Assembly (NCBI GenBank): GCA_001804285.1
Contig: MHFR01000051.1
Coordinates: 46,926 to 110,925, forward strand
Direction: 5' to 3'
DNA length: 64,000 bases
DNA from: Candidatus Danuiimicrobium aquiferis
GTDB lineage: Bacteria; Omnitrophota; Omnitrophia; Omnitrophales; Danuiimicrobiaceae
Positions 1 through 64,000 of this stretch are shown piece after piece. Positions within the stretch are counted from its first letter, which is position 1. Each line of letters opens with the position of its first letter. The notes below the pieces were generated by a model that worked only from the letters and a program-made list of their open reading frames with translations, had not been told where the DNA came from and made no database searches. Both the position numbers and the translations under genes were made by a program.

Positions 1-193
1 CAAGATTCTTCGGATGTTGAAAAATGTGTAATCCTAACTCTTTTGCAATCTCAACGGTCCTGTCGCTGCTTTGGTCATCTACAAGCAGGATTTCGTCTAT
101 CATATCAGTTGGGATTTCACTGACTGTTTTGCGCAAGGTTCTTTCGGCGTTGTAAGCGGGTAAAACAACGATAATTTTATGGCCGTTTAACAT
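1..193 (-). CDS. Glycosyltransferase family 2, N-terminal fragment (gene continues past the left edge)
   Basis: Reverse-strand translation from the ATG at ~191-193 gives MLNGHKIIVVLPAYNAERTLRKTVSEIPTDMIDEILLVDDQSSDRTVEIAKELGL. This is the GT2 signature (PAYN ... DDxSxD). There is no stop before the window edge, so it is absent from the ORF track. Confidence 0.6.
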   Translation of the reverse strand, partial: MLNGHKIIVVLPAYNAERTLRKTVSEIPTDMIDEILLVDDQSSDRTVEIAKELGLHIFQHPKNL

Positions 194-246
194 TATTTTA
201 GATTAATGATTGACACGATTAATTAAATTTATTAACCTGTTTCGAT

Positions 247-972
247 ATGAATCAAAATTTTTCAATTAGCTTTATTACCCCGGTTTTTAACGAGGAATAT
301 AACATCCCCAATGTCTTGAGGGATTTACATGAAATCCTTGATAAAAATCCTCACTGGAACGCCGAAGTCATCGTTATTGAAGACGGAAGCAATGATAATA
401 CCCGAAATAGCCTCCTTGAAGCAATAAAAAAATATCCTAAAACACAGCTTATTTTACATGATAAAAACCAGGGATATACCTGCTCGTTAAAAGACGGTAT
501 GGCGATTGCCAAAGGACAATATTTAATGTACGTCGGCGCCGATGAGGAATTCGATTGTTCGGAGATTCCGTCATTTGTCGAACCGATGCTAAGGGGCGAG
601 GCCGATGTTGTGCTCGGCGTCCGTTGGCAACGAAACGCCTATAAGTTATTCCGCTTTTTTCTTTCGGTTATTTATATATTTTTGCTAAATTACCTGTTTA
701 AATTACGGATCAATGACTACAACTGGTCGCAAGCATGGAGTAAAGAGCTGATTAATAAAATTCAAATCCGATCTAAATCCTTATTTGTCTTGCCGGAAAT
801 TATCATCAAAGCCCATGACCTAAAATATAAAATCAAAGAAGTCCCGTCGAATCACCGCGGTCGGCATTGGGGCAAGTCTTCAGTCAATATGGGGATCATG
901 GGATTTGCGTTCCGGGAAGCGATTGAATTTTGGCTGATCCGGAAGTCGAAGAAGTACGATCCGCTAAAATAG
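247..972 (+). CDS. Glycosyltransferase family 2 (polyprenyl-phosphate sugar synthase-like)
   Basis: ISFITPVFNEEYNI ... VIEDGSNDNT is a GT2 N-terminal motif. The 3' end overlaps the convergent gene 896..2881 by ~77 nt. Confidence 0.75.
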   Translation: MNQNFSISFITPVFNEEYNIPNVLRDLHEILDKNPHWNAEVIVIEDGSNDNTRNSLLEAIKKYPKTQLILHDKNQGYTCSLKDGMAIAKGQYLMYVGADEEFDCSEIPSFVEPMLRGEADVVLGVRWQRNAYKLFRFFLSVIYIFLLNYLFKLRINDYNWSQAWSKELINKIQIRSKSLFVLPEIIIKAHDLKYKIKEVPSNHRGRHWGKSSVNMGIMGFAFREAIEFWLIRKSKKYDPLK

Positions 973-2881
973 CAGAATCCCGCAAACGATATATTTCTAT
1001 AATCTGGCCGTTTTCCGTTCGATTGATCAGTTCCTTCCACAAAAACGGGCCGCCGGTCATTGCTTCATGGTCAAATGCCCAAGCAATCGTTTCGTCTTTG
1101 TAGGGCGAAAATCGCTTAACAAGTAAAGCGTTTTTAGTAAGCGCCGAACGAAATTCTTTATTAAGTTCAGGCTGCATTGCCGGCAAAATGACATAGTGGA
1201 CTCCCTCCCTGCGAAGTGTATCGATTGAATATGGAAGCTCCGGTGAAGCAAATAAAAAACTTTCGCCGACAGTTCGGCCGGTTAGAAAAAACAATTCATA
1301 AGCCGGCTTGTTTGACGTTTGCTGGTTGTGAATCAAAATCTCCAGCCTCTTTTTCTGGCTTTCGGAAAAAAATCGCCTTTCCTTTAAACGGCCCATTTTT
1401 TCAATTAATTGTTTTAAATTCATGCCGAGGCGGGGCGTGAAAAATGGAGCCCCTAACGCAATTTTCGAATCAGCGGGAATGTTTAGCTCAACCCACCGGG
1501 CAGCTTCCGTACGGACATCTTCCCTCGCAAACAGCCGATCGGAAAGAATTGATTTCACAAGTGACGGTGCGGCAATTATTAATGCAATCAATATCATTAC
1601 GAATTTACCATAGCGATTGTTGTCTTCGTAATAAGTTCCGCTGCTTCTCATTCCCTCGTTCAGCGAAGCAGCACCGCTCCGTATGTGTTGTGCGCCGGGA
1701 TCCGTGGATTCCCGCTTGCGCGGGAATGACACGATATTCGCGATTCGCTCTAATGCAAGTGTGGCAAGAATGAGTAAAAAAGGAATAATCGGCAGAACAT
1801 AACGGTCATAGGGTTGCCCCTTGAAGACGATCACGGCATAATAGGCTAAAACGAATGACAAAATGATTATTTGTTTTTTGTTTTTAGAAATCAAAGCAAG
1901 AATGCTTCCTGCCGCCGAAAAAACAAGGATTAAATAGCCGACTCCTTCATGTAGTGAATAAGTAAGATGGTGAAGCCACCCCATGAATCCGTGAACCGTT
2001 GATTCGCCGAGTGTTTCGGCAAGAAAAAAATGCCAGTCGAGGAAGACGTACGGATTCAGGACAAAAAACGTCACCGCGCTTATAATAAAGGCGATTAACA
2101 GATTAATTATATCTGTCATTCCCACCCGCTTCGTCCGCGAAGCGAGGCGAGCATGCTTCAGGCGGGAATCTAAAAAGCTCAAAAGGGGACAGGCACAAAT
2201 TTCGTGCCTGTCCCCTTTTTGGTTAACATGCGCAAACATAAACGGAACGAGCAGAAACACGCCGTTATATTTGACTGCCACGGCAAGCCCCAGCAGAAAA
2301 CCGAATTTAACATAATGGCGAAAGTTTCGTTCTTCAGAGATCCTCAAGATCAAATCCATTGCCGAAACCAAAATAAGAATCAACGGAATATCCGTATAAA
2401 TATAATGAGAATCGCGGACATGCAAAAAATTAACCGCAAGAAAAAAACTGCTTAACAGCGCGATTCCTTTTCCGAAATGTTTTTTACATAATCGGTATAA
2501 AAAATAAACAGTGAACGTTCCTATTACCGCTCCGAAAACAATCCGAGCAATTAAGTAAAATGAAGTCGGGTCAGTCACAAACAATTCAAGAAAGGCATCT
2601 TTCCCTGCAATCGCACCGCTAAGTCGAAGAAGAACAAAATAAATCCCGTAGCAAATGAACAACAAATAACTCACGAACGGCGGGACCTTGAAGAAATGCG
2701 GATTGAGGTCTCCGGAACCATATGCCAATGCATGGTTTACGACAATCGGCTCGTCGGCATGGTATTGATAAGGAAGGCCAAAATTGATACCCCAAAGGCG
2801 GAGAGCAAGAGCGAGGAGCAATATGAAGAAGATTGTGAGTTGAGCTCTATTTGAAGGGTACTGATTCTCGCTTGCGATCAT
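896..2881 (-). CDS. GT-C family membrane glycosyltransferase (ArnT/PMT-like, GT39/GT83-like), with two in-frame family-A repeat insertions
   Basis: N-terminus LRLWGINFGLPYQYHADEP is followed by many TM helices and a C-terminal soluble domain. Two stretches, ~1650-1731 and ~2115-2220, are copies of the dispersed GTCATTCCCGC...GCGGGAATGAC repeat. They are read in-frame as ...SFPRKRESTDPGAQHIRSGAASLNEGMRS... and ...ICACPLLSFLDSRLKHARLASRTKRVGMTD... . The call may really be a disrupted gene or two or three fused ORFs. Confidence 0.6.
   Translation of the reverse strand: MIASENQYPSNRAQLTIFFILLLALALRLWGINFGLPYQYHADEPIVVNHALAYGSGDLNPHFFKVPPFVSYLLFICYGIYFVLLRLSGAIAGKDAFLELFVTDPTSFYLIARIVFGAVIGTFTVYFLYRLCKKHFGKGIALLSSFFLAVNFLHVRDSHYIYTDIPLILILVSAMDLILRISEERNFRHYVKFGFLLGLAVAVKYNGVFLLVPFMFAHVNQKGDRHEICACPLLSFLDSRLKHARLASRTKRVGMTDIINLLIAFIISAVTFFVLNPYVFLDWHFFLAETLGESTVHGFMGWLHHLTYSLHEGVGYLILVFSAAGSILALISKNKKQIIILSFVLAYYAVIVFKGQPYDRYVLPIIPFLLILATLALERIANIVSFPRKRESTDPGAQHIRSGAASLNEGMRSSGTYYEDNNRYGKFVMILIALIIAAPSLVKSILSDRLFAREDVRTEAARWVELNIPADSKIALGAPFFTPRLGMNLKQLIEKMGRLKERRFFSESQKKRLEILIHNQQTSNKPAYELFFLTGRTVGESFLFASPELPYSIDTLRREGVHYVILPAMQPELNKEFRSALTKNALLVKRFSPYKDETIAWAFDHEAMTGGPFLWKELINRTENGQIIEIYRLRDSAILADRTSSTSGSAKIQSLPGTQIP
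1650..1731. repeat. Family-A repeat element (degenerate first hairpin + intact second hairpin) inside CDS 896..2881
   Basis: ...CGCCGGGATCCGTGGATTCCCGCTTGCGCGGGAATGACAC. It is read in-frame by the host ORF. Confidence 0.7.
2115..2220. repeat. Family-A-like element plus a strong terminator-like hairpin inside CDS 896..2881
   Basis: GTCATTCCCACCCGCTTCGTCCGCGAAGCGAGG...GGCGGGAATC at 2115-2170. A 12-bp perfect stem GGGGACAGGCAC-aaatttc-GTGCCTGTCCCC then follows, with TTTTT at 2185-2220. Confidence 0.7.
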
Positions 2882-2910
2882 ATTGTAATTTTATCATTCC
2901 CGTGTAGTTC

Positions 2911-2990
2911 TCCTCCCCCTTAATGGGGGAGGACAGAGGTGGGGGTGCGCCCCCCATCCTAACCTTCCCCCACACGGGGGGAAGGAATCT
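2911..2990. repeat. Family-C G/C-rich palindromic repeat (intergenic, between the GT2 and GT-C genes)
   Basis: TCCTCCCCCTTAATGGGGGAGGACAGAGGTGGGGG, followed by TTCCCCCACACGGGGGGAAGG. A near-identical copy is at 32183-32217: CTTCCTCCCCTTGATGGGGGAGGACAGAGGTGAGGG. Confidence 0.65.
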
Positions 2991-3007
2991 ATTACGGTTC
3001 GATTTCC

Positions 3008-3727
3008 TCACACATCATTGATATGCATTACTCGAATTTTAATCAAATCAAAAAACATTTTTATGGGATCCGCCACAACATTCACTTTGCTGGCCGTGGA
3101 ATTTCTCCAAATGACGGGGATCTCAGCGACCTTGAATCCTATCTTCTGGGCCAAGTAAATCACTTCAACGTCGAAGGAAAATCCATCAAGTTTTTGTAGG
3201 GAAAATATTTTTTTCGCGGCTTCCCGTTTAAAACATTTAAAACCGCACTGAGAATCTTTAATTCCTTTAAACGTCAATAGCCGCGCGATTTTATTGAAAA
3301 TTTTCCCCATTAATTCCCGGAAAAAGTTCTGACGAATTTCCACCTTAGAATTCGGAAGCGCCCGCGAGCCAATAGCGACGTCAAATCCATCCTCTAACTT
3401 TGCAATTAACCGCAACGCTTCCTCAATCGGTGTCGACAAATCGGCATCACTAAAAAGAATATAATCACCGGTGGCCTCAAGAACGCCCCGTCGAACGCTA
3501 TACCCCTTTCCCCGGTTCTTCTCGTTCCGCAAAAGCCTGTGCGTTTCATTTTCCCCGCCGCAACAATTTAGCACCACTTCGCATGTCCGGTCGCTGCTGC
3601 CGTCATCCACAACAATGATTTCATGTTCGATATTTATATTTCGAACAAAACTATGAATTGTTTCAAGAGACTTTCCGATCCGTTGTTCTTCGTTGTAACA
3701 AGGGATAACAATCGATAATTTTATCAT
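3008..3727 (-). CDS. Glycosyltransferase family 2 (dolichyl/polyprenyl-phosphate mannose synthase-like)
   Basis: MIKLSIVIPCYNEEQRI ... VVDDGSSDRT is a GT2 motif. Length is 239 aa. Confidence 0.8.
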   Translation of the reverse strand: MIKLSIVIPCYNEEQRIGKSLETIHSFVRNINIEHEIIVVDDGSSDRTCEVVLNCCGGENETHRLLRNEKNRGKGYSVRRGVLEATGDYILFSDADLSTPIEEALRLIAKLEDGFDVAIGSRALPNSKVEIRQNFFRELMGKIFNKIARLLTFKGIKDSQCGFKCFKREAAKKIFSLQKLDGFSFDVEVIYLAQKIGFKVAEIPVIWRNSTASKVNVVADPIKMFFDLIKIRVMHINDV

Positions 3728-3731
3728 TCTA

Positions 3732-4697
3732 TCATCTCAACATGTCGTTTAACGTTTGCCTCAGCGGAATTCGGGGCTCCCAACCACTCAATTGTTTCAT
3801 TTTGCCGGAAGCGAGTGCCATTCTTAGAATTTCATCTTTTGAAGTAAATGCCTCGTTTTTCCGCACTTTGATTTTTTCAATCTTCGAAAGTTCAATTATT
3901 TCCTTTAGGGCATGCCCGATCTTTACAGGCTTCCCGCGGCCGATATTGTAGGCTTCTCCCGGTTTCCCTTTTCCGCTGACCTCTGAAATAGCCTGAATTG
4001 CATCTCTCACGTCAATATAATCCCGGCTCGCTGAAAGGTTGCCGACGTCAATGATGGGCTTTTGTTTTCCAAGAGAGATATTTTTGATTTGATAGGCAAA
4101 ATTCGCAATTGAAAATGTCTTCGATTGATTTCGGCCGACGATATTGCATGGCCGGACGACGCAAATATTAAGTTTGAAATTCTTGGCATAAATTCTCGCA
4201 AAAGAGTCCAAAGCGGCCTTGCTAATGCTATATGGATCCTTGGGTTCCAACCGGTCGCTTTCAAATACTTTTTGTTTGTGATTGTGAGTCTCGCCATAAA
4301 TAGTCCCCGATGAAAAAATAATAATTTTTGACCGCAAAGCCAATTTTTTTGCGATCTCCAAAAGATTAATTCCTCCCACCAAATTAATATTGATGGTCTC
4401 GACCGGATTTGCCCAGGATAAACGAACGGAACTTTGCGCGGCCAGATAATAAATATAATCGGGCTTGATCCGTGCAACCAATCGTTCCATTCCCTGGCGG
4501 TTTCGGACGTCGAGTTGAAACATTCTAACGGAACCCGAAAGTGAAAAACCTTTTTTGTGATGGCGATGATAAGTTCCGAAAACGACTTGGTTCCGCGAAC
4601 ACAAGTCTTTTGCGATTTCGCTTCCCAAGAAACCGGTTGATCCGATTAGGAGGTGTTTTTTACATTTAGCCATTGGCGAGGACTTTAATATCTTCAT
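3732..4697 (-). CDS. NAD-dependent sugar epimerase/reductase (short-chain dehydrogenase fold), likely a GDP-4-keto-6-deoxymannose reductase/epimerase partner of Gmd
   Basis: GSTGFLGSEIAKDL is a Rossmann GxxGxxG motif. It lies immediately downstream of gmd and overlaps it by a few nt. The ORF-track start at 4700 is a TTG codon; the first ATG is at 4695-4697. Confidence 0.65.
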   Translation of the reverse strand: MKILKSSPMAKCKKHLLIGSTGFLGSEIAKDLCSRNQVVFGTYHRHHKKGFSLSGSVRMFQLDVRNRQGMERLVARIKPDYIYYLAAQSSVRLSWANPVETININLVGGINLLEIAKKLALRSKIIIFSSGTIYGETHNHKQKVFESDRLEPKDPYSISKAALDSFARIYAKNFKLNICVVRPCNIVGRNQSKTFSIANFAYQIKNISLGKQKPIIDVGNLSASRDYIDVRDAIQAISEVSGKGKPGEAYNIGRGKPVKIGHALKEIIELSKIEKIKVRKNEAFTSKDEILRMALASGKMKQLSGWEPRIPLRQTLNDMLR

Positions 4698-5631
4698 CAA
4701 CCATTAAATAAACCAGTTCTTCGAAACGCATCTTCGGCTTCCAGCCCAGCACGCGCCGCGCTTTCAAAGCGTTTCCGCAAAGAATATGTAATTCCGTTGG
4801 CCTGACAAGCTTTTGATCGGTTTCGACATATTTTTTCCAGTTAAGCCCGACGTGGTTAAATGCAACTCTCGCGAAATCCTCAACCGTGTGAGCTTCGCCC
4901 GTCGCAACCACATAATCGTCCGGTTTTGGCTGTTGAAGCATCTTCCACATTGCTTCAACATAATCGCCGGCAAATCCCCAATCCCGCTTCGCCTTTAGGT
5001 TACCGAGTGTCAGTTTTTTTTCCAGACCCAATTTGATTTTTGCAACACCCACTGAAATTCTTCGAGAAACAAATTCCTTCCCTCTCCGCGGCGATTCGTG
5101 ATTAAAAAGGATTCCGGAGCATGCAAACATATGGTAGCCTTCCCGGTAAATCACGGTCATCCAATGCCCGTAGGTTTTAGCAACCCCGTAAGGATTTCGC
5201 GGCCGAAGCGGTGTCGTTTCGCTTTGGGGGGTTTCCGCGACTAATCCGAACATTTCGCTCGAAGATGCCTGGTAGAATCGGATTTTTTTGTCGACAAGCC
5301 GAATGGCTTCGAGGATTCGCGCAACGCCTTGCGCTGTAAACTCACCCGTCAACGTTGGCTGTTCAAAGGATGTCGGCACAAACGATTGAGCGGCTAAATT
5401 ATAGACTTCGTGAGGTTTTACCGTTTGTATTAAACGGATGAGAGACATCTGATCAAGCAAATCACCTCGCACCAGTTCTATTCTGCCCATCAGATGGTTA
5501 ATTCGCTCGAAATTTTCCGTACTCGAACGGCGAACCATGCCATAAACTTCATAATCCTTGGTCGCTAATAAGTCGGCCAAATAAGATCCGTCCTGTCCCG
5601 TCACTCCGGTGATAATCGCTCGTTTTTTCAT
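4666..5631 (-). CDS. gmd: GDP-mannose 4,6-dehydratase
   Basis: [22 protein letters not shown] matches the canonical Gmd N-terminus. Length is 321 aa. The ATG at 5629-5631 overlaps the upstream gene's stop (ATGA). Confidence 0.9.
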
Positions 5632-6575
5632 TCTGCCCTCGCCTGAGTTTGTTTAAAATATTCAATGGCCGCCAGCAAGCCCTTTCGGACATCGACTTTC
5701 GGTGCCCATTTCAGAATTTCTTTTGCCCGCCGGATATCCGGATTTCTGACTTTGGGATCATCTTGTGGGAGGACACGATATTCAATTTTACTTTTTGAAC
5801 CCGTCAACTCAATAATCAATTTTGCAAGTTCACCGATTGTCATTTCATCATGTGGGTTGCCGATATTGACCGGCAAATTGAAATTTGAAAACAAAAGCCG
5901 CTGAAGCCCGTCCACCAAGTCGTCAACGTACGTAAAACTTCTTGTTTGTTTCCCGTCGCCGAAAATGGTGATGGGGTTTCCCTTCAGTGCCTGATCGATG
6001 AAATTAGGAATTGCCCGTCCGTCATTATGACGCATTCGCGGCCCGTAGGTATTGAAAATTCGGACAATTTTGGTATCGATACCATGTGTCCGGTGATAGG
6101 CAAGCGTAATGGCTTCCGCGAACCGTTTTGCTTCATCATAAACACCGCGCGGGCCGATCGGATTGACATTCCCCCAATAATCTTCATGCTGAGGGTGAAT
6201 AAGTGGGTCGCCATAAACCTCCGAAGTCGACGCGAGTAAAAAAACCGCTTTTTTAGCTTTCGCGAATCCAAGCGCGTTGTGGGTTCCGAGTGAACCTACC
6301 TTAAGTGTTTGAATCGGATATTTGATATAGTCGGCCGGGCTGGCCGGCGAAGCAAAATGGAGGACATAATCGACAGGCTCATCTACTTTGATTGTTTTTG
6401 AAACGTCATGATTTGTATATATAAAACGATTACAGGTTTGAAACGGCGCAATATTTTCCGGATTTCCAGTTAGCATGTTATCGAGGCAAATGACGCGCTC
6501 GCCTTTTTTTAAGAAATAGTCACACAGGTGTGAGCCGATAAAGCCTGCGCCGCCTGTAATTAAAAATGTTTTCAT
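5628..6575 (-). CDS. uxs: UDP-glucuronate decarboxylase (UDP-xylose synthase)
   Basis: [33 protein letters not shown] ... fits the UXS/ArnA-decarboxylase family pattern. Length is 315 aa. Confidence 0.8.
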
Positions 6576-6642
6576 CTCAAATCTCTCTCTGATATTGTCA
6601 TTACGTTCTAAAGCTCAATTTAGAAGCAGGTTCATAAAGTCT

Positions 6643-6718
6643 GTCATCCCCGCGAACGCGGGGATCCAGTAGAACCTAAAGACAACTTGGCTGGATTCCC
6701 GCTTTCGCGGGAATGACA
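6643..6718. repeat. Family-A palindromic repeat element (twin hairpins, ATTCCC-N8-GGGAAT core), intergenic uxs/rmlD
   Basis: GTCATCCCCGCGAACGCGGGGATCC ...spacer... GGATTCCCGCTTTCGCGGGAATGACA. The termini TGTCAT...ATGACA are inverted. Confidence 0.8.
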
Positions 6719-6755
6719 TAAGAACACAATTTTATTTGCATGCCCAGCATCTTTT

Positions 6756-7640
6756 TCATTGTAAGTATTCTCTCAACGCTTCCTGCCAAGGCCTTAAAGG
6801 TTTCCCAGTTAATGATTGATACTTCTCAAGGCTTAAAACTGAATAAGCCGGCCTCATGGCTGGCCTTGCGAGCTGTTCTGTTGTCATTGCACTGACTTTA
6901 ACGTTTCGTGCTTTTATCTTTAGAATTTCCTTCGCGAAATCACACCACGACGTTTCGCCGTCATTGGCAATGTGGACGATTCCGTGAATCCTATACTCAT
7001 CTGCCCGTTTGCAATAAGCCAATAAATTCTCGATTCCTTCGGCTAAATCAACCGTATAGGTTGGCCGACCGACTTGATCTGCTACGACAGCTAATTCGGA
7101 TTTTAAGTCTGAAAGTTTCAGAATCGTATCGACGAAATTCTTTCCGTTTTTACCGTAAAGCCACGATGTTCGAACAATAGTATACCGTTTCGCTTTTGAT
7201 TTAACATCATTTTCTGCCTCCAGCTTGCTCTGGCCGTATACACTCAAAGGAGTCGGTATATCGCCCTCGTTGTATTGCGTTTTCTTTTTTCCGTCAAAAA
7301 CATAATCGGTGCTGATCAAAATGAAGTATGCATTAATCGCTAAACAAGCATCAACGACGTTTTTCGCCCCTTCAAAATTAATTGCAAATGCTTTCTCGCG
7401 ATTGGTTTCGCAGCCATCGACATCTGTATAAGCGGCTGTGTGAATCACTATGTCGGGCCTAATATCCTCAATTTTAATGAAAACGTCGGCTCGATTGGTG
7501 ATGTCTATCTGAGATGAAATCACACCGGACCTTGACTCGCCGCGATCGCTCAATCCAAAAAGCTCATGTTTTCCCGTCAGTTGCCTAACCAAACCAGTCC
7601 CAAGCATGCCGTCATAACCAGTAATTAATATTTTCATCAT
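6756..7640 (-). CDS. rmlD: dTDP-4-dehydrorhamnose reductase
   Basis: MKILITGYDGMLG ... ISTDYVFDGKK is the RmlD signature. Length is 294 aa. Confidence 0.85.
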   Translation of the reverse strand: MMKILITGYDGMLGTGLVRQLTGKHELFGLSDRGESRSGVISSQIDITNRADVFIKIEDIRPDIVIHTAAYTDVDGCETNREKAFAINFEGAKNVVDACLAINAYFILISTDYVFDGKKKTQYNEGDIPTPLSVYGQSKLEAENDVKSKAKRYTIVRTSWLYGKNGKNFVDTILKLSDLKSELAVVADQVGRPTYTVDLAEGIENLLAYCKRADEYRIHGIVHIANDGETSWCDFAKEILKIKARNVKVSAMTTEQLARPAMRPAYSVLSLEKYQSLTGKPLRPWQEALREYLQ

Positions 7641-7665
7641 TCGAAACCTTTTTCTTCGGGAAGGC

Positions 7666-8643
7666 TTATTTTAAGGTATACCGATCCGCTTTTAACTTTC
7701 GCCACCAGGCTTCGTTTGCGCGGTACCAATCAATGGTTTTGCGGAGATTGTCGTGAATGGTTGATGTGATTTCGAAGCCAAGAGCTTCAAGTTTAGACAT
7801 ATCCAGGCTATACCGGAAATCGTGAGCGAGACGGTCTTTCACATATTGAATCATCTCTTCGCCTTTTCCGAATTCTTTTAAAATCATTCCCGTTAATTCA
7901 ATATTGCTTAATTCACATCTGCCGGCAACATTATAAATTTCGCCGATTTTACCGTGTTCGAAAACAAAACTGACCGCTCTTGCCGTGTCTTCGACATATA
8001 ACCAATCTCTTACATTTCCCCCTTTTGCGTATAAAGGGACCTTTTTCCCTTCAATTAAGTTCGTAATAAAGAGCGGAATCACCTTCTCCGGGAAATGATA
8101 CGGGCCATAGTTATTTGTGCAGCGCATAATGATGACCGGAATGCCGTGTGTTTTGTGATAGGCAAGCGCAAGGAGGTCGCTCGCTGCTTTTGCTGCCGAA
8201 TAAGGGCTGCTGGGGTCAAGTGGAAAGGTCTCAGTAAACGATCCCTGTTTGATTGACCCGTAGACTTCATCAGTCGAAAAATGGATAAATCTCTTAAGTT
8301 TCGCGTTCTTTGCGGCATTTAATAATGTGTTCGTTCCCAGCACATTGGTGCGAACAAATTCATCGGGTGAATCAATCGACCGGTCGACGTGCGTTTCTGC
8401 GGCAAAGTGAATGACGGAATCAACGCGGCTCATGAGGGATTTTACCAATTCGGCATTGCAGATATCGCCGTGGACAAATTCATAACGCGGGTTTGTTTCG
8501 TGTTCGACCGTGTTCGACCGCAGGCCGGCGTAGGTCAGTTTATCGAGATTGATAACGGAAATATCTTTGAACTTGTTCAGGAAATATCTGAGGAAATTCG
8601 AGCCGATAAAGCCCGAACCACCTGTCACTAAAACGCGGTTCAT
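7666..8643 (-). CDS. rmlB: dTDP-glucose 4,6-dehydratase
   Basis: MNRVLVTGGSGFIGSNFLRYF ... YGPYHFPEKVIPLFITNLIEGKKVPLY is the RmlB signature. The start overlaps the rmlA stop by 1 nt. Confidence 0.9.
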   Translation of the reverse strand: MNRVLVTGGSGFIGSNFLRYFLNKFKDISVINLDKLTYAGLRSNTVEHETNPRYEFVHGDICNAELVKSLMSRVDSVIHFAAETHVDRSIDSPDEFVRTNVLGTNTLLNAAKNAKLKRFIHFSTDEVYGSIKQGSFTETFPLDPSSPYSAAKAASDLLALAYHKTHGIPVIIMRCTNNYGPYHFPEKVIPLFITNLIEGKKVPLYAKGGNVRDWLYVEDTARAVSFVFEHGKIGEIYNVAGRCELSNIELTGMILKEFGKGEEMIQYVKDRLAHDFRYSLDMSKLEALGFEITSTIHDNLRKTIDWYRANEAWWRKLKADRYTLK

Positions 8644-9368
8644 TACGATGACTCCGCCTTGAGCGCCGCCAATTTATTTGCGTGCAGCAAAGAATCGAAC
8701 GTTCCGGCATCCGTCCAGTAGCCTTTGAGAATATCATATTGCATGGAACCGTCTTTAATATAGCAGTTATTGACGTCACTGATTTCAAGTTCGCCCCGTT
8801 TTGAAGGTTTTAATTTTCTGCAAAACTCAAATACACGGGAGTCGTACATGTAAATTCCCGTAACGGCATACTGACTTTTGGGCTTTTTTGGTTTTTCCTC
8901 GATATTGACGATTTTTCCGTTTTTAAACACGGGAACGCCGAACCGTTGAGGATCGGTTACTTCTTTTAAAAAAATCCGCGCACCGCGTTTTTGTTTTTCA
9001 AATTTCTGGACGGCTTCTGACAAATTGTCTTCCAGAATATTATCTCCCAGAACAACGACCACCTTGTCACCCGAAACGAAATGTTCAGCCAGGCTCAATG
9101 CTTCGGCAATTCCACCCTCGCCGCGCTGGTAGGTATAATATAAATCCTTCAAACCGAATTCACTTCCGTTTCCCATCAGCTTTAGAAAATCACCGGCCGC
9201 GTTTCCGCCCGTCACAATCATAATATCTTCGATGCCTGATTTAACTAAAGTTTCGACGGGATAATAGATCATCGGTTTATCGTACACAGGAAGCAAATGT
9301 TTATTCGTGACACGGGTCAGCGGTGAAAGCCTCGTCCCCAATCCTCCTGCCAATACAACGCCTTTCAT
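8643..9368 (-). CDS. rmlA: Glucose-1-phosphate thymidylyltransferase (short form)
   Basis: MKGVVLAGGLGTRLSPLTRVTNKHLLPVYDKPMIYYPVETL is a sugar nucleotidyltransferase motif (GGxGTRL). Confidence 0.8.
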   Translation of the reverse strand: MKGVVLAGGLGTRLSPLTRVTNKHLLPVYDKPMIYYPVETLVKSGIEDIMIVTGGNAAGDFLKLMGNGSEFGLKDLYYTYQRGEGGIAEALSLAEHFVSGDKVVVVLGDNILEDNLSEAVQKFEKQKRGARIFLKEVTDPQRFGVPVFKNGKIVNIEEKPKKPKSQYAVTGIYMYDSRVFEFCRKLKPSKRGELEISDVNNCYIKDGSMQYDILKGYWTDAGTFDSLLHANKLAALKAESS

Positions 9369-9455
9369 ATTTCTTTTCTCCTTATTAAAGGGGCTGTTGT
9401 GTTAACTTAGTCATTAGAGAATGCTCAAGACCGGCAAAAGTTTTTTTCTAAAATT

Positions 9456-9533
9456 GTCATCCCCGCAAGCTTTAAGCGGGGATCCAGCAAATCTAAAATG
9501 AACCTGTGGATTCCCGCTTTCGTGGGAATGACA
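9456..9533. repeat. Family-A repeat element, intergenic rmlA/ugd
   Basis: GTCATCCCCGCAAGCTTTAAGCGGGGATCC ... GGATTCCCGCTTTCGTGGGAATGACA. Confidence 0.8.
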
Positions 9534-9578
9534 CCAAAGCTTTACCTAAATCTAATCATTAACAGCTGTCCCCTTTTG

Positions 9579-10868
9579 TTATCTCCCTATCGAATAATAT
9601 CGGAATCCCAGCTTTTCCATTTCAGCGGGACTGTAAATATTCCGCCCGTCAATGACGATGGGACGCTTGAGTAGCTTCTTGACCTTTTTTAAATCTAATT
9701 CCCTGAATTCATTCCACTCCGTTAAAACGAGCATCGCATCCGCGCCCTTGACGGCGTCGTATGGATTCTTTGCGTATTGTATTCCCTTAAAAACCTTTTT
9801 GGCTTCCGCGATGGCTTGCGGATCATAGGCTTTAATTTTCACGCCGTCTTCCTGTAGCTTGTTGATAATGTCAATCGACGGCGCAAAACGCATATCTTCC
9901 GTATCGGGTTTAAATGATAGCCCAAGCACCCCAACGGTTTTTCCGGAAAGATTCCAGAGCGACTGCTCAACTAATTTTACGAAATTTATTTTTTGTGCAT
10001 CGTTTACATTTAATACTTCGCGGAGCAAATTACACGGCACCCCTAATTTTTCGCCGATTCTGATAAATGCCGATAAGTCTTTCGGGAAACAAAACCCGCC
10101 AAAACCGATGCCAGGATTGAGAAATGATTTCGAAATCCGAGTGTCCGCACCGATTCCTTCAGCGACCCGCATCACGTCTGCCCCGACCTTTTTGCAAATC
10201 TGCCCTACCATATTAATAAAAGAAATTTTCATCGCGAGAAATGAATTGGACGCGTGTTTGATTAATTCCGCACTACGGATATCCGTTATGATTATCGGTG
10301 CGCGGAAAGGTTTGTACACATCTTTCAGAATTTTTTCTGCCCGCTTACTTTCGGTGCCGACGACAATCCGGTCCGGATTAAAGAAATCGTACACTGCATT
10401 TCCCTCGCGCAAGAATTCCGGATTCGATGCCACGTCAAACGGAACGTTTTTTCTGATGTTTTCGGCGATGGTCCGTTTGAGTTGCATACCGGTTTCAACC
10501 GGAACGGTGCTTTTTTCAACGATCAAGCGGTATTTTGTTAAACACGCTGCAATGGAATAAGCCACGTGTTCAACAGCAGTCAAGTCAGCATCTCCGCCCT
10601 CGCGCGGTGGTGTCCCAACGCAGATAAACAAGATCTCGGCAAACTTAACGGCTTCGCGAATGCTTGTGGTAAAAATGAGTCTTTTTTTTAAGCGGTTTTT
10701 CTTAAGAAGTTCACTTAAACCGGGTTCATATATAGGAACGCCACCTTTTTTAAGGAGTTGAATTTTTTTCACATCCTGATCCATGCAAATCACATGATTG
10801 CCCAAATCGGCAAAACATGCAGCCGTGACTAATCCCACGTGCCCGGAACCGATAATTCCAATGTTCAT
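9579..10868 (-). CDS. ugd: UDP-glucose 6-dehydrogenase
   Basis: MNIGIIGSGHVGLVTAACFADLGNHVICMD ... is a UDPG dehydrogenase family sequence. The ORF-track N-terminal extension (MKAHRR..., TTG start) would overlap lptD, so the internal MNIGIIG start is the likely true start. The internal-start coordinate is approximate to ±1: reading the printed bases directly, this region does not match the ORF-track frame, so the track is trusted. Confidence 0.85.
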   Translation of the reverse strand: MNIGIIGSGHVGLVTAACFADLGNHVICMDQDVKKIQLLKKGGVPIYEPGLSELLKKNRLKKRLIFTTSIREAVKFAEILFICVGTPPREGGDADLTAVEHVAYSIAACLTKYRLIVEKSTVPVETGMQLKRTIAENIRKNVPFDVASNPEFLREGNAVYDFFNPDRIVVGTESKRAEKILKDVYKPFRAPIIITDIRSAELIKHASNSFLAMKISFINMVGQICKKVGADVMRVAEGIGADTRISKSFLNPGIGFGGFCFPKDLSAFIRIGEKLGVPCNLLREVLNVNDAQKINFVKLVEQSLWNLSGKTVGVLGLSFKPDTEDMRFAPSIDIINKLQEDGVKIKAYDPQAIAEAKKVFKGIQYAKNPYDAVKGADAMLVLTEWNEFRELDLKKVKKLLKRPIVIDGRNIYSPAEMEKLGFRYYSIGR

Positions 10869-10878
10869 ATGCCTTCCT

Positions 10879-13197
10879 TTATACTGTTGTGGTTGATTGA
10901 ATAGCGGAGCGATCCGGAACGGTAGTAACCCAATCCCCCAGCCCAGTACCCTGCGATGAGCCTTCAATGGTATCGCTGATTCGAGGATTGGAATAAGAAG
11001 CTCGGTGTCCCGTGTGAAGATTGATAGCCGGGTAAGCTTTTAGGATTAATTCAACAAATATTTCTTTATTAAGCTGTTTGTCGGCGGCTGTTCTTTCTGA
11101 GTTCCGGACATTCAAGCCGAAGTCGAGCCACCAGTCGTGCAGGTCTCGGCGTGCCCGCAATTCCCATTCTTGCCAGTCAGCTTCTGTGGCTTCGTAGCGC
11201 GCATAACTGCCCAAACTCCAGCGGCTATTTAATTTATACATCGCATCCACGGTGATTTGGTTATCTTTGTTATCAATGGTTCCGGATGTTTCACGTGTCT
11301 TAATATATCGATGGCCAATGGCCAAAAAAAGATTCCCCGGCTCAAAAATTGCGTCGATATTATTAGAAGAAACATTTTGAGAAACGAAATCATAACGTGT
11401 ATCCATTCGGAATGAGAGCCAGTCGTACGGCCTTAAAATGATTTCCTGACGGGCTTCCGTGAATTTATCGGCGCCCGTTCTGGAAGTTTCATTGTGCGGG
11501 CCGAATGAAAGGTCAAGGTATGTATTAAAACTGACTAAATCGACTCGCTGCAGCTGCTCCCCGACGACGTGTTTTGTTTGAATCCGGTTTTCCACACCGA
11601 ACGTAATGACATCCTGAAGGCCAAGATTATCTCCGCGACCCGTCGCAACGACATCAGAAATTTTCTTTGTTACGATTTGGTTTCCGCTAAAGGAAACCAG
11701 AGGCCGCATTAAATGACGGAGTTGATTAATTTCGATTCCTCCAAATTTTCCTTTCGTATCCCATGTTCTATAAAATTTCGTATTGAGATCGATTCCCGAT
11801 CCCGCAGAATACCGGTTAGCGGCGGCTTTTGTGACGCGATCTTTCGTGTAAATGTCATCACGCATATAAACGTAGGGAATGAGATTGTAATGCTTCATGA
11901 TTCGAAACGGATAGGAAATTTCTTGATCCGTGTAAAACTGAACGGTGTTGGGACCATCAGGAGCAAATCTCTGTTTTTGGTTAAAATTAACAAAACCTTC
12001 TTCGTTGGTGTAATAAAATCCTGTCCCAAAAAGAGGTTTTCGCAACCAATCAAAAATAATTTCAGGTGTTTTTTCGCCAACGGTAGAGAAATCGTTCGTT
12101 CTTTTTTGGAAGTTAGCAAGTAAACTATATTGCCGTGCATTCCGGACAATGCTGATGAGAGATTTCGGATCAATTTCTTCGCGGTATTCTCCCTCGAAAA
12201 AGTCCTGCAAAAAGCGTTCATCGCTAATTTCGTTCCATTGCACATCAAGTACCGTGAGCGGATCGAGGCGCATCTTATGATTAATGGTGACTCGTCCTCG
12301 ATATTCCTTTGTTTTTTTCGTGTACGGATTCGTTTCTTTTTCATCCGGAGTTTTTTTGTCATGAATTCCGTATAATTTGATCTGTCCGACTCCTGCACGC
12401 TCAAACTTATAATCAAAATCCACGCCCGCACCGAAGCCCCGTTTTTGATAATAGTCTAAATGCGCAGTGCCTTTGATATTCTTATTAATCGAGAAACCCT
12501 TAGAAGTTAAAACGTAAGCGCCAAAGTCATCGGAATAACCCGGTTGAACATTTAACATGGTGTCATGATTGAGCGGCATTTGGAAATAAGGCCACCAAAA
12601 AACCGGCGTTTCTAAAATCCGGAATGTCACGTTTGTTGCGACAATTTTATCATCGGGATAAATGGTTACATTTTTGGCGTGAATATCGTAATGAGGATGG
12701 GACATGTTACAAGACGTGAAATACGCATCGTGGGCTTTAACTTTGCCTTTGTTGATTTGTTCAATTTTCTCGGCGTATCCATACCATGGATATTGATATA
12801 GCCGCGCGTTATCAAACGTTCCCTTTCGGTCATCGAAATCAAAGTAGGCGCTCTCGCCCGAAATCAGACTATCCTTTCCTTGCCTTAGAACCACGTGCCC
12901 TTTTGACCAACCTTCTTTTGTATCCACGTTAATTGAAACATTATCCGCCGTTAGTTCGATATCGTCCTGTGTCACAACGGCATTTCCGACCCCGATTAAC
13001 TTTCGATTTTGCCGATCAAACTGCAAATCGTCGGCAACTGCTTTAATCTGGTCTTGCTCGATTAAAGTTTCCGAATAAGCTTTGACTAAACAAAGAAAAG
13101 CGAAGATGAGTCCGCACAAAAACGCAAGTGCACGATACCACTTACTCTTTTCATTTAACTTCTGATTGATTCTGTCGGCAGAAAAACTCTCACGCAT
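10879..13197 (-). CDS. lptD: LPS-assembly outer-membrane protein LptD (OstA family)
   Basis: An OstA-like N-terminal domain (LIGVGNAVVTQDDIELTADNVSIN ...), plus YFTSCNMSHPHYDIHAKNVTIYPDDKIVATNVTF and a large beta-barrel region. The first ATG is 3 codons after the TTG at 13206. Confidence 0.8.
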   Translation of the reverse strand: MRESFSADRINQKLNEKSKWYRALAFLCGLIFAFLCLVKAYSETLIEQDQIKAVADDLQFDRQNRKLIGVGNAVVTQDDIELTADNVSINVDTKEGWSKGHVVLRQGKDSLISGESAYFDFDDRKGTFDNARLYQYPWYGYAEKIEQINKGKVKAHDAYFTSCNMSHPHYDIHAKNVTIYPDDKIVATNVTFRILETPVFWWPYFQMPLNHDTMLNVQPGYSDDFGAYVLTSKGFSINKNIKGTAHLDYYQKRGFGAGVDFDYKFERAGVGQIKLYGIHDKKTPDEKETNPYTKKTKEYRGRVTINHKMRLDPLTVLDVQWNEISDERFLQDFFEGEYREEIDPKSLISIVRNARQYSLLANFQKRTNDFSTVGEKTPEIIFDWLRKPLFGTGFYYTNEEGFVNFNQKQRFAPDGPNTVQFYTDQEISYPFRIMKHYNLIPYVYMRDDIYTKDRVTKAAANRYSAGSGIDLNTKFYRTWDTKGKFGGIEINQLRHLMRPLVSFSGNQIVTKKISDVVATGRGDNLGLQDVITFGVENRIQTKHVVGEQLQRVDLVSFNTYLDLSFGPHNETSRTGADKFTEARQEIILRPYDWLSFRMDTRYDFVSQNVSSNNIDAIFEPGNLFLAIGHRYIKTRETSGTIDNKDNQITVDAMYKLNSRWSLGSYARYEATEADWQEWELRARRDLHDWWLDFGLNVRNSERTAADKQLNKEIFVELILKAYPAINLHTGHRASYSNPRISDTIEGSSQGTGLGDWVTTVPDRSAIQSTTTV

Positions 13198-14602
13198 ACG
13201 CAACAACCCTATTTCGCCCTTCTTCTTTAGCGCGATAAAGCGCTTGGTCGGCTTTTTGAATCAGTTCATCCATGATCGCCTGCTGATTATTTTCATCGCC
13301 CGATTTTTCCAGATCATCCGGAAACGCACTCGTTCCAATGCTCACCGTCATTTTAATTTCTTCGTCATAAATCCGCAAATGTTTGCGCGCAACCGAAGAC
13401 CGGATACGTTCGGCCAATTCCATGCTTTTACTTTTATCAATTTCGGGAGCGACAATGATGAATTCTTCCCCGCCAAACCGGCCCAACACGTCGACTCGCC
13501 GGATATTTTCGCGAATGACCTGCGCGACCTGCCGCAAAGCTTTATCGCCCACCAGATGACCGAATTTATCATTATAACTTTTGAAATGATCAACGTCTAC
13601 CATTAAAACGGATAATGGGAATTTGTAACGCAAGGCGCGCCCTAATTCTTCTTCAAAACGTTCCATGAAGTGCCGGCGAACAAAAATTTTTGTTAATCCG
13701 TCGAGAATTGAAATTTCTTTGACGGTTTCATAGAGCTGAATTTTCTGAATTTGCAATGCAAGCTGCGATGCCATGATTTCAAACTTGGGAAAATCCGACA
13801 TGTTCCCTCCCTCGATTACCACGAGTGCGATTGGTTTTTGTTTTACGAGGAGTGGAAATATCCAAAGTGGCATTTCGATTTCGAGAGAGCTCTTATCGAG
13901 AGTGCCATGATCTGATTTTTTTTCAAACTTAATGACTTGGGACGACCCTGTTAGAACTTCCAGACAGAGTTTTGCAAATTCGAGATTTTCTTCGTCATTT
14001 AAGCGTTTATGGTTTCCGAAAGAAAAGACATGCCTGACCTGTTCAGAAACTCCTTCTGTATTTTCGGATAAAATGATAGTCCCTGCAGAAAAAGCCACCT
14101 CCGGTGTCATTTTGCGGTCAATCGCCTGTAGTAATTCCGAGAAGCTTAAACAATCATTAAAATCCCGGGCCATTTCGAAAACCTTGATTAAACCGCTCAC
14201 CTGTCTTTCCAGATAGTTCAAGCTTTCAATCCGGGCATCATAGCGATCTTTGATGGCCTGCATTTCATTAATCGTATTTTGCTTTTTTTCCCCGGACCGT
14301 AGTATTGTTTTCTCCCAAATCTTTTGATGCAAGTAATAGGTGCATAACAAGCCGCTGATAGCCACGGGGATTACTAAATAAAAAAGATTCATGGTTTTAA
14401 TTAACGAAATCGCCATTGCCAGTAAAAGCAAATTTGCCACGAATATTAAAAGGGCCATTTGTTTTCGCATCCACAGCACCAGCATGATTAAAAAAAACGG
14501 AGGCAAAAAGAAAAATAGTTTCGAGGGGTCTTTAAAGGCGGCAATTTGAGCCCACATGAGGAAAGCAATCAAGCTCGTTAAAAGACAGATGCGCTTCAAC
14601 AT
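13190..14602 (-). CDS. Membrane-anchored diguanylate cyclase (TM helices - coiled coil - GAF-like - GGDEF)
   Basis: RHFMERFEEELGRALRYKFPLSVLMVDVDHFKSYNDKFGHLVGDKALRQV ... LGRFGGEEFIIVAP contains an intact GGEEF motif. There are N-terminal TM segments. Confidence 0.8.
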   Translation of the reverse strand: MLKRICLLTSLIAFLMWAQIAAFKDPSKLFFFLPPFFLIMLVLWMRKQMALLIFVANLLLLAMAISLIKTMNLFYLVIPVAISGLLCTYYLHQKIWEKTILRSGEKKQNTINEMQAIKDRYDARIESLNYLERQVSGLIKVFEMARDFNDCLSFSELLQAIDRKMTPEVAFSAGTIILSENTEGVSEQVRHVFSFGNHKRLNDEENLEFAKLCLEVLTGSSQVIKFEKKSDHGTLDKSSLEIEMPLWIFPLLVKQKPIALVVIEGGNMSDFPKFEIMASQLALQIQKIQLYETVKEISILDGLTKIFVRRHFMERFEEELGRALRYKFPLSVLMVDVDHFKSYNDKFGHLVGDKALRQVAQVIRENIRRVDVLGRFGGEEFIIVAPEIDKSKSMELAERIRSSVARKHLRIYDEEIKMTVSIGTSAFPDDLEKSGDENNQQAIMDELIQKADQALYRAKEEGRNRVVAYA

Positions 14603-16086
14603 ACTTTATTCCTGCCTTGTTTCTTTGCTTGATAGAGGCGCTTATCCGCAATTTGGATTAACTCTTCCGAATCAAGTGTGTCATCCGGAATTGAAGCTAC
14701 GCCGATAGAAACGGTGATCGGAATGAATTCACGACGGACGGAAATTTCAAGTTTTGAAACTTTTTCCCGGATCGATTCGGCAAGCGCAAGCCCCTCCTTG
14801 ATTCCGACCTTGGGAAGAAGAATTGCAAATTCTTCTCCGCCGTAACGGGCCACAATCGCATGACTCGCTTCTTTCGCGAGAAGCTCGGCGGTCTTGATAA
14901 GAATAAAATCTCCAATTCCATGGCCATATTTGTCGTTACATTTTTTAAAATGATCAAGATCGCACATCAGAAGCGTCATGGGCGCGTTTGTCAATAAACT
15001 GCGCTTATGTTCGTCCGCGAGGCGCTCCAAGAAATGCCGGTGAACATATAAATTAGTCAGTGAATCGCGGATTGCAAGTTCTTCCGTTTTTCGGAATAGA
15101 ATAGAATTTGATATGGCTGATGACGCCAACATGGACACAGCATCCAGCAGTCGCAAATCGTCGGTCGCAAAGGTTTCGGGTTCTCTCGCGTTTACACGGA
15201 GCGTGCCGACAACCTTCCCTTCATGTAAAAGAGGGGACGCAATGACACTCCTGACGTTTTCAAGGGAAGATGCTTTTTTCATATCGAAGCGGAAATCTTT
15301 CACCGTGTCTGAGATAAGCAACGATTGTTTGTTGCGCAGGATCCAATAGTCAAAAATATCCCCCATTTTCGCTTTCATTTTTTTGTCTCCGGCCGGGCTT
15401 TTGGCCGAGATGAGGGATAAATTTTCATTTTCAGCATCTGCGAGAAACAAAAAACACCAATTTCCTCGTTGGATTAATTCGATTGTTCTGGAGACGATGA
15501 TATCGCTGAGTTCTGAGAGTGATAGACTGGTTGAAAACTCATTTGCGATATTTCGGAGATTATAGTAACTCGCATATTTCTCGAAAGAAACGCTAATGCT
15601 CGTCCCCTTCTCTTTATAGGAAAGCTCAAGATCATTTCGCTCATTGATTGCTTTTTCAATTTCAATTTCATCTGCAATCATTTCTGTCTCCCGTAAACGG
15701 TCGTAGTACATGAGCAACGCAAACAGGATGATTTGCCCCAGAGCGAACACCATGAAATAAACATTAGACGTGAGACTAAATGTTAAAATAGAAAAGAAAA
15801 TTCCCGCGATAAAAAAAAAGATGGCCCCATTTCTCCGGAACGCCAACCATGAAAACAGGGTCGGCATCATAAATAAAAACCCGATCAAGCCCAGATAAAT
15901 TTGTTGAGGCTCGGGAGAAGATCGATATTGGTTGAGTACGTAAATATTGATGACGGCCAAAACAATAACGCTGCATATTGCAAAAAGGAGAAAGATTTTG
16001 CGCTCTATATTCTGAAACTGGAAAACAACACCTTTATCCATTTGATTTAGCACCTTTGAATCGCCAATTAATTCATACTGCGTCAT
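14596..16086 (-). CDS. Membrane-anchored diguanylate cyclase (TM - GAF - GGDEF)
   Basis: RHFLERLADEHKRSLLTNAPMTLLMCDLDHFKKCNDKYGHGIGDFILIKT ... ARYGGEEFAILLP is a GGDEF domain with GGEEF. A GAF-like region precedes it and there are 4+ N-terminal TM helices. Confidence 0.8.
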   Translation of the reverse strand: MTQYELIGDSKVLNQMDKGVVFQFQNIERKIFLLFAICSVIVLAVINIYVLNQYRSSPEPQQIYLGLIGFLFMMPTLFSWLAFRRNGAIFFFIAGIFFSILTFSLTSNVYFMVFALGQIILFALLMYYDRLRETEMIADEIEIEKAINERNDLELSYKEKGTSISVSFEKYASYYNLRNIANEFSTSLSLSELSDIIVSRTIELIQRGNWCFLFLADAENENLSLISAKSPAGDKKMKAKMGDIFDYWILRNKQSLLISDTVKDFRFDMKKASSLENVRSVIASPLLHEGKVVGTLRVNAREPETFATDDLRLLDAVSMLASSAISNSILFRKTEELAIRDSLTNLYVHRHFLERLADEHKRSLLTNAPMTLLMCDLDHFKKCNDKYGHGIGDFILIKTAELLAKEASHAIVARYGGEEFAILLPKVGIKEGLALAESIREKVSKLEISVRREFIPITVSIGVASIPDDTLDSEELIQIADKRLYQAKKQGRNKVC

Positions 16087-16101
16087 TCCGTCAACTTGGA
16101 T

Positions 16102-17205
16102 TTAGAGGATGGCCTTTTCCGTTTTGGCATCGAAGAAGTGCGCTTTTGACATATCAAACACCAATTGAAGATCTTGATTAGCCGTTGCTGTATCCTGATT
16201 GCTGACGCGCGCAATAAAATTATTCCGGCCAACTGAAAAATACAAATAAATTTCAGATCCCATCGGCTCTACCAAATCAACGGTAGCGGTAATGGTAAAG
16301 TCATCGGAGGCATCCTGTGCAAACAACTTATCATAAACATCTTCCGGCCGAATTCCCAACAAGACATCTTGATTTAAATAGGGAGCAAGTAACGTTTCAT
16401 GCTGTTGTAACACTTTGAGCTTAATGCCATTGTCAACGAAATACAAAACACCGTTTTTCTTAATAAGCTTCCCGTTTAAGAAATTAACCGGCGGAGACCC
16501 GATAAAGCCGGCAACGAATTTATTGATAGGCGTTTCGTACAACCGGATCGGATCATCGATTTGCTGGATCAAACCATCTTTCATGACCACAATTCGATCG
16601 CCCAAGGTTAGCGCTTCGATTTGGTCGTGTGTCACATAAATCATGGTGGTTTGCAATCGTTTATGTAATTTCTGAATTTCCATGCGCATTTGGACGCGTA
16701 ATTTTGCGTCCAAATTGCTGAGGGGTTCGTCAAAGAGAAATACTTTTGGTTTCCGGACAATCGCACGCCCAACCGCTACGCGCTGCCGTTCCCCGCCGGA
16801 AAGTTCTTTTGGTTTTCGGCTCAGACGTTCGGTAATACCGAGAATCTCGGCAGCTTCTTTTACGCGACGGTCAATTTCCCGAGAAGGGAAATGCCTGAGT
16901 TTTAATCCGAATGCCATGTTATCATAAACTGTCATGTGGGGGTATAGCGCGTAGTTTTGGAAAACCATGGCGATGTCCCTATTCTTTGCCGGGACATCAT
17001 TGACGATTTGACCGTCTATCTGGATGGTCCCTTTCGTTACCTCTTCCAATCCCGCGACCATTCGAAGGGTCGTCGATTTTCCGCAACCGGACGGGCCGAC
17101 AAGAACGATAAATTCTTTATCCGCAATATTTAAATTAATATTATTGACCGCAACAACACGATTTGGATAAACTTTAAAAACGTCTTTTAAGACAACTTTT
17201 GCCAT
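16102..17205 (-). CDS. ABC transporter ATP-binding protein, MalK/UgpC/MsmK type (sugar importer ATPase with C-terminal TOBE domain)
   Basis: Walker A is VGPSGCGKSTTLRMVAGLE, the LSGGQ-like motif is LSGGERQRVAVGRAIV, and Walker B is VFLFDEP. No permease or binding protein is in the window. Confidence 0.85.
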   Translation of the reverse strand: MAKVVLKDVFKVYPNRVVAVNNINLNIADKEFIVLVGPSGCGKSTTLRMVAGLEEVTKGTIQIDGQIVNDVPAKNRDIAMVFQNYALYPHMTVYDNMAFGLKLRHFPSREIDRRVKEAAEILGITERLSRKPKELSGGERQRVAVGRAIVRKPKVFLFDEPLSNLDAKLRVQMRMEIQKLHKRLQTTMIYVTHDQIEALTLGDRIVVMKDGLIQQIDDPIRLYETPINKFVAGFIGSPPVNFLNGKLIKKNGVLYFVDNGIKLKVLQQHETLLAPYLNQDVLLGIRPEDVYDKLFAQDASDDFTITATVDLVEPMGSEIYLYFSVGRNNFIARVSNQDTATANQDLQLVFDMSKAHFFDAKTEKAIL

Positions 17206-17214
17206 TAGCGGTCC

Positions 17215-18039
17215 TTAATTTTTGTTGACGCCAAAATGAATGATTTGTGCAATCATTTGTTTTAAATCTTTTCTCTCAACAATTAAATCGATCAAACCGT
17301 GTTCCAATAAAAACTCGGAGGTTTGGAAATCGGGTGGTAATTTCTGACGGATTGTTTGCTCGATCACACGCGGCCCGGCAAACCCGATCAAGGCTTTTGG
17401 TTCAGCAATGATAAAATCTCCGAGTGAGGCAAAGCTGGCCATCACTCCGCCCATAGTCGGATGAGTTAAAATAGATAGATATGGAAGATGAGTTTCTGAG
17501 AAGCGCGCCAGTGCAGCTGACGTTTTCGCCATTTGCATTAAACTGAGAACCCCTTCATACATGCGTGCGCCCCCGCCCGAACCCGAAACAATGACTATCG
17601 GCAATTTTTCTTTGAGTGCATGTTCGATAGTCCTTGTAATTTTCTCGCCGACAACAGACCCCATCGAACCCATAATAAACCTTGAATCAGTGACAGCAAT
17701 GGCTATCGATACTTCATTGATCTTTCCGATGCCCGTGATAACAGCTTCGGAAAGGCCGGTTTTAACTTGGTCTTGTTTGATTTTTTGCGTATAGGATTTG
17801 GCGCCTTTAAAATTGAGAGGGTCTTCTGAGTATAAGTTTCCGAATAATTCGGTAAATGTGCCCGGGTCGATAATTTGCTCGAGCCTTTCGCGGGCGCCGA
17901 TCACATAATGATGCCGGCATTTCGGGCAGACCGAAAGATTCTCTCGTAAAGCCTTGGTATAGATCACGTGATTACATGAAGGACATTTTACCCAAAGCCC
18001 TTCAGGCACCCCTTTTTTCTTAACAGTCGCTTGAGCCAT
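17215..18039 (-). CDS. accD: Acetyl-CoA carboxylase carboxyltransferase beta subunit
   Basis: The N-terminal zinc ribbon is CPSCNHVIYTKALRENLSVCPKCRHHY, followed by a carboxyltransferase domain. Length is 274 aa. Confidence 0.9.
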   Translation of the reverse strand: MAQATVKKKGVPEGLWVKCPSCNHVIYTKALRENLSVCPKCRHHYVIGARERLEQIIDPGTFTELFGNLYSEDPLNFKGAKSYTQKIKQDQVKTGLSEAVITGIGKINEVSIAIAVTDSRFIMGSMGSVVGEKITRTIEHALKEKLPIVIVSGSGGGARMYEGVLSLMQMAKTSAALARFSETHLPYLSILTHPTMGGVMASFASLGDFIIAEPKALIGFAGPRVIEQTIRQKLPPDFQTSEFLLEHGLIDLIVERKDLKQMIAQIIHFGVNKN

Positions 18040-18229
18040 TAAGTATCCCCAGCATCACGTTAACGTGGTCTTTTTGAGTGTGTACTTCTTACTTATAAGT
18101 TATAGGCACTAAAATAAGCAGATTATATTCAACCCTTCCCCGTTGTCAATCTTTTCATAACATTCTGTAGCACTTTCATTTAGAAAAAAAATGATGCTTA
18201 ATTTCCCATAAAATAATTTTTTGCTATTT

Positions 18230-18258
18230 TTGACATTTTTTCAAAAAAGTGCTACATT
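18230..18258 (+). promoter_or_regulatory. Candidate sigma-70 promoter for rpoN (TTGACA - 17 nt - TACATT), ending ~6 nt before the ATG (leaderless-type)
   Basis: TTGACA sits at 18230-18235, a 17-nt spacer follows, and TACATT is at 18253-18258. The rpoN ATG is at 18265 and no SD sequence lies between. Confidence 0.3.
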
Positions 18259-18264
18259 TCTTGC

Positions 18265-19701
18265 ATGGATGTTAAGCTGACACAAAATCAAACCCAGAAG
18301 CTTATACTAATACCCCAGTTACGGCAATTTCTAGAACTCCTTGAGATTCCATCGATTGAGCTAATCCAGAGAATCGAGCAAGAACTGGTCCAGAATCCAA
18401 CGCTTGAAGAAAAAAAGTCAGAAGAACAAATCGAACTTCAGGAATCGTCTAAAGAAGAGGAAATTCCGTCAAATGAAAGAGATGAAACGATGCGTGAATA
18501 TCTCGAGGCCATGGACGCGTCTTCCGAAGCGAATCACAACGACGGCTCACTTCAGGATTTGTCGTTTGCATTACCGGCAGATATTCAGAAAAAACAACTC
18601 TATCGGGAGTCTCTACTCACCAACAATCGATCACTTGCGAATTATTTAGAAGGGCAGTTGGGAGTTCTTGACCTTTCCCCCGATGAGTCTAAAATCGCGA
18701 AAGAAGTTATCGGCAATATTGATGATGAAGGCCGGTTGGTTGCGACCAACGAAGAAATAGCAAAAGCCACTTCTTCGACGGCGGAGATTGTTGAAGAAAT
18801 CATCAAAAAAATTCAGCGATTAGACCCACCGGGGGTGGGCGGAAGGAATCTCCAGGAGACTTTGCTTTTGCAACTGCAAAGAAAATCCGGCGATACATCG
18901 TTAACGCGGACGATTGTCGAAAAATATATGCCGCAGCTTGAAAAAAAACAATTTGATCTGATTGCCAGAAGTCTGTCTGTTTCGGCGGAAAAAGTTAAAG
19001 CGGCCTACCGGCAAATCATTGAATTAGAACCGTATCCTGGCCGCATTTTTTTGCAGGACACCTCTCAGGTGATCGTTCCTGACGCCATCGTTGTTCCCAA
19101 TCCAGAAAATGAGGACGAATTTTTAATTGATGTTACCAATGACTATATTCCCCAGCTTCGGATCAATCCCCTCTACCGTCAAATGTTGAAAGACAAGACC
19201 ACGGATCCGGCGACCCGTCAATTTTTAAGAGAAAAAATTCAGGCAGGGCTCGATCTCATCCGGGCCATTCTGCAGAGGAAATCAACCATTCGTCAAATCA
19301 CAGAAGAGCTTGTTCAGAGGCAAAAGGATTTCTTCTCGCTCGGGTTTTCGCATCTCAGGCCTTTGCGCTTGAAAGATATTTCCGAGAAAATTGGTGTTCA
19401 CGAATCAACGGTGAGCCGGGCCATTCAAAATAAATATATTTCAACTCCGCAAGGGACCATTCCCTACAAAAGTTTCTTTTCGTCAAAAATGGAGTCTGAA
19501 AACGGATCGAATGAGTCTCAAAAAAGCGTGATGGAAAGATTAAAGCATATGATCGCGAGCGAAAATAAGTCAAAGCCTTACAGTGATGCGGAGCTCGTTA
19601 AAATGCTCGATAAGGACGGTATTAAAATTTCAAGAAGGACCGTTGCGAAGTACCGCGATCGATTAAAGCTTTTACCCACCTATTTGAGGAAAGAACGATA
19701 A
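18265..19701 (+). CDS. rpoN: RNA polymerase sigma-54 factor
   Basis: MDVKLTQNQTQKLILIPQLRQFLELLEIPSIELIQRIEQELVQNP is a sigma-54 N-terminal activator-interacting region. The C-terminal RpoN box is RRTVAKYRDRLKL. Confidence 0.9.
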   Translation: MDVKLTQNQTQKLILIPQLRQFLELLEIPSIELIQRIEQELVQNPTLEEKKSEEQIELQESSKEEEIPSNERDETMREYLEAMDASSEANHNDGSLQDLSFALPADIQKKQLYRESLLTNNRSLANYLEGQLGVLDLSPDESKIAKEVIGNIDDEGRLVATNEEIAKATSSTAEIVEEIIKKIQRLDPPGVGGRNLQETLLLQLQRKSGDTSLTRTIVEKYMPQLEKKQFDLIARSLSVSAEKVKAAYRQIIELEPYPGRIFLQDTSQVIVPDAIVVPNPENEDEFLIDVTNDYIPQLRINPLYRQMLKDKTTDPATRQFLREKIQAGLDLIRAILQRKSTIRQITEELVQRQKDFFSLGFSHLRPLRLKDISEKIGVHESTVSRAIQNKYISTPQGTIPYKSFFSSKMESENGSNESQKSVMERLKHMIASENKSKPYSDAELVKMLDKDGIKISRRTVAKYRDRLKLLPTYLRKER

Positions 19702-19960
19702 TTGTATGTATATGTGATAGTCTGCGGTTTTATAATGACTTGTATAGCCCACGTCTCTTCCCCCTTTGACTGAAGCTTATTTTGAGATCTTTTAGTGATT
19801 TAATAAGTGTCAGATTTTTTTCACTAAATTTGCACGGAGGCACAGGTGGTGTTAACCTTAAGATAAGAGGTCATGCTGCGGGCATTGGAAAATGAGCAAA
19901 CAGTTCATTTGCTTGATTAAATGCCGATATGTTAAGTGGTAATTTTAAAAAGGTTATCCA

Positions 19961-20470
19961 GTGGAACAAAAACAATTTGTTAAAACACTGAATGGTTTGG
20001 CCGGGAATCAAAAGTCCGGATTTACATTAGCCGAACTTTTGGTTGTCACTGTGATTGTTGGAATTTTGGGGATCCTTTCTATTCCGAAGTTTTATGCCCA
20101 AATCGAAAAGGCGAAAATATCTCAGGCTTTGGGTGTTTTATCGGCCATTCAAAAAAACGAGAAAATTTATCGCGCTGAACATGGTTATTACAAAGCATTA
20201 TATGAGATAGCAAGTACCGCAGATTGGGGAGGGATCGGAATGATGGATCCTTCTCCGTTTCTGCTTTCATCGCCCGATGGTGAGTTTAAGTATGAATTCC
20301 GCTTCTTAATGGACTCATATGGATATTTTGCGTTTGCAACACGCACAACGAAAAATGATTATAAAGGATATTCGGGTAAAAGAATTCGGGTTCGGCATTC
20401 TGACGGAAAAGCGGTCTGTAGCGCTGATCAATCTGACCACCCGTTGATTCCATTTTCAGCGTGTTGGTAG
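19961..20470 (+). CDS. Type IV pilin / pseudopilin paralog 1 (prepilin-type N-terminal cleavage/methylation domain)
   Basis: The ~20-aa leader ends ...NQKSG|FTLAELLVVTVIVGILGILSIPKF, a class III signal with Glu at +5. The C-terminal motif is CSADQSDHPLIPFSAC. Start is a GTG. Confidence 0.75.
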   Translation: MEQKQFVKTLNGLAGNQKSGFTLAELLVVTVIVGILGILSIPKFYAQIEKAKISQALGVLSAIQKNEKIYRAEHGYYKALYEIASTADWGGIGMMDPSPFLLSSPDGEFKYEFRFLMDSYGYFAFATRTTKNDYKGYSGKRIRVRHSDGKAVCSADQSDHPLIPFSACW

Positions 20471-20489
20471 ATTTGATAAAATGAGGTGA

Positions 20490-21002
20490 TTGACAGTGAA
20501 AAAAAATATATTGTACACCGTATTAAAAAACAAAAAAAAAGCGGTGTCAGGCTTTACACTTGCCGAACTTTTAATTGTTACTGTGATTGTGGGAATTTTA
20601 GGGATTATTTCTATGCCGAAGTTTTATGCCCAAAAGGAAACGGCGAAAATATCGGAAGCTTTAAGTATTTTATCAGCAATTCGTCAAAATGAGCGAGCTT
20701 ATTTTCTTGAAAAGGGCTCTTACAAAATAATAGTTCCTAACGCAAATGCGACAGATTGGGGGGAGATCGGAATGCTGGATCCTTCTCCGGATCCGCCCGC
20801 AGGTGAGTTTGACTATGAATTCAAATCCGGGGAGGAGGGGATATACTATGCGTTCGCAACACGCACGGCAAACAATAATTATATGGGATATGCTGGTAAA
20901 TTCGTTCGGGTTCGGGATAGCGATGGAAAAGCTGTCTGTTCTGCTGATACCGATCACCCTTTGATTTCCGATTCAGCGTGTTTGCAGCCTTGGCCGAGTT
21001 GA
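20490..21002 (+). CDS. Type IV pilin paralog 2
   Basis: ...KKKAVSG|FTLAELLIVTVIVGILGIISMPKFYAQKE, with C-terminal CSADTDHPLISDSAC. GAGGTGA RBS at ~20484; the true start is probably the GTG at ~20496. Confidence 0.75.
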   Translation: MTVKKNILYTVLKNKKKAVSGFTLAELLIVTVIVGILGIISMPKFYAQKETAKISEALSILSAIRQNERAYFLEKGSYKIIVPNANATDWGEIGMLDPSPDPPAGEFDYEFKSGEEGIYYAFATRTANNNYMGYAGKFVRVRDSDGKAVCSADTDHPLISDSACLQPWPS

Positions 21003-21016
21003 TAGAAACGAGGTGA

Positions 21017-21562
21017 ATGACAATGAAAGAAAACATATTGCAGGTTTTGTTGAAAAATAGAAAACAACGACTGTCGGGTTTTACACTTGCCGAACTTCTA
21101 ATCGTCATTGTAATTTTGGGCGTATTGGGAGCGATTGCGCTTCCTAAATATTTTCCGCAATCCGAAAAAAGTCGCCTATCCGAGTCATTTGAAATTTTAG
21201 GTGCCATTCGAAAAGGACAGGAAGCATACCGATTAACAACCCCTGGATTTACTTATTTGAGTATGGGCGATTGCAATAGCCCTGCCAACGCTCCGACTTC
21301 CCAAGGTAATAGTGCCAATGCGAACCAGTGGGCGCGTTTAGGAATGGACCGCCCTGCCGGTCAGTTTTTTGATTTCTGCACGAGAAGTGATTCTCCGTAT
21401 ACCACGTTTGTTGCTTATGCGTACAGAAAATCATCAGGGCCCTTTGGGTCTACTTATGGGACAAAATATGTCGGAATTACACAAACTGGTTTTTTTTGCG
21501 GTGATCATCCATTGATTCCGACTTCAGTTTGCCAAAGCGGTACTTGCAGTGCTTGTCCTTAA
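21017..21562 (+). CDS. Type IV pilin paralog 3
   Basis: ...RKQRLSG|FTLAELLIVIVILGVLGAIALPKYF, with C-terminal CGDHPLIPTSVCQSGTCSAC. GAGGTGA RBS; the true start is probably the second ATG at ~21023. Confidence 0.75.
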   Translation: MTMKENILQVLLKNRKQRLSGFTLAELLIVIVILGVLGAIALPKYFPQSEKSRLSESFEILGAIRKGQEAYRLTTPGFTYLSMGDCNSPANAPTSQGNSANANQWARLGMDRPAGQFFDFCTRSDSPYTTFVAYAYRKSSGPFGSTYGTKYVGITQTGFFCGDHPLIPTSVCQSGTCSACP

Positions 21563-21606
21563 TCTGAGGCTTTGCTTTTTTTGATATTTTAAAGGAAACA
21601 GAGCAA

Positions 21607-22116
21607 ATGAAATATTTTTTAAACGGAACCAATCAAAAACTAAGGCGAACCAATTTATTTTCACCTCGGAGTTTTCACTTTGCCCGCATTTCACATTCCG
21701 GTTTTTCTTTGACAGAACTGCTTATTACCGTGACTGTGCTCGGTATTTTAGCCGCTGTATCGGTTCCTGTTTATTTGAATCACCTGGAAAAAGCGCGCAT
21801 TTCTGAAGCGATTCAATTGTTGAACCGGGTTCACATAGGAAAACAGCAATTTGCGGCTATTAGGGGTGCAACAGCAACAACATGGGCTCAAGTTGGAATG
21901 GCTACCCCCACTCCGGTGCCCCCGTGTTGGAGTTATGCAACTCAAAATATCCCCGGCATAGGAATAGTATTTCGCGCAACTCTTAATAATTCTCAAAGCA
22001 AATATAACGGGAACAACATTATACTTTGTAGAACCGGTAAGTTTTGTGGTACCCATCCCCTCATCCCGGGTTCACTATGTGTCAATTCCAGTTGTTCTGA
22101 TTGTACTGGCTGTTAG
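21607..22116 (+). CDS. Type IV pilin paralog 4 (33-aa leader)
   Basis: ...ARISHSG|FSLTELLITVTVLGILAAVSVPVYL, with C-terminal CGTHPLIPGSLCVNSSCSDCTGC. AAGGA RBS. Confidence 0.7.
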   Translation: MKYFLNGTNQKLRRTNLFSPRSFHFARISHSGFSLTELLITVTVLGILAAVSVPVYLNHLEKARISEAIQLLNRVHIGKQQFAAIRGATATTWAQVGMATPTPVPPCWSYATQNIPGIGIVFRATLNNSQSKYNGNNIILCRTGKFCGTHPLIPGSLCVNSSCSDCTGC

Positions 22117-22400
22117 CCTTCAGAAGGTATGATTGGCATCTGGGCGCATCTTCATAACTCATTTCATATCAATAAGTTACATTACAAATATTTGCATTTA
22201 CCACCTTGTTTTTTCATATAAGTGGGTTATACTTTTAATAGGAGTAGCGGTGTAAGGTTTTTTGAGAAGAACAAATTTTTTTTGCCCACTTTTTTAAGAC
22301 TTTTTTAGAAAGACGAAATTAGGAGAAAGATGAGGAGCTAATGGTGAAGACCGGACAGTGGTTCAGTGAAAAACAGAGATATATAAAAAATGTCGGCGGA

Positions 22401-22811
22401 ATGAAGTCTGGATTTTCACTTGTAGAAGTGATTATTAGTATGATGGTCATTGCGATCGTTGCCCTGGGAGCATTTGCTGCTATGAACTATTCTAAAAAAT
22501 CCTCTAAGGATGCTGAAGAAAAAATGATCGCTGTTTCTATCGTTGAGAGAAAACTGAATGAGTTTCGAACTCTCAACGTGTTAGATCTTAACGTCTATAA
22601 CGATTTCCAAAATACAGTAACCCTCGATACCAATACCATCAATGGTGACATTTCATCTTTTCTGAATAATGGGCTCATTCAGGACAGGATTGTGCAGCCA
22701 AATCCCCCAAACGACCCGGCCTATAAAGAGGTGACTGTACAAGTGACATGGCTGGATAGATTGAATTTCTCTCATGAGGTGACTATGACCGTTACTCTTT
22801 TAGCAGCGTAA
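22401..22811 (+). CDS. Minor (pseudo)pilin with short leader
   Basis: MKSG|FSLVEVIISMMVIAIVALGAF is a prepilin-type N-terminus. The internal start is preferred over the ORF-track 22341. Confidence 0.65.
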   Translation: MKSGFSLVEVIISMMVIAIVALGAFAAMNYSKKSSKDAEEKMIAVSIVERKLNEFRTLNVLDLNVYNDFQNTVTLDTNTINGDISSFLNNGLIQDRIVQPNPPNDPAYKEVTVQVTWLDRLNFSHEVTMTVTLLAA

Positions 22812-22929
22812 AAGTTTTCTAATTTTAGGTTTGAAAGGTATTGAGATGGAACTGATTCATCGCGAAAAAAATAATGAAAGCCGTAAATGCGAAGTGAAAC
22901 CCGCACGGGTTATTAGAAGCTTTCATTTG

Positions 22930-23532
22930 ATGCGGGGGTTTACTCTTCTTGAGCTGATTATCGCGATGATATTCGTCTCCATCATTGTGCTGGGAAGCTC
23001 CGCCCTTCAATTTTCCGTTGTTCAGCAAGCGAACAAAGTCGGACTTGAAATGAGAGTCCGGCAACGGATGGATTTCGTTTTTCGACACATGGAACTCATG
23101 TTGGCCAACGCCACAAATGTGAGCGTTACTTATAGTCCTGCCGTTGAAAGTCCCACAGGGTTCAATACCTCAACCTTGTGTTTTACCTATGCAATAGACG
23201 GTATCAACTATTGTTATAAATATTGGTATAACTATGCGGACACTTATGGGAGTACGTCTAATTCTATTCGCCTTGATTCCCCGACCAGATGGATAACCAT
23301 TCTGTATTCTACCGGTGGTAGCACCCCTGATCAAAAGGCTCAAACACGGATTGTGCCGGGACCGGGGACAAGAGGCTTTGAGTTATCACCAGACAAGAAA
23401 ATTGTTTATGTTAGTTTGAAAGGACAGATTGCTATGGGCAAAGTTAATAAGCTCATAACCATGCCAAGCTCATATCGTTACATTGACATGCCGCCAATAC
23501 GCAAATCGATTTATATGCCGATGTCGTCTTAG
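22930..23532 (+). CDS. Minor pilin (PilW/FimT-like)
   Basis: MRG|FTLLELIIAMIFVSIIVLGSSALQF. The ORF-track start at 22831 would give a 36-aa leader, so the true start is uncertain. Confidence 0.6.
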   Translation: MRGFTLLELIIAMIFVSIIVLGSSALQFSVVQQANKVGLEMRVRQRMDFVFRHMELMLANATNVSVTYSPAVESPTGFNTSTLCFTYAIDGINYCYKYWYNYADTYGSTSNSIRLDSPTRWITILYSTGGSTPDQKAQTRIVPGPGTRGFELSPDKKIVYVSLKGQIAMGKVNKLITMPSSYRYIDMPPIRKSIYMPMSS

Positions 23533-23551
23533 AAAGGAGATTGAGAACTGT

Positions 23552-26500
23552 ATGGCAAAGGGACAAGAAGTACTCATCAATCAAAATCCGGCAATCATGA
23601 AAGCGCGCTCCAAGCGTAATAGCAGGAATGCTAATACTTTTGGATTTGCTTTATTGTATGCGATTTTCTTGGCGATAGCGGTTGAAATAGGGATTATCGG
23701 AAGTCTGTACACGATGGCCCGGCATCAAAGAGAGGTGCAGACGGATCTCAATAGAGTTCAAATGCGCATGTTGAACGTTTCTGCCGTGAATGAGGTATTG
23801 AGAAATTTTAAAGAATATTTAGGAACACATCCGAATTTTCCGCAACATGATGTCAATTCAGAGGTGCATGATTTTGATAATCCCTTATCCTCTTGGTATA
23901 ACAATGCAAGTACGGGATTTAAAAATCGTTATTCTCATGTATCCGGATTTTTCGATTTAGACTTATCCAATTTAAAAGTTCGGAAAGTTGCGGAGTCCGA
24001 CGGAGGAGGTGTTTGGTGGCGTGAATATGAGATTTCATCGCGTGTTAAGAGCCTATGGGTACCCATGCAATCTGAGATTAAACAAAAAGTTAGAATTTCG
24101 AACGGCAAATTGTTTGATTTTTCTATTTTTTCGAATGTGGATTTAGAAATTCAGGGCGGCCCGAGTTTTGATCTTCAGGGGCCTATTTTTTCTAACGGTA
24201 ATATTTATTTGATGAACAATCCGGGAAGTCTATTAAAACTACTGCGTCCGAGCAACATTGATAGTCCGGAAAGCCGAGAACCCTATATCATGAGAGCTGC
24301 CGGTAACATCTATTTTGGCCAGAATCGGGCCTTTGCGCCTAATTATCTTTTAACTAATGCCGGATATAGCCAGAACGTCCCTTCAGAGTATACGGACCCG
24401 CTGAACAATGGACTGGAAATTAACGTTGCGATGGATTTAAGTTCATATTTACCGGTTTTCCGTTTTGCTCCCTTTATTTACCACTTTAATAATGGAACTA
24501 GTTTTAAAACTGCTTCGGGAGGAACTCCGGGAAATTCTCCCGAAGTTTGTGTGCAAAACAATCAAAATTGCGTATGGGTGGATACCGGCGGAACATTTAC
24601 TAAGCTGGTGCCTTATCATCCCCCAATGAAATCAATTACATGGTTTTATCCGTCGTATGGCTCGAGGTATTACACAGTGGTCGCGGGGTCCCAATATGGA
24701 GAACCGAGTTCTCAAGGTTTTATTTCTATGTCAAATGCGGTTGATATAAATAATTATCCGGGAATTGACCCCGCTTGGACCCCCGCTGCCCCGACAACTT
24801 ATTCACCCCCTGTTAATCCAAGCTGGCAGAATAGTTTATTTAACGGTTCTGGCGGACAATCAGATGTTATTGCTCAAGGAATGCCCACCAGATCGATCCC
24901 AATTGGTGATCCGGTCAATCCAAGTGGTGCGCATTTATTGATAGAACCCATCATGGATTCTGACACAACGGCAATAAAAGAAAGTAAATTTCAACAGAAG
25001 GCAATCGATTTCGGAAGCGGAATCGGCTTTAATATTCATTGTCTTAAATCAGAAATACTAGAACCGATATACGTAGCGATATACGATTGTGCAGACGCTC
25101 AATATATTTCGCCTGATTTCCAAGCCTTGATAGATCTGAATGTGGCCCAGTATCAAAATACAGCTTCATTTTTTGATTTTCGGATAGCGAGTCCCCGAAC
25201 ATATATTTCTATAGATATCAATAAGCTCTTACAATTTTATCCCCAAGCGAAAATGATCTATGTGAGGTTGTTGAATGGTCTTATGGCGCCTTTTTCTAAG
25301 CCCCCCCGAGCGCTTAGGATAATTAATGCCAAGCGCCTTCCCAAAACCGGCCTCACGATTGCAACAAATGGAAGAATTTATATTCAAGGTAACTATAATA
25401 CTTATTTGTATGAAAATGCTGATGGTTCTTCAAGAATGGCAGCCGATGGTACAACACTTTGTCAAGATATTCCGGCTGAAGACAGTGATTCAGGTAATGC
25501 GGCTCCCTGCTATTGTACCGATACGGAATGGGATAATGATGCATGTGCCCCGCCGCCCGCCGCCATTTTTAGCGACAGTTTTGTTGCTTTGTCTTCTAAT
25601 TGGTCTGATACTTATACATCTACTATGCCGCCGGTAGAAGGTCGTCTTGCCTCTGATACGATAATCAATGTCGGAATCGCAACGGGTATCCGCAGATCGC
25701 AACTTCTTAATTCGACTTATTTCTCGACTTCGTGCGTAGCAGATATGAGCAATTGTGAAGCCAATGGTACTTGGCTTAGTCCAGATGATTCAACGACCTA
25801 TTATAGAGGCTCGGATAAGAGCTATTATTATGTGAATAAATGTTCTGGGAAGTATTTAACTGCCTATGCTACTTCTAAGGCTAAAGCGGGTGGTGATACG
25901 ACTTCAACCAAATTGCCTCCGCCGCCCGTAACCGATTTGAACGATCCTGCTCCGGAGTGTGAGGCATACAATGCGAAAACCGCTACTGAAAAATATAATG
26001 CGGACTCTTGGCGATTACCTATTTTCACCGATATGATCCGTCAACCAGGCGGCGAGTATAGTTGGAAAGATCACAAGTCGGACTCCGCACCAGTGCCGGT
26101 GCGGGCGTTTAAAGGAGTTTATTTCCGGAGATTGAATTCTTCGAGAATATTTTTTGATGGCACTATATGTGTTTTATCCGGTCCTTGTCCGGGAGAAAAT
26201 ACTATCTGCCCGGATGGAACAGTTTGTCAAGGAACGCGGGGCATGATAAATAACTCGCGATGTACTCTGGTGAGTGCTGAGACGGGTGCCTATAGCTGTA
26301 ATTCTTGTGAAACACCTCCCGCTTGCACTTGTTATCAGGGACAGGCGTGTGACCCAAATGCGGCTAACTTTGATCCAACGGTCGTGTATGGCGGGGACTA
26401 TTATTACAATTTATATACTGTTGAATATAGCGGCGGGCTTGAAAATGTTGTTAACCTTCAGGAGAATTGGGCGGGAAAATCATTACGATTTTTGGGGACG

Positions 26501-26677
26501 ACGGCAATCACATGGTATGCAGACGGATTGAATAGCTATCCGTACAAGACAAGTTACTATGTGGCACCGAATCGAAAGTTCAGATATAACGGCCAACGAA
26601 TGGTTATGGATCCGCCGCCCGGAACTCCGGGTACGTTTGCGATGATAAAAAAAGAATCGACCGAGAAAATCTATTAG
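23552..26677 (+). CDS. Large PilX-N-domain protein (1042 aa), putative pilus tip/minor-pilin adhesin with a Cys-rich C-terminal region
   Basis: AAAGGAGA RBS at ~23533-23540, then the ATG at 23552. The N-terminus KRNSRNANTFGFALLYAIFLAIAVEIGIIG is a PilX-like hydrophobic N-domain. The C-terminal third carries many Cys in short spacings (CYCTDTEWDNDAC, CPGENTICPDGTVCQG, CNSCETPPACTCYQGQAC). No PilY1 beta-propeller signature was recognised. Confidence 0.6.
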   Translation: MAKGQEVLINQNPAIMKARSKRNSRNANTFGFALLYAIFLAIAVEIGIIGSLYTMARHQREVQTDLNRVQMRMLNVSAVNEVLRNFKEYLGTHPNFPQHDVNSEVHDFDNPLSSWYNNASTGFKNRYSHVSGFFDLDLSNLKVRKVAESDGGGVWWREYEISSRVKSLWVPMQSEIKQKVRISNGKLFDFSIFSNVDLEIQGGPSFDLQGPIFSNGNIYLMNNPGSLLKLLRPSNIDSPESREPYIMRAAGNIYFGQNRAFAPNYLLTNAGYSQNVPSEYTDPLNNGLEINVAMDLSSYLPVFRFAPFIYHFNNGTSFKTASGGTPGNSPEVCVQNNQNCVWVDTGGTFTKLVPYHPPMKSITWFYPSYGSRYYTVVAGSQYGEPSSQGFISMSNAVDINNYPGIDPAWTPAAPTTYSPPVNPSWQNSLFNGSGGQSDVIAQGMPTRSIPIGDPVNPSGAHLLIEPIMDSDTTAIKESKFQQKAIDFGSGIGFNIHCLKSEILEPIYVAIYDCADAQYISPDFQALIDLNVAQYQNTASFFDFRIASPRTYISIDINKLLQFYPQAKMIYVRLLNGLMAPFSKPPRALRIINAKRLPKTGLTIATNGRIYIQGNYNTYLYENADGSSRMAADGTTLCQDIPAEDSDSGNAAPCYCTDTEWDNDACAPPPAAIFSDSFVALSSNWSDTYTSTMPPVEGRLASDTIINVGIATGIRRSQLLNSTYFSTSCVADMSNCEANGTWLSPDDSTTYYRGSDKSYYYVNKCSGKYLTAYATSKAKAGGDTTSTKLPPPPVTDLNDPAPECEAYNAKTATEKYNADSWRLPIFTDMIRQPGGEYSWKDHKSDSAPVPVRAFKGVYFRRLNSSRIFFDGTICVLSGPCPGENTICPDGTVCQGTRGMINNSRCTLVSAETGAYSCNSCETPPACTCYQGQACDPNAANFDPTVVYGGDYYYNLYTVEYSGGLENVVNLQENWAGKSLRFLGTTAITWYADGLNSYPYKTSYYVAPNRKFRYNGQRMVMDPPPGTPGTFAMIKKESTEKIY

Positions 26678-26715
26678 CCCGGATTTCTCATCACTAATGA
26701 GAGATTCCGCTTTGT
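26676..26715. repeat. Family-B fragment forming a hairpin just 3' of the 1042-aa pilus protein gene
   Basis: TTAGCCCGGATTTCTCATCACTAATGAGAGATTCCGCT matches 39603-39640. The internal palindrome is TCTCAT-cacta-ATGAGA. Confidence 0.6.
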
Positions 26716-26743
26716 AATGAATTAAGTTAATATGGGCTAACAT

Positions 26744-27289
26744 ATGAAAAATGACGTATTAAAAAAATGCATCAAAAAAAAAGAACATCCCGGCAAAGGC
26801 GTGACGCTCACAGAACTGCTGGTAGTGGTGGTGATCGTGGCCATTGGGTCAAGTATGTTTTTACCAAAAATTGATAAGGGGATTGAGAATCAAAAAGCGC
26901 TCAACGCGCTTAATACCCTTCGAACGATTTCCCAGGCGCGGCGGATGTATGTTATGGAAGTGAGCGGACTTTTGACCACGAACGTGCTGCCATCGGGGAA
27001 CCCTATGTGTGTTGCCGGTACTTCAGCAATTGATGAATTAGTTAACAAGGGGTATTTAGATCGAAATGATTTCGCACCCGGTTTTACTTATACTTTTGGT
27101 AATACTAGTGCCTTTTTTGTCAGCAATAGAGATGTTATCGCAAGAACTCCGGAAGGAAGGCAGATTAGTTTTGAAAGTCAGACATGGTGTGCTGGTAATC
27201 CCGGAGGCATCGGAGGAGATAGCTATATCAAAGATAGTGATGGCTACATTGGCCCCACAACAGGATTAGGCTCCGACCAAGATTACTAA
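26744..27289 (+). CDS. Pilin-like protein (prepilin-type N-terminus, G|V variant)
   Basis: ...HPGKG|VTLTELLVVVVIVAIGSSMFLPKI. Length is 181 aa. Confidence 0.55.
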   Translation: MKNDVLKKCIKKKEHPGKGVTLTELLVVVVIVAIGSSMFLPKIDKGIENQKALNALNTLRTISQARRMYVMEVSGLLTTNVLPSGNPMCVAGTSAIDELVNKGYLDRNDFAPGFTYTFGNTSAFFVSNRDVIARTPEGRQISFESQTWCAGNPGGIGGDSYIKDSDGYIGPTTGLGSDQDY

Positions 27290-27344
27290 CGAGGGCTGAG
27301 CTACGTCATACGATACCTTTTGTGGACGACGAACCAAATAAAAA

Positions 27345-27417
27345 AGCTGGCGGTCGGAGTCGAACCGACGACCTGCTGTTTACGAAACAGCTGCTCTGCC
27401 AACTGAGCTACACCAGC
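27345..27417 (-). tRNA. tRNA-Thr (anticodon CGT)
   Basis: The reverse complement is GCTGGTGTAGCTCAGTTGGCAGAGCAGCTGTTTCGTAAACAGCAGGTCGTCGGTTCGACTCCGACCGCCAGCT. The acceptor stem is 7 bp with one G-U pair. The anticodon stem GCTGT/ACAGC encloses loop TTCGTAA, and the T-loop is GGTTCGACTCC. No CCA is encoded, and a T-run follows. Confidence 0.85.
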
Positions 27418-27603
27418 GAGAAAACTACAATAGAACTAATACCAAGAATATATATATCAAAGTTTTCGAGCAGTCCTTGCTGTGTTTTTTACAGCAAGGG
27501 CAGCGAGAATTTGTAACACTCTCCGTGCTCCGCACTCCGAGTGCTGCTACGCGTTTCGCTCCTAACGAAGTTTGCGAATTATACCAAATATTAAAAAAAT
27601 CAT

Positions 27604-28392
27604 CTACGGTAAAACAAAATGATTCACCGGCCCATAGCCATGCCCGATTTTATCGGCTTTTTCAATGGCCAGCTGAATAAACTTTTTACTCAAATCGATG
27701 GCGGGCTTCAAATCCAAACCTTTCGCCAGATTCGCCGTAATCGCGGCGGAATAGGTACATCCCGTCCCGTGAGTGTTCGTGCTTAGAATTCTGGGTGAAC
27801 GGAAACATTCAAATTCAACCCCATCCCAAAAAAGATCGATTGCGTCGGCTTCTGCGAATTTAAAATGGCCACCCTTGATAAGCACGGCCGACATTCCCAA
27901 CCCTTTAATTTTTTTGGCGGCGGTTTTCATTTCTTCGAAATTTTCTATGGTGTGGCCAGAAAGGCTCTCGGCTTCGTGAATATTGGGAGTGACTAAAGTA
28001 GCCAGCGGGAGCAGTTCTGTTTTTAAGGCATCGATTGAATGTTGATCGAGCAAAGCTTTGTCGTGCTTGCTAATCATAACGGGATCCACCACAAGCGGAA
28101 TGTGTAGGTGCCGGATAGAGTCAGCTACGGCCCTGATAATTGTCTCATTTCCCAGAGCCCCGGTTTTGATTGCGTTAGGCGGGATATCTTCAAGTACCGC
28201 CTCGATTTGGGCTCGTACCATGGACGGTTCTATCAATAAAACATCTTTTACGCGCGTGGTGTTCTGAACCGTCAGGAGTGTAATGGCAGTCATTCCGTAA
28301 ACACCAAACTGGTGAAACGTCTTAAGATCGGCTTGTATCCCTGCCCCGCCGGACGGATCAGAACCGGCAATGGTTAATGCAGTCGGTCTCAT
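27604..28392 (-). CDS. thiD: Hydroxymethylpyrimidine/phosphomethylpyrimidine kinase
   Basis: MRPTALTIAGSDPSGGAGIQADLKTFHQFGVYGMTAITLLTVQNT matches the ThiD/PdxK family N-terminus. Confidence 0.85.
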   Translation of the reverse strand: MRPTALTIAGSDPSGGAGIQADLKTFHQFGVYGMTAITLLTVQNTTRVKDVLLIEPSMVRAQIEAVLEDIPPNAIKTGALGNETIIRAVADSIRHLHIPLVVDPVMISKHDKALLDQHSIDALKTELLPLATLVTPNIHEAESLSGHTIENFEEMKTAAKKIKGLGMSAVLIKGGHFKFAEADAIDLFWDGVEFECFRSPRILSTNTHGTGCTYSAAITANLAKGLDLKPAIDLSKKFIQLAIEKADKIGHGYGPVNHFVLP

Positions 28393-29003
28393 GTAGGATT
28401 TGTAAGCACAAAAATTGCGTTCAACGCAAACATGTTCGGGAAAAAATTCATTTCCTTTTTGTGGGCTAAATAAAACGATTTTAACACTTTCAGTTTTTTG
28501 TCGTGTGCGTAATCCTGAAAATCCTTAATGCTGAGAAAGTGAAGGTTTGGTGTCGTATACCAATGGTATGGAAGCGACCGTGTAATGGGTACCCGCCCGC
28601 GAAAGAAGATCCGGAAGCGTGCCTTGAAATACGCGAAATTCGGAAACCCGACAATAATTTTTGTTCCGACACGAAGCGCTTCATGAATGACAAATTCAAC
28701 ATTCTTGGTTTCCTGCATGCTCTGGTTCAGGAGCACATAATCGAAGGATTTATCGGGATATCCTTTCAGCCCGACTTCAATATCGCCGTGGAAAACGCTG
28801 ACGCCTTTTTCGACGCATTTATAAATTGCGCCTTCGTTGAGTTCAATCCCCTGGACCTTTGCTTTTCGCTCAACCGCAAGGTGGTAAAGCAAATCGCCGT
28901 CTCCGCAGCCGAGATCCAGGACTCGCGCTTCCGGTTCAATCAAGTCGCAGATGATTTTGTGATCCAACCGCTCGATTTTATGAATCTTTTTTACGCCATC
29001 CAT
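28389..29003 (-). CDS. metW: Methionine biosynthesis protein MetW
   Basis: LDLGCGDGDLLYHL is a methyltransferase-like fold. It sits directly downstream of metX, which is the canonical metXW pairing. Confidence 0.8.
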   Translation of the reverse strand: MDGVKKIHKIERLDHKIICDLIEPEARVLDLGCGDGDLLYHLAVERKAKVQGIELNEGAIYKCVEKGVSVFHGDIEVGLKGYPDKSFDYVLLNQSMQETKNVEFVIHEALRVGTKIIVGFPNFAYFKARFRIFFRGRVPITRSLPYHWYTTPNLHFLSIKDFQDYAHDKKLKVLKSFYLAHKKEMNFFPNMFALNAIFVLTNPT

Positions 29004-29032
29004 AAAAAACTCCTTCCGAAAAAACAGGAAAG

Positions 29033-30166
29033 CTACTGTTGATAGGTTGCGTGCAGAAAATGTTTAATCAGTTGTGTTTGCTCGTCGATTTCCAACAAAA
29101 ACGCATCGTGCCCGTAGGTCGACTTAATTTCACAATACGTGACGTCTACATGTCTCATCCGGAGCTGTTGAACAATTTCTTTGGACTGGTAAGACGGATA
29201 AAGCCAGTCCGATTTAAATGCAATGACCAAAAACCGGGTCGATACCGTTGTTCCTTTCGGAAACAGCTTATCTTCCGACAAATCAAAGTAATCCATCGCT
29301 TTCGTGATATATAAATAGGAATTTGCGTCGAATCTCTTAACGAAATTATCCCCGCGCGAACGCAAATAGCCCTCGACTTCAAAATCCGCCTTAAAACTGA
29401 AACTGTAATTATCCGTTTTCAGTTTCCTGGAAAATTTTGCTTCCATCGATTGATCGCTCATATAGGTGATATGACCGATCATCCGGGCAACCGAAAGCCC
29501 GCGTTCAGGCTGGCGGCCGCTGTCGTAATAATGTCCTTCCTGCCAATCCGGGTCAGACATGACCGCTTGACGTCCCACCTCATCGAACGCAATCTGCTGA
29601 GGAGAATGTTTGAGCGTACACGCAATCGGAATAGAACACCTCACCATTTCCGGGAAGTTGGCCACCCATTGAAGCGCCTGCATCCCGCCCATCGACCCGC
29701 CTGTGACACATAAAAGTTTTTCAATTCCCAAATGTTCAATTAAATGTTTTTGCGCATTCACCATATCGGAAACTGTGATAATGGGAAAATCAAGCGCGTA
29801 GGGTTTGTGTGTTTTGGGATTAATGGACGCCGGTCCCGTACTTCCCTTGCAACCGCCGATGACATTTGAGCAAATCACAAAATATTTTGTGGTATCAAAC
29901 GCTTTTCCGGGACCGATCATGTTGTCCCACCAGCCGGGTTTGTCGTCGTCTTCGTGATAACCAGCGGCGTGCGCATCGCCGGAAAACGCCTGTAAAATTA
30001 AAATGGCATTTGTTTTATCGCCATTTAATTCACCGTAAGTTTCATACGCGAGCGTAAGGGGCCCAAGTTTTTCACCGGATTCGAGCGTGAGCTCGTCCGG
30101 TGCTTCCGCGAATGTGAAAAATCGAGGTTCAACAATTCCAACGTTATTTTGATCTGTACGGCTCAT
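29033..30166 (-). CDS. metX: Homoserine O-acetyltransferase
   Basis: [32 protein letters not shown] ... is the MetX alpha/beta-hydrolase family signature. The internal ATG (MSRTDQ) abuts the metY stop. The ORF-track start at 30235 would overlap metY. Confidence 0.85.
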
Positions 30167-30167
30167 T

Positions 30168-31472
30168 TTAACTTTTCCCTTTTGACTTAGCGAGAGCCTG
30201 TTCAATATCGGAAATGACATCATCAATATGTTCAAGCCCGATCGAAAGCCGGATAAAATCCTCCGTGACGCCCGTTGCTAATTGTTCCTCTTTTGAAAGC
30301 TGCTGATGGGTCGTGCTTGCCGGATGAATCGCCAGTGTTTTTGCGTCGCCAACATTGGCAACATGCGAAATCAACTCAAGCGAATCAATAAACGCCTTCC
30401 CGCTTGCAGCGCCGCCCTTAATCCCAAACCCGATAATTGCACCCGCACCTTTTGGCAAATATTTTTTTACTTTCGCAAGTTCCGGGCTCGAGGCAAGGCC
30501 CGGATAATTCACCCAACCGACAGCCGGATGTTTTTCTAAATACTGGGCGACGGCTAACGCATTCTCCGAGTGGCGCGGCATCCGAAGATGCAGGGTTTCC
30601 AATCCCTGCAAAAATAAAAAGGCATTAAACGGTGACATGGCCGGCCCCATATCCCGTAACAACGTGACGCGCGCTTTGATAATATAAGCAATGTTTCCGA
30701 TCGGTTTCAATGCCTCTACAAAGTTAATTCCATGATAGCTTGGGTCAGGATCTGCGATCAGTGGAAACTTTCCGTTCGTCCAGTCAAATTTCCCGGAATC
30801 GACAATGACGCCGCCGATCGACGTTCCGTGCCCGCCGATAAATTTGGTCGCGGAATAAGTAATAATATCGGCTCCGTAATCAAAGGGCTTCAAAAGATAG
30901 GGCGAAACCGTATTATCAATCACGAGCGGTATGCCGTTTTGCCGGGCAATTTCGCTAAGTGCTCCGATATCCGTAACGTTCAGTTTTGGGTTCCCAATCG
31001 ACTCGGCATAAATCGCTTTGGTTTTGGGCGAGATCGCTTTCTTGAACCCGTCCATATCCCCCGATTTGACAAACTTCACATCAATACCAAAACGCTTGAA
31101 GGTATAGTTTAAGAGTGTATAGGTTCCACCATACAAATTATCAGCAGAAACAATCTCGTCTCCGCTCTTCGCAATATTGAGGAGCGCAATGGTAAGGGCT
31201 GATTGGCCGCTCGCAACACCGAGGGCCCCGATACCGCCATCAAGCGCGGCGATTCGCTTTTCAAGAACATCCGTTGTCGGATTCATGAGGCGCGTGTAAA
31301 TATTGCCGAACTCTTTTAATCCGAATAGATTCGCCGCATGTTCGGAATTCTTGAATTGGTAGGAGGTCGTTTGATAAATGGGGACTGCACGCGAGCCCGT
31401 TACCGGATCCGGTTCCTGGCCTGCATGCAGTGCCAGTGTTTCAGGTTTTAATTTTTTCTCGTTTTTTGTCAT
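30168..31472 (-). CDS. metY: O-acetylhomoserine aminocarboxypropyltransferase (sulfhydrylase), PLP-dependent
   Basis: [29 protein letters not shown] fits the Cys/Met-metabolism PLP enzyme family. Length is 434 aa. Confidence 0.85.
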
Positions 31473-31508
31473 GTTTTTCTCCCAATCGGGGATGACAGAC
31501 TTATTAAA

Positions 31509-32135
31509 TTAGCATTTCCCTAAAGTCTTCAGATCGGAACGATGCATCACAACGACACCTGATTTTTTCATGCTTTCAAATGCATTTTCGACATCGTCCG
31601 GACGCAATTTAACCCCTTTTACCGCATCCTGAATCACACAGGTTTGATACCCTAAACCAGCCGCGTCAATGGCCGTGTACTTTACACAATAATCGGTTGC
31701 CAGTCCAACAATATAAACCTCCCTAACATTTTGATTCTTTAAATAATCGTCCAAGCCCGTGGCGCTTTTTCTACCATCATCAAAAAAACCGCTGTAGCTG
31801 TCAATTTTAGGATCGGCTCCTTTATAAAACACCCGCTCAATCCTTTCCGGGTTCAAATGGTCAACAAATTCAGCCCCCTTTGTGTTTTGGACACAATGAT
31901 CCGGCCATAGGATGTGCTTGATACCGTCAGTTTCGATAACTTCCCCTGTTTTTTTACCGTGCGTCGATGCAAAACTAATATGATTTTTAGGATGCCAATC
32001 CTTCGTTGCCACAACGATGTCAAAGCATGTTTGCAATTGATTAATCACCCGAATGATTGAAACTCCATCCGGAACCGCCAACGATCCCCCCTGAACAAAA
32101 TCTTTTTGCAGATCGACGATAATAAGCGCTTTCAT
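31509..32135 (-). CDS. pncA: Nicotinamidase / isochorismatase-family hydrolase
   Basis: MKALIIVDLQKDFVQGGSLAVPDG ... ATKDWHPKNHISFA ... ATDYCVKYTAID gives the D/K/C catalytic triad context. It is adjacent to pncB. Confidence 0.8.
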   Translation of the reverse strand: MKALIIVDLQKDFVQGGSLAVPDGVSIIRVINQLQTCFDIVVATKDWHPKNHISFASTHGKKTGEVIETDGIKHILWPDHCVQNTKGAEFVDHLNPERIERVFYKGADPKIDSYSGFFDDGRKSATGLDDYLKNQNVREVYIVGLATDYCVKYTAIDAAGLGYQTCVIQDAVKGVKLRPDDVENAFESMKKSGVVVMHRSDLKTLGKC

Positions 32136-32182
32136 AAGGCATATTCTCTCAAATTATTGTATCTATGCATTGCTCCAGTTAC

Positions 32183-32217
32183 TTCCTCCCCTTGATGGGG
32201 GAGGACAGAGGTGAGGG
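32183..32217. repeat. Family-C palindromic repeat, intergenic pncA/pncB
   Basis: CTTCCTCCCCTTGATGGGGGAGGACAGAGGTGAGGG. Confidence 0.65.
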
Positions 32218-32259
32218 AAATCTGTTAATCACTTCAAAACACTAAATAATTACCCAATA

Positions 32260-33741
32260 TTAAACAGCTGCTTGGTGCAGTTTTTTTGTTTTTAATACCA
32301 AATTTGTTTTTAAATCAAATAGCGACTTTTCAATCCCGGCCGGATATCGGTGGGGATTAACAAAACGTTTAATCCCTGAATGAAACCGCTCAAGTTCATC
32401 GTGAACTTTTATGCGAATATCCCGAATGGATGGCATCTCGTATACGCATTTCCCGCTCCGGAAAACAGGAACTAACAAATCCGAAAAACTTGTACTGGCT
32501 TCAATTATTTTTTGCCTCGTCATATCCGTCTGATCAACAATTGTACAACCCTTCGACAAATCCGTTCCTTCGTCGTAAATAACATCGGCAATATTTTCCC
32601 CCGCTTTGAAATAGCGCCTGACCTGATGAATGCCGGGATTATTAATTTTAATGGTTTGTTCTGAAATTTTAACTTTATATTGCCATTTTTCATTCCGGTT
32701 CCGGATTGCGGACAATTTGTAAATGCCGCCGAGCGCCGGATCATCGTGAGCAGTTACAAGTTTCGTTCCGATTCCCCAAATGTCTACTTTTCCCCCTTCA
32801 TGCTTAACACTGGCGATCGTATGTTCGTCGAGTTCATTGCTGACAACCACTTTAACGTTCGGAAAGCCCGCGTCATCGAGCATTTTCCGAGCCAGCCGGC
32901 TTAGGTAAGCCAGATCGCCTGAATCCAAACGGATTCCGATCAATTTATGCCCCTCGGCCCGCATTTCCTTCGCGACGTGAATGGCACGATTAATCCCATC
33001 GATTGAATCATAGGTATCTACAAGAAATATACAATTATTCGGAATTGCCTTTGCATACGCCCGAAACGCTTCCAATTCATCGCCAAACGCCATGACCCAA
33101 CTATGAGCATGCGTTCCCTTGACCGGAATGCCGAACAACTTTCCCGCAAGCACATTGCTGGTAGACGAACACCCGCCTATATAGGATGCTCTGCTCGCGG
33201 CGAGTGCGCCATCAATGCCTTGCGCGCGCCTCATCCCAAATTCAACCACATCATCACCTTCCGCAGCAAGACAAACCCGGGCGGCTTTCGTGGCGATTAA
33301 TGTTTGAAAATTGATAAAGTTTAAAAATACCGATTCCAAAATTTGGCTCTGAATGAGCGGCCCTTTGACGCGAACAAGCGGTTCGTGAGGAAACACAACC
33401 GTTCCTTCCGGGACAGCGTCCAAGTCGCATTCAAAACGGAAGCCGGAGAGATATTTTAAAAATTCAGAATTAAAAATCGGCTTGCCGTCTATCCCGTGAA
33501 ATGACGCCAAATGATTTAAATCGTCATCCGCAAACCGGAAATGCTTCAAATAATCAATCACATACTCAAGTCCGCACGCGACGGCAAAACCGCCCTGAAA
33601 TGGATTGTTCCGGAAAGTCAGATGAAAGACGGCTTCTTTGTCTTGAATGCCTGCTTTCCAATAGCCGTAGGCCATGGTCAGTTCATAAAAATCCGTGAAC
33701 AGCGCGAGCGATGGATGGAAAAGCAGTTTTTGTTCGGCCAT
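32260..33741 (-). CDS. pncB: Nicotinate phosphoribosyltransferase
   Basis: FHPSLALFTDFYELTMAYGYWKAGIQDKEAVFHLTFRNNPFQGGFAVACGLE matches the NAPRTase N-terminus. Confidence 0.85.
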   Translation of the reverse strand: MAEQKLLFHPSLALFTDFYELTMAYGYWKAGIQDKEAVFHLTFRNNPFQGGFAVACGLEYVIDYLKHFRFADDDLNHLASFHGIDGKPIFNSEFLKYLSGFRFECDLDAVPEGTVVFPHEPLVRVKGPLIQSQILESVFLNFINFQTLIATKAARVCLAAEGDDVVEFGMRRAQGIDGALAASRASYIGGCSSTSNVLAGKLFGIPVKGTHAHSWVMAFGDELEAFRAYAKAIPNNCIFLVDTYDSIDGINRAIHVAKEMRAEGHKLIGIRLDSGDLAYLSRLARKMLDDAGFPNVKVVVSNELDEHTIASVKHEGGKVDIWGIGTKLVTAHDDPALGGIYKLSAIRNRNEKWQYKVKISEQTIKINNPGIHQVRRYFKAGENIADVIYDEGTDLSKGCTIVDQTDMTRQKIIEASTSFSDLLVPVFRSGKCVYEMPSIRDIRIKVHDELERFHSGIKRFVNPHRYPAGIEKSLFDLKTNLVLKTKKLHQAAV

Positions 33742-33742
33742 A

Positions 33743-34603
33743 TTAAACTCCTGCGGTATTTTTTATTATACCACTTTCGATAATGATCTTTTCAAATTCC
33801 TTAATCCGTTCTGCATTTCCCCGTTTCTTCGCACCCTCGAGGACAATCTGACATTTCCGCCTAAGTTCGGCAAACGTTAATTCAACATGGGCTTGAGTGA
33901 GAATTCCCGACTGCAACATTTTCATCATCGCATAAACCCGGTAGCGGTCTAGTGTGTCAATTGTTCGGGAGAGCTGATCTTCATGTCCACCATATTTAAT
34001 CACGAATGCTTCGTCAATTAATCCGACTTGATATTTTGCACTGATCCGGAGCCACAGATCATAATCTTCACAGGCCGGAAACGATTCGTCAAAAAGGCCG
34101 GTTTCATCGAAAATGGTGCGGTGCATCATCACGGCCGAAGGACTAATCACGCACAAAGAAAGACATTTTTCGTAAATCCAGCCGCCAAATTTTTGATGTT
34201 TTTTCATCGGGTTGACGCGTTTCCCGTTTCTGATCCAAATTTCTTCCGTCTGGCAAATCAGGCAGTCCGGGTTCTTTTTAAAAAACCGGATTTGTGCATC
34301 GATCTTTCCGGATTTCCATTCATCATCCGAATCCAGAAATGAAATTAACTTGGCCCTCGAATTCTGGATGCCTAAATTGCGCGCGGCTGCAGGTCCTTTA
34401 TTGGGTTGATGCAGATATTTGATTTCAGAATGCTGTTTAGATAACCTGTCAATCATCGCAGCGGTTTCATCCGTAGAACCATCATCAACAATAATAAGCT
34501 CGAAAGATGAGCCTTCTTGCGTGAATACAGAATTGATTGCGCGCCGCAGAACGTGCGCGCGATTGTAAGTGGGAATGATTACGCTAACGGATGGAAAGGC
34601 CAT
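33743..34603 (-). CDS. Glycosyltransferase family 2
   Basis: MAFPSVSVIIPTYNRAHVLRRAINSVFTQEGSSFELIIVDDGSTDET. The internal ATG is preferred because the ORF-track start would overlap lpxL. Confidence 0.8.
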   Translation of the reverse strand: MAFPSVSVIIPTYNRAHVLRRAINSVFTQEGSSFELIIVDDGSTDETAAMIDRLSKQHSEIKYLHQPNKGPAAARNLGIQNSRAKLISFLDSDDEWKSGKIDAQIRFFKKNPDCLICQTEEIWIRNGKRVNPMKKHQKFGGWIYEKCLSLCVISPSAVMMHRTIFDETGLFDESFPACEDYDLWLRISAKYQVGLIDEAFVIKYGGHEDQLSRTIDTLDRYRVYAMMKMLQSGILTQAHVELTFAELRRKCQIVLEGAKKRGNAERIKEFEKIIIESGIIKNTAGV

Positions 34604-34608
34604 ATGAA

Positions 34609-35550
34609 TCAGATATCTTTGGGCCGTTTTTTCCACCGACGGTGGTACCAAGCCCATTGCCACGGATATTGTTTAATAAGATCTTCAAAAAAGTGATTTA
34701 TTTTAAGCGTTGTTTCGTATTCCCAATTTTCGGATGATTGATCGACCCGAAATTCGGGACTGATGACAAGCCTATATTTTCCGGGTTTTATTCGCACACA
34801 GGAAATCGCAACGATCGGCGCTTGACACTTTACCGCCAACCGAACCGGAAATGTGGTAGTGGCTGTCGGAACATTAAAGAATGGAATCCACTTTCCGTCT
34901 GAGCCCGCCCATTGGTCAATCAAAAGCGCGATCACTTCGTTGTTTTTAATTTTCCGCATAATTACCCGGATGGATTCGTTTTTATCCGCGTACTTAAGAC
35001 CGGTTGAGTGGCGCAGATGTTCAATCCACCGATACAAATAACGATTCCGGAAACTTTTACCGATCACCGTACAAGTAAATTTTAGCAAATGTGGAATAAA
35101 GGCGGTATATTCCCACGAGCCCAAATGTGCCATGACAAACACAACGCCCTTTCCTTCCAAAAGCCCGTTTGACAAATGTTCTCCGCCGGAAAGCGTAAAA
35201 CGATCTTTCTGATCTGCAATGGTTTTTTCCGTGCGCATGAATTCCATGACGGATGTTATTAAATTCTGAAAAGATTTTCGCGCGATTCGTTTTTTCTCGT
35301 TGGCCGGGATCGTGTTGCCGTACGCAAGGTCTAAATTGTAAAGCGCAATCTTTCGTCTCTTCCCGGCAACAAAATAAGCAAGATCACCGATCCGGCAAGA
35401 AATCCATGACGCCCATTCAATCGGAATCACACCAATTCCAAACGCGACGAGCCGGATAACGCAATAAATCAAAAATTCAAGCGGCGGCAAATCAAGCCTC
35501 CGCTTCGGCTGATTTTGTTTTTCAATAAATTTTGGTAAGCTGTTTGACAT
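34609..35550 (-). CDS. Lipid A biosynthesis lauroyl/myristoyl acyltransferase (LpxL/HtrB family)
   Basis: There is an N-terminal TM segment. The family pattern IALYNLDLAYGN ... VMAHLGSWEY ... is present. Confidence 0.75.
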   Translation of the reverse strand: MSNSLPKFIEKQNQPKRRLDLPPLEFLIYCVIRLVAFGIGVIPIEWASWISCRIGDLAYFVAGKRRKIALYNLDLAYGNTIPANEKKRIARKSFQNLITSVMEFMRTEKTIADQKDRFTLSGGEHLSNGLLEGKGVVFVMAHLGSWEYTAFIPHLLKFTCTVIGKSFRNRYLYRWIEHLRHSTGLKYADKNESIRVIMRKIKNNEVIALLIDQWAGSDGKWIPFFNVPTATTTFPVRLAVKCQAPIVAISCVRIKPGKYRLVISPEFRVDQSSENWEYETTLKINHFFEDLIKQYPWQWAWYHRRWKKRPKDI

Positions 35551-35574
35551 GGTTTTTAAAAAGTAGTGGATGAT

Positions 35575-36450
35575 TTAGACGGGTTGAGTTTTTGTTTGAA
35601 CCGGCACGGCAAATGTGTTTCGGATCGGTTGTGTGATTTCCAGAAATGTGGTTGCATCGGGTACGTAATTGTTTTTCATGGTTTGCGTGGATTCGAAAGT
35701 TTTCGAGATCCGGTTTAGACGGTCAGTGGAAATGGGATGCGTTTGAAGATAATCATAAACATATGCATGATTCAAATCATTCACATCCGTTAACCGTTCA
35801 AACAGTTCGATTAGCACCGTCGGATCATAGCCGCTTTTGAGTAGATATTGAATTGCGTGTTCATCCGCGTCATAGATTCGGTCTTCCTGTGATTTCACCG
35901 AACCGAGCTTCTTACTCATAAAAGCAAGCCCGATCGTTGCGAATGATCCGTAAGGGGGAAAAGCCGGTGCGACCATTGTCCCTGCATTGAGTACCCCTTG
36001 TAGAATCTTTTTCATCCTTGAGGTTCGCGGGTCGCGGTATTGGAGCGCACCGATTTCAATCGCTAAAATCGCAGCAAGATCCTGTTCGTTTTTTAAAATC
36101 CGGAAAGCGCCTGTTGTCAAATAAATATACCCACCCGGTGCGTTTAGTGCGTAAACCCGCTCATCATTGAGTAATATAAATTGGTATTGCAGATCCCTTC
36201 GTTCAGCAAAAGCAGAGACATTGCGACCGACGGTATTGACATACTCAGAAATCAGGGGCTGATCGTAAACGGGCACCATCCCCAAGATTTGCTGATTGAT
36301 CGTTTTTCCGACTTCAGATTCTGCAGGCAGAAAAGAAGTGCTTACCGGCACATGATCATCAACTTGATTTATTGTGCACCCAAAGAGAAAGAAAACAATG
36401 CAGATTGCGAGTTCGTTTCTAACGATATTTATCCGGATAGGTTTATTCAT
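35575..36450 (-). CDS. M48-like lipoprotein, predicted catalytically inactive (HExxH degenerated)
   Basis: The lipobox-like N-terminus is ICIVFFLFGC. The M48 fold context is YALNAPGGYIYLTTGAF ... EQDLAAILAIEIGALQY, where the canonical HEIGH reads AIEIGAL. Downstream EHAIQYLLKSGYDPTVLIELF keeps the third-ligand Glu region. Confidence 0.6.
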   Translation of the reverse strand: MNKPIRINIVRNELAICIVFFLFGCTINQVDDHVPVSTSFLPAESEVGKTINQQILGMVPVYDQPLISEYVNTVGRNVSAFAERRDLQYQFILLNDERVYALNAPGGYIYLTTGAFRILKNEQDLAAILAIEIGALQYRDPRTSRMKKILQGVLNAGTMVAPAFPPYGSFATIGLAFMSKKLGSVKSQEDRIYDADEHAIQYLLKSGYDPTVLIELFERLTDVNDLNHAYVYDYLQTHPISTDRLNRISKTFESTQTMKNNYVPDATTFLEITQPIRNTFAVPVQTKTQPV

Positions 36451-36544
36451 CAGAATTTAATCATTGGTAATCGCCCCGTATAAGACATTCGGGACGGTTT
36501 GAAGGTTTTTAATTGATATTTCTTGTCGTTCGTTGTTTCTCAAC

Positions 36545-36860
36545 TTCTAAAAATCCGAATTCCCGAATATCGCCCGCCACAAAGAGTTGGCGGGTCCGCC
36601 ATGTTGTGTGGTGGAACATCCGAAACAAGCCCTAAATTCGAATACCTCAATATTTTAAATAACTTTTGTGATATTTGAATTTTGGATTTCGGATTTGCTT
36701 CGGATTCCGTAATTTCGTGCTTCGAAATTAACCTAACAAACCCTATGCGAATTTGTGAAACAAGGTAATGATAACCTGCGCCCGCCCCGCATAAAACACG
36801 CGGGACAGGTTGTCCGCCACTAAAGCTTAGGCGGATCCACCAACGATTTGTGGTGGACAA
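36545..36860. repeat. Family-B related composite repeat region adjacent to tRNA-Arg
   Basis: It shares TCCGAAACAAGCCCTAAATTCGAAT (reverse complement of 39822-39847), ATATTTGAATTTTGGATTTCGGATTTG (reverse complement of ~39545-39590) and TTTCG.GCTTCGAAATTAACC with the right copy. Short CCGCCAC..N..TGGCGG hairpins also recur at 36569-36600, 36812-36840 and 37323-37350. Confidence 0.65.
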
Positions 36861-36890
36861 ATTTTGATCGATGTTTATTTACAAGTAATT

Positions 36891-36964
36891 TGCGCCCGCC
36901 GAGGATCGAACTCGGAACCTACAGGTTCGAAGCCTGTCACTCTATCCAATTGAGCTACGGGCGC
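36891..36964 (-). tRNA. tRNA-Arg (anticodon TCG)
   Basis: The reverse complement is GCGCCCGTAGCTCAATTGGATAGAGTGACAGGCTTCGAACCTGTAGGTTCCGAGTTCGATCCTCGGCGGGCGCA. The acceptor is GCGCCCG/CGGGCGC. The anticodon stem ACAGG/CCTGT encloses loop CTTCGAA. Confidence 0.85.
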
Positions 36965-37907
36965 ACTAACGGTAATACTTTACTAATGCTTAGGTTATCC
37001 CGCCATAGAATTTTATTTGCAAGATAACCTTTATCGGCCGTCCTTTAGGGCGGGCGCTTTGAAATCTTTTATTTGTAACCCTCAACGGGTTCTTATATAT
37101 GTAAGTGATTGGGTTGTCATGACTTCTTATCAATGAATTAGATTTATTTAAATGTAAGTCATGGCTATCCAGCCGAGCTACAATCTGACATAACCACAAC
37201 CTCTAATTGCCGTTATTTTAACAATTTACAACGATTTATCAAACATTTCTTTCCCCTGAATTTCTTTCCTTGTAAAAAGCAAGGAACTTGCGGATCGTCT
37301 CATTTTGAAAAGCCTTATACTTGTCCGCCACTATTGCGTTGGCGGATCAGCCTTTGGCTGAAAGCGGGGATCCAAAAAATAATTCAAATTCAAATACTGG
37401 ATTTCTGCCTACTGCCTGCGGGAATCTTCCTCTTGCCTTTTCCAATACTAATTTTCGGACGGGTATCTGACATCTATCTTAAAACAACTTACATGATGGT
37501 TAAATGCCGCGTCGAGATCAAGAAATCGCCTTCGCATTTCAAAGCAATCAGATGTCTGTTGCGTTGGCGTGAAATAATTCAGGCATGCATTGTTATCATC
37601 GCCGGACTCAAGATTTTATAACGACTGTAGAAATCAAACTGCGCCAATTTCTAAATACGATTTGGGGCCACGATTTGGGGAAATAAGTATCTTTTTGAAG
37701 GTTTCAGAGGTACTATTGTCTTGCAAAGTAACGCGAGAAGGCGAGGTTTTGCCGCGCGATTGGCGAGCAGACCATTCTGCAAACGGTTTTCATCTTTGTC
37801 TTGAGCCTCTTGCTTGGGTCATTCTGATTTTGTTTAAACTGCGAGTTTTATTCCTGATTTATGAGAATTCTTGCAATGATAATATCGAGATTAAGAAAGG
37901 ACACGGC

Positions 37908-38378
37908 ATGATAAAAAAACCTCATCCAGAGAAAAAATATTCTAAGGTGGATTTGGAAAAGATACGGACGAGAGCGAGGGAAATATGGAAGAGGAAATGT
38001 CAATCACTTAATACTGCGCTTGACGATTGGCTTCAAGCAGAACGGGAACTTCGGAAACAACTTGGGATAGAGCATAAAAGTTCTGCGGATTATACCGCTG
38101 AAGAAGTTAGACAAATAAAAGAAAGGGCGGAAGCTGTCCGACAAGAAAAGATCGGGACATTGCGCACGGCATTTAACGACTGGATCGAAGCAGAGCAAGA
38201 GCTCAAAGCGGAATTAAAGAAAAGGATTAATGTAAACGGCCTTTTTGATTTATGGTTTGGAGAAGCATCTTCCCGTGTTACCTTGATATTAAAAACAAAT
38301 CCCGTGGCCTCTTCGATTGCTATTGATGAAATTTTGGGGCAGCAATATGTTGAATTAATGGCAAAGTGTATGACCTGA
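37908..38378 (+). CDS. DUF2934-like small protein with two DWxxAExEL repeats
   Basis: AAGGACAC RBS, then the ATG at 37908. The repeats are RAREIWKRKCQSLNTALDDWLQAERELRKQLG and RAEAVRQEKIGTLRTAFNDWIEAEQELKAELKK. The ORF-track upstream extension from 37590 is probably non-coding. Confidence 0.5.
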   Translation: MIKKPHPEKKYSKVDLEKIRTRAREIWKRKCQSLNTALDDWLQAERELRKQLGIEHKSSADYTAEEVRQIKERAEAVRQEKIGTLRTAFNDWIEAEQELKAELKKRINVNGLFDLWFGEASSRVTLILKTNPVASSIAIDEILGQQYVELMAKCMT

Positions 38379-38394
38379 ACGATATTTAAAAAAT

Positions 38395-38560
38395 TGCGAG
38401 CGAAAAGTTGCTAACCCGACCTTCTCATCGATTTTGCGACTCAACGAGAAGGCCGCTTTTGGCGTAATATGTTGCGCCAAAAGTTTTGCGCGCTTGTTAA
38501 ATCAGGGCTTACGAGCGGAATTTCTTATTGGGGATGAGAAATCCGGGCTAACAGTACGCT
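38395..38560. repeat. Family-B repeat, left copy (inverted orientation), immediately 3' of the ROK kinase gene
   Basis: Its reverse complement aligns with 39597-39800: TTAGCCCGGATTTCTCATC..AATAAGAAATTCCGCTCGTAAG / CCCTGATTTAACAAG.GCGCAAAACTTT.G.GCGCAAC ... CAAAATCGATGAGAA.GTCGGGTTAG. Confidence 0.75.
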
Positions 38561-39511
38561 TTAGGGTGCGATTTTCCGCGATTCCAGAACGAGTGCCAAA
38601 ACGCCGAAATCCGCAACTTTATCTTTCAATTTTGACCGGATAATTTTACAAGTTTTATAAACCGCCGGCCAGGTTTCCCTTTTAATGGCCGCAATCATTG
38701 GATCCCAAAAATAGTGAACTTCTGACATCACTCCACCGCCTAAAATAATCGCTTCCGGATTCAATAGGTTAATCACATTTGCCAGGCCAATACCTAAATA
38801 ATCAGCAGCAATCAATCTGGCGCGAATCGAAAGCCGATCACCTTTTTTAGCCGCTTGGGCAATGGCCGAACCGTTCACAGACGTTTTGTGATTTAGATTC
38901 TTTTTTACATAATTCTCAATCGCTGTTCCGCTTGCATAAGCTTCAAGGCAACCGCGCTTTCCGCAATTGCATTTGATTCCGTTCGGGACAACTGTCATAT
39001 GACCAAGCTCCCCTGCAACTCCCGACGTTCCTCTCACCAAACGTCCATTGGCAAAAATTCCGGAGCCGATACCTGTGCTGACGGTAACATACAAAAAATC
39101 GCTGAATTTTCTACCTTCGCCAAAATAGCTTTCTCCCAGTGCGGTTACATTTGCATCGTTATCGACGAAAACAGGTAATTTTAATTTCTTCCGAAGAATT
39201 GATTTAAGCGCGAGCCCGCGCCATCCGGGTAAATTAGGCGATTTTAGTACGATTCCATTTTGAACATCAATATGTCCGGGAACAGCAACTCCAACACCCA
39301 AGATTTTGTTTTTCGATAGATGATATTTCGAGACAAGAGAATGAATGGCGTCACAAATTTCCGAAATGGATTGAACCGGTTTTTGTCCGGATCGTGAAGA
39401 GAAACGGTTATGATCTAAAATCTTTCCTTTGGTGGTTCCCAAAGTCACAGAGGTTTTGGTTCCGCCAATATCAATCCCGATGAGATATTTTTTCTTTATG
39501 TGTGCCATCAT
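38561..39511 (-). CDS. ROK-family sugar kinase (glucokinase-like)
   Basis: MAHIKKKYLIGIDIGGTKTSVTLGT ... plus the ROK Cys motif region CNCGKRGCLEAYASG. The ORF-track N-terminal extension (MIFEFEISDFGIREF...) translates a family-B repeat, so the internal start is used. Confidence 0.8.
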   Translation of the reverse strand: MMAHIKKKYLIGIDIGGTKTSVTLGTTKGKILDHNRFSSRSGQKPVQSISEICDAIHSLVSKYHLSKNKILGVGVAVPGHIDVQNGIVLKSPNLPGWRGLALKSILRKKLKLPVFVDNDANVTALGESYFGEGRKFSDFLYVTVSTGIGSGIFANGRLVRGTSGVAGELGHMTVVPNGIKCNCGKRGCLEAYASGTAIENYVKKNLNHKTSVNGSAIAQAAKKGDRLSIRARLIAADYLGIGLANVINLLNPEAIILGGGVMSEVHYFWDPMIAAIKRETWPAVYKTCKIIRSKLKDKVADFGVLALVLESRKIAP

Positions 39512-39519
39512 ATTAGTGC

Positions 39520-39870
39520 GATGCTTCTTAATTCGCAAAATGCCGAAAAATCCGAATTCGCGAATACCAAAATCCGAAATCTCAAATTCAAATATCACAA
39601 AAACTGTTTTAGCCCGGATTTCTCATCGCTAATGAGAAATTCCGCTCGTAAGAGCTGTGGCGCAAAGATGGTTTGCATCTTTGCGACGCAGGGCTTATCT
39701 TTTGCACCCTGATTTAACAAGGGCGCAAAACTTTGTGCGCAACTGATTGCGCCCAAAGCGACTTTCTTGTCGATTCACAAAATCGATGAGAAAGTCGGGT
39801 TAGAAATTGAGACATTCGAATTTAGGGCTTGTTTCGGATTTCACAATTTCGCGTTTCGAAATTAACCTTG
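39520..39870. repeat. Family-B repeat, right copy, immediately 5' of the ROK kinase gene. It carries a ~55-bp internal insertion relative to the left copy
   Basis: ...AAAATCCGAAATCTCAAATTCAAATATCAC ... TTTTAGCCCGGATTTCTCATCGCTAATGAGAAATTCCGCTCGTAAG ... CCCTGATTTAACAAGGGCGCAAAACTTTGTGCGCAAC ... CAAAATCGATGAGAAAGTCGGGTTAG ... ATTCGAATTTAGGGCTTGTTTCGGATTTCAC. Confidence 0.75.
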
Positions 39871-39908
39871 GAAAACAGTACCCGTACTTTGGGAAGGGGT
39901 ATCGTTGT

Positions 39909-40493
39909 TTACTCATTTTGAGAGGCTTTAATCGCAATGGCCAGGTAATTAGCCACTGCTTTTTTCTTCAAATCGGCCGTTAACTGATTTCTGAAAGAAT
40001 CTGAGCCTTCATATTGCGTTCCGATTTTTTTATAATATTTTTGTAGGTCCTCATAACTCTTATCCTCGATGACGTTGATCTCTTTTCCGTCAGTATCATA
40101 CTGCCAAAGCGCTGCCTGAACGAAACCGTTTTCATCAACCGCACATTTTATGTAATAAGATCCTGCGCCACCCAAGTATGTAAATGCAGTCGAAAGCTCG
40201 TTCGGCGAGACAAAATACTTGCAATCTTTTCTATCGGCCAGAGAACCGTCCGCATACAGCGGAACAGGAATTTGTTCCCCGTTTCGCACTTTACCGGTCT
40301 TGATTGCAATAAAATTATTAATTTTTTGCGCAAGAATAGACTCTATGTTTCGATTTTCGGCGCTGTCCCGAGGTGCGGCCACTTCTTTAATTTCATTTCG
40401 TCCCAATAAAGGATTTTTCGCAAACGCTTCGGGCAACACGCATATTTGCGCTATTCCCGCAATCAGCATTATTTTAAATAAAACATTTTTCAT
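39909..40493 (-). CDS. Hypothetical secreted protein (signal peptide)
   Basis: MKNVLFKIMLIAGIAQICVLPEAFA looks like a signal peptide. No family was recognised. It is flanked by family-B repeat fragments. Confidence 0.5.
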   Translation of the reverse strand: MKNVLFKIMLIAGIAQICVLPEAFAKNPLLGRNEIKEVAAPRDSAENRNIESILAQKINNFIAIKTGKVRNGEQIPVPLYADGSLADRKDCKYFVSPNELSTAFTYLGGAGSYYIKCAVDENGFVQAALWQYDTDGKEINVIEDKSYEDLQKYYKKIGTQYEGSDSFRNQLTADLKKKAVANYLAIAIKASQNE

Positions 40494-40531
40494 TATTTCT
40501 CCCTTTTTCGCCCTGATTTAACAACGGCGGG

Positions 40532-41770
40532 TTAGGGTCTGACAATTAACATGCAACCCTCAATATCCATCCGGATTACTTTCAAAAAGACATCGTCTCC
40601 TTTAAAATTCACTTTATCAACAATTCCGCCATCATCGTCATAATCAAACGTCCCGTTACCGCCGACATTCAAAAGGTCGTAGCCTTGCCTGATGGATGCC
40701 TCTTGAAAACTGTCAAACATCAGCTTGTTTTCCGGATAGAAGATTTCTTGTCCTTTTATAACGGGGCTCCCATCCGCAATTCCCAGTTGCAATTTAATCC
40801 GCCAAGATTGCTGATCTGTTTTAGAATAAATCTTCAATTCGATCATCGCGCCTTCTCGAATCTCTGAGAAGTTGAGTAACTGAAGCGCCCGGATATCTTC
40901 ACTATTCGGAATCGGAAATTCTAAACCCTCTTTTAAAAGGATCCCTTGCCCCGATTTCCCCAGGGCCCTTACATTAATAAATGAATTTGATTTTCGTTCC
41001 AATTCTTTCCCGCGAAAGACGATGTTGCTTTCGACGGCAGTCACCTGGACCAACTGATTTGCGTCAAGGTGATCCTTGTCTTTTAATTCAAGGAGCCGGT
41101 CATACCCATCGTAATATTCGAAAGCAGCATCGGTGACATGAACGGAAGATCGATTCAAATCGAAATCAGCCACTTCGTCATTATAATGCCGGAAAATTGT
41201 GCTTTTTTCTTTGTCCCACTCATAACGCATAAGGGTTTCCGGATTTTTTCGATAATCCGGATGATAGGCAATCCGGACAGCATTTCCTTTTGAAATGGGG
41301 AATCCAAACTCGATCCATTCTTCCGTGCCGGAGTCACTTGTGTGAACAAAAGCTCTGTACGTATGAAACTCTGTTTCACCGCGAAATTTGACTTCGCCAA
41401 TAGGCGGCGCAGACCCTTTCCGAATCCGGTTGCTTAAATAAAACCGATTTCCTTTCGTCGGCTGATCGAACGCATCGAGCCACAAAGGAACGAAACTTAC
41501 CGATTTTTTTTGCGCATCTACTATTTCAACGGCATCTCGAAGGCCCTGAAGTTCGTAGTCACCTTCTGACATTCTTCGCGTCACATCTTCCGCCATTTTT
41601 GAAACAACCGCTTCTTCAATGGAATATCTCCATGCGGTAAGAGCCGTATCCAAAAGGCGCTCAATCCCAGCCGTCAATATCGACGCGATGGAAACGGCGA
41701 CCAAAACCTCAATGAGTGTTAATCCTTTTTCCTTGCGATCTGTTCTCATATTCCCCATGCAAGTCATCAT
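40532..41770 (-). CDS. Large pseudopilin (prepilin-type N-terminus; GspK-like size)
   Basis: ...RKEKG|LTLIEVLVAVSIASILTAGIERLL. Length is ~400 aa. The start is among several N-terminal Met codons. Confidence 0.6.
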   Translation of the reverse strand: MMTCMGNMRTDRKEKGLTLIEVLVAVSIASILTAGIERLLDTALTAWRYSIEEAVVSKMAEDVTRRMSEGDYELQGLRDAVEIVDAQKKSVSFVPLWLDAFDQPTKGNRFYLSNRIRKGSAPPIGEVKFRGETEFHTYRAFVHTSDSGTEEWIEFGFPISKGNAVRIAYHPDYRKNPETLMRYEWDKEKSTIFRHYNDEVADFDLNRSSVHVTDAAFEYYDGYDRLLELKDKDHLDANQLVQVTAVESNIVFRGKELERKSNSFINVRALGKSGQGILLKEGLEFPIPNSEDIRALQLLNFSEIREGAMIELKIYSKTDQQSWRIKLQLGIADGSPVIKGQEIFYPENKLMFDSFQEASIRQGYDLLNVGGNGTFDYDDDGGIVDKVNFKGDDVFLKVIRMDIEGCMLIVRP

Positions 41771-42171
41771 TATAAATCTTCGAGCAACGTCACAAAATCG
41801 ATGAGCGGTTTTTTCAAATTCTCAGCACGGAAAACCTCAATATGCATTTCAAGCGGATCGGTTCCACTTACCGGCCGGCGCAAAATCCGCCATTTCATAT
41901 CATTTAATTCAATGGGGGGCTTATCGACAGGAGGTTCCCAAGCTTCGCCCATCCGCATGAGTTGAGATTTAGAACCCCGGTAATTTTTGATATGTTCCAT
42001 GGCATTTCGTCCAAGCTGTGTCGCGATCCCAACTTCTGTATATTGAGATACCTCACTTACAGACTGTGTAAACATTTGCAGCAGAGGGACAAAACACAAT
42101 GCCATCAACGAAATAACAACAAGCATTTCAATATACGTAAAACCGCTTTCCGCCGTTCTAAATGCCTTCAT
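41770..42171 (-). CDS. Minor pseudopilin (GspI/J-like)
   Basis: MKAFRTAESG|FTYIEMLVVISLMALCFVPLL. The internal start is used because the ORF-track extension overlaps the next gene. Confidence 0.6.
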   Translation of the reverse strand: MKAFRTAESGFTYIEMLVVISLMALCFVPLLQMFTQSVSEVSQYTEVGIATQLGRNAMEHIKNYRGSKSQLMRMGEAWEPPVDKPPIELNDMKWRILRRPVSGTDPLEMHIEVFRAENLKKPLIDFVTLLEDL

Positions 42172-42535
42172 AAAAAATCCGGATTCTTCTTTGAATATCA
42201 TTGACTTCACCAATTCCGGTAATCGATAAGGTGTTTGGATCGTGAATCGCGAAATAGATTCCTTTTCCCAGTTTTCGCTTGGGAATCGATCCGAATCCAT
42301 CACCATCTCTGTCACGCATGGACTTGACCTCATTAATTCCGGCGGCAAGGCCTGCATCGGCCAAATAAAGAGCTTGAAGACGGTCCTCTTCCAAAGTCAC
42401 ATGAATCGACCGCTCATAAACCGCGCTGACTAACACTCCGCCATAAATTGCAAGCGTCGCCAAAATAATGAGAACGACGATAAGAATGGAGCCCGTTTCT
42501 GAGGATTTACCATTTTGACGGATTTTGTCCTTCAT
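42158..42535 (-). CDS. Pseudopilin-like protein (GspK-N-like hydrophobic N-terminus)
   Basis: GSILIVVLIILATLAIYGGVLVSAVYE ... ALYLADAGLAAGINEV. Length is 125 aa. Confidence 0.5.
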   Translation of the reverse strand: MKDKIRQNGKSSETGSILIVVLIILATLAIYGGVLVSAVYERSIHVTLEEDRLQALYLADAGLAAGINEVKSMRDRDGDGFGSIPKRKLGKGIYFAIHDPNTLSITGIGEVNDIQRRIRIFYEGI

Positions 42536-42956
42536 AATCTTCCCATGCCTTATCTAATTTTAAATCATAATTGACTACAACGTCTGCCTTATCCGTTAAA
42601 TAAAGCCAGCCGCCGGTGTTCGAAAAAGGCTGGTTGCTTGTCTGATTCTTTACGGTGTTATTTCCCCTCTTATCGGTGACTAACTCCGAAGGCATGGAAT
42701 TTAAATACGGTTTTTCAACCCCGACATCATTAAATGTTTGCGTCAAGAGCCCCTCCAATGTCTCGGGATATTTCCCCTCCTTCGCACGGAATAATGAAAT
42801 GCGATTCCGAAGCATGGAAAGATTGCTTTTAGTCGTTACCGCGCGGGCATCAATATCAAAACCGACAAAGTTTGGTACGATTGCCAACGCCAAAATGGCG
42901 ATAATCGCAACGACGATCAAAATTTCAATTAAGGTGAATCCAGATTTACGGGCCAT
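42507..42956 (-). CDS. gspG: Major pseudopilin GspG-like
   Basis: MARKSG|FTLIEILIVVAIIAILALAIVPNFVGF ... LSMLRNRISLFRAKEGKYPETLEGL follows the GspG pattern. Confidence 0.75.
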   Translation of the reverse strand: MARKSGFTLIEILIVVAIIAILALAIVPNFVGFDIDARAVTTKSNLSMLRNRISLFRAKEGKYPETLEGLLTQTFNDVGVEKPYLNSMPSELVTDKRGNNTVKNQTSNQPFSNTGGWLYLTDKADVVVNYDLKLDKAWEDYEGQNPSKW

Positions 42957-43350
42957 CGCTATCTACCTTTCTTTGGTAAGTTAAATAGTCTCTTGTTCCT
43001 TCCATCAAATAAACAGGATGAATGATGGGTGGTTGGGGATATAGAAAAGAAACAACCTCATAAGCTCCGACAGAAAATCTCCCGACAGTATTAAAAATAC
43101 CGCGAATGGGATCAAGCAGAATCATTTTGTCAATACGCGTTTCGACAAGCCCTGTTTCAACCGCTCGCGGCAATTCTAACGGTGAGTAAACAATGTTATA
43201 CAAACCACGCCCGAGCTTTTTTGCCGCTCGAAACACATAAAGATCCTTGCACCAACCGGTTGAACTAAACAAAAATAAAAAAAGCAAAAGCAATGAAATG
43301 AATTTATTTCCCAACCTTGCCATGAGACCGTTCCTTTCTATTATATTCAA
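42946..43350 (-). CDS. Hypothetical exported protein
   Basis: The N-terminus is hydrophobic (FISLLLLFLFLFSSTGW). No family was recognised. It is embedded in the secretion cluster. Confidence 0.4.
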   Translation of the reverse strand: MNIIERNGLMARLGNKFISLLLLFLFLFSSTGWCKDLYVFRAAKKLGRGLYNIVYSPLELPRAVETGLVETRIDKMILLDPIRGIFNTVGRFSVGAYEVVSFLYPQPPIIHPVYLMEGTRDYLTYQRKVDSDGP

Positions 43351-43364
43351 CCTGACCGATTTTT

Positions 43365-43492
43365 GTCATTCCCGCATGTTTTAGGCGGGAATCCATTGTA
43401 CCAATAGATGCTAATTGACTTATGGATCCCCGATTCCCTGGAAATACAGGGCCGGCCCTCGTCTTACCGAGGGAAAGCATTCGGGAATGACA
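43365..43492. repeat. Family-A repeat element (long variant), between the hypothetical gene and gspF
   Basis: GTCATTCCCGCATGTTTTAGGCGGGAATCC ... GGATCCCCGATTCCCTGG...CCCTCGTCTTACCGAGGG...CATTCGGGAATGACA. Confidence 0.75.
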
Positions 43493-43501
43493 CAACTCAA
43501 G

Positions 43502-44725
43502 TTACTGTTTAAAAACTTTGACCAAATTAAACACCGGCATCAAAACTGCCAATGCAATAAATCCGACGACAAATCCCATAAATAAGAGCAACAGGGGTTC
43601 CAGTGATGAAGATAAATTTCTAAGTGTGTATTCCAATTCTGTTTCATAAAACTTGGCAACTTCTCCCAGCATTTCGTCCAATTTTCCGGTATTTTCCCCC
43701 ACCGATACCATCTGTACAACCATCGGCGGGAAAATTTCTGCTTTTTGAAATAGTTCTGCCAAGTCTTTCCCTTGGCTTACGCCAATCCGGATTTGTTCAA
43801 CCGCAGCTTTCATGATGACATTGTTCAGAATACTTTTCGAAATATCAAGAGCCCTCAAAATCGGGATTCCGCTTTTGGTGAGCGCGCTCACGGTCCGCGT
43901 AAATCGCGCAATGACAATTTTCGTATAAAGTTCCCCAAAAACCGGAATCCGTAAAATGACGCCATCAAAAAAAGTCCGTCCTTTTTCGGTGCGGTAAAAA
44001 CCATTTAACAAAACAATTCCTGTCACAGTCAAAACGATAATTAAAAACCAAAACTGGCGAAAAAACGTGCTGGTGTTAAGCAAAATCATCGTGATGAAAG
44101 GCAACTCGCTGTTCGAAGCACGAAAGATGTCTAAGAATTTCGGCACAGCACCGATTAAAAGAAAACCGACCACAAAGAACGCAACACAAAGCAGGATAAT
44201 GGGATACGTAAACGCCGATTGGACCTTTGTCCGGATGTCGAGCTCTTGCATACCGATTTGTGCCAGGCGTTCCAGAACGTCGTCAAGAATACCCGCGGCC
44301 TCGCCGGATTCAATCATTCCGGTGTATAAATTCGAAAACAAATGCGGAAATTTACTGATCGCATCTTTAAACGACCGCCCTTTTTCAATGTCGTTTTTAA
44401 TAGTTTCAATAATGGCTTTAAATTTCGGATTGCGCTCCTGCCATGCAAGACTTTCCAATGCTTTAGGAAGAGGCAACCCTGAACGGACAAGGGTTGAGAG
44501 CTGTCGTGTGAAGTAGATCACATTTTCCCGCCGGACGCCTGATAGAATATCTTGAAGCTGAAAAAAAAGAAAATCTAATTGAGTGGCAGGTTCAATCGAG
44601 AGAACCCGGTACTTCCTTTCACGAAGCACTTCAATCAGCCCGGAACGGTCTTCTGCTCTCGCCACCCCTTTTATGGTTTTGCCGTACGTATCTTGAACCA
44701 CATATTTAAATGCATTCATAGGCAC
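43502..44725 (-). CDS. gspF: Type II secretion / type IV pilus inner-membrane platform protein (GspF/PilC family)
   Basis: Two GspF-type repeats and three TM segments over 407 aa, including LSTLVRSGLPLPKALESLAWQERNPKFK. Confidence 0.8.
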   Translation of the reverse strand: MPMNAFKYVVQDTYGKTIKGVARAEDRSGLIEVLRERKYRVLSIEPATQLDFLFFQLQDILSGVRRENVIYFTRQLSTLVRSGLPLPKALESLAWQERNPKFKAIIETIKNDIEKGRSFKDAISKFPHLFSNLYTGMIESGEAAGILDDVLERLAQIGMQELDIRTKVQSAFTYPIILLCVAFFVVGFLLIGAVPKFLDIFRASNSELPFITMILLNTSTFFRQFWFLIIVLTVTGIVLLNGFYRTEKGRTFFDGVILRIPVFGELYTKIVIARFTRTVSALTKSGIPILRALDISKSILNNVIMKAAVEQIRIGVSQGKDLAELFQKAEIFPPMVVQMVSVGENTGKLDEMLGEVAKFYETELEYTLRNLSSSLEPLLLLFMGFVVGFIALAVLMPVFNLVKVFKQ

Positions 44726-44740
44726 CGCAATTTAGTTGAT

Positions 44741-44875
44741 GTCATGCCCGCACGCTTAAAGCGGGCATCCACAGCTTCTGGATTCCCGCTTTCGCGGGAA
44801 TGACAAAGAAACATATGCCCTTTTACAGATAATTGCTTCAAAGTATTAAACAAATACAGTTATTTAGCCTTCTCT
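44741..44875. repeat. Family-A repeat element + conserved ~55-bp extension, between gspF and the secretin
   Basis: GTCATGCCCGCACGCTTAAAGCGGGCATCCACAGCTTCTGGATTCCCGCTTTCGCGGGAATGACAAAG, then ...CCCTTTTACAGATAATTGCTTCAAAGTATTAAACAAATAC. It is near-identical to 50770..50905. Confidence 0.8.
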
Positions 44876-46620
44876 TTTTTTCCTGCTTTTTTACTTTCGC
44901 GAGAAAATTGACGATCAAACGTTTTGGATAAATAAAGACTGTCGGGATAATTTTTTTTGAGTTTCTGCCACATCGCAGCCGCTTCTGCATGATTCATAAA
45001 AAAGTCAGCATACAACTTCCCAAGTTGATAATAAGCATCATCGGCCCATTCAGAGTCCGGATAATTTCTCGTGATCATCTTAAAGAAACCGACCGCTTCG
45101 CTATTCCTTTGATATTCACTTTTCCCCAATGATTCAATTCCATATTCCTCTAACAAGCGAACCCCCCGATTATATAAAGCCCGGGGAGACAGTTCATCCG
45201 AAACAGGCTTATTCTCTTCCGGTTTCATAGGCCGTACGATATAGGGGGTGATAAATACCGACAATTCGCGGGTCACATATTTGGTGCTTTTATTCCGAAA
45301 TGCTACCCCCACAAGAGGAATACTTCCTAAAATGGGGATCCTTTGCTGAATTACAGACTGGTCATGCCTCGTTAATCCGCCAATCACAACAGTTTGCCCG
45401 TTTTTAACCAGCACTTTTGTGGTAGCTTCCCGAGTATCAATTCGCGGGCCGGCATCGAGCGACTGATTTAACGAGCTCACCTCAGGATGTAATTCGAGTA
45501 AAATATCATCCCCGCCAACGACTCGTGGAATGACTCGTAAAGCAGTACCGATATCGATAAACTTAGTTGTTTCAGTTGTTCCCACTGCCGTTAATGTGTT
45601 TTCGCGAAACGGAAATTTTTCACCGATGATAATTTTTGCTTCTTCCCCATCGAGCGCGCAAATGGTCGGACTTGCGAGTAAAGATGCTTTATTTTTCCGG
45701 ATCAACGCATCAATCGTACTGGTTGCATGACCTTTCCCGAGCGTCAAGCCGTATTTCAGCTGTCCACCGGTTAAATCGGTAGAAGTTTCGGGCATCGATA
45801 GCGCAAAATCAGCTGAGTTATTTGTGGTTGTTGTCGTCGCGGTTGAAGCGGCTCCCGGCGGAAGATAGGTGCGCGCCCCTTCGGGTGTCCAATCCGATTC
45901 AATTCCCTTAAGCATACCTCGTAAATTCGCATTTCCAGTCCAAGTCACCCCCATTGCGGTTAAATCAGAAATTTCAACTTCAATCAGTCTCGCCTCAATC
46001 AATATCTGGTATGGCGCATGGTCTAATTTTTGGGCCTCTTCAAGAAGCGTTTTCATTTTAGTCGGCAAATCCCTAATGATTAACCGATTTTCTTCGTCTA
46101 CAGCTTCAATACTTCCCTTGTTACTCGAAAACGCCGACAACGACGTTTTAACAGAGGATGGTTTTACGTAGGTTACGGGAATAATTTCCGTCGCAAGTTC
46201 GTTTTCTGGCGCCACCACCGTAATAATATTATCTTTCACTCGATAGACATACCCTTTCGACTCCAAAATGAAATCCAGGGCATCCTCTAAACGGACATCT
46301 TTTAAGGTGATGGTGACGGTTCCCTTCACATCTTCTCCGGCTACGATATTTAAATCGAACGACTCCGCAAGCCCTCGTAAAGCGCCTCGAATATCAGCCT
46401 CCTGCACGTCCAATGAAATACGTGTATCTAAAATATTAACATTTTTTTCTTCTTTAATTTCCTCAGCGAAGAGGACTCCTGTTTTAACCTGGAATAGGCA
46501 TAACAATAGCGATAAAAACAATGGCAGAACTTTTCTTTGTCCCAAACAGACTGTTTTTGCAATGGTTCGCAAGAAGGATTTGATTTTTGCTTTGGATTTC
46601 ATTTCCATTGTTTTCTCCAT
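44860..46620 (-). CDS. Secretin (GspD/PilQ family) with C-terminal TPR-like extension
   Basis: The secretin C-domain is VVIGGLTRHDQSVIQQRIPILGSIPLVGVAFRNKSTKYVTRELSVFITPYIV. There is a signal peptide. The C-terminus YYQLGKLYADFFMNHAEAAAMWQKLKKNYPDS looks TPR-like. Confidence 0.85.
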   Translation of the reverse strand: MEKTMEMKSKAKIKSFLRTIAKTVCLGQRKVLPLFLSLLLCLFQVKTGVLFAEEIKEEKNVNILDTRISLDVQEADIRGALRGLAESFDLNIVAGEDVKGTVTITLKDVRLEDALDFILESKGYVYRVKDNIITVVAPENELATEIIPVTYVKPSSVKTSLSAFSSNKGSIEAVDEENRLIIRDLPTKMKTLLEEAQKLDHAPYQILIEARLIEVEISDLTAMGVTWTGNANLRGMLKGIESDWTPEGARTYLPPGAASTATTTTTNNSADFALSMPETSTDLTGGQLKYGLTLGKGHATSTIDALIRKNKASLLASPTICALDGEEAKIIIGEKFPFRENTLTAVGTTETTKFIDIGTALRVIPRVVGGDDILLELHPEVSSLNQSLDAGPRIDTREATTKVLVKNGQTVVIGGLTRHDQSVIQQRIPILGSIPLVGVAFRNKSTKYVTRELSVFITPYIVRPMKPEENKPVSDELSPRALYNRGVRLLEEYGIESLGKSEYQRNSEAVGFFKMITRNYPDSEWADDAYYQLGKLYADFFMNHAEAAAMWQKLKKNYPDSLYLSKTFDRQFSRESKKAGKKEKAK

Positions 46621-46653
46621 ATACTTTTATCTCGCCCGAGTTTTAAAAATGAT

Positions 46654-47502
46654 TTATGATTTCTTTTTGCTGAGCGCCAGAACGTATTCCGTACCGCTTT
46701 CCGAAAACCAAACGCCATCGCGTTCGATGCGAACTAATTTTTTGTTGTCAATCAGGGCCCCCACTGACACAATCTTCCCATCAATCAAAGCAACCGGTTT
46801 TTTTGTGTTCCACACAATCATGGTCACCTGATGATTCCCCGGGAGTGTATTATCACGCGGCTTATTTCCCAAAAGAAACGGGTCTTGTTTCGGCGGAACA
46901 ATCTGCGCGTCCGTTTCCTTGGCTTTTACTTTCGAATGACCGCTCAGAATCGAAAAAAGGTTAACGGTTACCAGAGGTAAAGGGTTCACCTCAGAATCGG
47001 ATTCCATGCTCAACGATTGCACGCCAAGGAGAATCTTTCCTTTTTCAATTCGTTCAAGGTACGACGCAACATCAGTGTACCCGCCATAAAACTTAACTTC
47101 GATGTGAATTGCATCAGCAATCCCGCCTTCTTCCGAACGCGCGATCGTGGGTTCTACGGAAACAAATTTTGTATCCAGCCCCTGAAACGCTGCCGTGAGT
47201 CCTTCGAGAAGCTCGGCCATATCTTTCCGTGAAGGTAGTTTATCTTCCATTTGTGTCACTTCTTCATTCATTTTATTAAACTCATCATACCGTTCCGAAT
47301 AAATTTTTTGATCCTTGTTATAGCCTTCTCTTTTGTTTTCCACGGTTTGCAATTCACTTTTTATCGCAAGGGTTTCCTGTCCTATTATTTTCTTTTTATG
47401 TTCGATCGGCTTCACAATGTTAGAAAAAAATACATAAAAGATAATCGCATAAAGCGCCAAGATAATCGCAGCTTGTGTATTCCTGCTCATTCGCACAACC
47501 AT
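46654..47502 (-). CDS. PilO/PilP-like (or GspM-like) bitopic assembly protein
   Basis: An N-terminal TM segment and a coiled coil precede a periplasmic domain. Position is between pilN and the secretin. Confidence 0.55.
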   Translation of the reverse strand: MVVRMSRNTQAAIILALYAIIFYVFFSNIVKPIEHKKKIIGQETLAIKSELQTVENKREGYNKDQKIYSERYDEFNKMNEEVTQMEDKLPSRKDMAELLEGLTAAFQGLDTKFVSVEPTIARSEEGGIADAIHIEVKFYGGYTDVASYLERIEKGKILLGVQSLSMESDSEVNPLPLVTVNLFSILSGHSKVKAKETDAQIVPPKQDPFLLGNKPRDNTLPGNHQVTMIVWNTKKPVALIDGKIVSVGALIDNKKLVRIERDGVWFSESGTEYVLALSKKKS

Positions 47503-47512
47503 TGTGTCGTCC

Positions 47513-48094
47513 TCAAATATTTTTTAGTTCAAATGAAATCTCGAAAAAAATAACACTTTCCTTGTTGACCGTATTCGATTCGGTCCGGACAAAAGTAGCG
47601 TTTGAAAAATACTCACTCTCATTTAAATTGGCGATGAATTTGCTCACATCGGCATTGCTATATGTTCCGCCGAACACTTGACACTTTGAAGTTTCCAATA
47701 TCAATTTATCCGCCCACGCCCGGTCCGGCAGTGATTGCTTGAATTCTGAAAGAATTTGTGACCATTGGGTTCGCGTCACATCTAATCGGGCTAATTGTTC
47801 GCGTTTTTTTCTTAAAACCACAATTCTGTCTTCAATATTTTTTAGCTGGTCGGCTGAACTTTGTTTCGTACTTTCGGCCTCTTCGATTTGGGCACTGATG
47901 TGACTTAGTTTTTCATCTACGGCCTGCTTCTTTTGCTTCCCATAGTTTAAACTAATGGTCGAGTAAATCGCGATCAAAGCCATAATCACAACAAGGACAA
48001 CAGCCCCTATCACCGCCTGCATCAACAGCCCTGACTCAACAAGAGCTTTTTTTCCGGATGCGAACTCTGGTGGTATCAGATTAATTCTTTTCAT
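47513..48094 (-). CDS. pilN: PilN-like (GspL-periplasmic-like) bitopic protein
   Basis: MKRINLIPPEFASGKK ... plus a TM segment and a coiled coil. The INLLP-type N-terminus is the PilN signature. Confidence 0.7.
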   Translation of the reverse strand: MKRINLIPPEFASGKKALVESGLLMQAVIGAVVLVVIMALIAIYSTISLNYGKQKKQAVDEKLSHISAQIEEAESTKQSSADQLKNIEDRIVVLRKKREQLARLDVTRTQWSQILSEFKQSLPDRAWADKLILETSKCQVFGGTYSNADVSKFIANLNESEYFSNATFVRTESNTVNKESVIFFEISFELKNI

Positions 48095-48136
48095 GATTTC
48101 TGCTTTTTCCTTTTTGCTTAAAACTTATAACCCTCT

Positions 48137-49420
48137 TCATGGCATACCCAGTCCAAATGGTAATATTGCCCATTCGTCTATTTTCAGGGCTAATCCTAAT
48201 GCGACCGGTGAAAGTGTTTTCTTTTTATCAAAGCCATTCAGGGTTTTAAATTTCTCATCAAGGTGGTACGGTTTCCATAAATCGATCGGGTTGATATCTA
48301 CATTCAAACTTCCACAAACATATTCCCTGAAACCGGTCATGTCTGAACTGCCGCCTAATAGATAGGCCCGATGAACTTTCCCACCTTCGGATCCAACTTC
48401 TTTTGAGAATGAAAACTGAAGTGAGCGGTTCACTTCTGCTAATAATTTATTTATTTCGTCCAAGAGTACCCCGCTTACAGCGAAAGCTTCATCGCTTAAA
48501 TTCGATTCCTTAATTCCCGCTTTAGAGATAGCCGACAAACCATAAGTCTTTTTTAACTCTTCTGCTTTTGAAAAATTGCAGTTTAATTTTTCGGAAAGTG
48601 CTACCGAAAACCGGTTTCCGGCTATCGGAATCAATCGCCCAAATAGGATGCGTTGACCTGCAACAATTAATAAGCTGGTGAAACGCGCTCCAACATCAAG
48701 AATGACGACACGTTCATTTTTTTCCCAACGCTCTGTCCTGAGCAGCGCTTGCCAGCTTGCCAGCGGATTGGTTTCGATAGAAAGGACGCGAAAGCCCGCG
48801 CTTTGAACGACTTCAAATTGACGATAGATTAATTCTCGGGGTATTGCTACCAAAAAAAGTTTTTGAATGCTGCTCGCATTATCGGAATTCTGTTCAGGAA
48901 TATAATCAAAGAAATTGGTTTTAGGATCAATCAAGTGTTGATCGCTCATCTCTTTTTTGATCGATTCCCGCACTTCCTCATTTGTCCCTTTAGGCACTGC
49001 CATCTCCCCCAGAAAGACAGATTGATCATAAACACTAATTCCCACGCGTGTCTTTGGTTTTATCCTCGAAGAAATTTTAACTAAACAATTAACCACTTCT
49101 TTCATGGGATCCTCAGGCTGGCTGCCGTCCGATAATTTTTGAAGGGGTTCAACCTGATAATCTTTAATGCAGATCCCTTTACTTTTTTTGCTGAGAAGGA
49201 TAAATTTAATAGAATCCCCACCGACATCAATCCCCGCAAATTCATTGTGATAAACCGCATTCTCAAACCCTGCCCGTATGGCTTGAAAAAATCCGGGCCC
49301 GCTTTTTAAAGGGGTGCTTTCAATAGATTTTGAGCCTTCCTGTTTTTTCAGCTTTCCCGAAGTGTCAGGATCAAATATCCGCGAAATCAGCTTCTTTGAA
49401 TCAATTCGATTTTGTGACAA
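48137..49420 (-). CDS. pilM: PilM-like actin-fold ATPase (GspL-cytoplasmic-like)
   Basis: FAGIDVGGDSIKFILL ... is an actin-like ATPase fold. There is a ~60-aa N-terminal extension. Confidence 0.75.
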   Translation of the reverse strand: MSQNRIDSKKLISRIFDPDTSGKLKKQEGSKSIESTPLKSGPGFFQAIRAGFENAVYHNEFAGIDVGGDSIKFILLSKKSKGICIKDYQVEPLQKLSDGSQPEDPMKEVVNCLVKISSRIKPKTRVGISVYDQSVFLGEMAVPKGTNEEVRESIKKEMSDQHLIDPKTNFFDYIPEQNSDNASSIQKLFLVAIPRELIYRQFEVVQSAGFRVLSIETNPLASWQALLRTERWEKNERVVILDVGARFTSLLIVAGQRILFGRLIPIAGNRFSVALSEKLNCNFSKAEELKKTYGLSAISKAGIKESNLSDEAFAVSGVLLDEINKLLAEVNRSLQFSFSKEVGSEGGKVHRAYLLGGSSDMTGFREYVCGSLNVDINPIDLWKPYHLDEKFKTLNGFDKKKTLSPVALGLALKIDEWAILPFGLGMP

Positions 49421-50321
49421 GGGCCAAAACCTCCTCGGCTAACTGCTGATACTCAATCGCGCCCAACGAAGTTGGCGCATACGTGATCACCGATTGCTGG
49501 ACCATCGGTGACTCAATTAATTTCACATTGTTGTGAATGACCGTCTTGAACATTTGACTTCCGAAATAATCCCTCAGCGCATGTAACACTTCTTCTGCGA
49601 TTTTGATCCGCTTATCATAAAGGGTCGCAAGAATGCCCAATGTCTCGAGTCCGGGATTAAATTGCTGTTTAACGGATTCGATGGTCCGGAAAAGCTCCTT
49701 CATGCCTTCCAACGCATAATAATGAGTCTGCACGGGAATTAAGACTTTTGATGCATAGCACAATGCATTTAATGTCAATAAATTCAATGTCGGAGGACAA
49801 TCTAATAAAATGAAATCGTAATGTTGCTGAACATTCTGCAATTTAGACCGAAGGGCTTGCTCTCCTGCTTGTATATCGGCCAGCTCAAGTTGCGCGCTTG
49901 CCAAACGGCTCGCAGAAGGCAAAATATGAAGCCCCGGAATCTGACATGGCCGCATCACATCCCCAAAAACCACATTGGGATTGACAAGCAGATCGTAAAC
50001 CGATCGCTGCAACTTATCAACAGATACGCCAAGCCCTAATGTCGCATGTGCTTGCGGATCTAAATCCACCACCAAAACCTTTCCACCCTTTATGGCCAAA
50101 GCAGCGCTAAGATTGACAACCGTTGTGGTTTTCCCGCAACCGCCTTTTTGGTTCATCACAGTTATCGTCACGGGCCGGCTTCCCTCCGGAAGTCCAAAAG
50201 AACTTTGAAGATCTCGCTTTAACTCCCCTTCACGGAGCCACCCAAAAATACTTCTGAATTTGAACCCTGCTTTTTTTGGGGGTTCCTCTGTAGAAATCGT
50301 ACTCTCCAGTAATTCACTCAT
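49401..50321 (-). CDS. ParA/MinD-family P-loop ATPase
   Basis: The deviant Walker A is NQKGGCGKTTTVVNLSAALAIKGGKVLVVDLDPQA. The internal ATG overlaps the merR stop (ATGA). Confidence 0.75.
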   Translation of the reverse strand: MSELLESTISTEEPPKKAGFKFRSIFGWLREGELKRDLQSSFGLPEGSRPVTITVMNQKGGCGKTTTVVNLSAALAIKGGKVLVVDLDPQAHATLGLGVSVDKLQRSVYDLLVNPNVVFGDVMRPCQIPGLHILPSASRLASAQLELADIQAGEQALRSKLQNVQQHYDFILLDCPPTLNLLTLNALCYASKVLIPVQTHYYALEGMKELFRTIESVKQQFNPGLETLGILATLYDKRIKIAEEVLHALRDYFGSQMFKTVIHNNVKLIESPMVQQSVITYAPTSLGAIEYQQLAEEVLALVTKSN

Positions 50322-50605
50322 ATGGAATCCTCCTTGGAACCCTTGACTTTCAATGCAGCCGCGCACAGTGTATAGCCTTCGTTCAAAAGCTGCTTAATCC
50401 GCAGCAATACGTTAATATCTGATTGCGAAAACCTTCTATATTCATACGAACCGAATTGTTCATAAATGGGCTTAACGATTCCAAGCTGTTCCCAATAATA
50501 AAGTTGCCGGCTTGAAACTCCAACGAGCTTTGCTGTCGAAGAAATACTGTAGTACAGCGCACCTGAATGGACTATGTCTAACATCTGTTGCAAATTTTGC
50601 GTCAT
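50318..50605 (-). CDS. MerR-family HTH transcriptional regulator, minimal (95 aa, no effector domain)
   Basis: YSISSTAKLVGVSSRQLYYWEQLGIVKP is a MerR-type HTH. Confidence 0.7.
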   Translation of the reverse strand: MTQNLQQMLDIVHSGALYYSISSTAKLVGVSSRQLYYWEQLGIVKPIYEQFGSYEYRRFSQSDINVLLRIKQLLNEGYTLCAAALKVKGSKEDSI

Positions 50606-50769
50606 AATAGTTAACCTTTTGTTTTACAAGTATGTCTATGGTTTGACATCCTTGTTATATGCGTGAATCGACCGAAGGCAGAGAAACTTTATTGATTTTT
50701 ATTTGAAATGGGGTGTTTACCCGGAGGCTGCCATTGGTAATTGTTTAGCGTTCTGAAGTGGCAAACACG

Positions 50770-50905
50770 CCAGGTTCGTGTCATGCCCGCATGCTTAAGG
50801 CGGGCATCCACAGTTTCTGGATTCCCGCTTTCGCGGGAATGACAAAAAATCAGAGGCCCTTTTACAGATAATCGCTTCAAAACGCTAAACAAATACTGCC
50901 ATTGA
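50770..50905. repeat. Family-A repeat element + conserved extension, between merR and gspE
   Basis: GTCATGCCCGCATGCTTAAGGCGGGCATCCACAGTTTCTGGATTCCCGCTTTCGCGGGAATGACAAAA ... CCCTTTTACAGATAATCGCTTCAAAACGCTAAACAAATAC. Confidence 0.8.
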
Positions 50906-50920
50906 AGTGATTACTAAAAT

Positions 50921-50967
50921 CCCCTCACCCCTACCCTCTCCCCGTGGGAGAGGGTAGGGGTGAGGGC
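50921..50967 (-). terminator. Perfect 21-bp-arm GC-rich palindrome directly 3' of the gspE stop (candidate intrinsic terminator / family-C repeat)
   Basis: CCCTCACCCCTACCCTCTCCC cgtg GGGAGAGGGTAGGGGTGAGGG. On the minus strand it is followed by ATTTTAGTAATC. Confidence 0.4.
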
Positions 50968-50974
50968 AACCGGA

Positions 50975-52681
50975 CTACGAGTCCTGTGTCACTCTCAGGA
51001 CCTCGTCGATGGTGGAAACGCCCTGCTGGGCTTTGAGGAGGCCTTCTTCTTTTAAGGTTTTCATGCCAAGCGCAATCGCTTTTCTTTTAATGACTTCCGC
51101 GGATTCTTTTTTAACAATAGACGCGCGAATATCATCCGTTGGAACCATGAACTCAAATATGCCCGTTCTTCCCTGATAACCCGTTCCTTTGCATCGGTCA
51201 CAACCGACCTTTTCATAGAACTCGGATTTAACATTCTTTGCTCCGATGTGACCGCTCACTTCCATTAATAATGCTTTTTCAGGGAGATACGGTTTTCTGC
51301 AATGAGTACACAGCTTACGAACAAGCCGCTGCGCGATGACACAGCTTAGAGATGACGAAATCAAAAATGGCTCGACCCCCATATCAAGCAACCTGGTAAT
51401 GGCTGCCGGCGCATCGTTGGTGTGTAAGGTGCTTAGCACCAGATGCCCCGTCAATGCGGCTTGAATGGCAATCGTTGCCGTTTCCAAATCACGGATTTCA
51501 CCGATCATAATCACATCGGGATCCTGTCGCATAATCGAACGCAATCCCTTGGCGAAGGTCAACCCGCTTTTCAGATCAATTTGTGATTGCCGGACTCTTT
51601 CCAACCGGGACTCAACCGGATCTTCTAAGGTAATGATATGCTTCTCGACGGAATTAATTCGGTTTAAACAAGCGTATAACGTGCTTGTTTTTCCGCTACC
51701 GGTCGGACCCGTGACTAAAATAATTCCGTGCGGATATTGAAGGATTTTTTCGAATTGAATCAATGCCTGTTGCTGCATCCCGAGATCCTCAAGCGAAATT
51801 ACAGACTCTGACCGGTCCAAGACACGGATGACCACATTTTCACCATAAATGGTCGGGAAGGTGGAGATACGAAGATTCACGTCTCTATCTTTCATCTGAT
51901 ATTGAATCCGTCCGTCTTGAGGCAGCCGTTTTTCGGCAATATCCATATTGGCCATAATTTTGATGCGGGAAATAATTGACGATTCCATCGATTTCGGAGG
52001 CAGGGGCGAATAATCGTACAAAACCCCGTCAATCCGGTAACGCACGTACAATGCCTTTTCCGCAGGCTCCAAATGAATATCGCTTGCATGATTTTCGAGT
52101 GCTTTTTCAATCAGTAAATTGACAATATTAACAGCGGGCGCATTCTGGGTTGATTCGCCTATGATTTTATCTTTCGATTCTCCGGAAACTGAACCGCCAT
52201 CTCCTCCGATTCCACGGATGGCTTTCCCAAGATGATCTTCCGTCCCAAAGAGTTGATTGATTTTTCGGAGAATGGCTTCTTCATCGGAAAAAACCGGAGA
52301 AATTTCGCACTTGGCATATTGTCCGAGGCGGTCGAGCAGAACGACATCAAGAGGATCAATCATGGCCATAGTCAAAACGTTCTTTTCTTTTTTGATCGGT
52401 AAAACTTTGAAGTAACGGATTAATTTTTCAGGAATCAATTTAATCGTTTCGGGATCAAGAGAAGGAATTTGATCCAAATCAAGGAATGAAATGCGGTAAA
52501 ATTCACTGATCAGCTTAAGAACTTCTACTCGGGAACGACCTTCGAGACACGGCAAAACATCAATAAAACGTTTTCCTGCTTTACCGCGTTCTTCAAAAAG
52601 CTTGTCTTTTTCGGGTTGCGTTAACATATGCCCCGAGGAAAGTTTTTCTTTCAGATACGTTTCTAATTCCTTTTCAATCAC
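50975..52681 (-). CDS. gspE: Type II secretion / type IV pilus assembly ATPase (GspE/PilB family)
   Basis: N-terminal MshEN-like domain, Walker A GPTGSGKTSTLYA, the Asp/His boxes, and the tetracysteine motif CTHCRKP...CDRCKGTGY. Confidence 0.9.
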   Translation of the reverse strand: MIEKELETYLKEKLSSGHMLTQPEKDKLFEERGKAGKRFIDVLPCLEGRSRVEVLKLISEFYRISFLDLDQIPSLDPETIKLIPEKLIRYFKVLPIKKEKNVLTMAMIDPLDVVLLDRLGQYAKCEISPVFSDEEAILRKINQLFGTEDHLGKAIRGIGGDGGSVSGESKDKIIGESTQNAPAVNIVNLLIEKALENHASDIHLEPAEKALYVRYRIDGVLYDYSPLPPKSMESSIISRIKIMANMDIAEKRLPQDGRIQYQMKDRDVNLRISTFPTIYGENVVIRVLDRSESVISLEDLGMQQQALIQFEKILQYPHGIILVTGPTGSGKTSTLYACLNRINSVEKHIITLEDPVESRLERVRQSQIDLKSGLTFAKGLRSIMRQDPDVIMIGEIRDLETATIAIQAALTGHLVLSTLHTNDAPAAITRLLDMGVEPFLISSSLSCVIAQRLVRKLCTHCRKPYLPEKALLMEVSGHIGAKNVKSEFYEKVGCDRCKGTGYQGRTGIFEFMVPTDDIRASIVKKESAEVIKRKAIALGMKTLKEEGLLKAQQGVSTIDEVLRVTQDS

Positions 52682-52835
52682 GAATCAACCCGTTGGTTAT
52701 GATGATATGATGAGCTTTGTGTTTCAGAATTACAATTTTGACAATTTAACCTGAACCCCTCATTAAATCAAGAAAAAAGTGCCCAATCAAAGCCATGACA
52801 CCCTTGATTTAAATTTTGTGTTTTGCAAAATTTAT

Positions 52836-52907
52836 GTCATTCCCGCAAGCTTTAAGCGGGAATCCAGAAAAAATATGGATCCCCGATAGAAACATTCGGG
52901 GATGACA
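52836..52907. repeat. Family-A repeat element, between gspE and the giant gene
   Basis: GTCATTCCCGCAAGCTTTAAGCGGGAATCC ... GGATCCCCGATAGAAACATTCGGGGATGACA. Confidence 0.8.
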
Positions 52908-52971
52908 AATCATTCATTGTCAAAGAGTTGTGATTATTACACCATAAAAAGCGCAGAATTCACGTTGAAAT

Positions 52972-55900
52972 TTATTTCTTTTCCGGCGGTTTCATTTCAG
53001 CCGGCATTTCTTTCCATGTAACAATCCTCAAATTCCGGCTCCCGACGGATCCGAAATTAATAACGCCCCTCTTTTCAGAAACAGTGACGGCCGATTCCGG
53101 CATCACAGCCGCACCCACGTAAATCGTTTCAACGGCCGAAGATTTCATCTCGAAAGTACAAACTCCATTTTTCATCACAAATTCCGTTTGCTTTGGCAGC
53201 GTTAACGACGGAAGCAGCGAATCTCCGGTTTGCCCGACCGGCTTTCCTTCCGGCAAATAATATTGAACTGTCACACGCGTCGAATCGGTTTTAATCACTT
53301 GCCCCTTGGAATCAACCACCTTTATCGTCACCTTCACCGGCTCGTTCAGCGCTCCGTAAGACGATTCAATCACGATAGTCGCTTTAACCACCTCTGCTTT
53401 AGGAGACGATTCTCCCTCGGCATCAGCATCCTCGGCTGTAATTGAAAACTCAGGCAAATCTCCGGGCCCGATGATGTTGAAAACGTGGATCCCCTGATCA
53501 GAACCTGTAAATTCATATTCTTCGGGTAGCCCCAACTCGACTCCGGAAGATAGTCCAATCTTCCCGGCATAGTTCGTGATTGCCTGATTATTGAAATCAA
53601 ACGCACTCACGGTTGCCGTGAATTTCTCTCCGTCATAATAAGTATAAAGATCAGCTTGTGCCCGCGAAGCATCCGCCGGCTTTGAAAGCTCGATCTGAAA
53701 CTTGGAAGCAACAAACGAGACGGATTCGGATGTTCCGAAAAGCAATTCCGGATATTGTGTATCGATTACTTTCAAAGATACTTCCCCCCAGGCGTTAAAC
53801 CGGTTGGTCAATGTAACGGTACCGTTTGATATTGAACTCAAATTGGTTACGGCAAGATTTTCGACTGTTCCGCCGTCTTCAGTCACAACCGTCACATCTG
53901 CTGCGCCGTCATAATTCGAAGTCACTTCCCCGCTTTGATTTACCGCCGTCACCGTCATTTCAAAATCTTTCCCGACGGCGAATGATTTTTCATCTACCAC
54001 CACTTTATATTCATACGGAATAACCGTGAGATTTCCCGAGACGCCCTTAATCACCCCGTCCGCGCTGTCACTTGCCAGCACTTGAATGATTCCGGCATCG
54101 TCATATTGAAGCGAGGCCGTGGCAATCCCGCCTGAAAAGTTGGACACGACGGCCGGCACGAACTGCTTGGTCCCGGCCGTAGGGTTAATATATTGCACTC
54201 CCAAATTGGCCGTTCCGCTGTAAGACACAACCGCTTTATTTCCGCCCGCCCCGGTTTCAACAGCAGAAATCCTTACATCAAACGGCGTGCCGGCTTTTAC
54301 CAGTCCTTGAGTGAGAAGTTCTATCAAATAACTCACTGAACCAAAAGTCACCGTATCCGTGCTGGTATCCGTACTGTCATTCGAATCCGTATAGGTCACC
54401 GTCACCAAATCTCCTCCGCCGCTCACCTCAAGGGTCCCGTTATCTACATGCCCCGTCCGGTTTTGTACGGTCGGAAATGGATTATACGGTACGGAACTCG
54501 TATTGATGAAAATACCGCTATCGACATCGCTTTCAAGCAAGTTAATTTCCTCAGAATCGCCTGTTGCCGGATTGCTCACCGTTACTTTGATCGCATCTTT
54601 AACTAACGGATCCCGATTCCGGTCCGCATCCAGAACTTTCACATAGACATAGTCACCGATCGAATAATTCGACACTTCGATTCCGCTCACATTCACAAAA
54701 TGGATCTCCGATCTGGTTGAAGTCACAGTAATTTCACTTGATAAAACGGGGGCGATTAAATCATTCCCGACCAGTTCCGCTTTCAATTTAATCACGCCGC
54801 CTTCGTTGTAAGACACGTTTGAAAAAGTGGCCACACCGCCGGTGACGGTGATCGTGTTATCTTCATCGAGTGCACTTGATGACAAAGTCCCCGGAGCTAC
54901 GGTTGTTCCGTCCGAAGCCAAAACTGCCGTCAGCTTAATCCGGGAGATTGAATCCGAAGAAATGGCGTTTCCGGCTTCGTCCAAGATCGAAACCACCGGC
55001 TGAGTCGTAAATACACTTCCAGCAAAAATCGATGCCGGGGCCGGTGCGGTCGAAAACTGGATTGCCGAGGCGGTCAGTGAACCGACCACAAGATCTAAAT
55101 CATAATCGGCGCTTCCCGTCGAATCATACGTCCCGTCACTTGCATCCAAAGAGACCGTTTCGGCAGTATAGAGCGTTACATCCGTTTCCGCCTTACAACT
55201 TCCTCCGCCGCACAGAAAATCCAGCAACGTCGAAGAGCCGATATTGACCACAATCCCGTTCTTGTCCCGCGCAAAAGGCGTTTTCCCGTTCGTTGCCGTC
55301 GGGCCGCTAAACGTAATGGATTTTTCCCCGGAATAAGTCGCTAAAATCGGAACGCCGCCATTGTCGTATGGCGTGACGCGGACCGTTATCGTATTTCCGC
55401 TTGCGATCGTTCCCGGACTCGTAGACGTCACCACGAAATGGTCGAGGGATTGATGGAATAGCCAATTCGTATTATTTCCCGAATTGGTACCGCTATAGCA
55501 ATCAATTATTTTTTCCGATTTTTGATCTTTGACGTCCACATCGAAACACGCAAACGTTCCTGTTCCGGACCACAACCGCTGAACGCCTTCCACCGTCGAC
55601 CGGATTTTAATTACATCGGAATCTCCGCCGCCGGAAGCGCCGCCCGCGCCGTTCAGACTCACTGTTCCCGCATTCACGAGCCCGCCTTCACCGATCGTAA
55701 TGGTGGCTTCGTCCGATGAACTGCCGCCCGCATGGGTCCATGCGCCGTCTGTTTCAATCACCACTTTATAAGCATTTAACTCAACATTTTCCTCCTGAAC
55801 CAGTTCGCCGTCTAAAATGGTGAGTGTCCCATTCACCACCAGATTTTTTGTGGACACATTCACATCGTCCGCATCGCCAACGCCTGACTTTTCGATCACT

Positions 55901-58900
55901 AAATTGTAGAATGAATTCCCGGTTGATATCAGCTCGGCTGCCGCTGTTCCCGTTAATGTCACTGTTTCCGTTGTATGCGCAAAGGTCCCCGTCGCAAAAT
56001 TCCAGTTACCGGACACCGTAATATCTTTTCCGTTCGGATCAAATGTTCCCGTTGATGAATTGGTAAAATCTCCGTTCACCACCAATGCATCCTGCAGCTC
56101 AACCGTTCCCGTTCCGCTTTCCGTAAAATTGTAAAGTTCAGCGCCGTTTAGTGTCATGGCAACCGAACCGCTGTCGTTCACTTCAATCGTCGAATTTCCG
56201 GGGGTGAATGTTGCATCCGGATCGATTTCAAGTTTTCCGGCAACGGTGATGATGGTATTTTCAGATCCGGCATCGGATGCGTCCAACGTTCCCGCAACCG
56301 TCAAGCCGTCAGAACCGGTAATTTCGATATCGTAACCATTCGTGACTAACGTATCCGTCTCATTAATCGTAACCGATTCTGTCAGAATGTCAGATCCGAG
56401 CTCTACCGTTTCAGGAGAAGCTCCGATCACTAATTTCCCGAGGTTCTGTTTCGTGGTGTTGCTATCCGTAATCGTCACGTTGCCTTGGACCCATGTTTTC
56501 CCGTCACCTGTCGAAGGCGTAAATGAAGCGCCGTTCGCAATCGTCATATCCCCCTTCACAATCAGATTCTGATCGTCATCCGCCACAAACGTACCGCTCG
56601 TCACCGCAAAGTCACCTTCCACCGTCATTTCGCTTGAATCGTCAAATTGATATGTTCCGCCGCCGCCAAACACGACGTCTTTAAACACATTTCCTTTCGG
56701 CGCAATCTTGTGCGTTCCTGTTCCGTTAAAATGGACAGGCGCATTGTTGTGTGTGAATGTAGATCCGTTAGCGAGAGAAAAATCTCCCGTCACGTCCATC
56801 GGTTTCCCTTCAACGCCCACCAACGTCCCGCGCATGTCCACATCCGGAAATTCGGTTTCTTCACTGGCCTTGAAAACCGTTCCCGGCCAAATAAAAAGCT
56901 TTAATCCCTCCCCAAAGAACAATTTCTTTTGGCCATTGGTTGTCCTGGGCGTAAATCCCATATATTGCCCAAAGGTGGGATTCGTTCCCGTCGCGCAACC
57001 GCCCGCCGGATTATTGGGATTCGGCACGCACGCCTCGCCGCCATTAAATCCTTGATGCATCCTGTCAAAATCGATGATCGGAATGACAGAACTGTATTCA
57101 TTGCGGATAATCACGTGATTCAGGTAAATATCCATTCCGCTCTTGCTTCCTGCGTCCGTCACAAACGTTAAAACACCTTTTTTGAAATTAGACGGCGGCA
57201 CATAATTTCCGTTAAACGGATCGCAACTTGTGCATGTAGGTTCAACAAAAACGGTCACCAAATCGCCGGCAAGAACAAACATATGCATTTCATATTGGCC
57301 GTTTTGATTCGTGACAATATGATTTCCCAAACCGAACCCATAAGCAAACGCGCCTTTGTCCGCCAAATTCACCCGCGCACCGGCAAGCGGCGTCACGCCC
57401 GCATCGGAATAAACCGTTCCCTGAAGTACAATCTCTACCCCGAATTTCCAATTCATATTCCGTCCGCCGTCAATCGCATGCTGTCCGTACGTAATCACCG
57501 GCGCCGGATTGACATTTAATGAATCCGTAATGCTGATCCAACTAACCACTCTCGTCCCGCGCGGGTCGATTTTCCATTGGGTTTCAGGCTCACTGCTCAC
57601 CAGCGAAATATTTCCCGTTTCCGTGCCCTTCAGATCCGTCGTGTGTAAAACAATCTGCAGTTTACCGGCTTCAAACGTGAGCGTATCCGCCACCGCCACA
57701 TTTTTCTTTAAATCATAGAAAGTCGTCTCGCCCAATATCGATTGGCCGGTTCCGTTTAGCGTTACCATGTTCTGCCGCGGTAAAAATACATCCCGATTAA
57801 CCCAGTTGCCCGCTACATTTATTGGGAAGTTTCCGTCTAATTGGGCATCCAACGTGCCGCCGGTAATGGTTAAATCGCCGCTGACGGTTAGTGGCCCTTG
57901 CAGAATAAAAATAGCGGCCCCGCCCCCGTCATCAAACGTTAAATCATGAAATGCGGAAATTCCGGGCGCAAGTTGAAGCTGACCGGCCTGCGCATTTAAC
58001 AAGACTTTGCCGGCCTGCGCATTAAACGCTCCCGCATTCAGCCACTTTCCGCCCACATTGATCTGAAAACTGTTCTCGCTCGCATCCAATGTTCCGGCCG
58101 TAATATTCAAATCACCGGCCACAACAAGAGGCGCCCCAAGTTGAAACGTGTCTTGATTTGTTTCGGATGGATCATTGACCGTTAAATGATGGAACGTCGT
58201 TGCAATATCCGTAAGAATGTGCGTCGTTGCCGCCGAATCTCCGTCACCGACAAAAGTCACGATGGAACCTTCATGGTTTGTTAAGAGGACTGAAAGGCTT
58301 TCACTGCCTTGAAGTTGAATATTGCCGGAATTATTAATGGCTGTGGCAGACGAAATGTTGTGCCCGTTCAGATCGAGCGTCCCGGCCGTCAGAGTCAGTT
58401 CTCCGTCAACGTCCAAATGATTCGTATCAAGCTGTACCGTTCCGGTGGCTTTATTAATGACAACCGTGTTGAAATCCTGACTGTCTTCCGTCCCGCCACT
58501 AATGATTTTTGTGGTATTTGGGCCGGCAATCGGATTGACGAAATTAACCACTCCCGTGCCGGACACAAAACTTCCCTGGTTCGTCCAATCGCCGGCAACA
58601 AAAATATTATAATTAAGTCCGTCAGCCGTAAAGGATGCGGCAGGTTTAATCGTAAAACTTCCATCCACACGAAGCGTGCCGCCCGCCGGTGCAAAGGTTC
58701 CGCTGATTTCCAATCCGCCTGTTCCGACAATTACATTTCCGTTCGGCGAAAATGTCGAACCGGCATTGATCAGGAGTTTAACACCATTTTCGACCGTCAG
58801 GATTTTCGGGATTCCGTTGTCCGCGTTGTAAAGCATATTCACGGCATCCTGGTCGTTGTCGTAATCAATCAGATTCGGAATCGCAACCGGATTGGCCCCG

Positions 58901-61900
58901 TTATCGGAACGCAGAATCACGGCATTTTGAATAAGATGTAAATTTGTTAGCGGAGAAATTCCGTCGGTGATTGTTACCGTATTCGCTTTTGCCGAACCGG
59001 TCGAATAGACGGTCAGCCGGTCACCGGCATTGGCTTTTACACCAAGCACCGTGAAACTTCCGTCCGTCGCAGAGCAGCTTGCCGTTGTTACGCTTCCGCC
59101 GTTTACCCGAAGCGAAATATTTTCCGCATTTCCGTCACAAATGCCACCGTTCCCCGACGTTGCGGGCGTTGTTCCATCTTGCAAATAAAAAATGCCTCGT
59201 AGCGTCACCCACCCCCAATTCAAATTGTTGCCACTATCGATCGCGTTGGTATGCTGGACGAATAATCCACTGCGAGCATCACTATCCTGCGCATCCACAT
59301 AATCAATCGCAAACGCTCCCATCGCCGCAAGCAGCCACTGGGCTCCCGGAACATTCGACCGCAAATTAATCCGGTCGTCCGTATCCAAACCATCCAATGT
59401 CAGCGTACCCAAAATCGTTTGCGTGGCAGCATTGTCAAACGTCAATGTCACATCCGTCGAATCATTCGTCGGTTCAATCTTCATTAAATGATTGAATGTA
59501 TTTGTTCCGCTGATCGCTTGATTCGTTCCGTCGAAACGAACGGTTCCGGTATTGTGATCGAAGACAGATGTGCCCGTATGTATCCAGTCGCCGGAAACGG
59601 TAAACCGGTCTCCGTTCGGCGCTGTCATCGTTCCGGTATCGGAAAGCGTAAAGTTACCGTTCACATCCGTATTTCCGGCACCGCCCGTATAAGAGCCGCT
59701 TGAAATTGTAAGGCCGCCGTTAAAGTTTTGTTGTGCGACACCCGCGGTACAAGTTCCGCCGTTAACAGTTGCAAGACCCGTTACGGTTGTAATTTGACCG
59801 TTTGCGTTATACGTTGCCGAAGTGACATTCAGTGTACCGGCAATCGTGAGTGCTCCCCCCGCAATAAATGTCCGCTTTGTCGCATTGATATCATTAATCA
59901 CCAAATTGTAATAATCCGTCGCGCCGAAATCTTTAATCGTCAGATTCCCGGCTGTGTTATCGCCCGCATATGAATAAGTACCGCTATCAATATCATTCGC
60001 CGCCCAGAACAAAGTTTCGTTTCCTGTTAATTTAATGGTTCCTGCAATATTTCCACGGGTCGGCGCACCGGCGCCGGAGCCATCAATCACATTCTTTCCA
60101 TTTAAATCAAAAATACCGTCCGTAACCGTCAGCGTACCGTTCACACCCAAATGATTCGTAATCAATTGCAGTGTCCCGCCTGGCTTGTTCACTGTGAAAT
60201 GCTGGAAGTCGAAAACGTCCGTTGTTCCGCCGGTATTAATAGTAGCCGTGTTAGCTCCGGCAGACGGGTTGTCAAAAAATACGGTACTCTTCGTCAGCGC
60301 CGGATCCGCATTATAAACGCCTGCGCCCGAAGTGAAGGTTCCCGCATTCGTCCAGTTCCCGCCGACATTGATGTTGAATGTACTACCGCCGGTAGACAAT
60401 GTAGAAGCCGCATTAATCGTCACATTTCCTTCAACATCTAAATTGCCACCCAATGTAATCGAGGCTACACCAACGATAATATTTCCAAATGACATCGTTG
60501 CTGCCGCACCTTGTCCATCCAGTGTCGATGACACATAAAATCCAACCGTCGAATTGTTTGTAATCGCATCTACCGTTCCGGCAGTATATGTCCAGTTTTG
60601 TCCGGAAGAAATGGTGCAGTTTGCGGAAGCACAAAGCGTAAGCGTTCCAGCAGTTTTATTGACCTCGATTTTCGGCAAACGGCCCTGACCTGCCGCGCCG
60701 CTGCTGGTTAACGTCTGATTACCGTCTGAACTTGCCCCTTCACCCGCACCTGCGACAATGTTGATCGTCGCCGTCCCACCACCGCCCGCAAACGTATTTG
60801 TCACGGTAATATTCCCTTTGGCATTTATTTCAATGCCGTCCGAATCATTCGTGTTAATGGTCACGCCATTATTTCCGCCAATCGTTAGCGTCCCCGGGAC
60901 CGTTAATACCGTTCCGGAGGCAAATGTAAACGTCCTTGCCGAGGTAAATCCGTTAAACTGAACATCATTCAGCGTTTGGCTCCCTGTAATTGTAGAAGTG
61001 CCCGATAATGCCTGGAACGCAATGGTTGTATTGGCAACGCTGAACGTTCCGCCAACACGTGTAAATGTCCAGCTATTGTTGGAAACGATGTTTCCGGTCA
61101 GCGTCAAATCCCCGGCTGTTTTATTGATCCAAACCTGCGGCAGTCCGCCTTGCGTAATCGTTATATTGCTGGTCAATGTTTGATCTCCCGTGCCGTCAAT
61201 AATCAGCTTTGCCGTCCCACCACTGGCGGCATTGGCGGCCGTATTGGTGTAATTGATAGCAGCTCCGCGCGCATAAAGATTCCCGGTGTTCAGCGTCAGT
61301 GCACCGGCACCGGATAGAGTCAATGTCCCATTCGCGATGACATTCGCACCGAGCAATGTATACGTACGCGCTGCAGCAGCGGTAAATTCCAAATTATTAA
61401 ATGTCAGGTTCCCCGTAATGGTGCACGCAACACTAAAAATCTGGTTTGTCGGCGGATTGGTTAACGTTCCGCCAACCGCATCAAAATTTCCATTCATCGT
61501 AATCGTTCCGGAGCCGTCGCCGCCATTCCATGTACCATTCAAATCAATACCGCCCGTTCCCGTCGTCACATTTCCACCCGGCACAAAGATGTCACCCGCT
61601 TGAATCCAAAGTTCGGTACCCGCCACCGCACTGAGAGTCAACGTATTCGGAGAACCAGAAACCGCATCAAACAACATATTCGTCGTATCATTCCCGTTCG
61701 GGCTCGCGCGGTCATAATCAACTAAATCCGGAATCGCAATTGCCGCCGCCGCACTGTCATTCCGGACAATCACATGCGCGCCCATAATCGCTATGTCTGT
61801 AATATTTGTCGTGCCATCCGTAATAGCAACCGTATTTCCCTTTGTTGCACCGGTCAAATAAAATGTCAGTGTCTGGCCCGCAACCGCGGAAACATTATTA

Positions 61901-64000
61901 AAGTTAAAAGCCCCGACCGCATCCGTTGTCGTGGTGGCAAGCCCCGTTCCGTCAATCCGCATTGCCACCGCGGCGGAGGCAATGGGCGTGACCTCGTCAG
62001 ACGTATAAACCGTTCCCGTGATATTGAATCCCGCAAAGCCCCAGTTAACGTTATTGCCGCCATTCGACGCATTGGAATGTGTCATCACCGTTGCATTAAT
62101 ATTGTTTGAATTGGAAACAGTCACGTAGGAAATATTGCGCTCGCCCTGAGGATCGATCCGCCAGCGGCCGGTGCCGCTTGTCCAGCGGTTCAATACAATG
62201 TTATTGTCTTGCACCCCGTTTATTGTCCACGTTCCGGCAATAATATTCGCGTGCGTAGTGCTCGGCTCGAAAGTGATCGTCTTTCCCGCAGTCGTACATT
62301 TAAAATGATTAAATGTCGTAAATCCCGTCAGCACACTGGCACTTGCGCTGTCAAAGGTTACCGTCCCGGTTGAGGGCGTAAACGTACCGCCGCTGTATGT
62401 CCAATCTTCGGCAACTGTAAACCGCTCGCCGTCCGGAGCAATTAATGTCCCGCTGGTAATCGATACATCCGTTGCATCGATGGTGCCGCCTGTCGCATCA
62501 AGTGTTCCACCGGCAATCGACAATGTCCCGTTCGATGTCAATGTCGCTGTGTTGGTGCTGATATCCAATGTCCCATTCGTCAGGGTCAACGTATTGTTCA
62601 CCGTCAAATTTTGTCCGGCCATCACCTGCCACACCCCCCCCGATCCGCTAAGAGTAAGGTTATTAAATGCCGACGCTCCGGGACTGACGGATTTAGTTGA
62701 AGTGGCCGAAAACACAACGCTCCCTGTATACGAATTGAGCGTAGCAGAGTTGCTCCATCCACCCGCAACCGTAAGGGTTTTAGCATTTACTGAAAAACTG
62801 CCTCCTGACATCGCAAAATCTCCGGAAACAGTTAAGTTCGCCCCAAGAGAGATGGTCCCCCCGAACCCCTCATCTGCGGTAAGGTCCTTAATCGTTGTGG
62901 CAGTAGAATTCATGCTGACAGAGCCTGCCCCTGAGTTCCCATCAAAATATGCTGATTCAGTGCTCGTATCAGGCACGCCGGCTCCGCCCGGGCCGCCTGA
63001 GGTCGATGCCCAATTGTATGAATTCGACCAATTTCCGCCGCTTGGGCTGCCGACCCAATAATAGGTGCCGGAGAAATCCCAATCCGTATTGGTTCCCGCG
63101 TCCGTACTGTTAACCGCCGGCCTTGTAATCTCAGAAATATTATTCGAATCCTTCAGATCAACATATTGAACGTTTGTGTGTGTCGGGTCAACGTTCCATT
63201 GATCGTCGGCACTATTGTCATCGTCGTCTTCACTGCTCCGTACCGATAATAGCGCACCGGCACTTCCGGTCAGGGTCAACGTACCCATAACCGTTTGAGT
63301 CGATCCCTTTTGAAACGTCAGCGTCTTTGCAGACGTAACTGTTTTTGTTAAGTTATAAAATGTATTACTTCCAGAAATGGATTGATCTCCTCCAAGCAAT
63401 AATACGGCACCAGTCGATACCGTAAACGCCCCCCCAGACCTTGACCAATTTCCAGACAATTCGATATTCCTATTATTTTGTGCCAACGACCCACCGTTCA
63501 TTGTAAAGTTTCCCGAAACCGTCATACCAACGCTCAATGATATCTGTCCGGGGTAATCGGCAGTAATCGTAACATTTCTCGCCGTAAGCCAACAATTAGT
63601 CTGCATTGAGCTTGAGCCTGAATTCCCATCGAATACCACATCTGTTCCCGACGTGGGCGCTCCTGCCCCGCCCGGGCCTCCAGAACTGGTTGCCCACGAA
63701 GAGCTATTACACCAACTCGCAGTACCACCCACCCAATAATAAGTCGGAGTATCCGAAATGCTCCAGTTCGTATTCGTTCCCGAATCGGTACTTTGATAAA
63801 CGGTGATTGCGGTTGCATTGGAGTTATTTGAATCCTTCACATCTACATAGGAAATAGTGCGCGTCCCCGAAGGATTAATCGTCCATTGATCGGCAACATC
63901 ATTATCGCCGTCATTTTCACTGCTTCGCAGAGACAATAACGCCCCGGCAGCACCTCGCAAAGTCAATGTGCCAGATATGGTTTGGGTGGAACTCTTCTGA
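52972..64000 (-). CDS. Giant secreted/surface repeat protein (>3,664 aa within the window; the 5' end lies beyond the window). It is a beta-helical passenger-type repeat protein with carboxypeptidase-regulatory-like and Ig-like domains
   Basis: A single ORF of 10,995 nt ends at 52972. Translation upstream of the printed M (a TTG) continues in-frame to the window edge. The composition is dominated by G/T/N/S/A. Repeats resemble autotransporter-associated beta-strand repeats: (I/V)NKTAGTLTL..GN and VNKPGGTLQLITNHLGVNGTLTVTDGIFDLNGKNVI. A higher-order module recurs at least five times, ending ...GTLTLTGSAGALLSVRSSEDDDDNSADDQWNVDPTHTNVQYVDLKDSNN ... NW.F. Each is followed by a GTVYxxDxxTPxAxAxV beta-sandwich. 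The C-terminal ~900 aa carry Ig-like (Big-type) repeats. Confidence 0.85.
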   Translation of the reverse strand, partial: QKSSTQTISGTLTLRGAAGALLSLRSSENDGDNDVADQWTINPSGTRTISYVDVKDSNNSNATAITVYQSTDSGTNTNWSISDTPTYYWVGGTASWCNSSSWATSSGGPGGAGAPTSGTDVVFDGNSGSSSMQTNCWLTARNVTITADYPGQISLSVGMTVSGNFTMNGGSLAQNNRNIELSGNWSRSGGAFTVSTGAVLLLGGDQSISGSNTFYNLTKTVTSAKTLTFQKGSTQTVMGTLTLTGSAGALLSVRSSEDDDDNSADDQWNVDPTHTNVQYVDLKDSNNISEITRPAVNSTDAGTNTDWDFSGTYYWVGSPSGGNWSNSYNWASTSGGPGGAGVPDTSTESAYFDGNSGAGSVSMNSTATTIKDLTADEGFGGTISLGANLTVSGDFAMSGGSFSVNAKTLTVAGGWSNSATLNSYTGSVVFSATSTKSVSPGASAFNNLTLSGSGGVWQVMAGQNLTVNNTLTLTNGTLDISTNTATLTSNGTLSIAGGTLDATGGTIDATDVSITSGTLIAPDGERFTVAEDWTYSGGTFTPSTGTVTFDSASASVLTGFTTFNHFKCTTAGKTITFEPSTTHANIIAGTWTINGVQDNNIVLNRWTSGTGRWRIDPQGERNISYVTVSNSNNINATVMTHSNASNGGNNVNWGFAGFNITGTVYTSDEVTPIASAAVAMRIDGTGLATTTTDAVGAFNFNNVSAVAGQTLTFYLTGATKGNTVAITDGTTNITDIAIMGAHVIVRNDSAAAAIAIPDLVDYDRASPNGNDTTNMLFDAVSGSPNTLTLSAVAGTELWIQAGDIFVPGGNVTTGTGGIDLNGTWNGGDGSGTITMNGNFDAVGGTLTNPPTNQIFSVACTITGNLTFNNLEFTAAAARTYTLLGANVIANGTLTLSGAGALTLNTGNLYARGAAINYTNTAANAASGGTAKLIIDGTGDQTLTSNITITQGGLPQVWINKTAGDLTLTGNIVSNNSWTFTRVGGTFSVANTTIAFQALSGTSTITGSQTLNDVQFNGFTSARTFTFASGTVLTVPGTLTIGGNNGVTINTNDSDGIEINAKGNITVTNTFAGGGGTATINIVAGAGEGASSDGNQTLTSSGAAGQGRLPKIEVNKTAGTLTLCASANCTISSGQNWTYTAGTVDAITNNSTVGFYVSSTLDGQGAAATMSFGNIIVGVASITLGGNLDVEGNVTINAASTLSTGGSTFNINVGGNWTNAGTFTSGAGVYNADPALTKSTVFFDNPSAGANTATINTGGTTDVFDFQHFTVNKPGGTLQLITNHLGVNGTLTVTDGIFDLNGKNVIDGSGAGAPTRGNIAGTIKLTGNETLFWAANDIDSGTYSYAGDNTAGNLTIKDFGATDYYNLVINDINATKRTFIAGGALTIAGTLNVTSATYNANGQITTVTGLATVNGGTCTAGVAQQNFNGGLTISSGSYTGGAGNTDVNGNFTLSDTGTMTAPNGDRFTVSGDWIHTGTSVFDHNTGTVRFDGTNQAISGTNTFNHLMKIEPTNDSTDVTLTFDNAATQTILGTLTLDGLDTDDRINLRSNVPGAQWLLAAMGAFAIDYVDAQDSDARSGLFVQHTNAIDSGNNLNWGWVTLRGIFYLQDGTTPATSGNGGICDGNAENISLRVNGGSVTTASCSATDGSFTVLGVKANAGDRLTVYSTGSAKANTVTITDGISPLTNLHLIQNAVILRSDNGANPVAIPNLIDYDNDQDAVNMLYNADNGIPKILTVENGVKLLINAGSTFSPNGNVIVGTGGLEISGTFAPAGGTLRVDGSFTIKPAASFTADGLNYNIFVAGDWTNQGSFVSGTGVVNFVNPIAGPNTTKIISGGTEDSQDFNTVVINKATGTVQLDTNHLDVDGELTLTAGTLDLNGHNISSATAINNSGNIQLQGSESLSVLLTNHEGSIVTFVGDGDSAATTHILTDIATTFHHLTVNDPSETNQDTFQLGAPLVVAGDLNITAGTLDASENSFQINVGGKWLNAGAFNAQAGKVLLNAQAGQLQLAPGISAFHDLTFDDGGGAAIFILQGPLTVSGDLTITGGTLDAQLDGNFPINVAGNWVNRDVFLPRQNMVTLNGTGQSILGETTFYDLKKNVAVADTLTFEAGKLQIVLHTTDLKGTETGNISLVSSEPETQWKIDPRGTRVVSWISITDSLNVNPAPVITYGQHAIDGGRNMNWKFGVEIVLQGTVYSDAGVTPLAGARVNLADKGAFAYGFGLGNHIVTNQNGQYEMHMFVLAGDLVTVFVEPTCTSCDPFNGNYVPPSNFKKGVLTFVTDAGSKSGMDIYLNHVIIRNEYSSVIPIIDFDRMHQGFNGGEACVPNPNNPAGGCATGTNPTFGQYMGFTPRTTNGQKKLFFGEGLKLFIWPGTVFKASEETEFPDVDMRGTLVGVEGKPMDVTGDFSLANGSTFTHNNAPVHFNGTGTHKIAPKGNVFKDVVFGGGGTYQFDDSSEMTVEGDFAVTSGTFVADDDQNLIVKGDMTIANGASFTPSTGDGKTWVQGNVTITDSNTTKQNLGKLVIGASPETVELGSDILTESVTINETDTLVTNGYDIEITGSDGLTVAGTLDASDAGSENTIITVAGKLEIDPDATFTPGNSTIEVNDSGSVAMTLNGAELYNFTESGTGTVELQDALVVNGDFTNSSTGTFDPNGKDITVSGNWNFATGTFAHTTETVTLTGTAAAELISTGNSFYNLVIEKSGVGDADDVNVSTKNLVVNGTLTILDGELVQEENVELNAYKVVIETDGAWTHAGGSSSDEATITIGEGGLVNAGTVSLNGAGGASGGGDSDVIKIRSTVEGVQRLWSGTGTFACFDVDVKDQKSEKIIDCYSGTNSGNNTNWLFHQSLDHFVVTSTSPGTIASGNTITVRVTPYDNGGVPILATYSGEKSITFSGPTATNGKTPFARDKNGIVVNIGSSTLLDFLCGGGSCKAETDVTLYTAETVSLDASDGTYDSTGSADYDLDLVVGSLTASAIQFSTAPAPASIFAGSVFTTQPVVSILDEAGNAISSDSISRIKLTAVLASDGTTVAPGTLSSSALDEDNTITVTGGVATFSNVSYNEGGVIKLKAELVGNDLIAPVLSSEITVTSTRSEIHFVNVSGIEVSNYSIGDYVYVKVLDADRNRDPLVKDAIKVTVSNPATGDSEEINLLESDVDSGIFINTSSVPYNPFPTVQNRTGHVDNGTLEVSGGGDLVTVTYTDSNDSTDTSTDTVTFGSVSYLIELLTQGLVKAGTPFDVRISAVETGAGGNKAVVSYSGTANLGVQYINPTAGTKQFVPAVVSNFSGGIATASLQYDDAGIIQVLASDSADGVIKGVSGNLTVIPYEYKVVVDEKSFAVGKDFEMTVTAVNQSGEVTSNYDGAADVTVVTEDGGTVENLAVTNLSSISNGTVTLTNRFNAWGEVSLKVIDTQYPELLFGTSESVSFVASKFQIELSKPADASRAQADLYTYYDGEKFTATVSAFDFNNQAITNYAGKIGLSSGVELGLPEEYEFTGSDQGIHVFNIIGPGDLPEFSITAEDADAEGESSPKAEVVKATIVIESSYGALNEPVKVTIKVVDSKGQVIKTDSTRVTVQYYLPEGKPVGQTGDSLLPSLTLPKQTEFVMKNGVCTFEMKSSAVETIYVGAAVMPESAVTVSEKRGVINFGSVGSRNLRIVTWKEMPAEMKPPEKK

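Follow-up and report, generated by a model that had tools for sequence, protein, structure and literature searches.

Bacterial MITEs, such as the Correia elements of Neisseria, the ERIC sequences of enterobacteria and the RUP elements of pneumococci, are short intergenic elements that encode nothing and occur in many copies, often nested in other repeats; they carry terminal inverted repeats, are flanked by short target duplications and form stable hairpin folds. Insertion sequences of the IS1380 family, according to the ISfinder description, have ends starting with CC and a duplication of 4-5 bp, and the piggyBac elements of eukaryotes target TTAA and have ends starting with CCC. IS1380 transposases are distantly related to those of piggyBac and appear as the outgroup in piggyBac phylogenies (PMC10813416). 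The duplication is 5 bp for IS1247 (PMC3281130 Table 2), and the 'TMos' unit of Paracoccus consists of one IS1380-family copy with adjoining genomic DNA (PMC3281130). In the literature searched, we found no description of IS1380-derived MITEs, or of any MITE in Omnitrophica.

Here we analyze a 64-kb stretch of the genome of Candidatus Danuiimicrobium aquiferis (the window), in which an earlier note had described a ROK sugar-kinase gene bracketed by inverted repeats (family B) close to a tRNA-Arg gene. These repeats are very probably MITEs with ISMaq4-like IS1380 ends that landed twice, independently, around a resident ROK gene, and whose bracketing of this gene is coincidental.

Results

Anatomy of the two copies around the ROK gene

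The inverted repeats that bracket the ROK gene are real. They form two pairs of arms, 38408-38507 / 39707-39806 (100 nt, 85% complementarity) and 38503-38551 / 39609-39657 (49 nt, 90%), and the exact boundaries of both elements could be set (Table 1). In both window copies the common form is TTAG-CCCGGATTTCTCAT...ATGAGAA(A/G)GTCGGG-TTAG. The left end of the right copy is CCCGGATTTCTCAT (39613-39626) and its right end ATGAGAAAGTCGGG (39786-39799), with matches at 12 of 14 positions; as terminal inverted repeats, CCCGGATTTCTCAT is paired with CCCGACTTTCTCAT in the right copy (12/14) and with CCCGACCTTCTCAT in the left one (11/14). With CCCGG at the start of their ends and a flanking repeat of 4 bp, the copies agree with the IS1380 family. 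Neither of the window copies (133 and 187 bp) has coding capacity, and ORFs of at least 100 aa overlap none of the 26 copies considered below. Since no ORF is present, and hence no transposase of the PF13701 / NF033539 type, the window copies are derivatives and not autonomous IS1380-family insertion sequences.

Table 1. Positions of the repeats and genes discussed, in window coordinates.
Feature	Position	Strand	Details
MITE remnant	26674..26714	+	TTAG, left end and hairpin of the left end, nothing more; upstream of pilin-like gene
M48 peptidase gene	35575..36450	-	conserved downstream neighbour of tRNA-Arg in relatives; Pfam
Second CD copy	36545..36740	+	without family-B MITE
TGCGCCCGCC	36777..36786	+	direct repeat of 3'-terminal 10 nt of tRNA-Arg gene (36891-36900)
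tRNA-Arg(tcg)	36890..36965	-	conserved ROK neighbour in relatives
Non-coding spacer	36966..37907	.	~940 nt; no ORF >95 aa, no Rfam match
DUF2934 tandem-repeat protein gene	37908..38378	+	public gene call from 37716; Pfam
Left MITE copy	38411..38551	-	133-bp element 38415-38547; 90.1% identity to family consensus
Left copy flanks	38411-14 and 38548-51		CTAA (= TTAG read on the element's strand)
ROK-family sugar kinase, glucokinase-like	38561..39511	-	316 aa; resident gene; Pfam
'CD' element, second palindromic repeat	39546..39870	+	halves 39546-39608 and 39804-39870, split by right MITE
Right MITE copy	39609..39803	+	187-bp element 39613-39799; 95.9% identity to family consensus
Right copy flanks	39609-12 and 39800-03		TTAG
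Hairpin 2	39652..39705	+	54 nt, one hairpin; alignment columns 44-97; missing from left copy
MITE remnant	40503..40535	+	internal CTTTTTCGCCCTGATTTAACAA joined to right end CGGCGGG and TTAG (40532-35)

A length difference of about 55 bp had been noted between the two copies and read as an insertion in the right one. The right copy indeed holds 54 nt more, but these make up hairpin 2, which is also found in 19 of 20 other aligned copies; the right copy is thus the standard form, and the left copy an internal-deletion derivative that lost the segment. Similarly, the claim that the repeats abut both the stop and the start of the ROK gene holds for the left copy, which sits where the DUF2934 gene (stop at 38378) and ROK (stop at 38561-38563) converge, 9 nt from the latter stop, but not for the right copy, which is separated from the likely ATG at 39511 by 97 nt of upstream sequence. 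The right copy looks adjacent to the start only if an over-long ORF beginning with GTG (39598) is taken; we prefer the ATG, since homologues align from residue 36 of the GTG ORF.

Nesting of the right copy in a palindromic repeat

The right copy is inserted within a second palindromic repeat, 'CD'. The sequence that had been taken for an extension of the right copy to ~39870, recurring at 36545-36740, belongs to this separate repeat and not to family B. When the right MITE and one TTAG are removed, the ROK-side CD element aligns gap-free to an uninterrupted CD copy (36618-36696), indicating that insertion added the element plus 4 bp, and the CD copy beside the tRNA, which carries no MITE, thus serves as a paralogous empty site. 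Compared to the ROK-side copy, this second CD copy has its central core of ~80 nt (36618-36696) inverted relative to the outer arms, and a 47-nt double hairpin is nested in it at 36571-36617.

The earlier note had proposed a search for target-site duplications at the repeat boundaries; TTAG is found on both sides of each copy separately. These 4 bp read as a target-site duplication, as judged from a paralogous empty site and from a tetranucleotide that, being invariant, could strictly also be a constant part of the ends themselves.

Remnants and further copies

The fragments reported near 26676-26715 and 40505-40545 are also real, with the slightly different limits given in Table 1; the second reads as internal sequence followed by the right end, CGGGTTAG. 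The TAA stop codon of the pseudopilin gene (40532-40534, minus strand) lies inside the TTAG of this remnant.

A metagenome scan with the left-hairpin pattern yielded 28 loci, which encode proteins identical to ones from Omnitrophica bacterium RIFCSPLOWO2_12_FULL_44_17 and two sister MAGs (Candidatus Danuiimicrobium aquiferis). Beyond the window, this organism carries no fewer than 22 distinct full-length copies (185-188 bp), as well as variants with nested inserts, and the mean pairwise identity among family copies is 92% (range 83-97%). Similarity ends exactly at TTAG on both sides and nearly all flanks are unique; TTAG is present on both sides in 21 of the 25 copies that were tabulated with their flanks. 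All copies (26/26) are intergenic, and in four the flanking tetranucleotide overlaps a stop codon.

Ends shared with IS1380-family insertion sequences

A genome scan for the 18-mer TTAGCCCGGATTTCTCAT detected at least 108 stretches with at least 109 ends, for an expectation by chance that we estimate at ~17. The matches listed come from Acidobacteriota, Desulfobulbales, Verrucomicrobiota, Alpha- and Gammaproteobacteria and Planctomycetaceae; among them, the 18-mer bounds elements of 47-57, 112-278, 522-572 and 1559-1652 bp, and the right flank is likewise TTAG in 36 of 53. The elements of 1.56-1.65 kb with identical 18-nt ends (Gamma- and Alphaproteobacteria) encode IS1380-family, ISMaq4-like transposases, which match Pfam DDE_Tnp_1_4 (6e-160, 6e-145) and the NCBIfam transpos_IS1380 equivalog (9e-118, 5e-120). 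The Vreelandella copy shares 91-99% identity with copies on plasmids, and two of these (93-95%) carry the annotation 'IS1380-like element ISMaq4 family transposase'. One full-length insertion sequence, by contrast, has unequal flanks, TTAG and CTAG. By tblastn, IS1380-type transposases adjoin the end in at least 15 loci, and their genes are also found beside it in loci of Acidobacteriota.

Since their ends are identical to those of transposase-encoding IS1380 elements, the repeats of the window are IS1380-type MITEs. The suggestion that they are MITE-like is thus borne out: the copies terminate in inverted repeats, have 4-bp duplications at their flanks, are numerous and dispersed, and share their ends with IS1380-family insertion sequences. 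A tblastn search of ~360 kb, related-genome loci L138-L141 included, found no IS1380 transposase; any autonomous partner in this genome is thus hypothetical, and the MITE family may be a fossil.

The ROK locus in relatives and the origin of the islet

Previous descriptions of the tRNA-Arg, ROK and DUF2934 genes and of the ~940-bp non-coding stretch were confirmed: the tRNA was located, with anticodon tcg, Pfam agrees for the proteins, and the stretch has no ORF above 95 aa. In two distant relatives (ROK 54-56% identical) the ROK gene is followed after 85-97 nt by tRNA-Arg(tcg) and, after a further 22-230 nt, by the M48 gene; order and strand are kept, the arrangement is compact, and no family-B sequence is present at these loci. 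By comparison, the window is longer by 1.6 kb from ROK to the tRNA and by ~200-400 nt from the tRNA to M48. Neither the DUF2934 gene nor the ~940-nt spacer, which holds another double-hairpin repeat (37321-37348), is found at this position in the relatives. The ROK gene itself is ancestral at the locus, and its homologues are typical Omnitrophica glucokinases. With the repeats explained as two separate MITE insertions, ROK is an old resident and the finding an ordinary one.

The earlier note had suggested a MITE-flanked, potentially mobilisable ROK cassette. On this reading, the inverted copies and the gene would be one composite, mobilisable unit that entered between tRNA-Arg and the pseudopilin genes. 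A single gene flanked by two inverted copies with intact outer ends would suit such a cassette, IS1380-family elements are known to mobilise neighbouring DNA (PMC3281130), and synteny with the relatives is lost directly upstream of ROK. However, the relatives keep the compact order of ROK, tRNA-Arg(tcg) and M48 without repeats, an outcome that the earlier note had itself named beforehand as refuting its proposal, and each copy has its own duplication. On the plus strand, the pair is bounded by CTAA (38411-38414) on its left and by TTAG (39800-39803) on its right, which do not make a direct repeat. The two copies are also unlike in age and form, with 90.1% identity to the consensus and the 54-nt deletion in the left one and 95.9% identity in the right one, and the enclosed gene belongs with ordinary glucokinases. 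This reading is thus largely refuted, and we consider it highly improbable. A second proposal was that an integrative element once inserted at the tRNA-Arg gene and decayed, leaving the islet as its remnant and the repeats as debris. Indeed, the 3'-terminal TGCGCCCGCC of the tRNA gene recurs once as an exact direct repeat, 114 nt downstream, and these are the sole two occurrences in 64 kb (0.11 expected), so that a search for att-like repeats did return a candidate; the extra DNA on either side of the tRNA would also fit. Yet the two repeats bound only 104 nt, a segment that holds a double-hairpin repeat (36810-36860), and no integrase or other mobile-element gene is found within 34-43 kb; the genes near the tRNA are those for M48 peptidase, acyltransferase, glycosyltransferase, DUF2934, ROK and pseudopilins. 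Integrases usually target the 3' end of tRNA genes, whereas the large additional segment of 1.6 kb is located 5' of the tRNA; the GC content is unremarkable, and family-B copies are dispersed genome-wide with no tie to tRNAs. Integration at the tRNA is therefore an unlikely source of the repeats.

Regulatory or terminator modules had been suggested as well. More broadly, the repeats could be kept chiefly as structured elements that terminate transcription, stabilise mRNA or bind proteins, and so regulate neighbouring genes. Folding predictions give very stable structures (z = -9.05 and -8.2 for the right copy, -5.3 for the left copy on its better strand), 97.8% of the cells of the consensus structure are paired, and compensatory double changes occur at three stem positions in 8 cells, a number reached by no shuffle; moreover, the left copy lies between converging genes, where a terminator would be expected. 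The hairpins could thus be under selection for a function beyond transposition, although the few covarying cells may reflect inheritance within sub-lineages. In our tally, one-sided changes that keep a G-U pair (~34) are about as common as broken pairs (~31), and thus give no sign of a strand-specific RNA constraint. Relative to the flanking genes, the copies point either way with no orientation bias, and they sit beside starts and stops alike; the hairpins are not followed by a U-tract, and scans for terminators and promoters stay near shuffle expectation, with no meaningful enrichment of either motif. In Rfam, only two tRNAs pass the gathering threshold, and nothing in 36400-40700 has E <4.6. 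A primarily regulatory role thus seems distinctly improbable.

Discussion

For the two independent MITE insertions that we favor, mobilisation would have occurred in trans: an IS1380-type DDE transposase, supplied from elsewhere, would bind both ends and excise or copy the element, which would then insert at a TTAG site, where staggered target cuts would duplicate 4 bp. Two elements would have landed independently and in opposite orientations, one in each intergenic spacer next to the ROK glucokinase gene: the first 9 nt past its stop codon, the second 97 nt upstream of its start and within the CD palindromic repeat. The left copy would afterwards have lost one internal hairpin. Both the action in trans and the insertion chemistry are what we infer from the ends and flanks.

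A wider reading, to which we give an even chance, is also compatible with these data: TTAG followed by CCCGGATTTCTCAT would mark a superfamily of non-autonomous elements, apparently undescribed, that extends over at least five phyla and is served throughout by one clade of IS1380 (ISMaq4-like) transposases, with the end hairpins of Danuiimicrobium maybe under selection. Such a superfamily would range from forms of 36-57 bp, made of little more than two ends, through MITEs of 110-280 bp with unrelated interiors, to insertion sequences of 1.6 kb. Its 14-bp ends and TTAG target would have stayed unchanged across transposases down to 34-40% amino-acid identity, and a 4-bp TTAR duplication next to a CCC end would parallel eukaryotic piggyBac.

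The closest described systems are the ISMaq4 / ISPa33-type insertion sequences (IS1380), with which the elements of the window share the terminal 14 bp CCCGGATTTCTCAT, the adjoining TTAG and the 4-bp flanking repeat. In contrast to these, the window elements are only 133-187 bp long, encode nothing and have an unrelated interior, their right end is degenerate (11-12 of 14 positions), and their cognate transposase was not found in the ~360 kb searched by tblastn. The arrangement of a gene between two inverted transposase substrates recalls composite transposons and one-ended mobilisation by IS1380-family members (ISEcp1, the ISPme1 'TMos'), but no duplication surrounds the MITE-ROK-MITE unit as a whole, and the enclosed ROK gene is ancestral. 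Eukaryotic piggyBac elements are similar in the 4-bp target duplication, which is TTAG or TTAA here, and in ends that begin with CCC, whereas the window elements are prokaryotic and differ in end sequence beyond CCC. The general traits of bacterial MITEs such as Correia, ERIC and RUP are all shared by the window MITEs, which are distinguished from them by another parent transposase family, by the TTAG target, and by an architecture of five hairpins in which each end folds back on itself.

Insertion of two MITE copies beside the ROK gene

The inverted repeats described around the gene for the ROK-family sugar kinase (ROK) in the earlier note were confirmed as two arm pairs detected by a repeat finder in the window, and reading of the sequence showed that they belong to two copies of a short non-coding repeat (family B, hereafter the MITE), each with its own direct 4-bp duplication (see table). 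The ~55-bp insertion noted in the right copy was likewise recovered, as a hairpin. The two copies are unlike in form and in divergence, the right one being 95.9% and the left one 90.1% identical to the family consensus, and the outer flanks of the pair on the + strand, CTAA and TTAG, form no direct repeat. The reconstructed empty sites read ...GAAAAGTTGCTAACAGTACGC... on the left and ...CAAAAACTGTTTTAGAAATTGAGAC... on the right.

Features of the window, with boundaries read from the sequence for the two MITE copies
Feature	Position	Remarks
Left MITE	38415-38547	CTAA at 38411-14 and 38548-51
Right MITE	39613-39799	TTAG at 39609-12 and 39800-03
54-nt hairpin	39652-39705	absent from left copy; accounts for ~55-nt length difference between copies
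Inverted arm pair, 100 nt	38408-38507 / 39707-39806	85% complementary
Inverted arm pair, 49 nt	38503-38551 / 39609-39657	90% complementary
Third, partial MITE copy	26671-26711	repeat finder
Short MITE match	40503-40529	repeat finder
CD repeat, ROK side	39546-39608 + 39804-39870	right MITE inside
CD repeat, second copy	36545-36740	adjoins tRNA
ROK gene	39511-38561	order and strands as in relatives
tRNA-Arg(tcg)	36965-36890	order and strands as in relatives
M48 peptidase gene	36450-35575	order and strands as in relatives
ORF-poor segment (~940 nt)	36966-37907	tRNA-Arg to DUF2934 gene
Small double-hairpin repeat	36571-36617, 36810-36860, 37321-37348	GTCCGCCAC..GGCGGAT type
GC-rich hairpin family	1704-1739, 6691-6726, 9455-9541, 43364-43400, 44735-44864, 50774-50903, 52835-52908	TGTCATNCCCGC...GCGGGNATCCA and CTGGATTCCCGCTTTCGCGGGAATGACA
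Direct repeat, 251 nt	20014-20264, 20546-20796	76% identical, spacing 532 nt

The right MITE interrupts a second palindromic repeat, CD. With the MITE and one TTAG taken out, the CD copy beside ROK gives a gap-free alignment to the core of the copy beside the tRNA, indicating that the insertion added the element and 4 bp; the target duplication is thus supported by paired TTAGs and by an empty site that is paralogous, not orthologous. What had been read as a longer right copy, with sub-modules in both orientations, is the CD repeat and not family B. Its outer arms have the same orientation in both copies, and the central core of ~80 nt, bounded by AAATCCGAAA / TTTCGGATTT, is flipped between them, which could reflect inversion between its own inverted repeats or the insertion, in either orientation, of a small independent element. 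No further CD copies were found in all DNA examined. One of the three double-hairpin copies is nested inside CD.

Elsewhere in the window, the GC-rich hairpins are abundant and often paired into ~130-nt units that are 87% alike; they also occur at other loci of the same species (80-95% identity), and probably correspond to 'family A' of the earlier note.

ROK is a resident gene

The gene assignments hold, with Pfam matches for ROK (6e-78) and DUF2934 (1.6e-8), and tRNA-Arg(tcg) called by both ARAGORN and Rfam. ENA scaffold ANAN16-1...scaffold_575 encodes the ROK protein, which NCBI assigns to Omnitrophica bacterium RIFCSPLOWO2_12_FULL_44_17; the next-best homologues of ROK are only ~57% identical. 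In two relatives (ROK 54-56% identical), ROK, tRNA-Arg(tcg) and the M48 peptidase gene follow each other on one strand, separated by 85-97 nt (ROK-tRNA) and 22-230 nt (tRNA-M48), and neither carries family-B sequence. The window maintains this arrangement, with an extra 1.6 kb between ROK and tRNA (the left MITE, the DUF2934 gene and ~940 nt without ORFs) and repeats in the tRNA-M48 interval.

The proposal that ROK is a mobilisable cassette is refuted by this repeat-free conserved order, the outcome that the earlier note itself had named as refuting it, as well as by the separate duplication of each MITE and the mismatched outer flanks. Conserved order, own duplications and differing copies together indicate that the bracketing arose from two independent insertions beside a resident gene. 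This removes a false lead. ROK is a resident housekeeping gene and not cargo, and the repeats are nothing more than common derivatives of transposons cluttering the intergenic DNA.

The precise abutment of the repeat on the ROK start is partly an artefact of choosing the longest ORF. Alignment with homologues (316-324 aa) begins only at residue 36 of that ORF, which makes the ATG at 39511 the probable true start, at a distance of 97 nt from the MITE. The public model (38561-39598 (-), GTG start 39598) begins inside repeat DNA; judging from the alignment, its first 29 residues are spurious, correcting the annotation from 345 aa to ~316 aa.

Integration at the tRNA, also proposed earlier, is a separate and faint possibility. 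A second occurrence of the last 10 nt of the tRNA gene (3' end) lies 114 nt away; the window contains just these two, versus 0.11 expected, which hints at an old att-like duplication. Against this, the repeat bounds just 104 nt, no integrase lies near the tRNA, the large extra segment is on its 5' side, and GC composition, used as a test for a foreign island, is flat. A copy of the double-hairpin repeat falls within the 104-nt segment. The ~940-nt segment on the other side is missing from the compact ROK-tRNA spacer of the relatives. It contains no ORF longer than 95 aa, and neither an Rfam match nor a further copy in the DNA examined was found for it.

The MITE is dispersed in the same species

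Scanning metagenomes with the left-hairpin pattern gave 28 loci, none overlapping the window. Their proteins are identical to those of RIFCSPLOWO2_12_FULL_44_17 and two sister MAGs of Candidatus Danuiimicrobium aquiferis, a species whose MAGs also include RIFCSPHIGHO2_02_FULL_45_28 and RIFCSPLOWO2_02_FULL_44_11, and the loci thus represent further sites in the species of the window. Beyond the window copies, they supply at least 22 distinct full copies (185-188 bp), a few of ~280 bp with nested inserts, and short deletion forms; aligned copies have a mean identity of 92%. Similarity stops exactly at TTAG on both sides, nearly all flanks are unique, and no target consensus wider than TTAG was found among them. 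All 26 copies (26/26) are intergenic, in either orientation and beside starts or stops.

In 4/26 copies a stop codon overlaps the flanking tetranucleotide. TTAG/CTAA at MITE ends recurrently coincides with a neighbouring gene's stop codon (40528-40535 in the window; loci L110, L113, L120 and L122 of the scans), in the window with the TAA of a 412-aa pseudopilin gene; these overlaps are consistent with the TTAG target being common at gene ends.

At two loci (L130:3250-3443 and L135:6402-6596) the MITE lies within a different palindromic repeat (CCCTCACC...GGTGAGGG), to which 2916-2945 and 32188-32217 of the window are related, and at four others (L119, L120, L128, L121) an insert of ~80-100 nt is nested within the MITE. 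L119 and L127 have the right flank alone in common. In L129, a raw metagenome contig, the left flank of one locus is joined via the MITE to the right flank of another (cf. L115, L122), which is due either to copies having recombined or to chimeric assembly at the repeat.

The ends are of IS1380 type

We scanned 185,579 species genomes (596 Gb, both strands) for the 18-mer TTAGCCCGGATTTCTCAT and obtained at least 108 stretches, versus ~17 expected by chance according to our estimate. The matches listed come from Acidobacteriota, Desulfobulbales, Verrucomicrobiota, Alpha- and Gammaproteobacteria and Planctomycetaceae, often many per genome. Among them, every 18-mer terminates an element of the form TTAG-CCCGGATTTCTCAT ... 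ATGAGAAATCCGGG-TTAG, with TTAG also at the second end in 36 of the 53 elements where that end is identifiable, and sizes fall into classes of 47-57, 112-278, 522-572 and 1559-1652 bp.

Long elements encode IS1380-family transposases (Pfam DDE_Tnp_1_4, 6e-160 and 6e-145; NCBIfam equivalog transpos_IS1380, 9e-118 and 5e-120), and tblastn places IS1380-type transposases next to the end at no fewer than 15 loci. Plasmid copies match an insertion-sequence copy from Vreelandella, TTAG|CCCGGATTTCTCATGAGG ... ATGAGAAATCCGGG|CTAG, at 91-99% identity, and two of them (93-95%) carry the annotation 'IS1380-like element ISMaq4 family transposase'. One point is modestly notable: transposases with no more than 34-40% identity to each other have this 18-nt end in common across phyla. 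At L036, L093, L039, L046 and other genome loci, transposases only 34-57% identical to each other have identical 18-nt bounds (TTAG+CCCGGATTTCTCAT). Read outward, each of these ends gives ATG AGA AAT CCG GGN followed by TAG or TAA from the flank, a tiny ORF closed by the target duplication that may be coincidental.

Taken together, these features identify the repeats as a MITE with IS1380-type (ISMaq4-like) ends, an already known type of element. The ends, the dispersed intergenic copies, the TTAG duplications and the nested insertion uphold this part of the earlier interpretation. Since no IS1380 transposase was found in the ~360 kb searched, including the related-genome loci L138-L141, it is the identity of the ends that suggests mobilisation in trans by such an enzyme. 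Literature searches returned nothing relevant on IS1380-derived MITEs or on ISMaq4/ISPa33 ends, and nothing on MITEs in Omnitrophica or Danuiimicrobium.

Folding and possible function

The MITE is predicted to fold into five hairpins closed by its ends (z-scores down to -9), each end folding back on an internal complement of itself. Compensatory double changes affect only 3/69 pairs (8 cells), a value never reached by the shuffle control. Related copies can co-inherit such changes, and templated repair can correct quasi-palindromes. A strand-specific RNA was considered and rejected: the closing stem TTAGCCCG/CGGGTTAG with its G-U pairs consists of the inverted ends and the direct TTAG repeats, the latter creating the apparent strand preference, and copies show no orientation bias. 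Rfam searches of the whole window at the gathering threshold and of 36400-40700 at E up to 5 returned only tRNAs. Promoter and terminator motifs are near shuffle expectation, with no enrichment, and there is no U-tract. There is hence no positive evidence for a regulatory role, and the regulatory or terminator alternative entertained before finds no backing; incidental effects of the MITEs on ROK transcription are conceivable.

Relation to known systems

The signature TTAG-CCCGGATTTCTCAT...ATGAGAAATCCGGG-TTAG offers a means of masking or annotating such elements in metagenome-assembled genomes of several phyla, where they give rise to spurious ORFs and probably also to chimeric assemblies. They are also natural substrates for studying end and target recognition by IS1380-type, piggyBac-related transposases. 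PiggyBac has a CCC end and a 4-bp target, TTAA. The MITE and piggyBac have in common a 4-bp TTAR duplication and the CCC end. IS1380 serves as the piggyBac outgroup (PMC10813416).

Follow-up and report, generated by a model that had tools for sequence, protein, structure and literature searches.

Type IVa pilus (T4aP) loci have been reported in most Omnitrophota (PMC10066038), and type II secretion system (T2SS)-like and pilus genes have been found beside giant genes (10.1101/2023.11.21.568195; 10.64898/2026.06.07.730766). Thus, it is already known from published surveys that T4aP and T2SS-like loci adjoin the giant genes of this phylum, whose members are uncultured nanobacteria. Here we examined a co-directional, minus-strand gene cluster (positions 40532-52681) in a 64-kb stretch of DNA, hereafter the window, from the metagenome-assembled genome (MAG) species Danuiimicrobium aquiferis. 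In order on this strand, the cluster includes a PilB/GspE-type ATPase gene, a hairpin, and genes for a MerR-like HTH protein, a ParA/Soj-like ATPase, PilM, PilN, PilO, and a secretin. These are followed by genes for a PilC/GspF platform and a small protein that is not a pilin, and then by one major and three minor pilin genes. Pfam domain matches for the ATPase, PilM, PilN, PilO, secretin, and platform confirm that the cluster noted in a preliminary description of this DNA is real, as is its pilM-pilN-pilO-secretin synteny (48137-49420, 47513-48094, and 46654-47502, then the secretin gene). The MerR and ParA genes and the link between the cluster and a giant gene were absent from that description.

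Our preferred interpretation, which we consider moderately probable, is that the cluster encodes a single type IV filament machine that is complete, specific to its lineage, built on the T4aP plan, and recurrent in Omnitrophota MAGs. The unit (MerR)-ParA-PilM/N-PilO-secretin-platform-g-k-i-(j)-ATPase is present in at least ~80 species-level genomes or loci. Related loci were chosen as the best 80 by secretin similarity, and the frequencies given below are therefore those of a secretin family rather than of the whole phylum. The cluster is also found in some MAGs catalogued as Planctomycetia or PVC, and 21 related-locus records bear Planctomycetia or Planctomycetales in their titles instead of Omnitrophota. 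Because its gene set and order are kept as a unit in ~80 species-level genomes, the cluster represents a single, vertically conserved machine lineage, and the earlier suggestion of a mix of two systems or of shared parts is not supported for it.

The same description called the machinery a T2SS/T4aP hybrid. Its parts are indeed partly T2SS-like and partly T4aP-like, but it is not a chimera of two systems. The NCBIfam scores of the components are intermediate between T4aP and T2SS models and do not separate the types, and the cluster proteins miss all the curated equivalog cut-offs (PilB, PilC, PilQ, PilM, GspE, GspF, GspD, and GspG). The architecture resembles that of T4aP: PilM and PilN are two distinct proteins, PilN carries INLIP, PilO carries a PilP-like domain, and the secretin possesses a single N-domain besides N0. 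Given intermediate scores and a T4aP-like architecture, the term 'hybrid' is apt only if it is taken to mean a divergent lineage.

The assembly ATPase (50975..52681; 568 aa; T2SSE 461 bits, 3.4e-138) has an MshEN-fold domain at its N-terminus (2.4e-16) and a tetracysteine motif. The c-di-GMP-binding motifs of MshEN are absent or degenerate in the ATPases of the window's clade and are present in 30 of 35 related ATPases. Its NCBIfam scores, both below cut-off, are 593 bits for GspE and 579 bits for PilB, and its best PDB matches, which extend over the full length, are Geobacter and Myxococcus PilB (436-440 bits, versus 407 for GspE). The inner-membrane platform (43502..44719, ORF to 44725; 405 aa; two repeats, T2SSF 1e-62) scores 376 bits for GspF and 341 bits for PilC, again below the cut-offs, and 270 bits with M. 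xanthus PilC in the PDB comparison. That these two proteins score highest, if only slightly so, with the GspE and GspF models of NCBIfam counts against our preferred interpretation. Perhaps the cluster is instead a true but divergent T2SS, in which a short GspG-like endopilus acts as a piston that pushes folded periplasmic proteins through the secretin; comparable loci have been read as T2SS-like (West-Roberts et al., 10.1101/2023.11.21.568195). We regard such a function as possible though rather unlikely, in part because the best PDB matches of the cluster components are PilB, PilC, PilQ, and PilM.

The proteins predicted to connect motor and secretin bear on the same question. PilM (48137..49420; 427 aa; PilM_2 1e-20) is a cytoplasmic, actin-like protein with an N-terminal extension of ~60 aa. 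Its best PDB matches are the PilM proteins of Thermus and Myxococcus, and no GspL is among its PDB matches. The bitopic PilN (47513..48094; 193 aa; PilN 1e-12) begins with MKRINLIPPE, in which INLIP reads as an INLLP-type PilM-binding motif. PilO (46654..47502; PilO 9e-8 over residues 72-172) carries a C-terminal PilP/GspC-HR-like beta domain at residues ~215-280. A 50-sequence profile of this domain matches GspC 7oio (1.2e-3) and GspB 4wfw (4.4e-3), with further matches to the GspC HR structures 2lnv and 3oss and to Myxococcus PilP. The AF2 model of PilO matches both PilO (3jc8_O, 2rjz) and PilP (3jc8_P, 2lc4, 2ivw) with probabilities of 0.94-1.0. All 69 distinct full-length orthologue sequences are long enough to hold the C-terminal extension, and inspection by eye finds its motif in nearly all of them. 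These profile and model matches indicate that the secretin-binding module is present in the form of a fusion. Separate PilM, PilN, and PilO proteins with a T4aP-type INLIP motif argue against a T2SS, although GspC and GspB as the best PDB matches of the HR-like domain would suit one, as would the fused PilM-PilN (~620 aa, GspL-like topology) encoded by 23 of 68 related loci.

The secretin (44860..46608, ORF to 46620; 582-586 aa) matches STN, Secretin_N, and Secretin, as well as TPR_6 at residues 528-561. It comprises a signal, an N0/STN domain, one N-ring domain, the beta-barrel, and a TPR tail. In an AF2 model with a pLDDT of 82, this tail forms five helices at residues 477-585 (pLDDT 94-98), which bears out the C-terminal TPR-like extension noted earlier. 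In 10 related loci, a gene for a separate coiled-coil and TPR protein directly follows the secretin gene in place of the tail, and this arrangement offers Rosetta-stone-type support for a functional link. The modeled N-domain count (N0 plus one N-domain) is PilQ-like and conflicts with the N0-N3 and S-domain arrangement of a T2SS. NCBIfam scores are 243 bits for PilQ and 204 bits for GspD, below the cut-offs. The best Foldseek match is the V. cholerae PilQ, followed by GspD structures, a ranking that does not discriminate PilQ from GspD.

Because this V. cholerae PilQ serves in competence, it is reasonable to ask whether the cluster encodes a DNA-uptake pilus or pseudopilus for nucleotide scavenging in a reduced-genome nanobacterium. 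Competence pili that lack PilT are known (Denise 2019, PMC6668835), and the minor pilins of the cluster include small proteins of Com-like size with weak N-terminal matches to ComGC/E/F. However, the Foldseek ranking does not tell PilQ from GspD, comEA, comEC, and dprA were not found in the window, and the recurrent neighbor of the cluster is a large surface protein rather than DNA-processing genes. We therefore consider a competence function very improbable.

The preliminary description counted four pseudopilins plus gspG, but there are four pilin-like genes rather than five. The remaining ORF (42946-43350) was rejected as a pilin, since its product has a Sec-type signal and neither a class III signal nor a GFxxxE motif. 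It encodes a small secreted protein of the TIGR04073 family (42946..43323; 125 aa; 55 bits, cutoff 50) that recurs within the cluster in several sub-lineages, at differing positions. The major pilin (42507..42956; 149 aa; N_methyl 3.6e-8) has the N-terminus MARKSG/FTLIE, with Glu5, and zero cysteines. Its designation as GspG-type depends on the N-terminal helix and a borderline T2SSG match (21.1 bits, gathering score 21); TIGR01710 scores 46.7 versus a cutoff of 88.85, and its NCBIfam matches are confined to the N-terminal helix. The borderline T2SSG match and the lack of a disulfide favor a T2SS; a Cys-free major pilin of this kind fits a secretion pseudopilus equally well, which weighs against our preferred interpretation.

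Three minor pilins follow. The first, 'k' (42158..42535; 125 aa), has the N-terminus G/SILIV as read from the sequence. Glu is at +5 in none of its 53 orthologues, whose median mature length is 110 aa, and without Glu5 it is expected at the apex of the tip complex. Apex subunits of the PilK/PilX/GspK type also lack Glu5, but 'k' is very small, and its ~110 aa contrast with the ~300 aa and alpha-domain of the GspK that a T2SS would call for. Minor pilin 'i' (41770..42171; 133 aa; G/FTYIE) has Glu5 in 32 of 35 orthologues, and the large minor pilin 'j' (40532..41770; 412 aa; G/LTLIE; N_methyl 2e-7) is kept at ~400-600 aa across related loci. The last gene of the operon encodes a 194-aa secreted protein, 'z' (39909..40493), which has no family match. 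It is restricted to the window's clade and holds the same position in loci L006, L007, L009, L010, and L011.

In agreement with the preliminary description, Pfam annotation of every ORF of at least 110 aa reveals neither a second, PilT-type ATPase nor a prepilin peptidase (Peptidase_A24) in the 64-kb window. Similarly, in none of the related loci do the 10 kb on either side of the cluster contain a further ATPase homologue of PilT size, and clustering of the unassigned ORFs of these loci yields no recurrent peptidase-like family. A dynamic pilus is thus putative at most, and the lack of PilT near any of the ~80 loci would suit a T2SS. However, T4aP genes are normally scattered and different systems often have one prepilin peptidase in common (Denise 2019, PMC6668835), and so the absence of PilT and PilD from one window says little.

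The window also holds a plus-strand pilin locus (19.9-27.3 kb) with a tandem array of four paralogous pilins of the major type, minor pilins that are I-like and J-like, an H-like pilin, and a K-like protein of 1,064 aa without Glu5. This locus lacks machine genes, and there is no second machine in the window or the next 10 kb of a ~3-Mb genome. Perhaps one machine builds both the filament of the cluster and that of the plus-strand pilin set, as Thermus makes wide and narrow pili with one machine (PMC7203116). We doubt that parts are shared in this way. A second, classical pilC-pilins-pilMNOPQ cluster is present on other Omnitrophota contigs (L008, L073, and L082), which makes a dedicated second machine elsewhere at least as likely. 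Furthermore, none of 88 loci has a homologue of the plus-strand minor pilins near the cluster.

Two genes upstream of pilM encode proteins that might govern the machine. The first product is a minimal winged-HTH protein of the MerR family (50318..50605; 95 aa; MerR_1 5e-14), whose PDB matches are the N-domains of GlnR and CueR; of 59 related loci, 35 have its gene upstream of pilM. The second is a ParA/Soj-like P-loop ATPase (49401..50321; 306 aa; AAA_31 2e-57; T. thermophilus Soj 205 bits), with the Walker A sequence NQKGGCGKTT and an N-terminal extension of ~52 aa. Its gene immediately precedes pilM in 44 of the 59 loci. An N-terminal peptide, MF(E/D)D(L/F)K.FF, is kept in most ParA orthologues of other related species and has diverged to FKFRSIFGWLR in the window's clade. 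The stop codon of the MerR gene overlaps the ParA start (ATGA), and the 3' end of the ParA gene overlaps pilM by 20 nt, implying that MerR, ParA, and pilM are translationally coupled. Judging from synteny and analogy alone, the two proteins most likely position or license the machine, as TadZ/CpaE does for Tad pili.

The ATPase gene is set apart from these genes by a strong hairpin and a repeat element, as described earlier. The perfect hairpin (50922..50966, minus strand, then GATTTTAG) begins 9 nt past the ATPase stop codon and has a 21-bp stem (arms 50922-50942 and 50946-50966, 3-nt loop; -56 kcal/mol, z = -7.4). It is a terminator-like or RNA-stabilizing element, and in L011 (-39) and L086 (-61) the ATPase gene is likewise followed by a hairpin that is equally strong but unrelated. 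The adjacent MITE-like insert (50737..50896) has 22-nt inverted repeats (50737-50758 and 50875-50896) around a 116-nt core that contains a REP-like palindrome, ATTCCCGCTTTCGCGGGAAT. A 67-aa ORF within it (50689-50892) has no family match and is probably spurious.

On the far side of the ATPase gene, 291 nt upstream, is the end of a giant gene, of which the window holds the 3' 11 kb (52972..63966, minus strand; the last 3,664 codons). The full-length protein on the longer contig is 9,218 aa, with abundant T, G, S, and N, with Ig-like repeats, and with the extreme C-terminus ...RGVINFGSVGSRNLRIVTWKEM...; a Pfam search finds almost nothing in it. Its C-terminal motif is common to the 'family 1' large proteins that adjoin the same cluster in other species, and each of five representative-library matches to this module is at an extreme protein C-terminus. 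The cluster usually adjoins a gene for a large or giant protein in related loci (family 0 in 23, family 1 in 17). One possibility is that the giant protein serves as a tip adhesin similar to PilY1/MshQ. If the cluster were a T2SS, then candidate cargo would include hydrolases or the neighboring large or giant protein. To our knowledge, there is no precedent for passage of a ~1-MDa protein through a secretin, which counts against that alternative.

From these components, we infer how a filament machine on the T4aP plan might be assembled. The PilB-like ATPase would power the PilC-like platform, while PilM would bind the INLIP N-terminus of PilN. PilN and PilO would span the inner membrane, and the PilP/GspC-HR-like domain fused to PilO would contact the N0 domain of the short, PilQ-like secretin, whose own TPR module may serve in cis as a pilotin or an anchor. 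A filament of the 149-aa, GspG-like major pilin would be polymerized on a tip complex of the three minor pilins. We propose that the filament is a surface or trans-envelope fiber for contact with host or prey cells and acts jointly with the adjoining large or giant surface protein.

Among known systems, the T4aP machinery (PilBCMNOPQ) of Myxococcus, Pseudomonas, and Thermus shares with the cluster a PilB-like ATPase with an MshEN-fold N-terminal domain, a PilC-like platform, separate PilM and PilN with an INLLP-type motif, PilO together with a PilP-like domain, and a secretin that has a single ring domain besides N0. The gene order pilM-N-O-(P)-Q and minor pilins that include one without Glu5 are also shared. 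The cluster differs in its PilO-PilP fusion, in a secretin that has no AMIN domains and ends in a C-terminal TPR tail, in a major pilin without a disulfide D-region, and in a tiny apex pilin. It also lacks a nearby PilT/PilU, includes a ParA-like ATPase and a MerR-like protein in the operon, and holds the whole system in a single locus. Likeness to the T2SS (GspC-M, GspD) extends to a GspE/GspF-like motor and platform, a Cys-free, GspG-like major subunit, an HR-type domain like those in contact with secretin N0, a single locus, no retraction ATPase, and, in relatives of the cluster, fused PilM-PilN with GspL-like topology. However, the cluster has no PDZ-bearing GspC, no GspL/GspM as such, no N1-N2 or S-domain in its secretin, three minor pilins rather than four, and no GspK alpha-domain.

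The MSHA pilus (mshIJKLMN-EGF, mshBACDOPQ) similarly has an ATPase with an MshEN domain, an extra NTPase, a gene order that starts with a PilM-like gene and reaches the secretin before a TPR module (MshN), and a gene for a very large protein (MshQ) adjoining the minor pilins. In contrast, the secretin of the cluster scores 243 bits for PilQ versus 114 for MshL, its NTPase is ParA/Soj-like rather than ExeA-like as is MshM, and the c-di-GMP motifs are degenerate in the window's clade. TadZ/CpaE of the Tad pilus is likewise a ParA/MinD-superfamily ATPase encoded in a pilus operon, and we propose a role in machine placement for the ATPase of the cluster. Unlike TadZ/CpaE, this ATPase is Soj-like (205 bits with T. 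thermophilus Soj), has no receiver-like N-domain, and is distinguished by a short conserved peptide at its N-terminus and by its MerR-like partner, and the machine is otherwise not Tad-type. Finally, in the Amuc_1098-1102 cluster of Akkermansia (PVC superphylum), Amuc_1101 is a PilM-PilN fusion, as in a third of related loci, and its model is matched by the PilM and PilN of the window. Amuc_1100 is a structural match of the PilO core, and the Amuc_1098 secretin is a weak match. All scores in this comparison, which covers PilM/PilN, PilO, and the secretin, fall well short of the family cut-offs (92 bits versus 650).

The machinery cluster reported in the preliminary description is largely real, although its pilin count was wrong and it overlooked genes for a MerR-like and a ParA-like protein. 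Pfam annotation of every ORF of at least 110 aa in the 64-kb window and an NCBIfam scan of the cluster and both pilin loci place the following genes on the minus strand, listed 5' to 3': a PilB/GspE-type ATPase of 568 aa with an MshEN-fold N-domain (52681-50975), a 95-aa MerR_1 HTH protein (50605-50318), a 306-aa ParA/Soj-like ATPase (50321-49401), PilM (49420-48137), PilN (48094-47513), PilO (47502-46654), a secretin (46608-44860, or from 46620 in ORF form), a PilC/GspF platform (44719-43502), a 125-aa TIGR04073 protein (43323-42946), four pilin-like genes for products of 149, 125, 133 and 412 aa (42956-40532), and z, a secreted 194-aa protein with no assigned function (40493-39909). The stop codon of MerR overlaps the start codon of ParA, and ParA and pilM share 20 nt; the genes from MerR through at least pilM therefore form one translationally coupled unit. 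Scans of the window gave no signal for the sigma-54 promoter consensus (28 matches versus 26.6 expected), and sigma-70 promoter-like sites were at chance (20 found versus 24 expected from shuffles). Rfam found only two tRNAs in the window (27345-27417 and 36891-36964, minus strand; 68.5 and 68.9 bits) and no c-di-GMP riboswitch. Danuiimicrobium aquiferis is a MAG species of the class Omnitrophia with a genome of ~3.0 Mb (Seymour et al. 2023, PMC10066038 supplement).

With a secretin alignment as the query, at least 80 related loci were recovered from one genome per GTDB species; their titles include ~51 Omnitrophota/Omnitrophica, 21 Planctomycetia/Planctomycetales and 2 PVC group entries. Cluster genes within them were found by jackhmmer searches of the window's proteins against all locus ORFs. 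The consensus order is MerR - ParA - PilM - PilN - PilO - secretin - platform - g - k - i - (j) - ATPase, where g is the major pilin gene and k, i and j are minor pilin genes. The hybrid or shared-machine reading of the preliminary description is only partly supported: T4aP-like and T2SS-like traits do occur together, but a chimera of two systems does not fit the recurrence of one conserved unit in related loci. As had been noted before, PilT and PilD are missing from the window: no PilT/PilU-type retraction ATPase was found in the 64-kb window or the next 10 kb, and no prepilin peptidase (PilD/GspO, Peptidase_A24) was found in the window (Pfam, ORFs of at least 110 aa). In the 80 related loci listed, the 10 kb on either side of the cluster hold no PilT-size paralogue, and no multi-TM peptidase family recurs among their ORFs. 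Prepilin peptidases are often shared or encoded elsewhere, and PilT is frequently lost (Denise et al. 2019, PMC6668835). Separately, 11 related loci (L030, L032, L046, L048, L049, L061, L086 and others) encode a conserved secreted protein of ~150 aa with the motif ...WTGDGD..W.D..NW..., whose gene comes after the last minor pilin and before the large neighbour; this protein is absent from the window.

The true pilin-like proteins of the cluster number four. The major pilin, 149 aa long and cysteine-free, begins with MARKSG/FTLIE, and the minor pilins k, i and j (the last of 412 aa) carry the N-termini G/SILIV, G/FTYIE and G/LTLIE. The k protein lacks Glu5, which is found in 0 of 53 orthologues, and its mature length is only ~110 aa. 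The earlier pseudopilin set had also included the ORF at 42946-43350, which we reject as a member: it carries a Sec-type signal, lacks the G/FxxxE motif and scores above the TIGR04073 cut-off. As for the label "GspG-type", the major pilin does match Pfam T2SSG at threshold (21.1, gathering score 21), but it misses the cut-off of TIGR01710 (GspG; 46.7 against 88.85), which it matches in the N-terminal helix only. Set against the GspH-I-J-K minor set of T2SS, the cluster has three minor pilins, none of which reaches a Gsp cut-off in NCBIfam.

PilM, PilN and PilO, the last with a fused PilP-like domain, make up a T4aP-type alignment subcomplex. PilM_2, PilN and PilO matches in Pfam all exceed their gathering scores; the best PDB matches of PilM are to the Thermus and Myxococcus proteins, and no GspL match to PilM emerged in the PDB sequence search. 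The PilN N-terminus, MKRINLIPPE, contains an INLLP-type motif (here INLIP), which in T4aP systems mediates the binding to PilM. In 23 of 68 loci (L019, L020, L023, L034, L035 and others), PilM and PilN form a single fusion protein of ~620 aa whose topology is GspL-like, and the same fusion as in about a third of the related genomes is seen in the Akkermansia Amuc_1101 family. The split and fused forms are a within-lineage example of the transition from PilM plus PilN to a GspL-like protein.

PilO exceeds the usual length by ~80 residues. When searched against 177,635 PDB sequences, a profile built from the C-terminal domains of 50 orthologues matches GspC (7oio, E = 1.2e-3) and GspB (4wfw, 4.4e-3), as well as the HR domains of GspC (2lnv, 3oss) and M. 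xanthus PilP. The AF2 model (pLDDT 72) combines a PilO core with a six-strand beta domain, and Foldseek pairs it with both PilO (3jc8_O, 2rjz) and PilP (3jc8_P, 2lc4, 2ivw) at probabilities of 0.94-1.0. The alignment behind this model is shallow, in that a homologue search with PilO alone recovered the query itself only and a 36-sequence PilO profile recovered 6 proteins only. All 69 distinct full-length PilO orthologues have a length compatible with the extension, and its motif is visible by eye in nearly all of them. Together, the profile and model matches indicate that the seemingly missing PilP/GspC module, which binds secretin N0, is present as a PilO fusion.

The AF2 model of the secretin (pLDDT 82) comprises N0 (67-136), a single N-ring domain (143-199) and the barrel (205-462), with neither AMIN domains nor an S-domain. 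The N-domain count in this model is PilQ-like, unlike the N0-N3 series of GspD. Foldseek of the same model did not separate PilQ from GspD. The reported TPR-like extension at the C-terminus is upheld by a five-helix TPR at 477-585 modeled at pLDDT 94-98. In ten related loci, the fused tail is replaced by a separate coiled-coil and TPR protein encoded directly after the secretin, and this alternation between split and fused forms points to joint action of TPR module and secretin. The TPR part has weak BamD- and CpoB-like matches in NCBIfam, and PilF and Tgl are known TPR pilotins. By analogy, these features suggest that the module might have a piloting or anchoring role.

The two overlooked genes are recurrent parts of the unit. 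Among 59 loci with enough upstream sequence, ParA lies directly upstream of pilM in 44 and MerR lies upstream in 35. The ParA-like protein most resembles chromosomal Soj, with 205 bits to the T. thermophilus protein, and forms a recognisable subfamily with the Walker A sequence NQKGGCGKTT and a conserved peptide at the extreme N-terminus, MF(E/D)D(L/F)K.FF, which is diverged in the window's clade; a variable linker of 20-40 aa follows the peptide. The MerR-like protein consists of a winged-HTH only. TadZ/CpaE, BcsQ, FlhG and other ParA/MinD ATPases place envelope machines, and from this precedent we infer that the pair may position or license the filament machine. The MerR-like protein could be a partner of ParA or a regulator of the operon. 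Our literature search found no description of a ParA-like gene in T4aP-type operons.

In most loci the ATPase gene lies at the 3' end; a 5' position is confined to the window's clade (L011, L014), L050 and L086. Both the hairpin and the repeat reported after this gene are confirmed. The hairpin (50966-50922, minus strand) has a perfect 21-bp stem (-56 kcal/mol, z = -7.4), and in L011 and L086 a strong but unrelated hairpin again directly follows the ATPase gene; a stem-loop at this site is thus conserved and is not a chance palindrome. The repeat is a MITE-like insert (50737-50896) bounded by inverted repeats of 22 nt, whose arm recurs as a third, diverged copy in an intergenic gap at 32232-32253. 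A 67-aa ORF inside the element (50689-50892) is probably not a gene. The element also encloses one copy of a REP-like palindrome, ATTCCCGC-N(4-9)-GCGGGAAT, which occurs six times (1708-1727, 6695-6714, 43368-43392, 44782-44801, 50821-50840 and 52839-52863) versus 0 expected from shuffles. Four copies occupy cluster gaps (giant gene/ATPase, ATPase/MerR, secretin/platform and platform/TIGR04073 gene), and these palindromes may punctuate the operon mRNA.

One or two MshEN-type motifs (xLGxxLLxxGxIxxxxLxxxLxxQ) are found in 30 of 35 related cluster ATPases but in none from the window's clade. The loss of both c-di-GMP motifs in this clade (L011, L014) coincides with relocation of the ATPase gene to the 5' end, beside the giant gene. 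Because the binding motifs are absent, direct c-di-GMP control of the window's ATPase is doubtful, and the possibility that it is an MshEN c-di-GMP sensor is weakened for this clade. Elsewhere in the window, two adjacent and overlapping genes for GGDEF diguanylate cyclases (13190-14602 and 14596-16086, minus strand), one with a GAF domain, are flanked by an LptD-like gene and a MalK-like ABC ATPase gene.

A large ORF in the same orientation directly follows the cluster in related loci; it often exceeds 1,000 aa and is truncated by the locus boundary. These neighbours include one family (family 0) in 23 loci and another (family 1) in 17. The latter includes the giant protein of the window, whose gene contributes its last 11 kb to the window (ending at 52972, minus strand) and encodes 9,218 aa on the full contig. 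A signature at the extreme C-terminus is common to this protein and 11 of the 12 family-1 members with a visible C-terminus (window, ...GVINFGSVGSRNLRIVTWKEM; L086, ...GAITFGRAGKTGINQLMWRELKNK; L036, ...GQVRFGRIAKSGIGTSLWREIKKIFE). Searched with phmmer against 1.84 billion representatives, its last 150 aa matched only 11 proteins, and five such matches align at the extreme end of their proteins. NCBIfam returned nothing for the large neighbour proteins or for a 1,064-aa pilin-like protein of the second pilin locus. One family-1 member matches Pfam DUF6701 (3e-13), but the giant protein of the window does not, and we have set this match aside as evidence of MshQ homology.

PilC/PilY1 docks on the tip complex by donating a C-terminal beta-strand to a Glu5-less PilK-type pilin, and the same docking is predicted for MshQ; the genes for PilC/PilY1 and MshQ lie directly after those for minor pilins, and GspK holds the strand in cis (2026 PNAS, PMC13533445). 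The short, Glu5-less k protein and the conserved C-terminus of the giant protein make a tip-adhesin reading attractive, yet we consider it rather unlikely that the giant and large neighbour proteins of Omnitrophota are filament tip proteins of the PilY1/PilC/MshQ type. If they were, the C-terminus G.V.FG(R/S).G..G(I/L)....(M/V)(W/T)(R/K)E(L/M) would add a beta-strand to the apex pilin k and so complete its sheet, and the machine would export a megadalton adhesin or effector and hold it at the fibre end, aimed at host cells. Perhaps the dedicated Soj-like ParA and its MerR-like partner would place a single such machine in cells of ~0.2 um. This mechanism, if true, would provide a direct, testable function both for bacterial giant proteins and for the pilus variant.

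Pilins are also encoded at a second locus (19961-27289, plus strand), where four tandem paralogous major-type pilins (29-64% identity) accompany three E5-bearing minor pilins (I-like, J-like and H-like) and the 1,064-aa protein, whose pilin N-terminus lacks Glu5. This locus has no family matches beyond the N-terminal helix and no machine genes. The rpoN gene (18265-19701) is directly upstream, with no sigma-54 promoter consensus signal. Its pilins may be assembled by the minus-strand machine or by a second one elsewhere in the genome. A separate, classical pilC-pilins-pilMNOPQ cluster is present on other Omnitrophota contigs (L008, L073, L082). At the left of the window (247-10967) and for 10 kb beyond its start (L089), there is a cluster of sugar-nucleotide and glycosyltransferase genes, including RmlD-like, GDP-mannose dehydratase-like, several GT2, PMT-family mannosyltransferase, radical SAM and methyltransferase genes; those 10 kb hold glycosylation genes only. 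The products of this cluster might glycosylate the giant protein or pilins.

Omnitrophota are widespread, uncultured and ultra-small bacteria that are thought to live on other cells, and in their genomes pili and giant genes provide the two principal clues to this way of life. The conserved unit, its fused PilP and TPR parts, the dedicated ParA/MerR pair and the large protein that usually adjoins it, with a conserved C-terminal peptide, turn a vague "T2SS/T4P-like" label into specific hypotheses about host attachment and the deployment of giant proteins by these cells. The variant is already known at the survey level: such loci were labelled T4aP by Seymour 2023 (PMC10066038), and T2SS-like genes beside giant genes were described by West-Roberts 2023 (10.1101/2023.11.21.568195) and in a 2026 preprint (10.64898/2026.06.07.730766). 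A text search of West-Roberts 2023 found PilM, PilN, PilO and ParA unmentioned, and among the Omnitrophota papers examined we found no mention of the fused PilO-PilP, the secretin-TPR tail, the ParA/MerR pair or the conserved C-terminal peptide of the giant protein.

Sequence scores do not decide between T2SS and T4aP, and all NCBIfam equivalog scores are below curated cut-offs. GspE and GspF are the top-scoring models for the ATPase (TIGR02533, 593 against a cut-off of 630.25, versus 578.6 against 675.65 for PilB, TIGR02538) and the platform (TIGR02120, 375.9 against 424, versus 341, also below cut-off, for PilC); PDB searches give PilB 436-440 bits over the full length versus 407 for GspE, and M. 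xanthus PilC (270) is the only full-length platform match. The secretin scores 242.6 (cut-off 284.35) with PilQ TIGR02515 versus 204 (cut-off 351) with GspD TIGR02517, and 135, 106 and 70 bits with PilQ, GspD and RcpA in PDB. The architecture (PilM, PilN, PilO-PilP and a short PilQ-like secretin) is T4aP-like, while the Cys-free GspG-like major subunit, the single locus with no PilT close by, and the PilMN fusions of relatives lean toward T2SS. The machine may build a surface pilus or a secretion pseudopilus, and its link to the giant protein is putative. T4aP systems are paraphyletic, and "generic" systems with mixed profile matches exist (Denise et al. 2019, PMC6668835).

Compared with T2SS, whose GspD has N0-N1-N2-N3 and an S-domain, the cluster's secretin has N0, one N-domain and a TPR tail. 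T2SS also uses GspC (HR plus PDZ or coiled-coil) and GspL/GspM, whereas the cluster has no PDZ, carries an HR-like domain only as a fusion to PilO, and encodes PilM, PilN and PilO separately. T4aP PilQ fits the N0 and single N-domain of the secretin, which lacks AMIN domains and has an added TPR tail; unlike T4aP major pilins with a disulfide-bonded C-terminal D-region, the 149-aa major pilin has no cysteine. The MSH pilus shares the MshEN Pfam domain of the ATPase, but the c-di-GMP motifs are absent in the window's clade, the secretin reaches only 113.6 (cut-off 250.2) with MshL, and the extra ATPase is Soj-like rather than ExeA-like as in MshM. The Tad pilus (TadA, TadB/C, RcpA, Flp) is not matched, as the ATPase and platform belong to the PilB/GspE and PilC/GspF families, and a ParA-like ATPase is the only analogous feature. 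We conclude that the cluster is no chimera but a distinct and divergent lineage within the T4aP/T2SS/MSH portion of the superfamily. With PilM/PilN split or fused and an HR domain on PilO, it forms a natural intermediate between the architectures of T4aP and T2SS.

Follow-up and report, generated by a model that had tools for sequence, protein, structure and literature searches.

A Soj-Like ParA ATPase Encoded Beside pilM in Secretion Clusters of Omnitrophota Points to a Candidate Positioning or Assembly Factor

A type II secretion-like gene cluster of Omnitrophota carries, directly upstream of pilM, a gene for an ATPase of the Soj/ParA type, and this arrangement points to a positioning or assembly factor that has not been described before; no description of a ParA–PilM pairing was found in the literature. 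On balance, we consider that a dedicated, Soj-derived ParA sets the placement, number or assembly of the machine via PilM, with a small MerR protein as the regulator of the operon. With moderate confidence, this ParA may be regarded as a built-in accessory of the PilMNO–secretin–GspF machine (type IV pilus or type II secretion-like).

Organization of the Gene Cluster

The window, i.e., the whole stretch of DNA that was analyzed, is 64 kb long and comes from an Omnitrophota MAG; all of the genes examined, and all features located below, are on its minus strand. The cluster is already known from Omnitrophota as a type II secretion-like locus that adjoins a giant gene, the product of which is 9218 aa long on the full contig. 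The locus of West-Roberts et al. (2023; bioRxiv 10.1101/2023.11.21.568195), with gspD, gspE, gspF, pilin-like genes and a giant gene, is the same as that of the window, and ParA, MerR and PilM are mentioned neither in the text of that study nor in the 2026 complete-genome survey.

Upstream of merR-parA lies the gene for a GspE/PilB-type assembly ATPase (50975-52681; T2SSE, E 3e-138; N-terminal MshEN, E 2e-16), for which the GspE and PilB models of NCBIfam each score slightly under the cut-off. After a spacer of 369 bp (50606-50974), which holds hairpins as well as a candidate operator dyad, it is followed by merR (50318-50605), encoding a MerR-type winged-HTH protein of 95 aa recognized with Pfam MerR_1; parA (49401-50321, from an ATG at 50321 to a stop at 49401), encoding a Soj-like ATPase of 306 aa with an AAA_31 domain; and pilM (48137-49420; PilM_2, E 1e-20), encoding an actin-like platform protein that is extended by 62 aa at its N-terminus. 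The genes for PilN, PilO, a secretin with an STN domain and a TPR tail, GspF, a conserved ORF of unknown function and four pseudopilin-like proteins occupy 40532-48094, as delineated with Pfam.

The merR stop and the parA start overlap as ATGA (ATA TGA / ATG AGT), and a Shine-Dalgarno sequence, AAGGAGG, is located 6 nt 5' of the parA ATG. The 3' end of parA overlaps the start of pilM by 20 nt, and this start is a TTG with GAGGAGG 9 nt 5' of it. The TTG is supported by the N-terminal peptide, which is kept in orthologues, and by an identical 20-nt overlap in the orthologous locus L088. The two overlaps and the strong Shine-Dalgarno sequences together indicate co-translation of merR, parA and pilM. 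The merR-parA-pilMNO transcription unit starts with merR. In 17 public contigs encoding an identical ParA protein, the gene calls agree with those of the window. The original prediction had placed a co-oriented ATPase and MerR between gspE and pilM, with an ATGA overlap, a 95-aa MerR without an effector domain and a 20-nt overlap with pilM, and all of this was confirmed by the ORF coordinates and Pfam. It had also given the ATPase a deviant Walker A motif and an N-terminal extension of ~60 aa; the motif is present, but the extension amounts to about 50 aa from the ATG at 50321, and one of ~65 aa would require an upstream GTG at 50366, which orthologues do not support.

Conservation of the ParA–PilM Linkage

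Relatives of the ParA were sampled via a word-indexed search, which favors proteins sharing NQKGGCGKTT. In all 13 distinct contexts sampled, parA was part of a pilM cluster: it was directly upstream of pilM in 11, and in the other two it followed pilM with two unidentified genes in between. Sequence identity to the ParA of the window ranged from 67% down to about 47%, and the contexts span Omnitrophota and, according to the source labels, Planctomycetota/Phycisphaerae. A scan of genome_contigs with the single ParA sequence returned mostly Methanobrevibacter ParAs sharing VMNQKGGC, and L007-L009 were its only useful loci. As a control set, ~40 distant PilM loci (20–29% identity), obtained together with one close locus from a scan with a four-sequence PilM alignment, contained no ParA.

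The order GspE-MerR-ParA-PilM-N-O-secretin-GspF was found in the window contigs and in L007, L087, L088 and L089, and the last three also kept the order of the remaining machine genes, from PilN to the pseudopilins. MerR-ParA-PilM recurred in a distant lineage, L133, whose ParA is 47% identical. However, a soluble histidine kinase preceded ParA-PilM in L008, L009, L130 and L131, no regulator was identified with ParA-PilM in L134 and L135, and two Planctomycete-type contigs (L132 and L139) had the order PilM-x-x-ParA-x-secretin. Because the gene before parA varies and minimal MerRs occur without ParA, it is ParA and PilM, rather than MerR and ParA, that form the conserved unit, and the MerR in front of ParA is a variable regulatory add-on. 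Thus, the parA-merR-pilM synteny raised in the original prediction holds for ParA and PilM and fails for MerR, while a local insertion, which had been named as the alternative, is contradicted by the 13 contexts.

Classification of the ATPase

The AAA_31 domain of the ParA spans residues 52-226 (E 2e-57, Pfam), and the sequence matches T. thermophilus Soj with E 9e-60. In Foldseek, its AF2 model (pLDDT 89) matched Soj/ParA structures with TM 0.95-0.97, rmsd 1.1-1.7 Å and 40–47% identity, against TM 0.74-0.85 and 16–27% identity for the structures of MinD, FlhG, FleN and BcsQ. By sequence and predicted structure, the ATPase is therefore of the Soj/ParA type; of the families between which the original prediction left the choice, Soj/ParA fits, and MinD, FlhG and CpaE do not. 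None of the NCBIfam models reached its cut-off (ParA_partition, 112.9 vs. 180 bits; RepA, 104.6 vs. 348; SopA, 60.7 vs. 725). MinD or FlhG identity was rejected: the minD_bact model scored 49.6 vs. 212.9, the FlhG, FleN and MinD structures were only distant, and the C-terminal residues (...EEVLALVTKSN) belong to a confidently predicted helix without an additional tail for membrane targeting. TadZ/CpaE identity was rejected as well, as the CpaE-homologue model scored 19.5 vs. 154, the N-terminal 40 residues are predicted to be disordered, and the locus has PilMNO, a secretin and GspE/F, not a Tad context; to our knowledge, Tad loci lack PilMNO. BcsQ was rejected too, its structure match being weak compared with Soj.

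The deviant Walker A motif QKGGCGKTTT (50121-50150) was read from the sequence; NQKGGCGKTTT corresponds to residues 57-67, with K59 as the signature lysine. K59, D86/D88 and the Walker B residue D174 are invariant in the alignment of the ParA family. All of the 120 relatives listed share the Walker A cysteine, which is not diagnostic because it also occurs in ParAs without PilM linkage. The DNA-binding residues of B. subtilis Soj, R189 and R218 (PMC3778016, PMC10711552), have as equivalents R238 and K267 in the window ParA, predicted to bind DNA nonspecifically; the family has R at the first position in 116 of 120 members and R or K at the second in 102 of 120. In M. xanthus ParA, six hydrophobic residues hold the ParB peptide (PMC12462528), and the window ParA has L, L, L, L, S and F at these positions, which are mostly hydrophobic in the family. 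Judged from these alignments, the ParA retains its catalytic residues, its nonspecific-DNA-binding residues and most residues of the ParB pocket; this conservation is observed, as are the fold and the family. The family also has substitutions of its own (V14C, N44H and CE150-151TH, B. subtilis numbering), with the motifs PQAHAT and VQTHYY. In a tree, canonical Soj proteins separated with 76% bootstrap, and the PilM-linked ParA set was separated from all outgroups at 30% bootstrap only. Among the motif and signature tests, hydrophobic-moment values were uninformative.

It is conceivable that the protein is the usual ParA for chromosome partitioning, or a copy of it that moonlights, encoded beside pilM by chance. 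Its nearest structures and sequences are those of Soj and chromosomal ParA, it has kept the ParB pocket as well as the residues that bind DNA, and the sources label its relatives “chromosome partitioning protein.” The likeness to Soj/ParA-ParB-parS thus extends over the fold, the deviant Walker A motif, the DNA-binding residues and a largely kept partner pocket. However, the conserved neighbor here is pilM, in 13 of 13 contexts, and no ParB family appeared in the gene-family tables of 11 loci (within 6–10 kb; for L007 and L008, the comparison covered only the proteins encoded in the window). No parS was found within 3 mismatches across the 64-kb window, which also contains no second ParA. The score of ParA_partition below its cut-off, the split from canonical Soj proteins in the tree and the family-specific substitutions also argue against an ordinary Soj, and the added N-terminal tail, the Walker A cysteine and the PQAHAT and VQTHYY motifs set the protein apart from it. 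We therefore consider this identity quite unlikely; a dual role that includes chromosome segregation is conceivable. The original prediction had regarded a grouping with Soj proteins accompanied by parB/parS as evidence against itself, and only the Soj-type half of that combination was found, with no parB in the tables of the 11 loci and no parS in the window.

N-Terminal Tails of ParA and PilM

Residues 1-50 of the ParA (50172-50321) form an N-terminal tail, delimited with the AF2 model and the orthologue alignment. About 40–50 aa of this tail are predicted to be disordered; the pLDDT rises from ~50 (residues 1-40) to 86 (residues 41-50), and the motif LPEGSRP packs onto the core in the model. 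The tail contains a basic/aromatic motif, KKAGFKFRSIFGWL (50235-50276), recognized by its conservation in orthologues, and the motifs KKxWFxhKxhFxGh and LPxxLRP are kept in 21 ParA orthologues. Similar aromatic amphipathic N-termini are found in other ParA subfamilies. Counting against the proposed link with PilM, the ParA of the Planctomycete-type clusters has no N-terminal tail, and PilM is not its immediate neighbor.

The extension of PilM likewise contains a motif conserved in orthologues, IDSKKLISRIF (49373-49405), whose K10 and F16 show no variation among six orthologues. Among ParA-adjacent PilMs, the median length of the N-terminal extension, where measurable, was 76 aa, and the motif h-h-x-x-h-F was present in 10 of 11, whereas in PilMs that have no ParA the extension was ~10 aa long and the motif was absent, as it also was from paralogues encoded in the same genomes. 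The PilM tail is thus correlated with ParA adjacency, and these sequences suggest that the motif may contact ParA. The ParB pattern h-x-[KR]-x-h-x-x-h-h fits the PilM motif in L008, L009 and L130 (e.g., LGKVFDRLF) and, in a hand alignment, in L135. The strict ParB-like pattern, with a lysine at position -6, fits just 8 of 11 adjacent PilMs, its first hydrophobic position is missing in the PilM subgroup of the window, and a loose regular expression gave no discrimination among PilMs. We put forward only tentatively, from this comparison, that the N-terminal peptide of PilM has become ParB-like and thereby able to recruit and activate the Soj-derived ParA, the basal body then being a true ParA cargo that is positioned or counted on the nucleoid.

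The tail motifs suit membrane-targeting amphipathic helices equally well. The membrane-targeting sequence of MinD is KKGFLKRLFGG, and the N-terminus of MreB is similar.

Possible Function and Comparison With Known Systems

From gene context and conservation, we infer the cellular role of the ParA and all of the protein–protein and protein–DNA contacts that it would require. ATP-bound ParA dimers would gather on a surface, namely the nucleoid, via the retained DNA-binding residues, and the membrane may be a second surface, reached via the basic/aromatic N-terminal tail. The conserved motif in the tail of PilM, the platform protein on the cytoplasmic side, would be the site at which the dimers engage it, ATP hydrolysis would then free them, and this cycle would decide where, how many or when machines assemble, with TadZ/CpaE (Tad pili), FlhG (flagella) and McdA or PpfA (cytoplasmic cargoes) as analogues. 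The MerR, a minimal winged-HTH transcription factor, heads the operon in a slot filled by a soluble histidine kinase in other lineages. The original suggestion that the pair positions or regulates the machine thus keeps its footing in the ParA–PilM linkage; the role is read from context, and the MerR is variable.

ParA/MinD ATPases are the main known route by which bacteria place large assemblies. In a 2024 review of their cargoes, the only entries for pili or secretion are TadZ/CpaE, BcsQ and VirC1 (PMC11407121). TadZ/CpaE, needed for the placement and assembly of its machine (PMC11407121), is, like the ParA here, an ATPase of the ParA/MinD superfamily encoded in a pilus cluster. In contrast to TadZ, the present ParA is Soj-like, adjoins PilM and has no N-terminal domain but a disordered tail of 50 aa. 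TadZ itself is MinD-like with an N-terminal receiver-like domain. FlhG/FleN with FleQ is comparable in that one ATPase of the same superfamily acts both on an envelope machine, whose number or placement it governs, and on a transcription factor, whose activity it controls; however, FlhG/FleN is MinD-like with a C-terminal membrane helix (TM 0.74-0.80, 16–20% identity to the ParA here), and in the present locus a minimal MerR stands in place of the enhancer-binding protein. The cargo-positioning ParAs (McdA-McdB, PpfA-TlpT, PomZ-PomXY and ParC-ParP) resemble the proposed system as ParA-type ATPases adapted to protein cargo, and in these the cargo or an adaptor displays a short activating peptide (PMC11407121, PMC12462528). 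The proposed system would differ in that its cargo is an envelope-spanning machine and the peptide is on PilM, with no separate adaptor gene evident.

If this proposal is true, a Soj-like ParA tied to PilM would add a new cargo class and, for pilus/secretion machines, the first positioning system that uses a ParA-type rather than a MinD-type ATPase. Such systems would be common across Omnitrophota and Planctomycetota, with a link to machines flanking giant, predation-associated genes, and the PilM tail peptide would offer a simple handle on the coupling between an envelope machine and a cytoplasmic gradient. The results also add conserved, unannotated components to a secretion locus whose presumed clients are the giant proteins of predatory/epibiotic Omnitrophota. 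The Omnitrophota concerned are uncultured, and hypotheses on them come mainly from gene context.

MerR and the Region Upstream of the Operon

The MerR_1 domain covers residues 19-84 of the MerR protein (E 5e-14; 52.6 bits vs. a cut-off of 21.6). The protein ends 11 residues later and has neither the long dimerization coiled coil nor the C-terminal effector-binding domain. Its best sequence matches in the PDB are the minimal regulators GlnR/TnrA and CvkR (Alr3614), which are likewise MerR winged-HTH proteins without the usual effector domain; the similarity to these regulators is only 30–40% over the HTH, and the present protein is shorter than full-length GlnR and CvkR and is encoded in a pilus/secretion operon. 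A single-sequence search gave five relatives and a profile search 232 matches. The orthologues listed form ~45 clusters of 77-141 aa (most 92-109), and the named ones are all from Omnitrophota. The closest relatives include MerR-PAS-GAF sensor proteins; long relatives considered as MerR-ParA fusions turned out to be of this kind, and no such fusion was found among the 232 matches or the 150 best representatives. Minimal MerR relatives also adjoin pilD/pilB without ParA, and head pilD-kinase-pilB clusters in KSB1. CvkR represses its own gene cluster (PMC9938897). From these relationships, the MerR most likely controls the expression of the operon.

The main role of the ParA could instead be to assist or antagonize the MerR (or, in other lineages, the kinase) depending on its nucleotide state, tuning transcription of the pilus operon in the manner of FleN-FleQ rather than positioning the machine. 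The ATGA coupling of merR and parA is kept in orthologues, a MerR or a histidine kinase fills the slot before parA in most directly adjacent loci, and the nearest solved MerR relatives, GlnR and TnrA, have no effector domain. GlnR and TnrA are controlled by a protein partner. We nevertheless regard such a pair as unlikely, since L134, L135, L132 and L139 keep ParA with pilM and have no adjacent regulator, the minimal MerR relatives exist without ParA, MerR-ParA fusions were not found in the searches above, and the occurrence of the PilM tail follows that of ParA rather than that of MerR.

A partition-like DNA tether, in which the MerR would be a ParB-like DNA adaptor and the ParA a motor bringing a DNA site to the envelope machine, appears very improbable. 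It would account for a small DNA-binding protein translationally coupled to ParA and for a weak dyad upstream of merR. The TIGR03453 RepA model aligns from position 106 and leaves ~105 N-terminal model positions unmatched, a region that carries an HTH in RepA/type Ia ParAs. However, most ParA-PilM lineages have no MerR, no ParB-like activating peptide is conserved in the MerR, the regulator-first gene order is unlike parA-parB, the MerR relatives are sensor-linked transcription factors, and even weak MerR matches occur in just 19 of 72,556 plasmids. VirC1-VirC2 of a type IV secretion system and split type Ia ParA are named precedents for such a tether.

The spacer between gspE and merR was searched for regulatory elements, and no defined promoter or operator for the MerR emerged. 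The MerR-type promoter with a 19-bp spacer suggested in the original prediction was not found upstream of merR in four orthologous loci; these loci also had no sigma-70-like pair with a 16–20-bp spacer, and in the spacer no sigma-54 consensus rose above chance, although neither consensus may be that of the phylum. No Rfam family was above chance in the spacer. A block upstream of merR is weakly conserved in the four orthologous loci, only weakly above shuffled controls, and its aligned sites shift with the word length. The spacer also has a candidate operator dyad, ACAAGGATGT-N10-ACATACTTGT (50626-50655). Further upstream are a pair of REP-like hairpins (50782-50841), copies of which occur elsewhere in the window, and a terminator-like hairpin with a 20-bp stem (50922-50966), found in a terminator scan.

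Gene Organization of the Locus

All genes of the locus lie on the minus strand. A giant repetitive gene (52972–63966, running off the window end; also positions 1–7350 of L001, one of the public contigs, designated by L numbers, that were compared with the window) encodes a product of 9,218 aa when read on the full 137-kb contig. Downstream of it are the gene for GspE/PilB (50975–52681), a spacer of 369 bp, and the genes for a MerR-type protein of 95 aa (50318–50605), a ParA-type ATPase of 306 aa (49401–50321), and PilM (48137–49420). Beyond pilM, the cluster continues with PilN, PilO, a secretin, GspF, a conserved ORF of no assigned family, and four pseudopilin-like genes. Genes merR and parA overlap at an ATGA, which contains the stop of the first and the start of the second, with AAGGAGG 6 nt upstream; parA in turn overlaps pilM by 20 nt, with GAGGAGG located 9 nt ahead of the TTG start of pilM. 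This is the arrangement described in the original prediction, except that the N-terminal extension of ParA measures ∼50 aa, not 60.

Taken whole, the cluster is the already known Omnitrophota secretion locus adjoining giant genes: the giant gene and its neighbors fit the published finding that such genes accompany a type II secretion-like locus (West-Roberts et al., 2023; bioRxiv 10.1101/2023.11.21.568195). The text of the two papers describing this locus, the second being a 2026 complete-genome survey, mentions none of ParA, MerR, and PilM. A full-text literature search found no published description of a PilM-linked ParA, and for pili and secretion systems a 2024 review of ParA/MinD cargoes names only TadZ/CpaE, BcsQ, and VirC1 (PMC11407121).

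ParA Resembles Soj

ParA matched the Pfam family AAA_31 (E 2e-57). No NCBIfam model reached its cut-off; the nearest was ParA_partition (112.9 bits against a cut-off of 180 bits), and the MinD, CpaE-homologue, and BcsQ models scored far below it. Among solved structures, the top sequence match was Soj of T. thermophilus (E 9e-60). An AF2 model built from an 85-sequence alignment had a pLDDT of 89 and was confident over residues 41–306 (∼50 for residues 1–40). When compared using Foldseek, it matched Soj and chromosomal ParA with a TM of 0.95–0.97 (rmsd 1.1–1.7 Å, 40–47% identity), as against 0.74–0.85 (16–27% identity) for MinD, FlhG, FleN, and BcsQ. The catalytic residues are invariant in the family alignment, and the basic residues R189 and R218, which B. 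subtilis Soj needs for nonspecific DNA binding (PMC3778016, PMC10711552), correspond to R238 and K267, which are kept across the family. Relative to Soj, the family's own changes are KGGCGKT, PQAHAT, and VQTHYY, although the cysteine of KGGCGKT is also present in unrelated ParAs. A rough neighbor-joining tree set canonical Soj apart from the PilM-linked proteins (76% bootstrap), with unstable placement of some ParA-CBM48 proteins.

ParA relatives of Syntrophaceae/Desulfomonilia (L027, 9992–11068; L081, 193–1287) carry a C-terminal extension of ∼100 aa with the same ending, which in L027 is a CBM48 glycogen-binding module. No pilM was found near either gene, and ParAs of this type may position glycogen granules.

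Linkage of ParA With pilM

The key test was the synteny of parA and pilM. We sampled ParA relatives over the full identity range of the homologues listed (67% to ∼47%), and every one was situated in a pilM cluster. The order GspE–MerR–ParA–PilM–N–O–secretin–GspF was found in the window contigs, L007, L087, L088, and L089, and PilS–PilR–pilin–...–MerR–ParA–PilM in L133. In other contigs, ParA–PilM was preceded by a soluble HisKA/HATPase kinase (L008, L009, L130, and L131) or by no identified regulator (L134 and L135), and two Planctomycete-type contigs, one labelled Phycisphaerae, had the order PilM–x–x–ParA–x–secretin. A set of ∼40 distantly related PilM loci in metagenomes of gut and rumen lacked ParA, as did the second PilM paralogues of L009 and L130. 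The gene-family tables of 11 loci contained no ParB family (L007 and L008 being compared with the window's own proteins only), and neither parS nor a second ParA was found within the window.

This pattern weakens the idea that ParA, for all its likeness to Soj, is an ordinary chromosomal Soj, and it likewise counts against ParA and MerR forming a partition-like DNA tether and against the pair being purely regulatory. The best-supported reading, which we hold with moderate confidence, is that a Soj-derived ParA is dedicated to the PilMNO–secretin machine. Working through PilM, it would set the placement, number, or assembly timing of the machine, and the operon would be controlled by MerR or, in other lineages, by the kinase.

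The kinase that fills the slot before parA–pilM in other Omnitrophota is soluble and ∼380 aa long (L008, 534–1679; L009, 8736–9893; L130, 5862–6998; L131, 5828–6982), with no obvious sensor or membrane segment; its C-terminal region has a weak GGDEF match.

Tail Motifs of PilM and ParA

PilMs encoded directly downstream of ParA have an N-terminal extension (median 76 aa), in which the motif h-h-x-x-h-F (h, hydrophobic; x, any residue) occurs in 10 of 11 cases; in PilMs without ParA, the extension is ∼10 aa and the motif is missing. In the window, the motif is KKLISRIF, with K10 and F16 invariant among six orthologues. The disordered tail of ParA has a basic/aromatic motif of its own: 21 orthologues share KKxWFxhKxhFxGh, which resembles the membrane-targeting helix of MinD. 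In M. xanthus, a ParB peptide, h-x-[KR]-x-h-x-x-h-h, binds ParA by entering a hydrophobic pocket on the edge of the dimer (PMC12462528). A pattern search found this pattern exactly in the PilM tails of L008, L009, and L130 (e.g., LGKVFDRLF); L135 fits by hand alignment, and the window's subgroup fits partially. Five of the six corresponding pocket residues of the window ParA are hydrophobic, as are most across the family. Given these two resemblances, the tail motifs could be peptides that bind a partner, or they could anchor the proteins in the membrane.

A second short motif, [SA]LF[KRQ], lies ∼20–30 residues past the first in most ParA-adjacent PilM tails outside the window's subgroup (e.g., L008, 2543–2750; L009, 10686–10990; L133, 8046–8300); its counterpart in that subgroup is SSLLG.

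MerR and Its Upstream Region

MerR is a bare winged-HTH protein (MerR_1 over residues 19–84 of 95); among solved structures, its best matches are GlnR/TnrA, which are minimal regulators, and CvkR, a repressor. Its orthologues form ∼45 clusters of 77–141 aa (most 92–109), the named ones being Omnitrophota. Related proteins of 80–85 aa in KSB1 and other lineages head a pilD–kinase–response regulator–HDOD–pilB cluster without ParA. An exhaustive profile search gave 1,004 relatives, the long ones being MerR–PAS–GAF sensors, and no MerR–ParA fusion was present among 232 hits and 150 best representatives. MerR therefore looks most like a transcription factor of the pilus operon that is interchangeable with other regulators, and not like an obligate ParA partner. 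Plasmids are essentially without this MerR (weak matches in 19 of 72,556).

In L136, L137, and L138, from KSB1 and a related lineage, an 82-aa minimal MerR (∼6001–6249; 48–49% identical to that of the window) heads a conserved block in the order SMC–GWxTD–MerR–prepilin peptidase–histidine kinase–response regulator–HDOD–PilB.

The gspE–merR spacer contains a terminator-like hairpin with a 20-bp stem (50922–50966), following gspE, and a pair of REP-like hairpins (50782–50841), so merR probably opens a transcription unit reaching through pilMNO and beyond. A MerR-type promoter was not recognized: the region upstream of merR yielded no sigma-70 promoter with a 16–20-bp spacer, nor a sigma-54 promoter. 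Candidate operators are a dyad at 50626–50655 and a block with weak conservation across the regions upstream of merR in four orthologous loci.

The REP-like GC hairpin, CATTCCCGCGAAAGCGGGAATC, often paired with GATGCCCGC...GCGGGCATG, is dispersed in intergenic spacers. Besides 50782–50841, such hairpins lie at 44743–44802, 1707–1728, 6645–6715, and 9509–9530; the pair recurs in the secretin–gspF spacer, single copies lie elsewhere in the window, and two of the spacers concerned fall inside the secretion cluster. A 67-aa ORF at 50689–50892 was rejected as a gene because it consists of translated REP-like repeats.

Other Features of the Window

ORFs of 134 aa (42946–43350, between gspF and the pseudopilins) and 194 aa (39909–40493, after the last pseudopilin) keep their positions in L087 and L088; neither has a Pfam match, nor does a 1,064-aa ORF (23483–26677) at E 1e-5. 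The window also holds, at 13190–16086 and 18265–19701, two tandem GGDEF diguanylate cyclases, of which one has a GAF domain, together with the sigma-54 gene. GspE (50975–52681) bears an MshEN domain, described as a c-di-GMP-binding module, which makes it plausible that c-di-GMP controls the pilus/secretion machine. Small GIY-YIG nuclease genes occur between pilM and pilN in L134 (2310–2597) and upstream of gspE in L087 (7152–7463), which suggests mobile homing-type elements.
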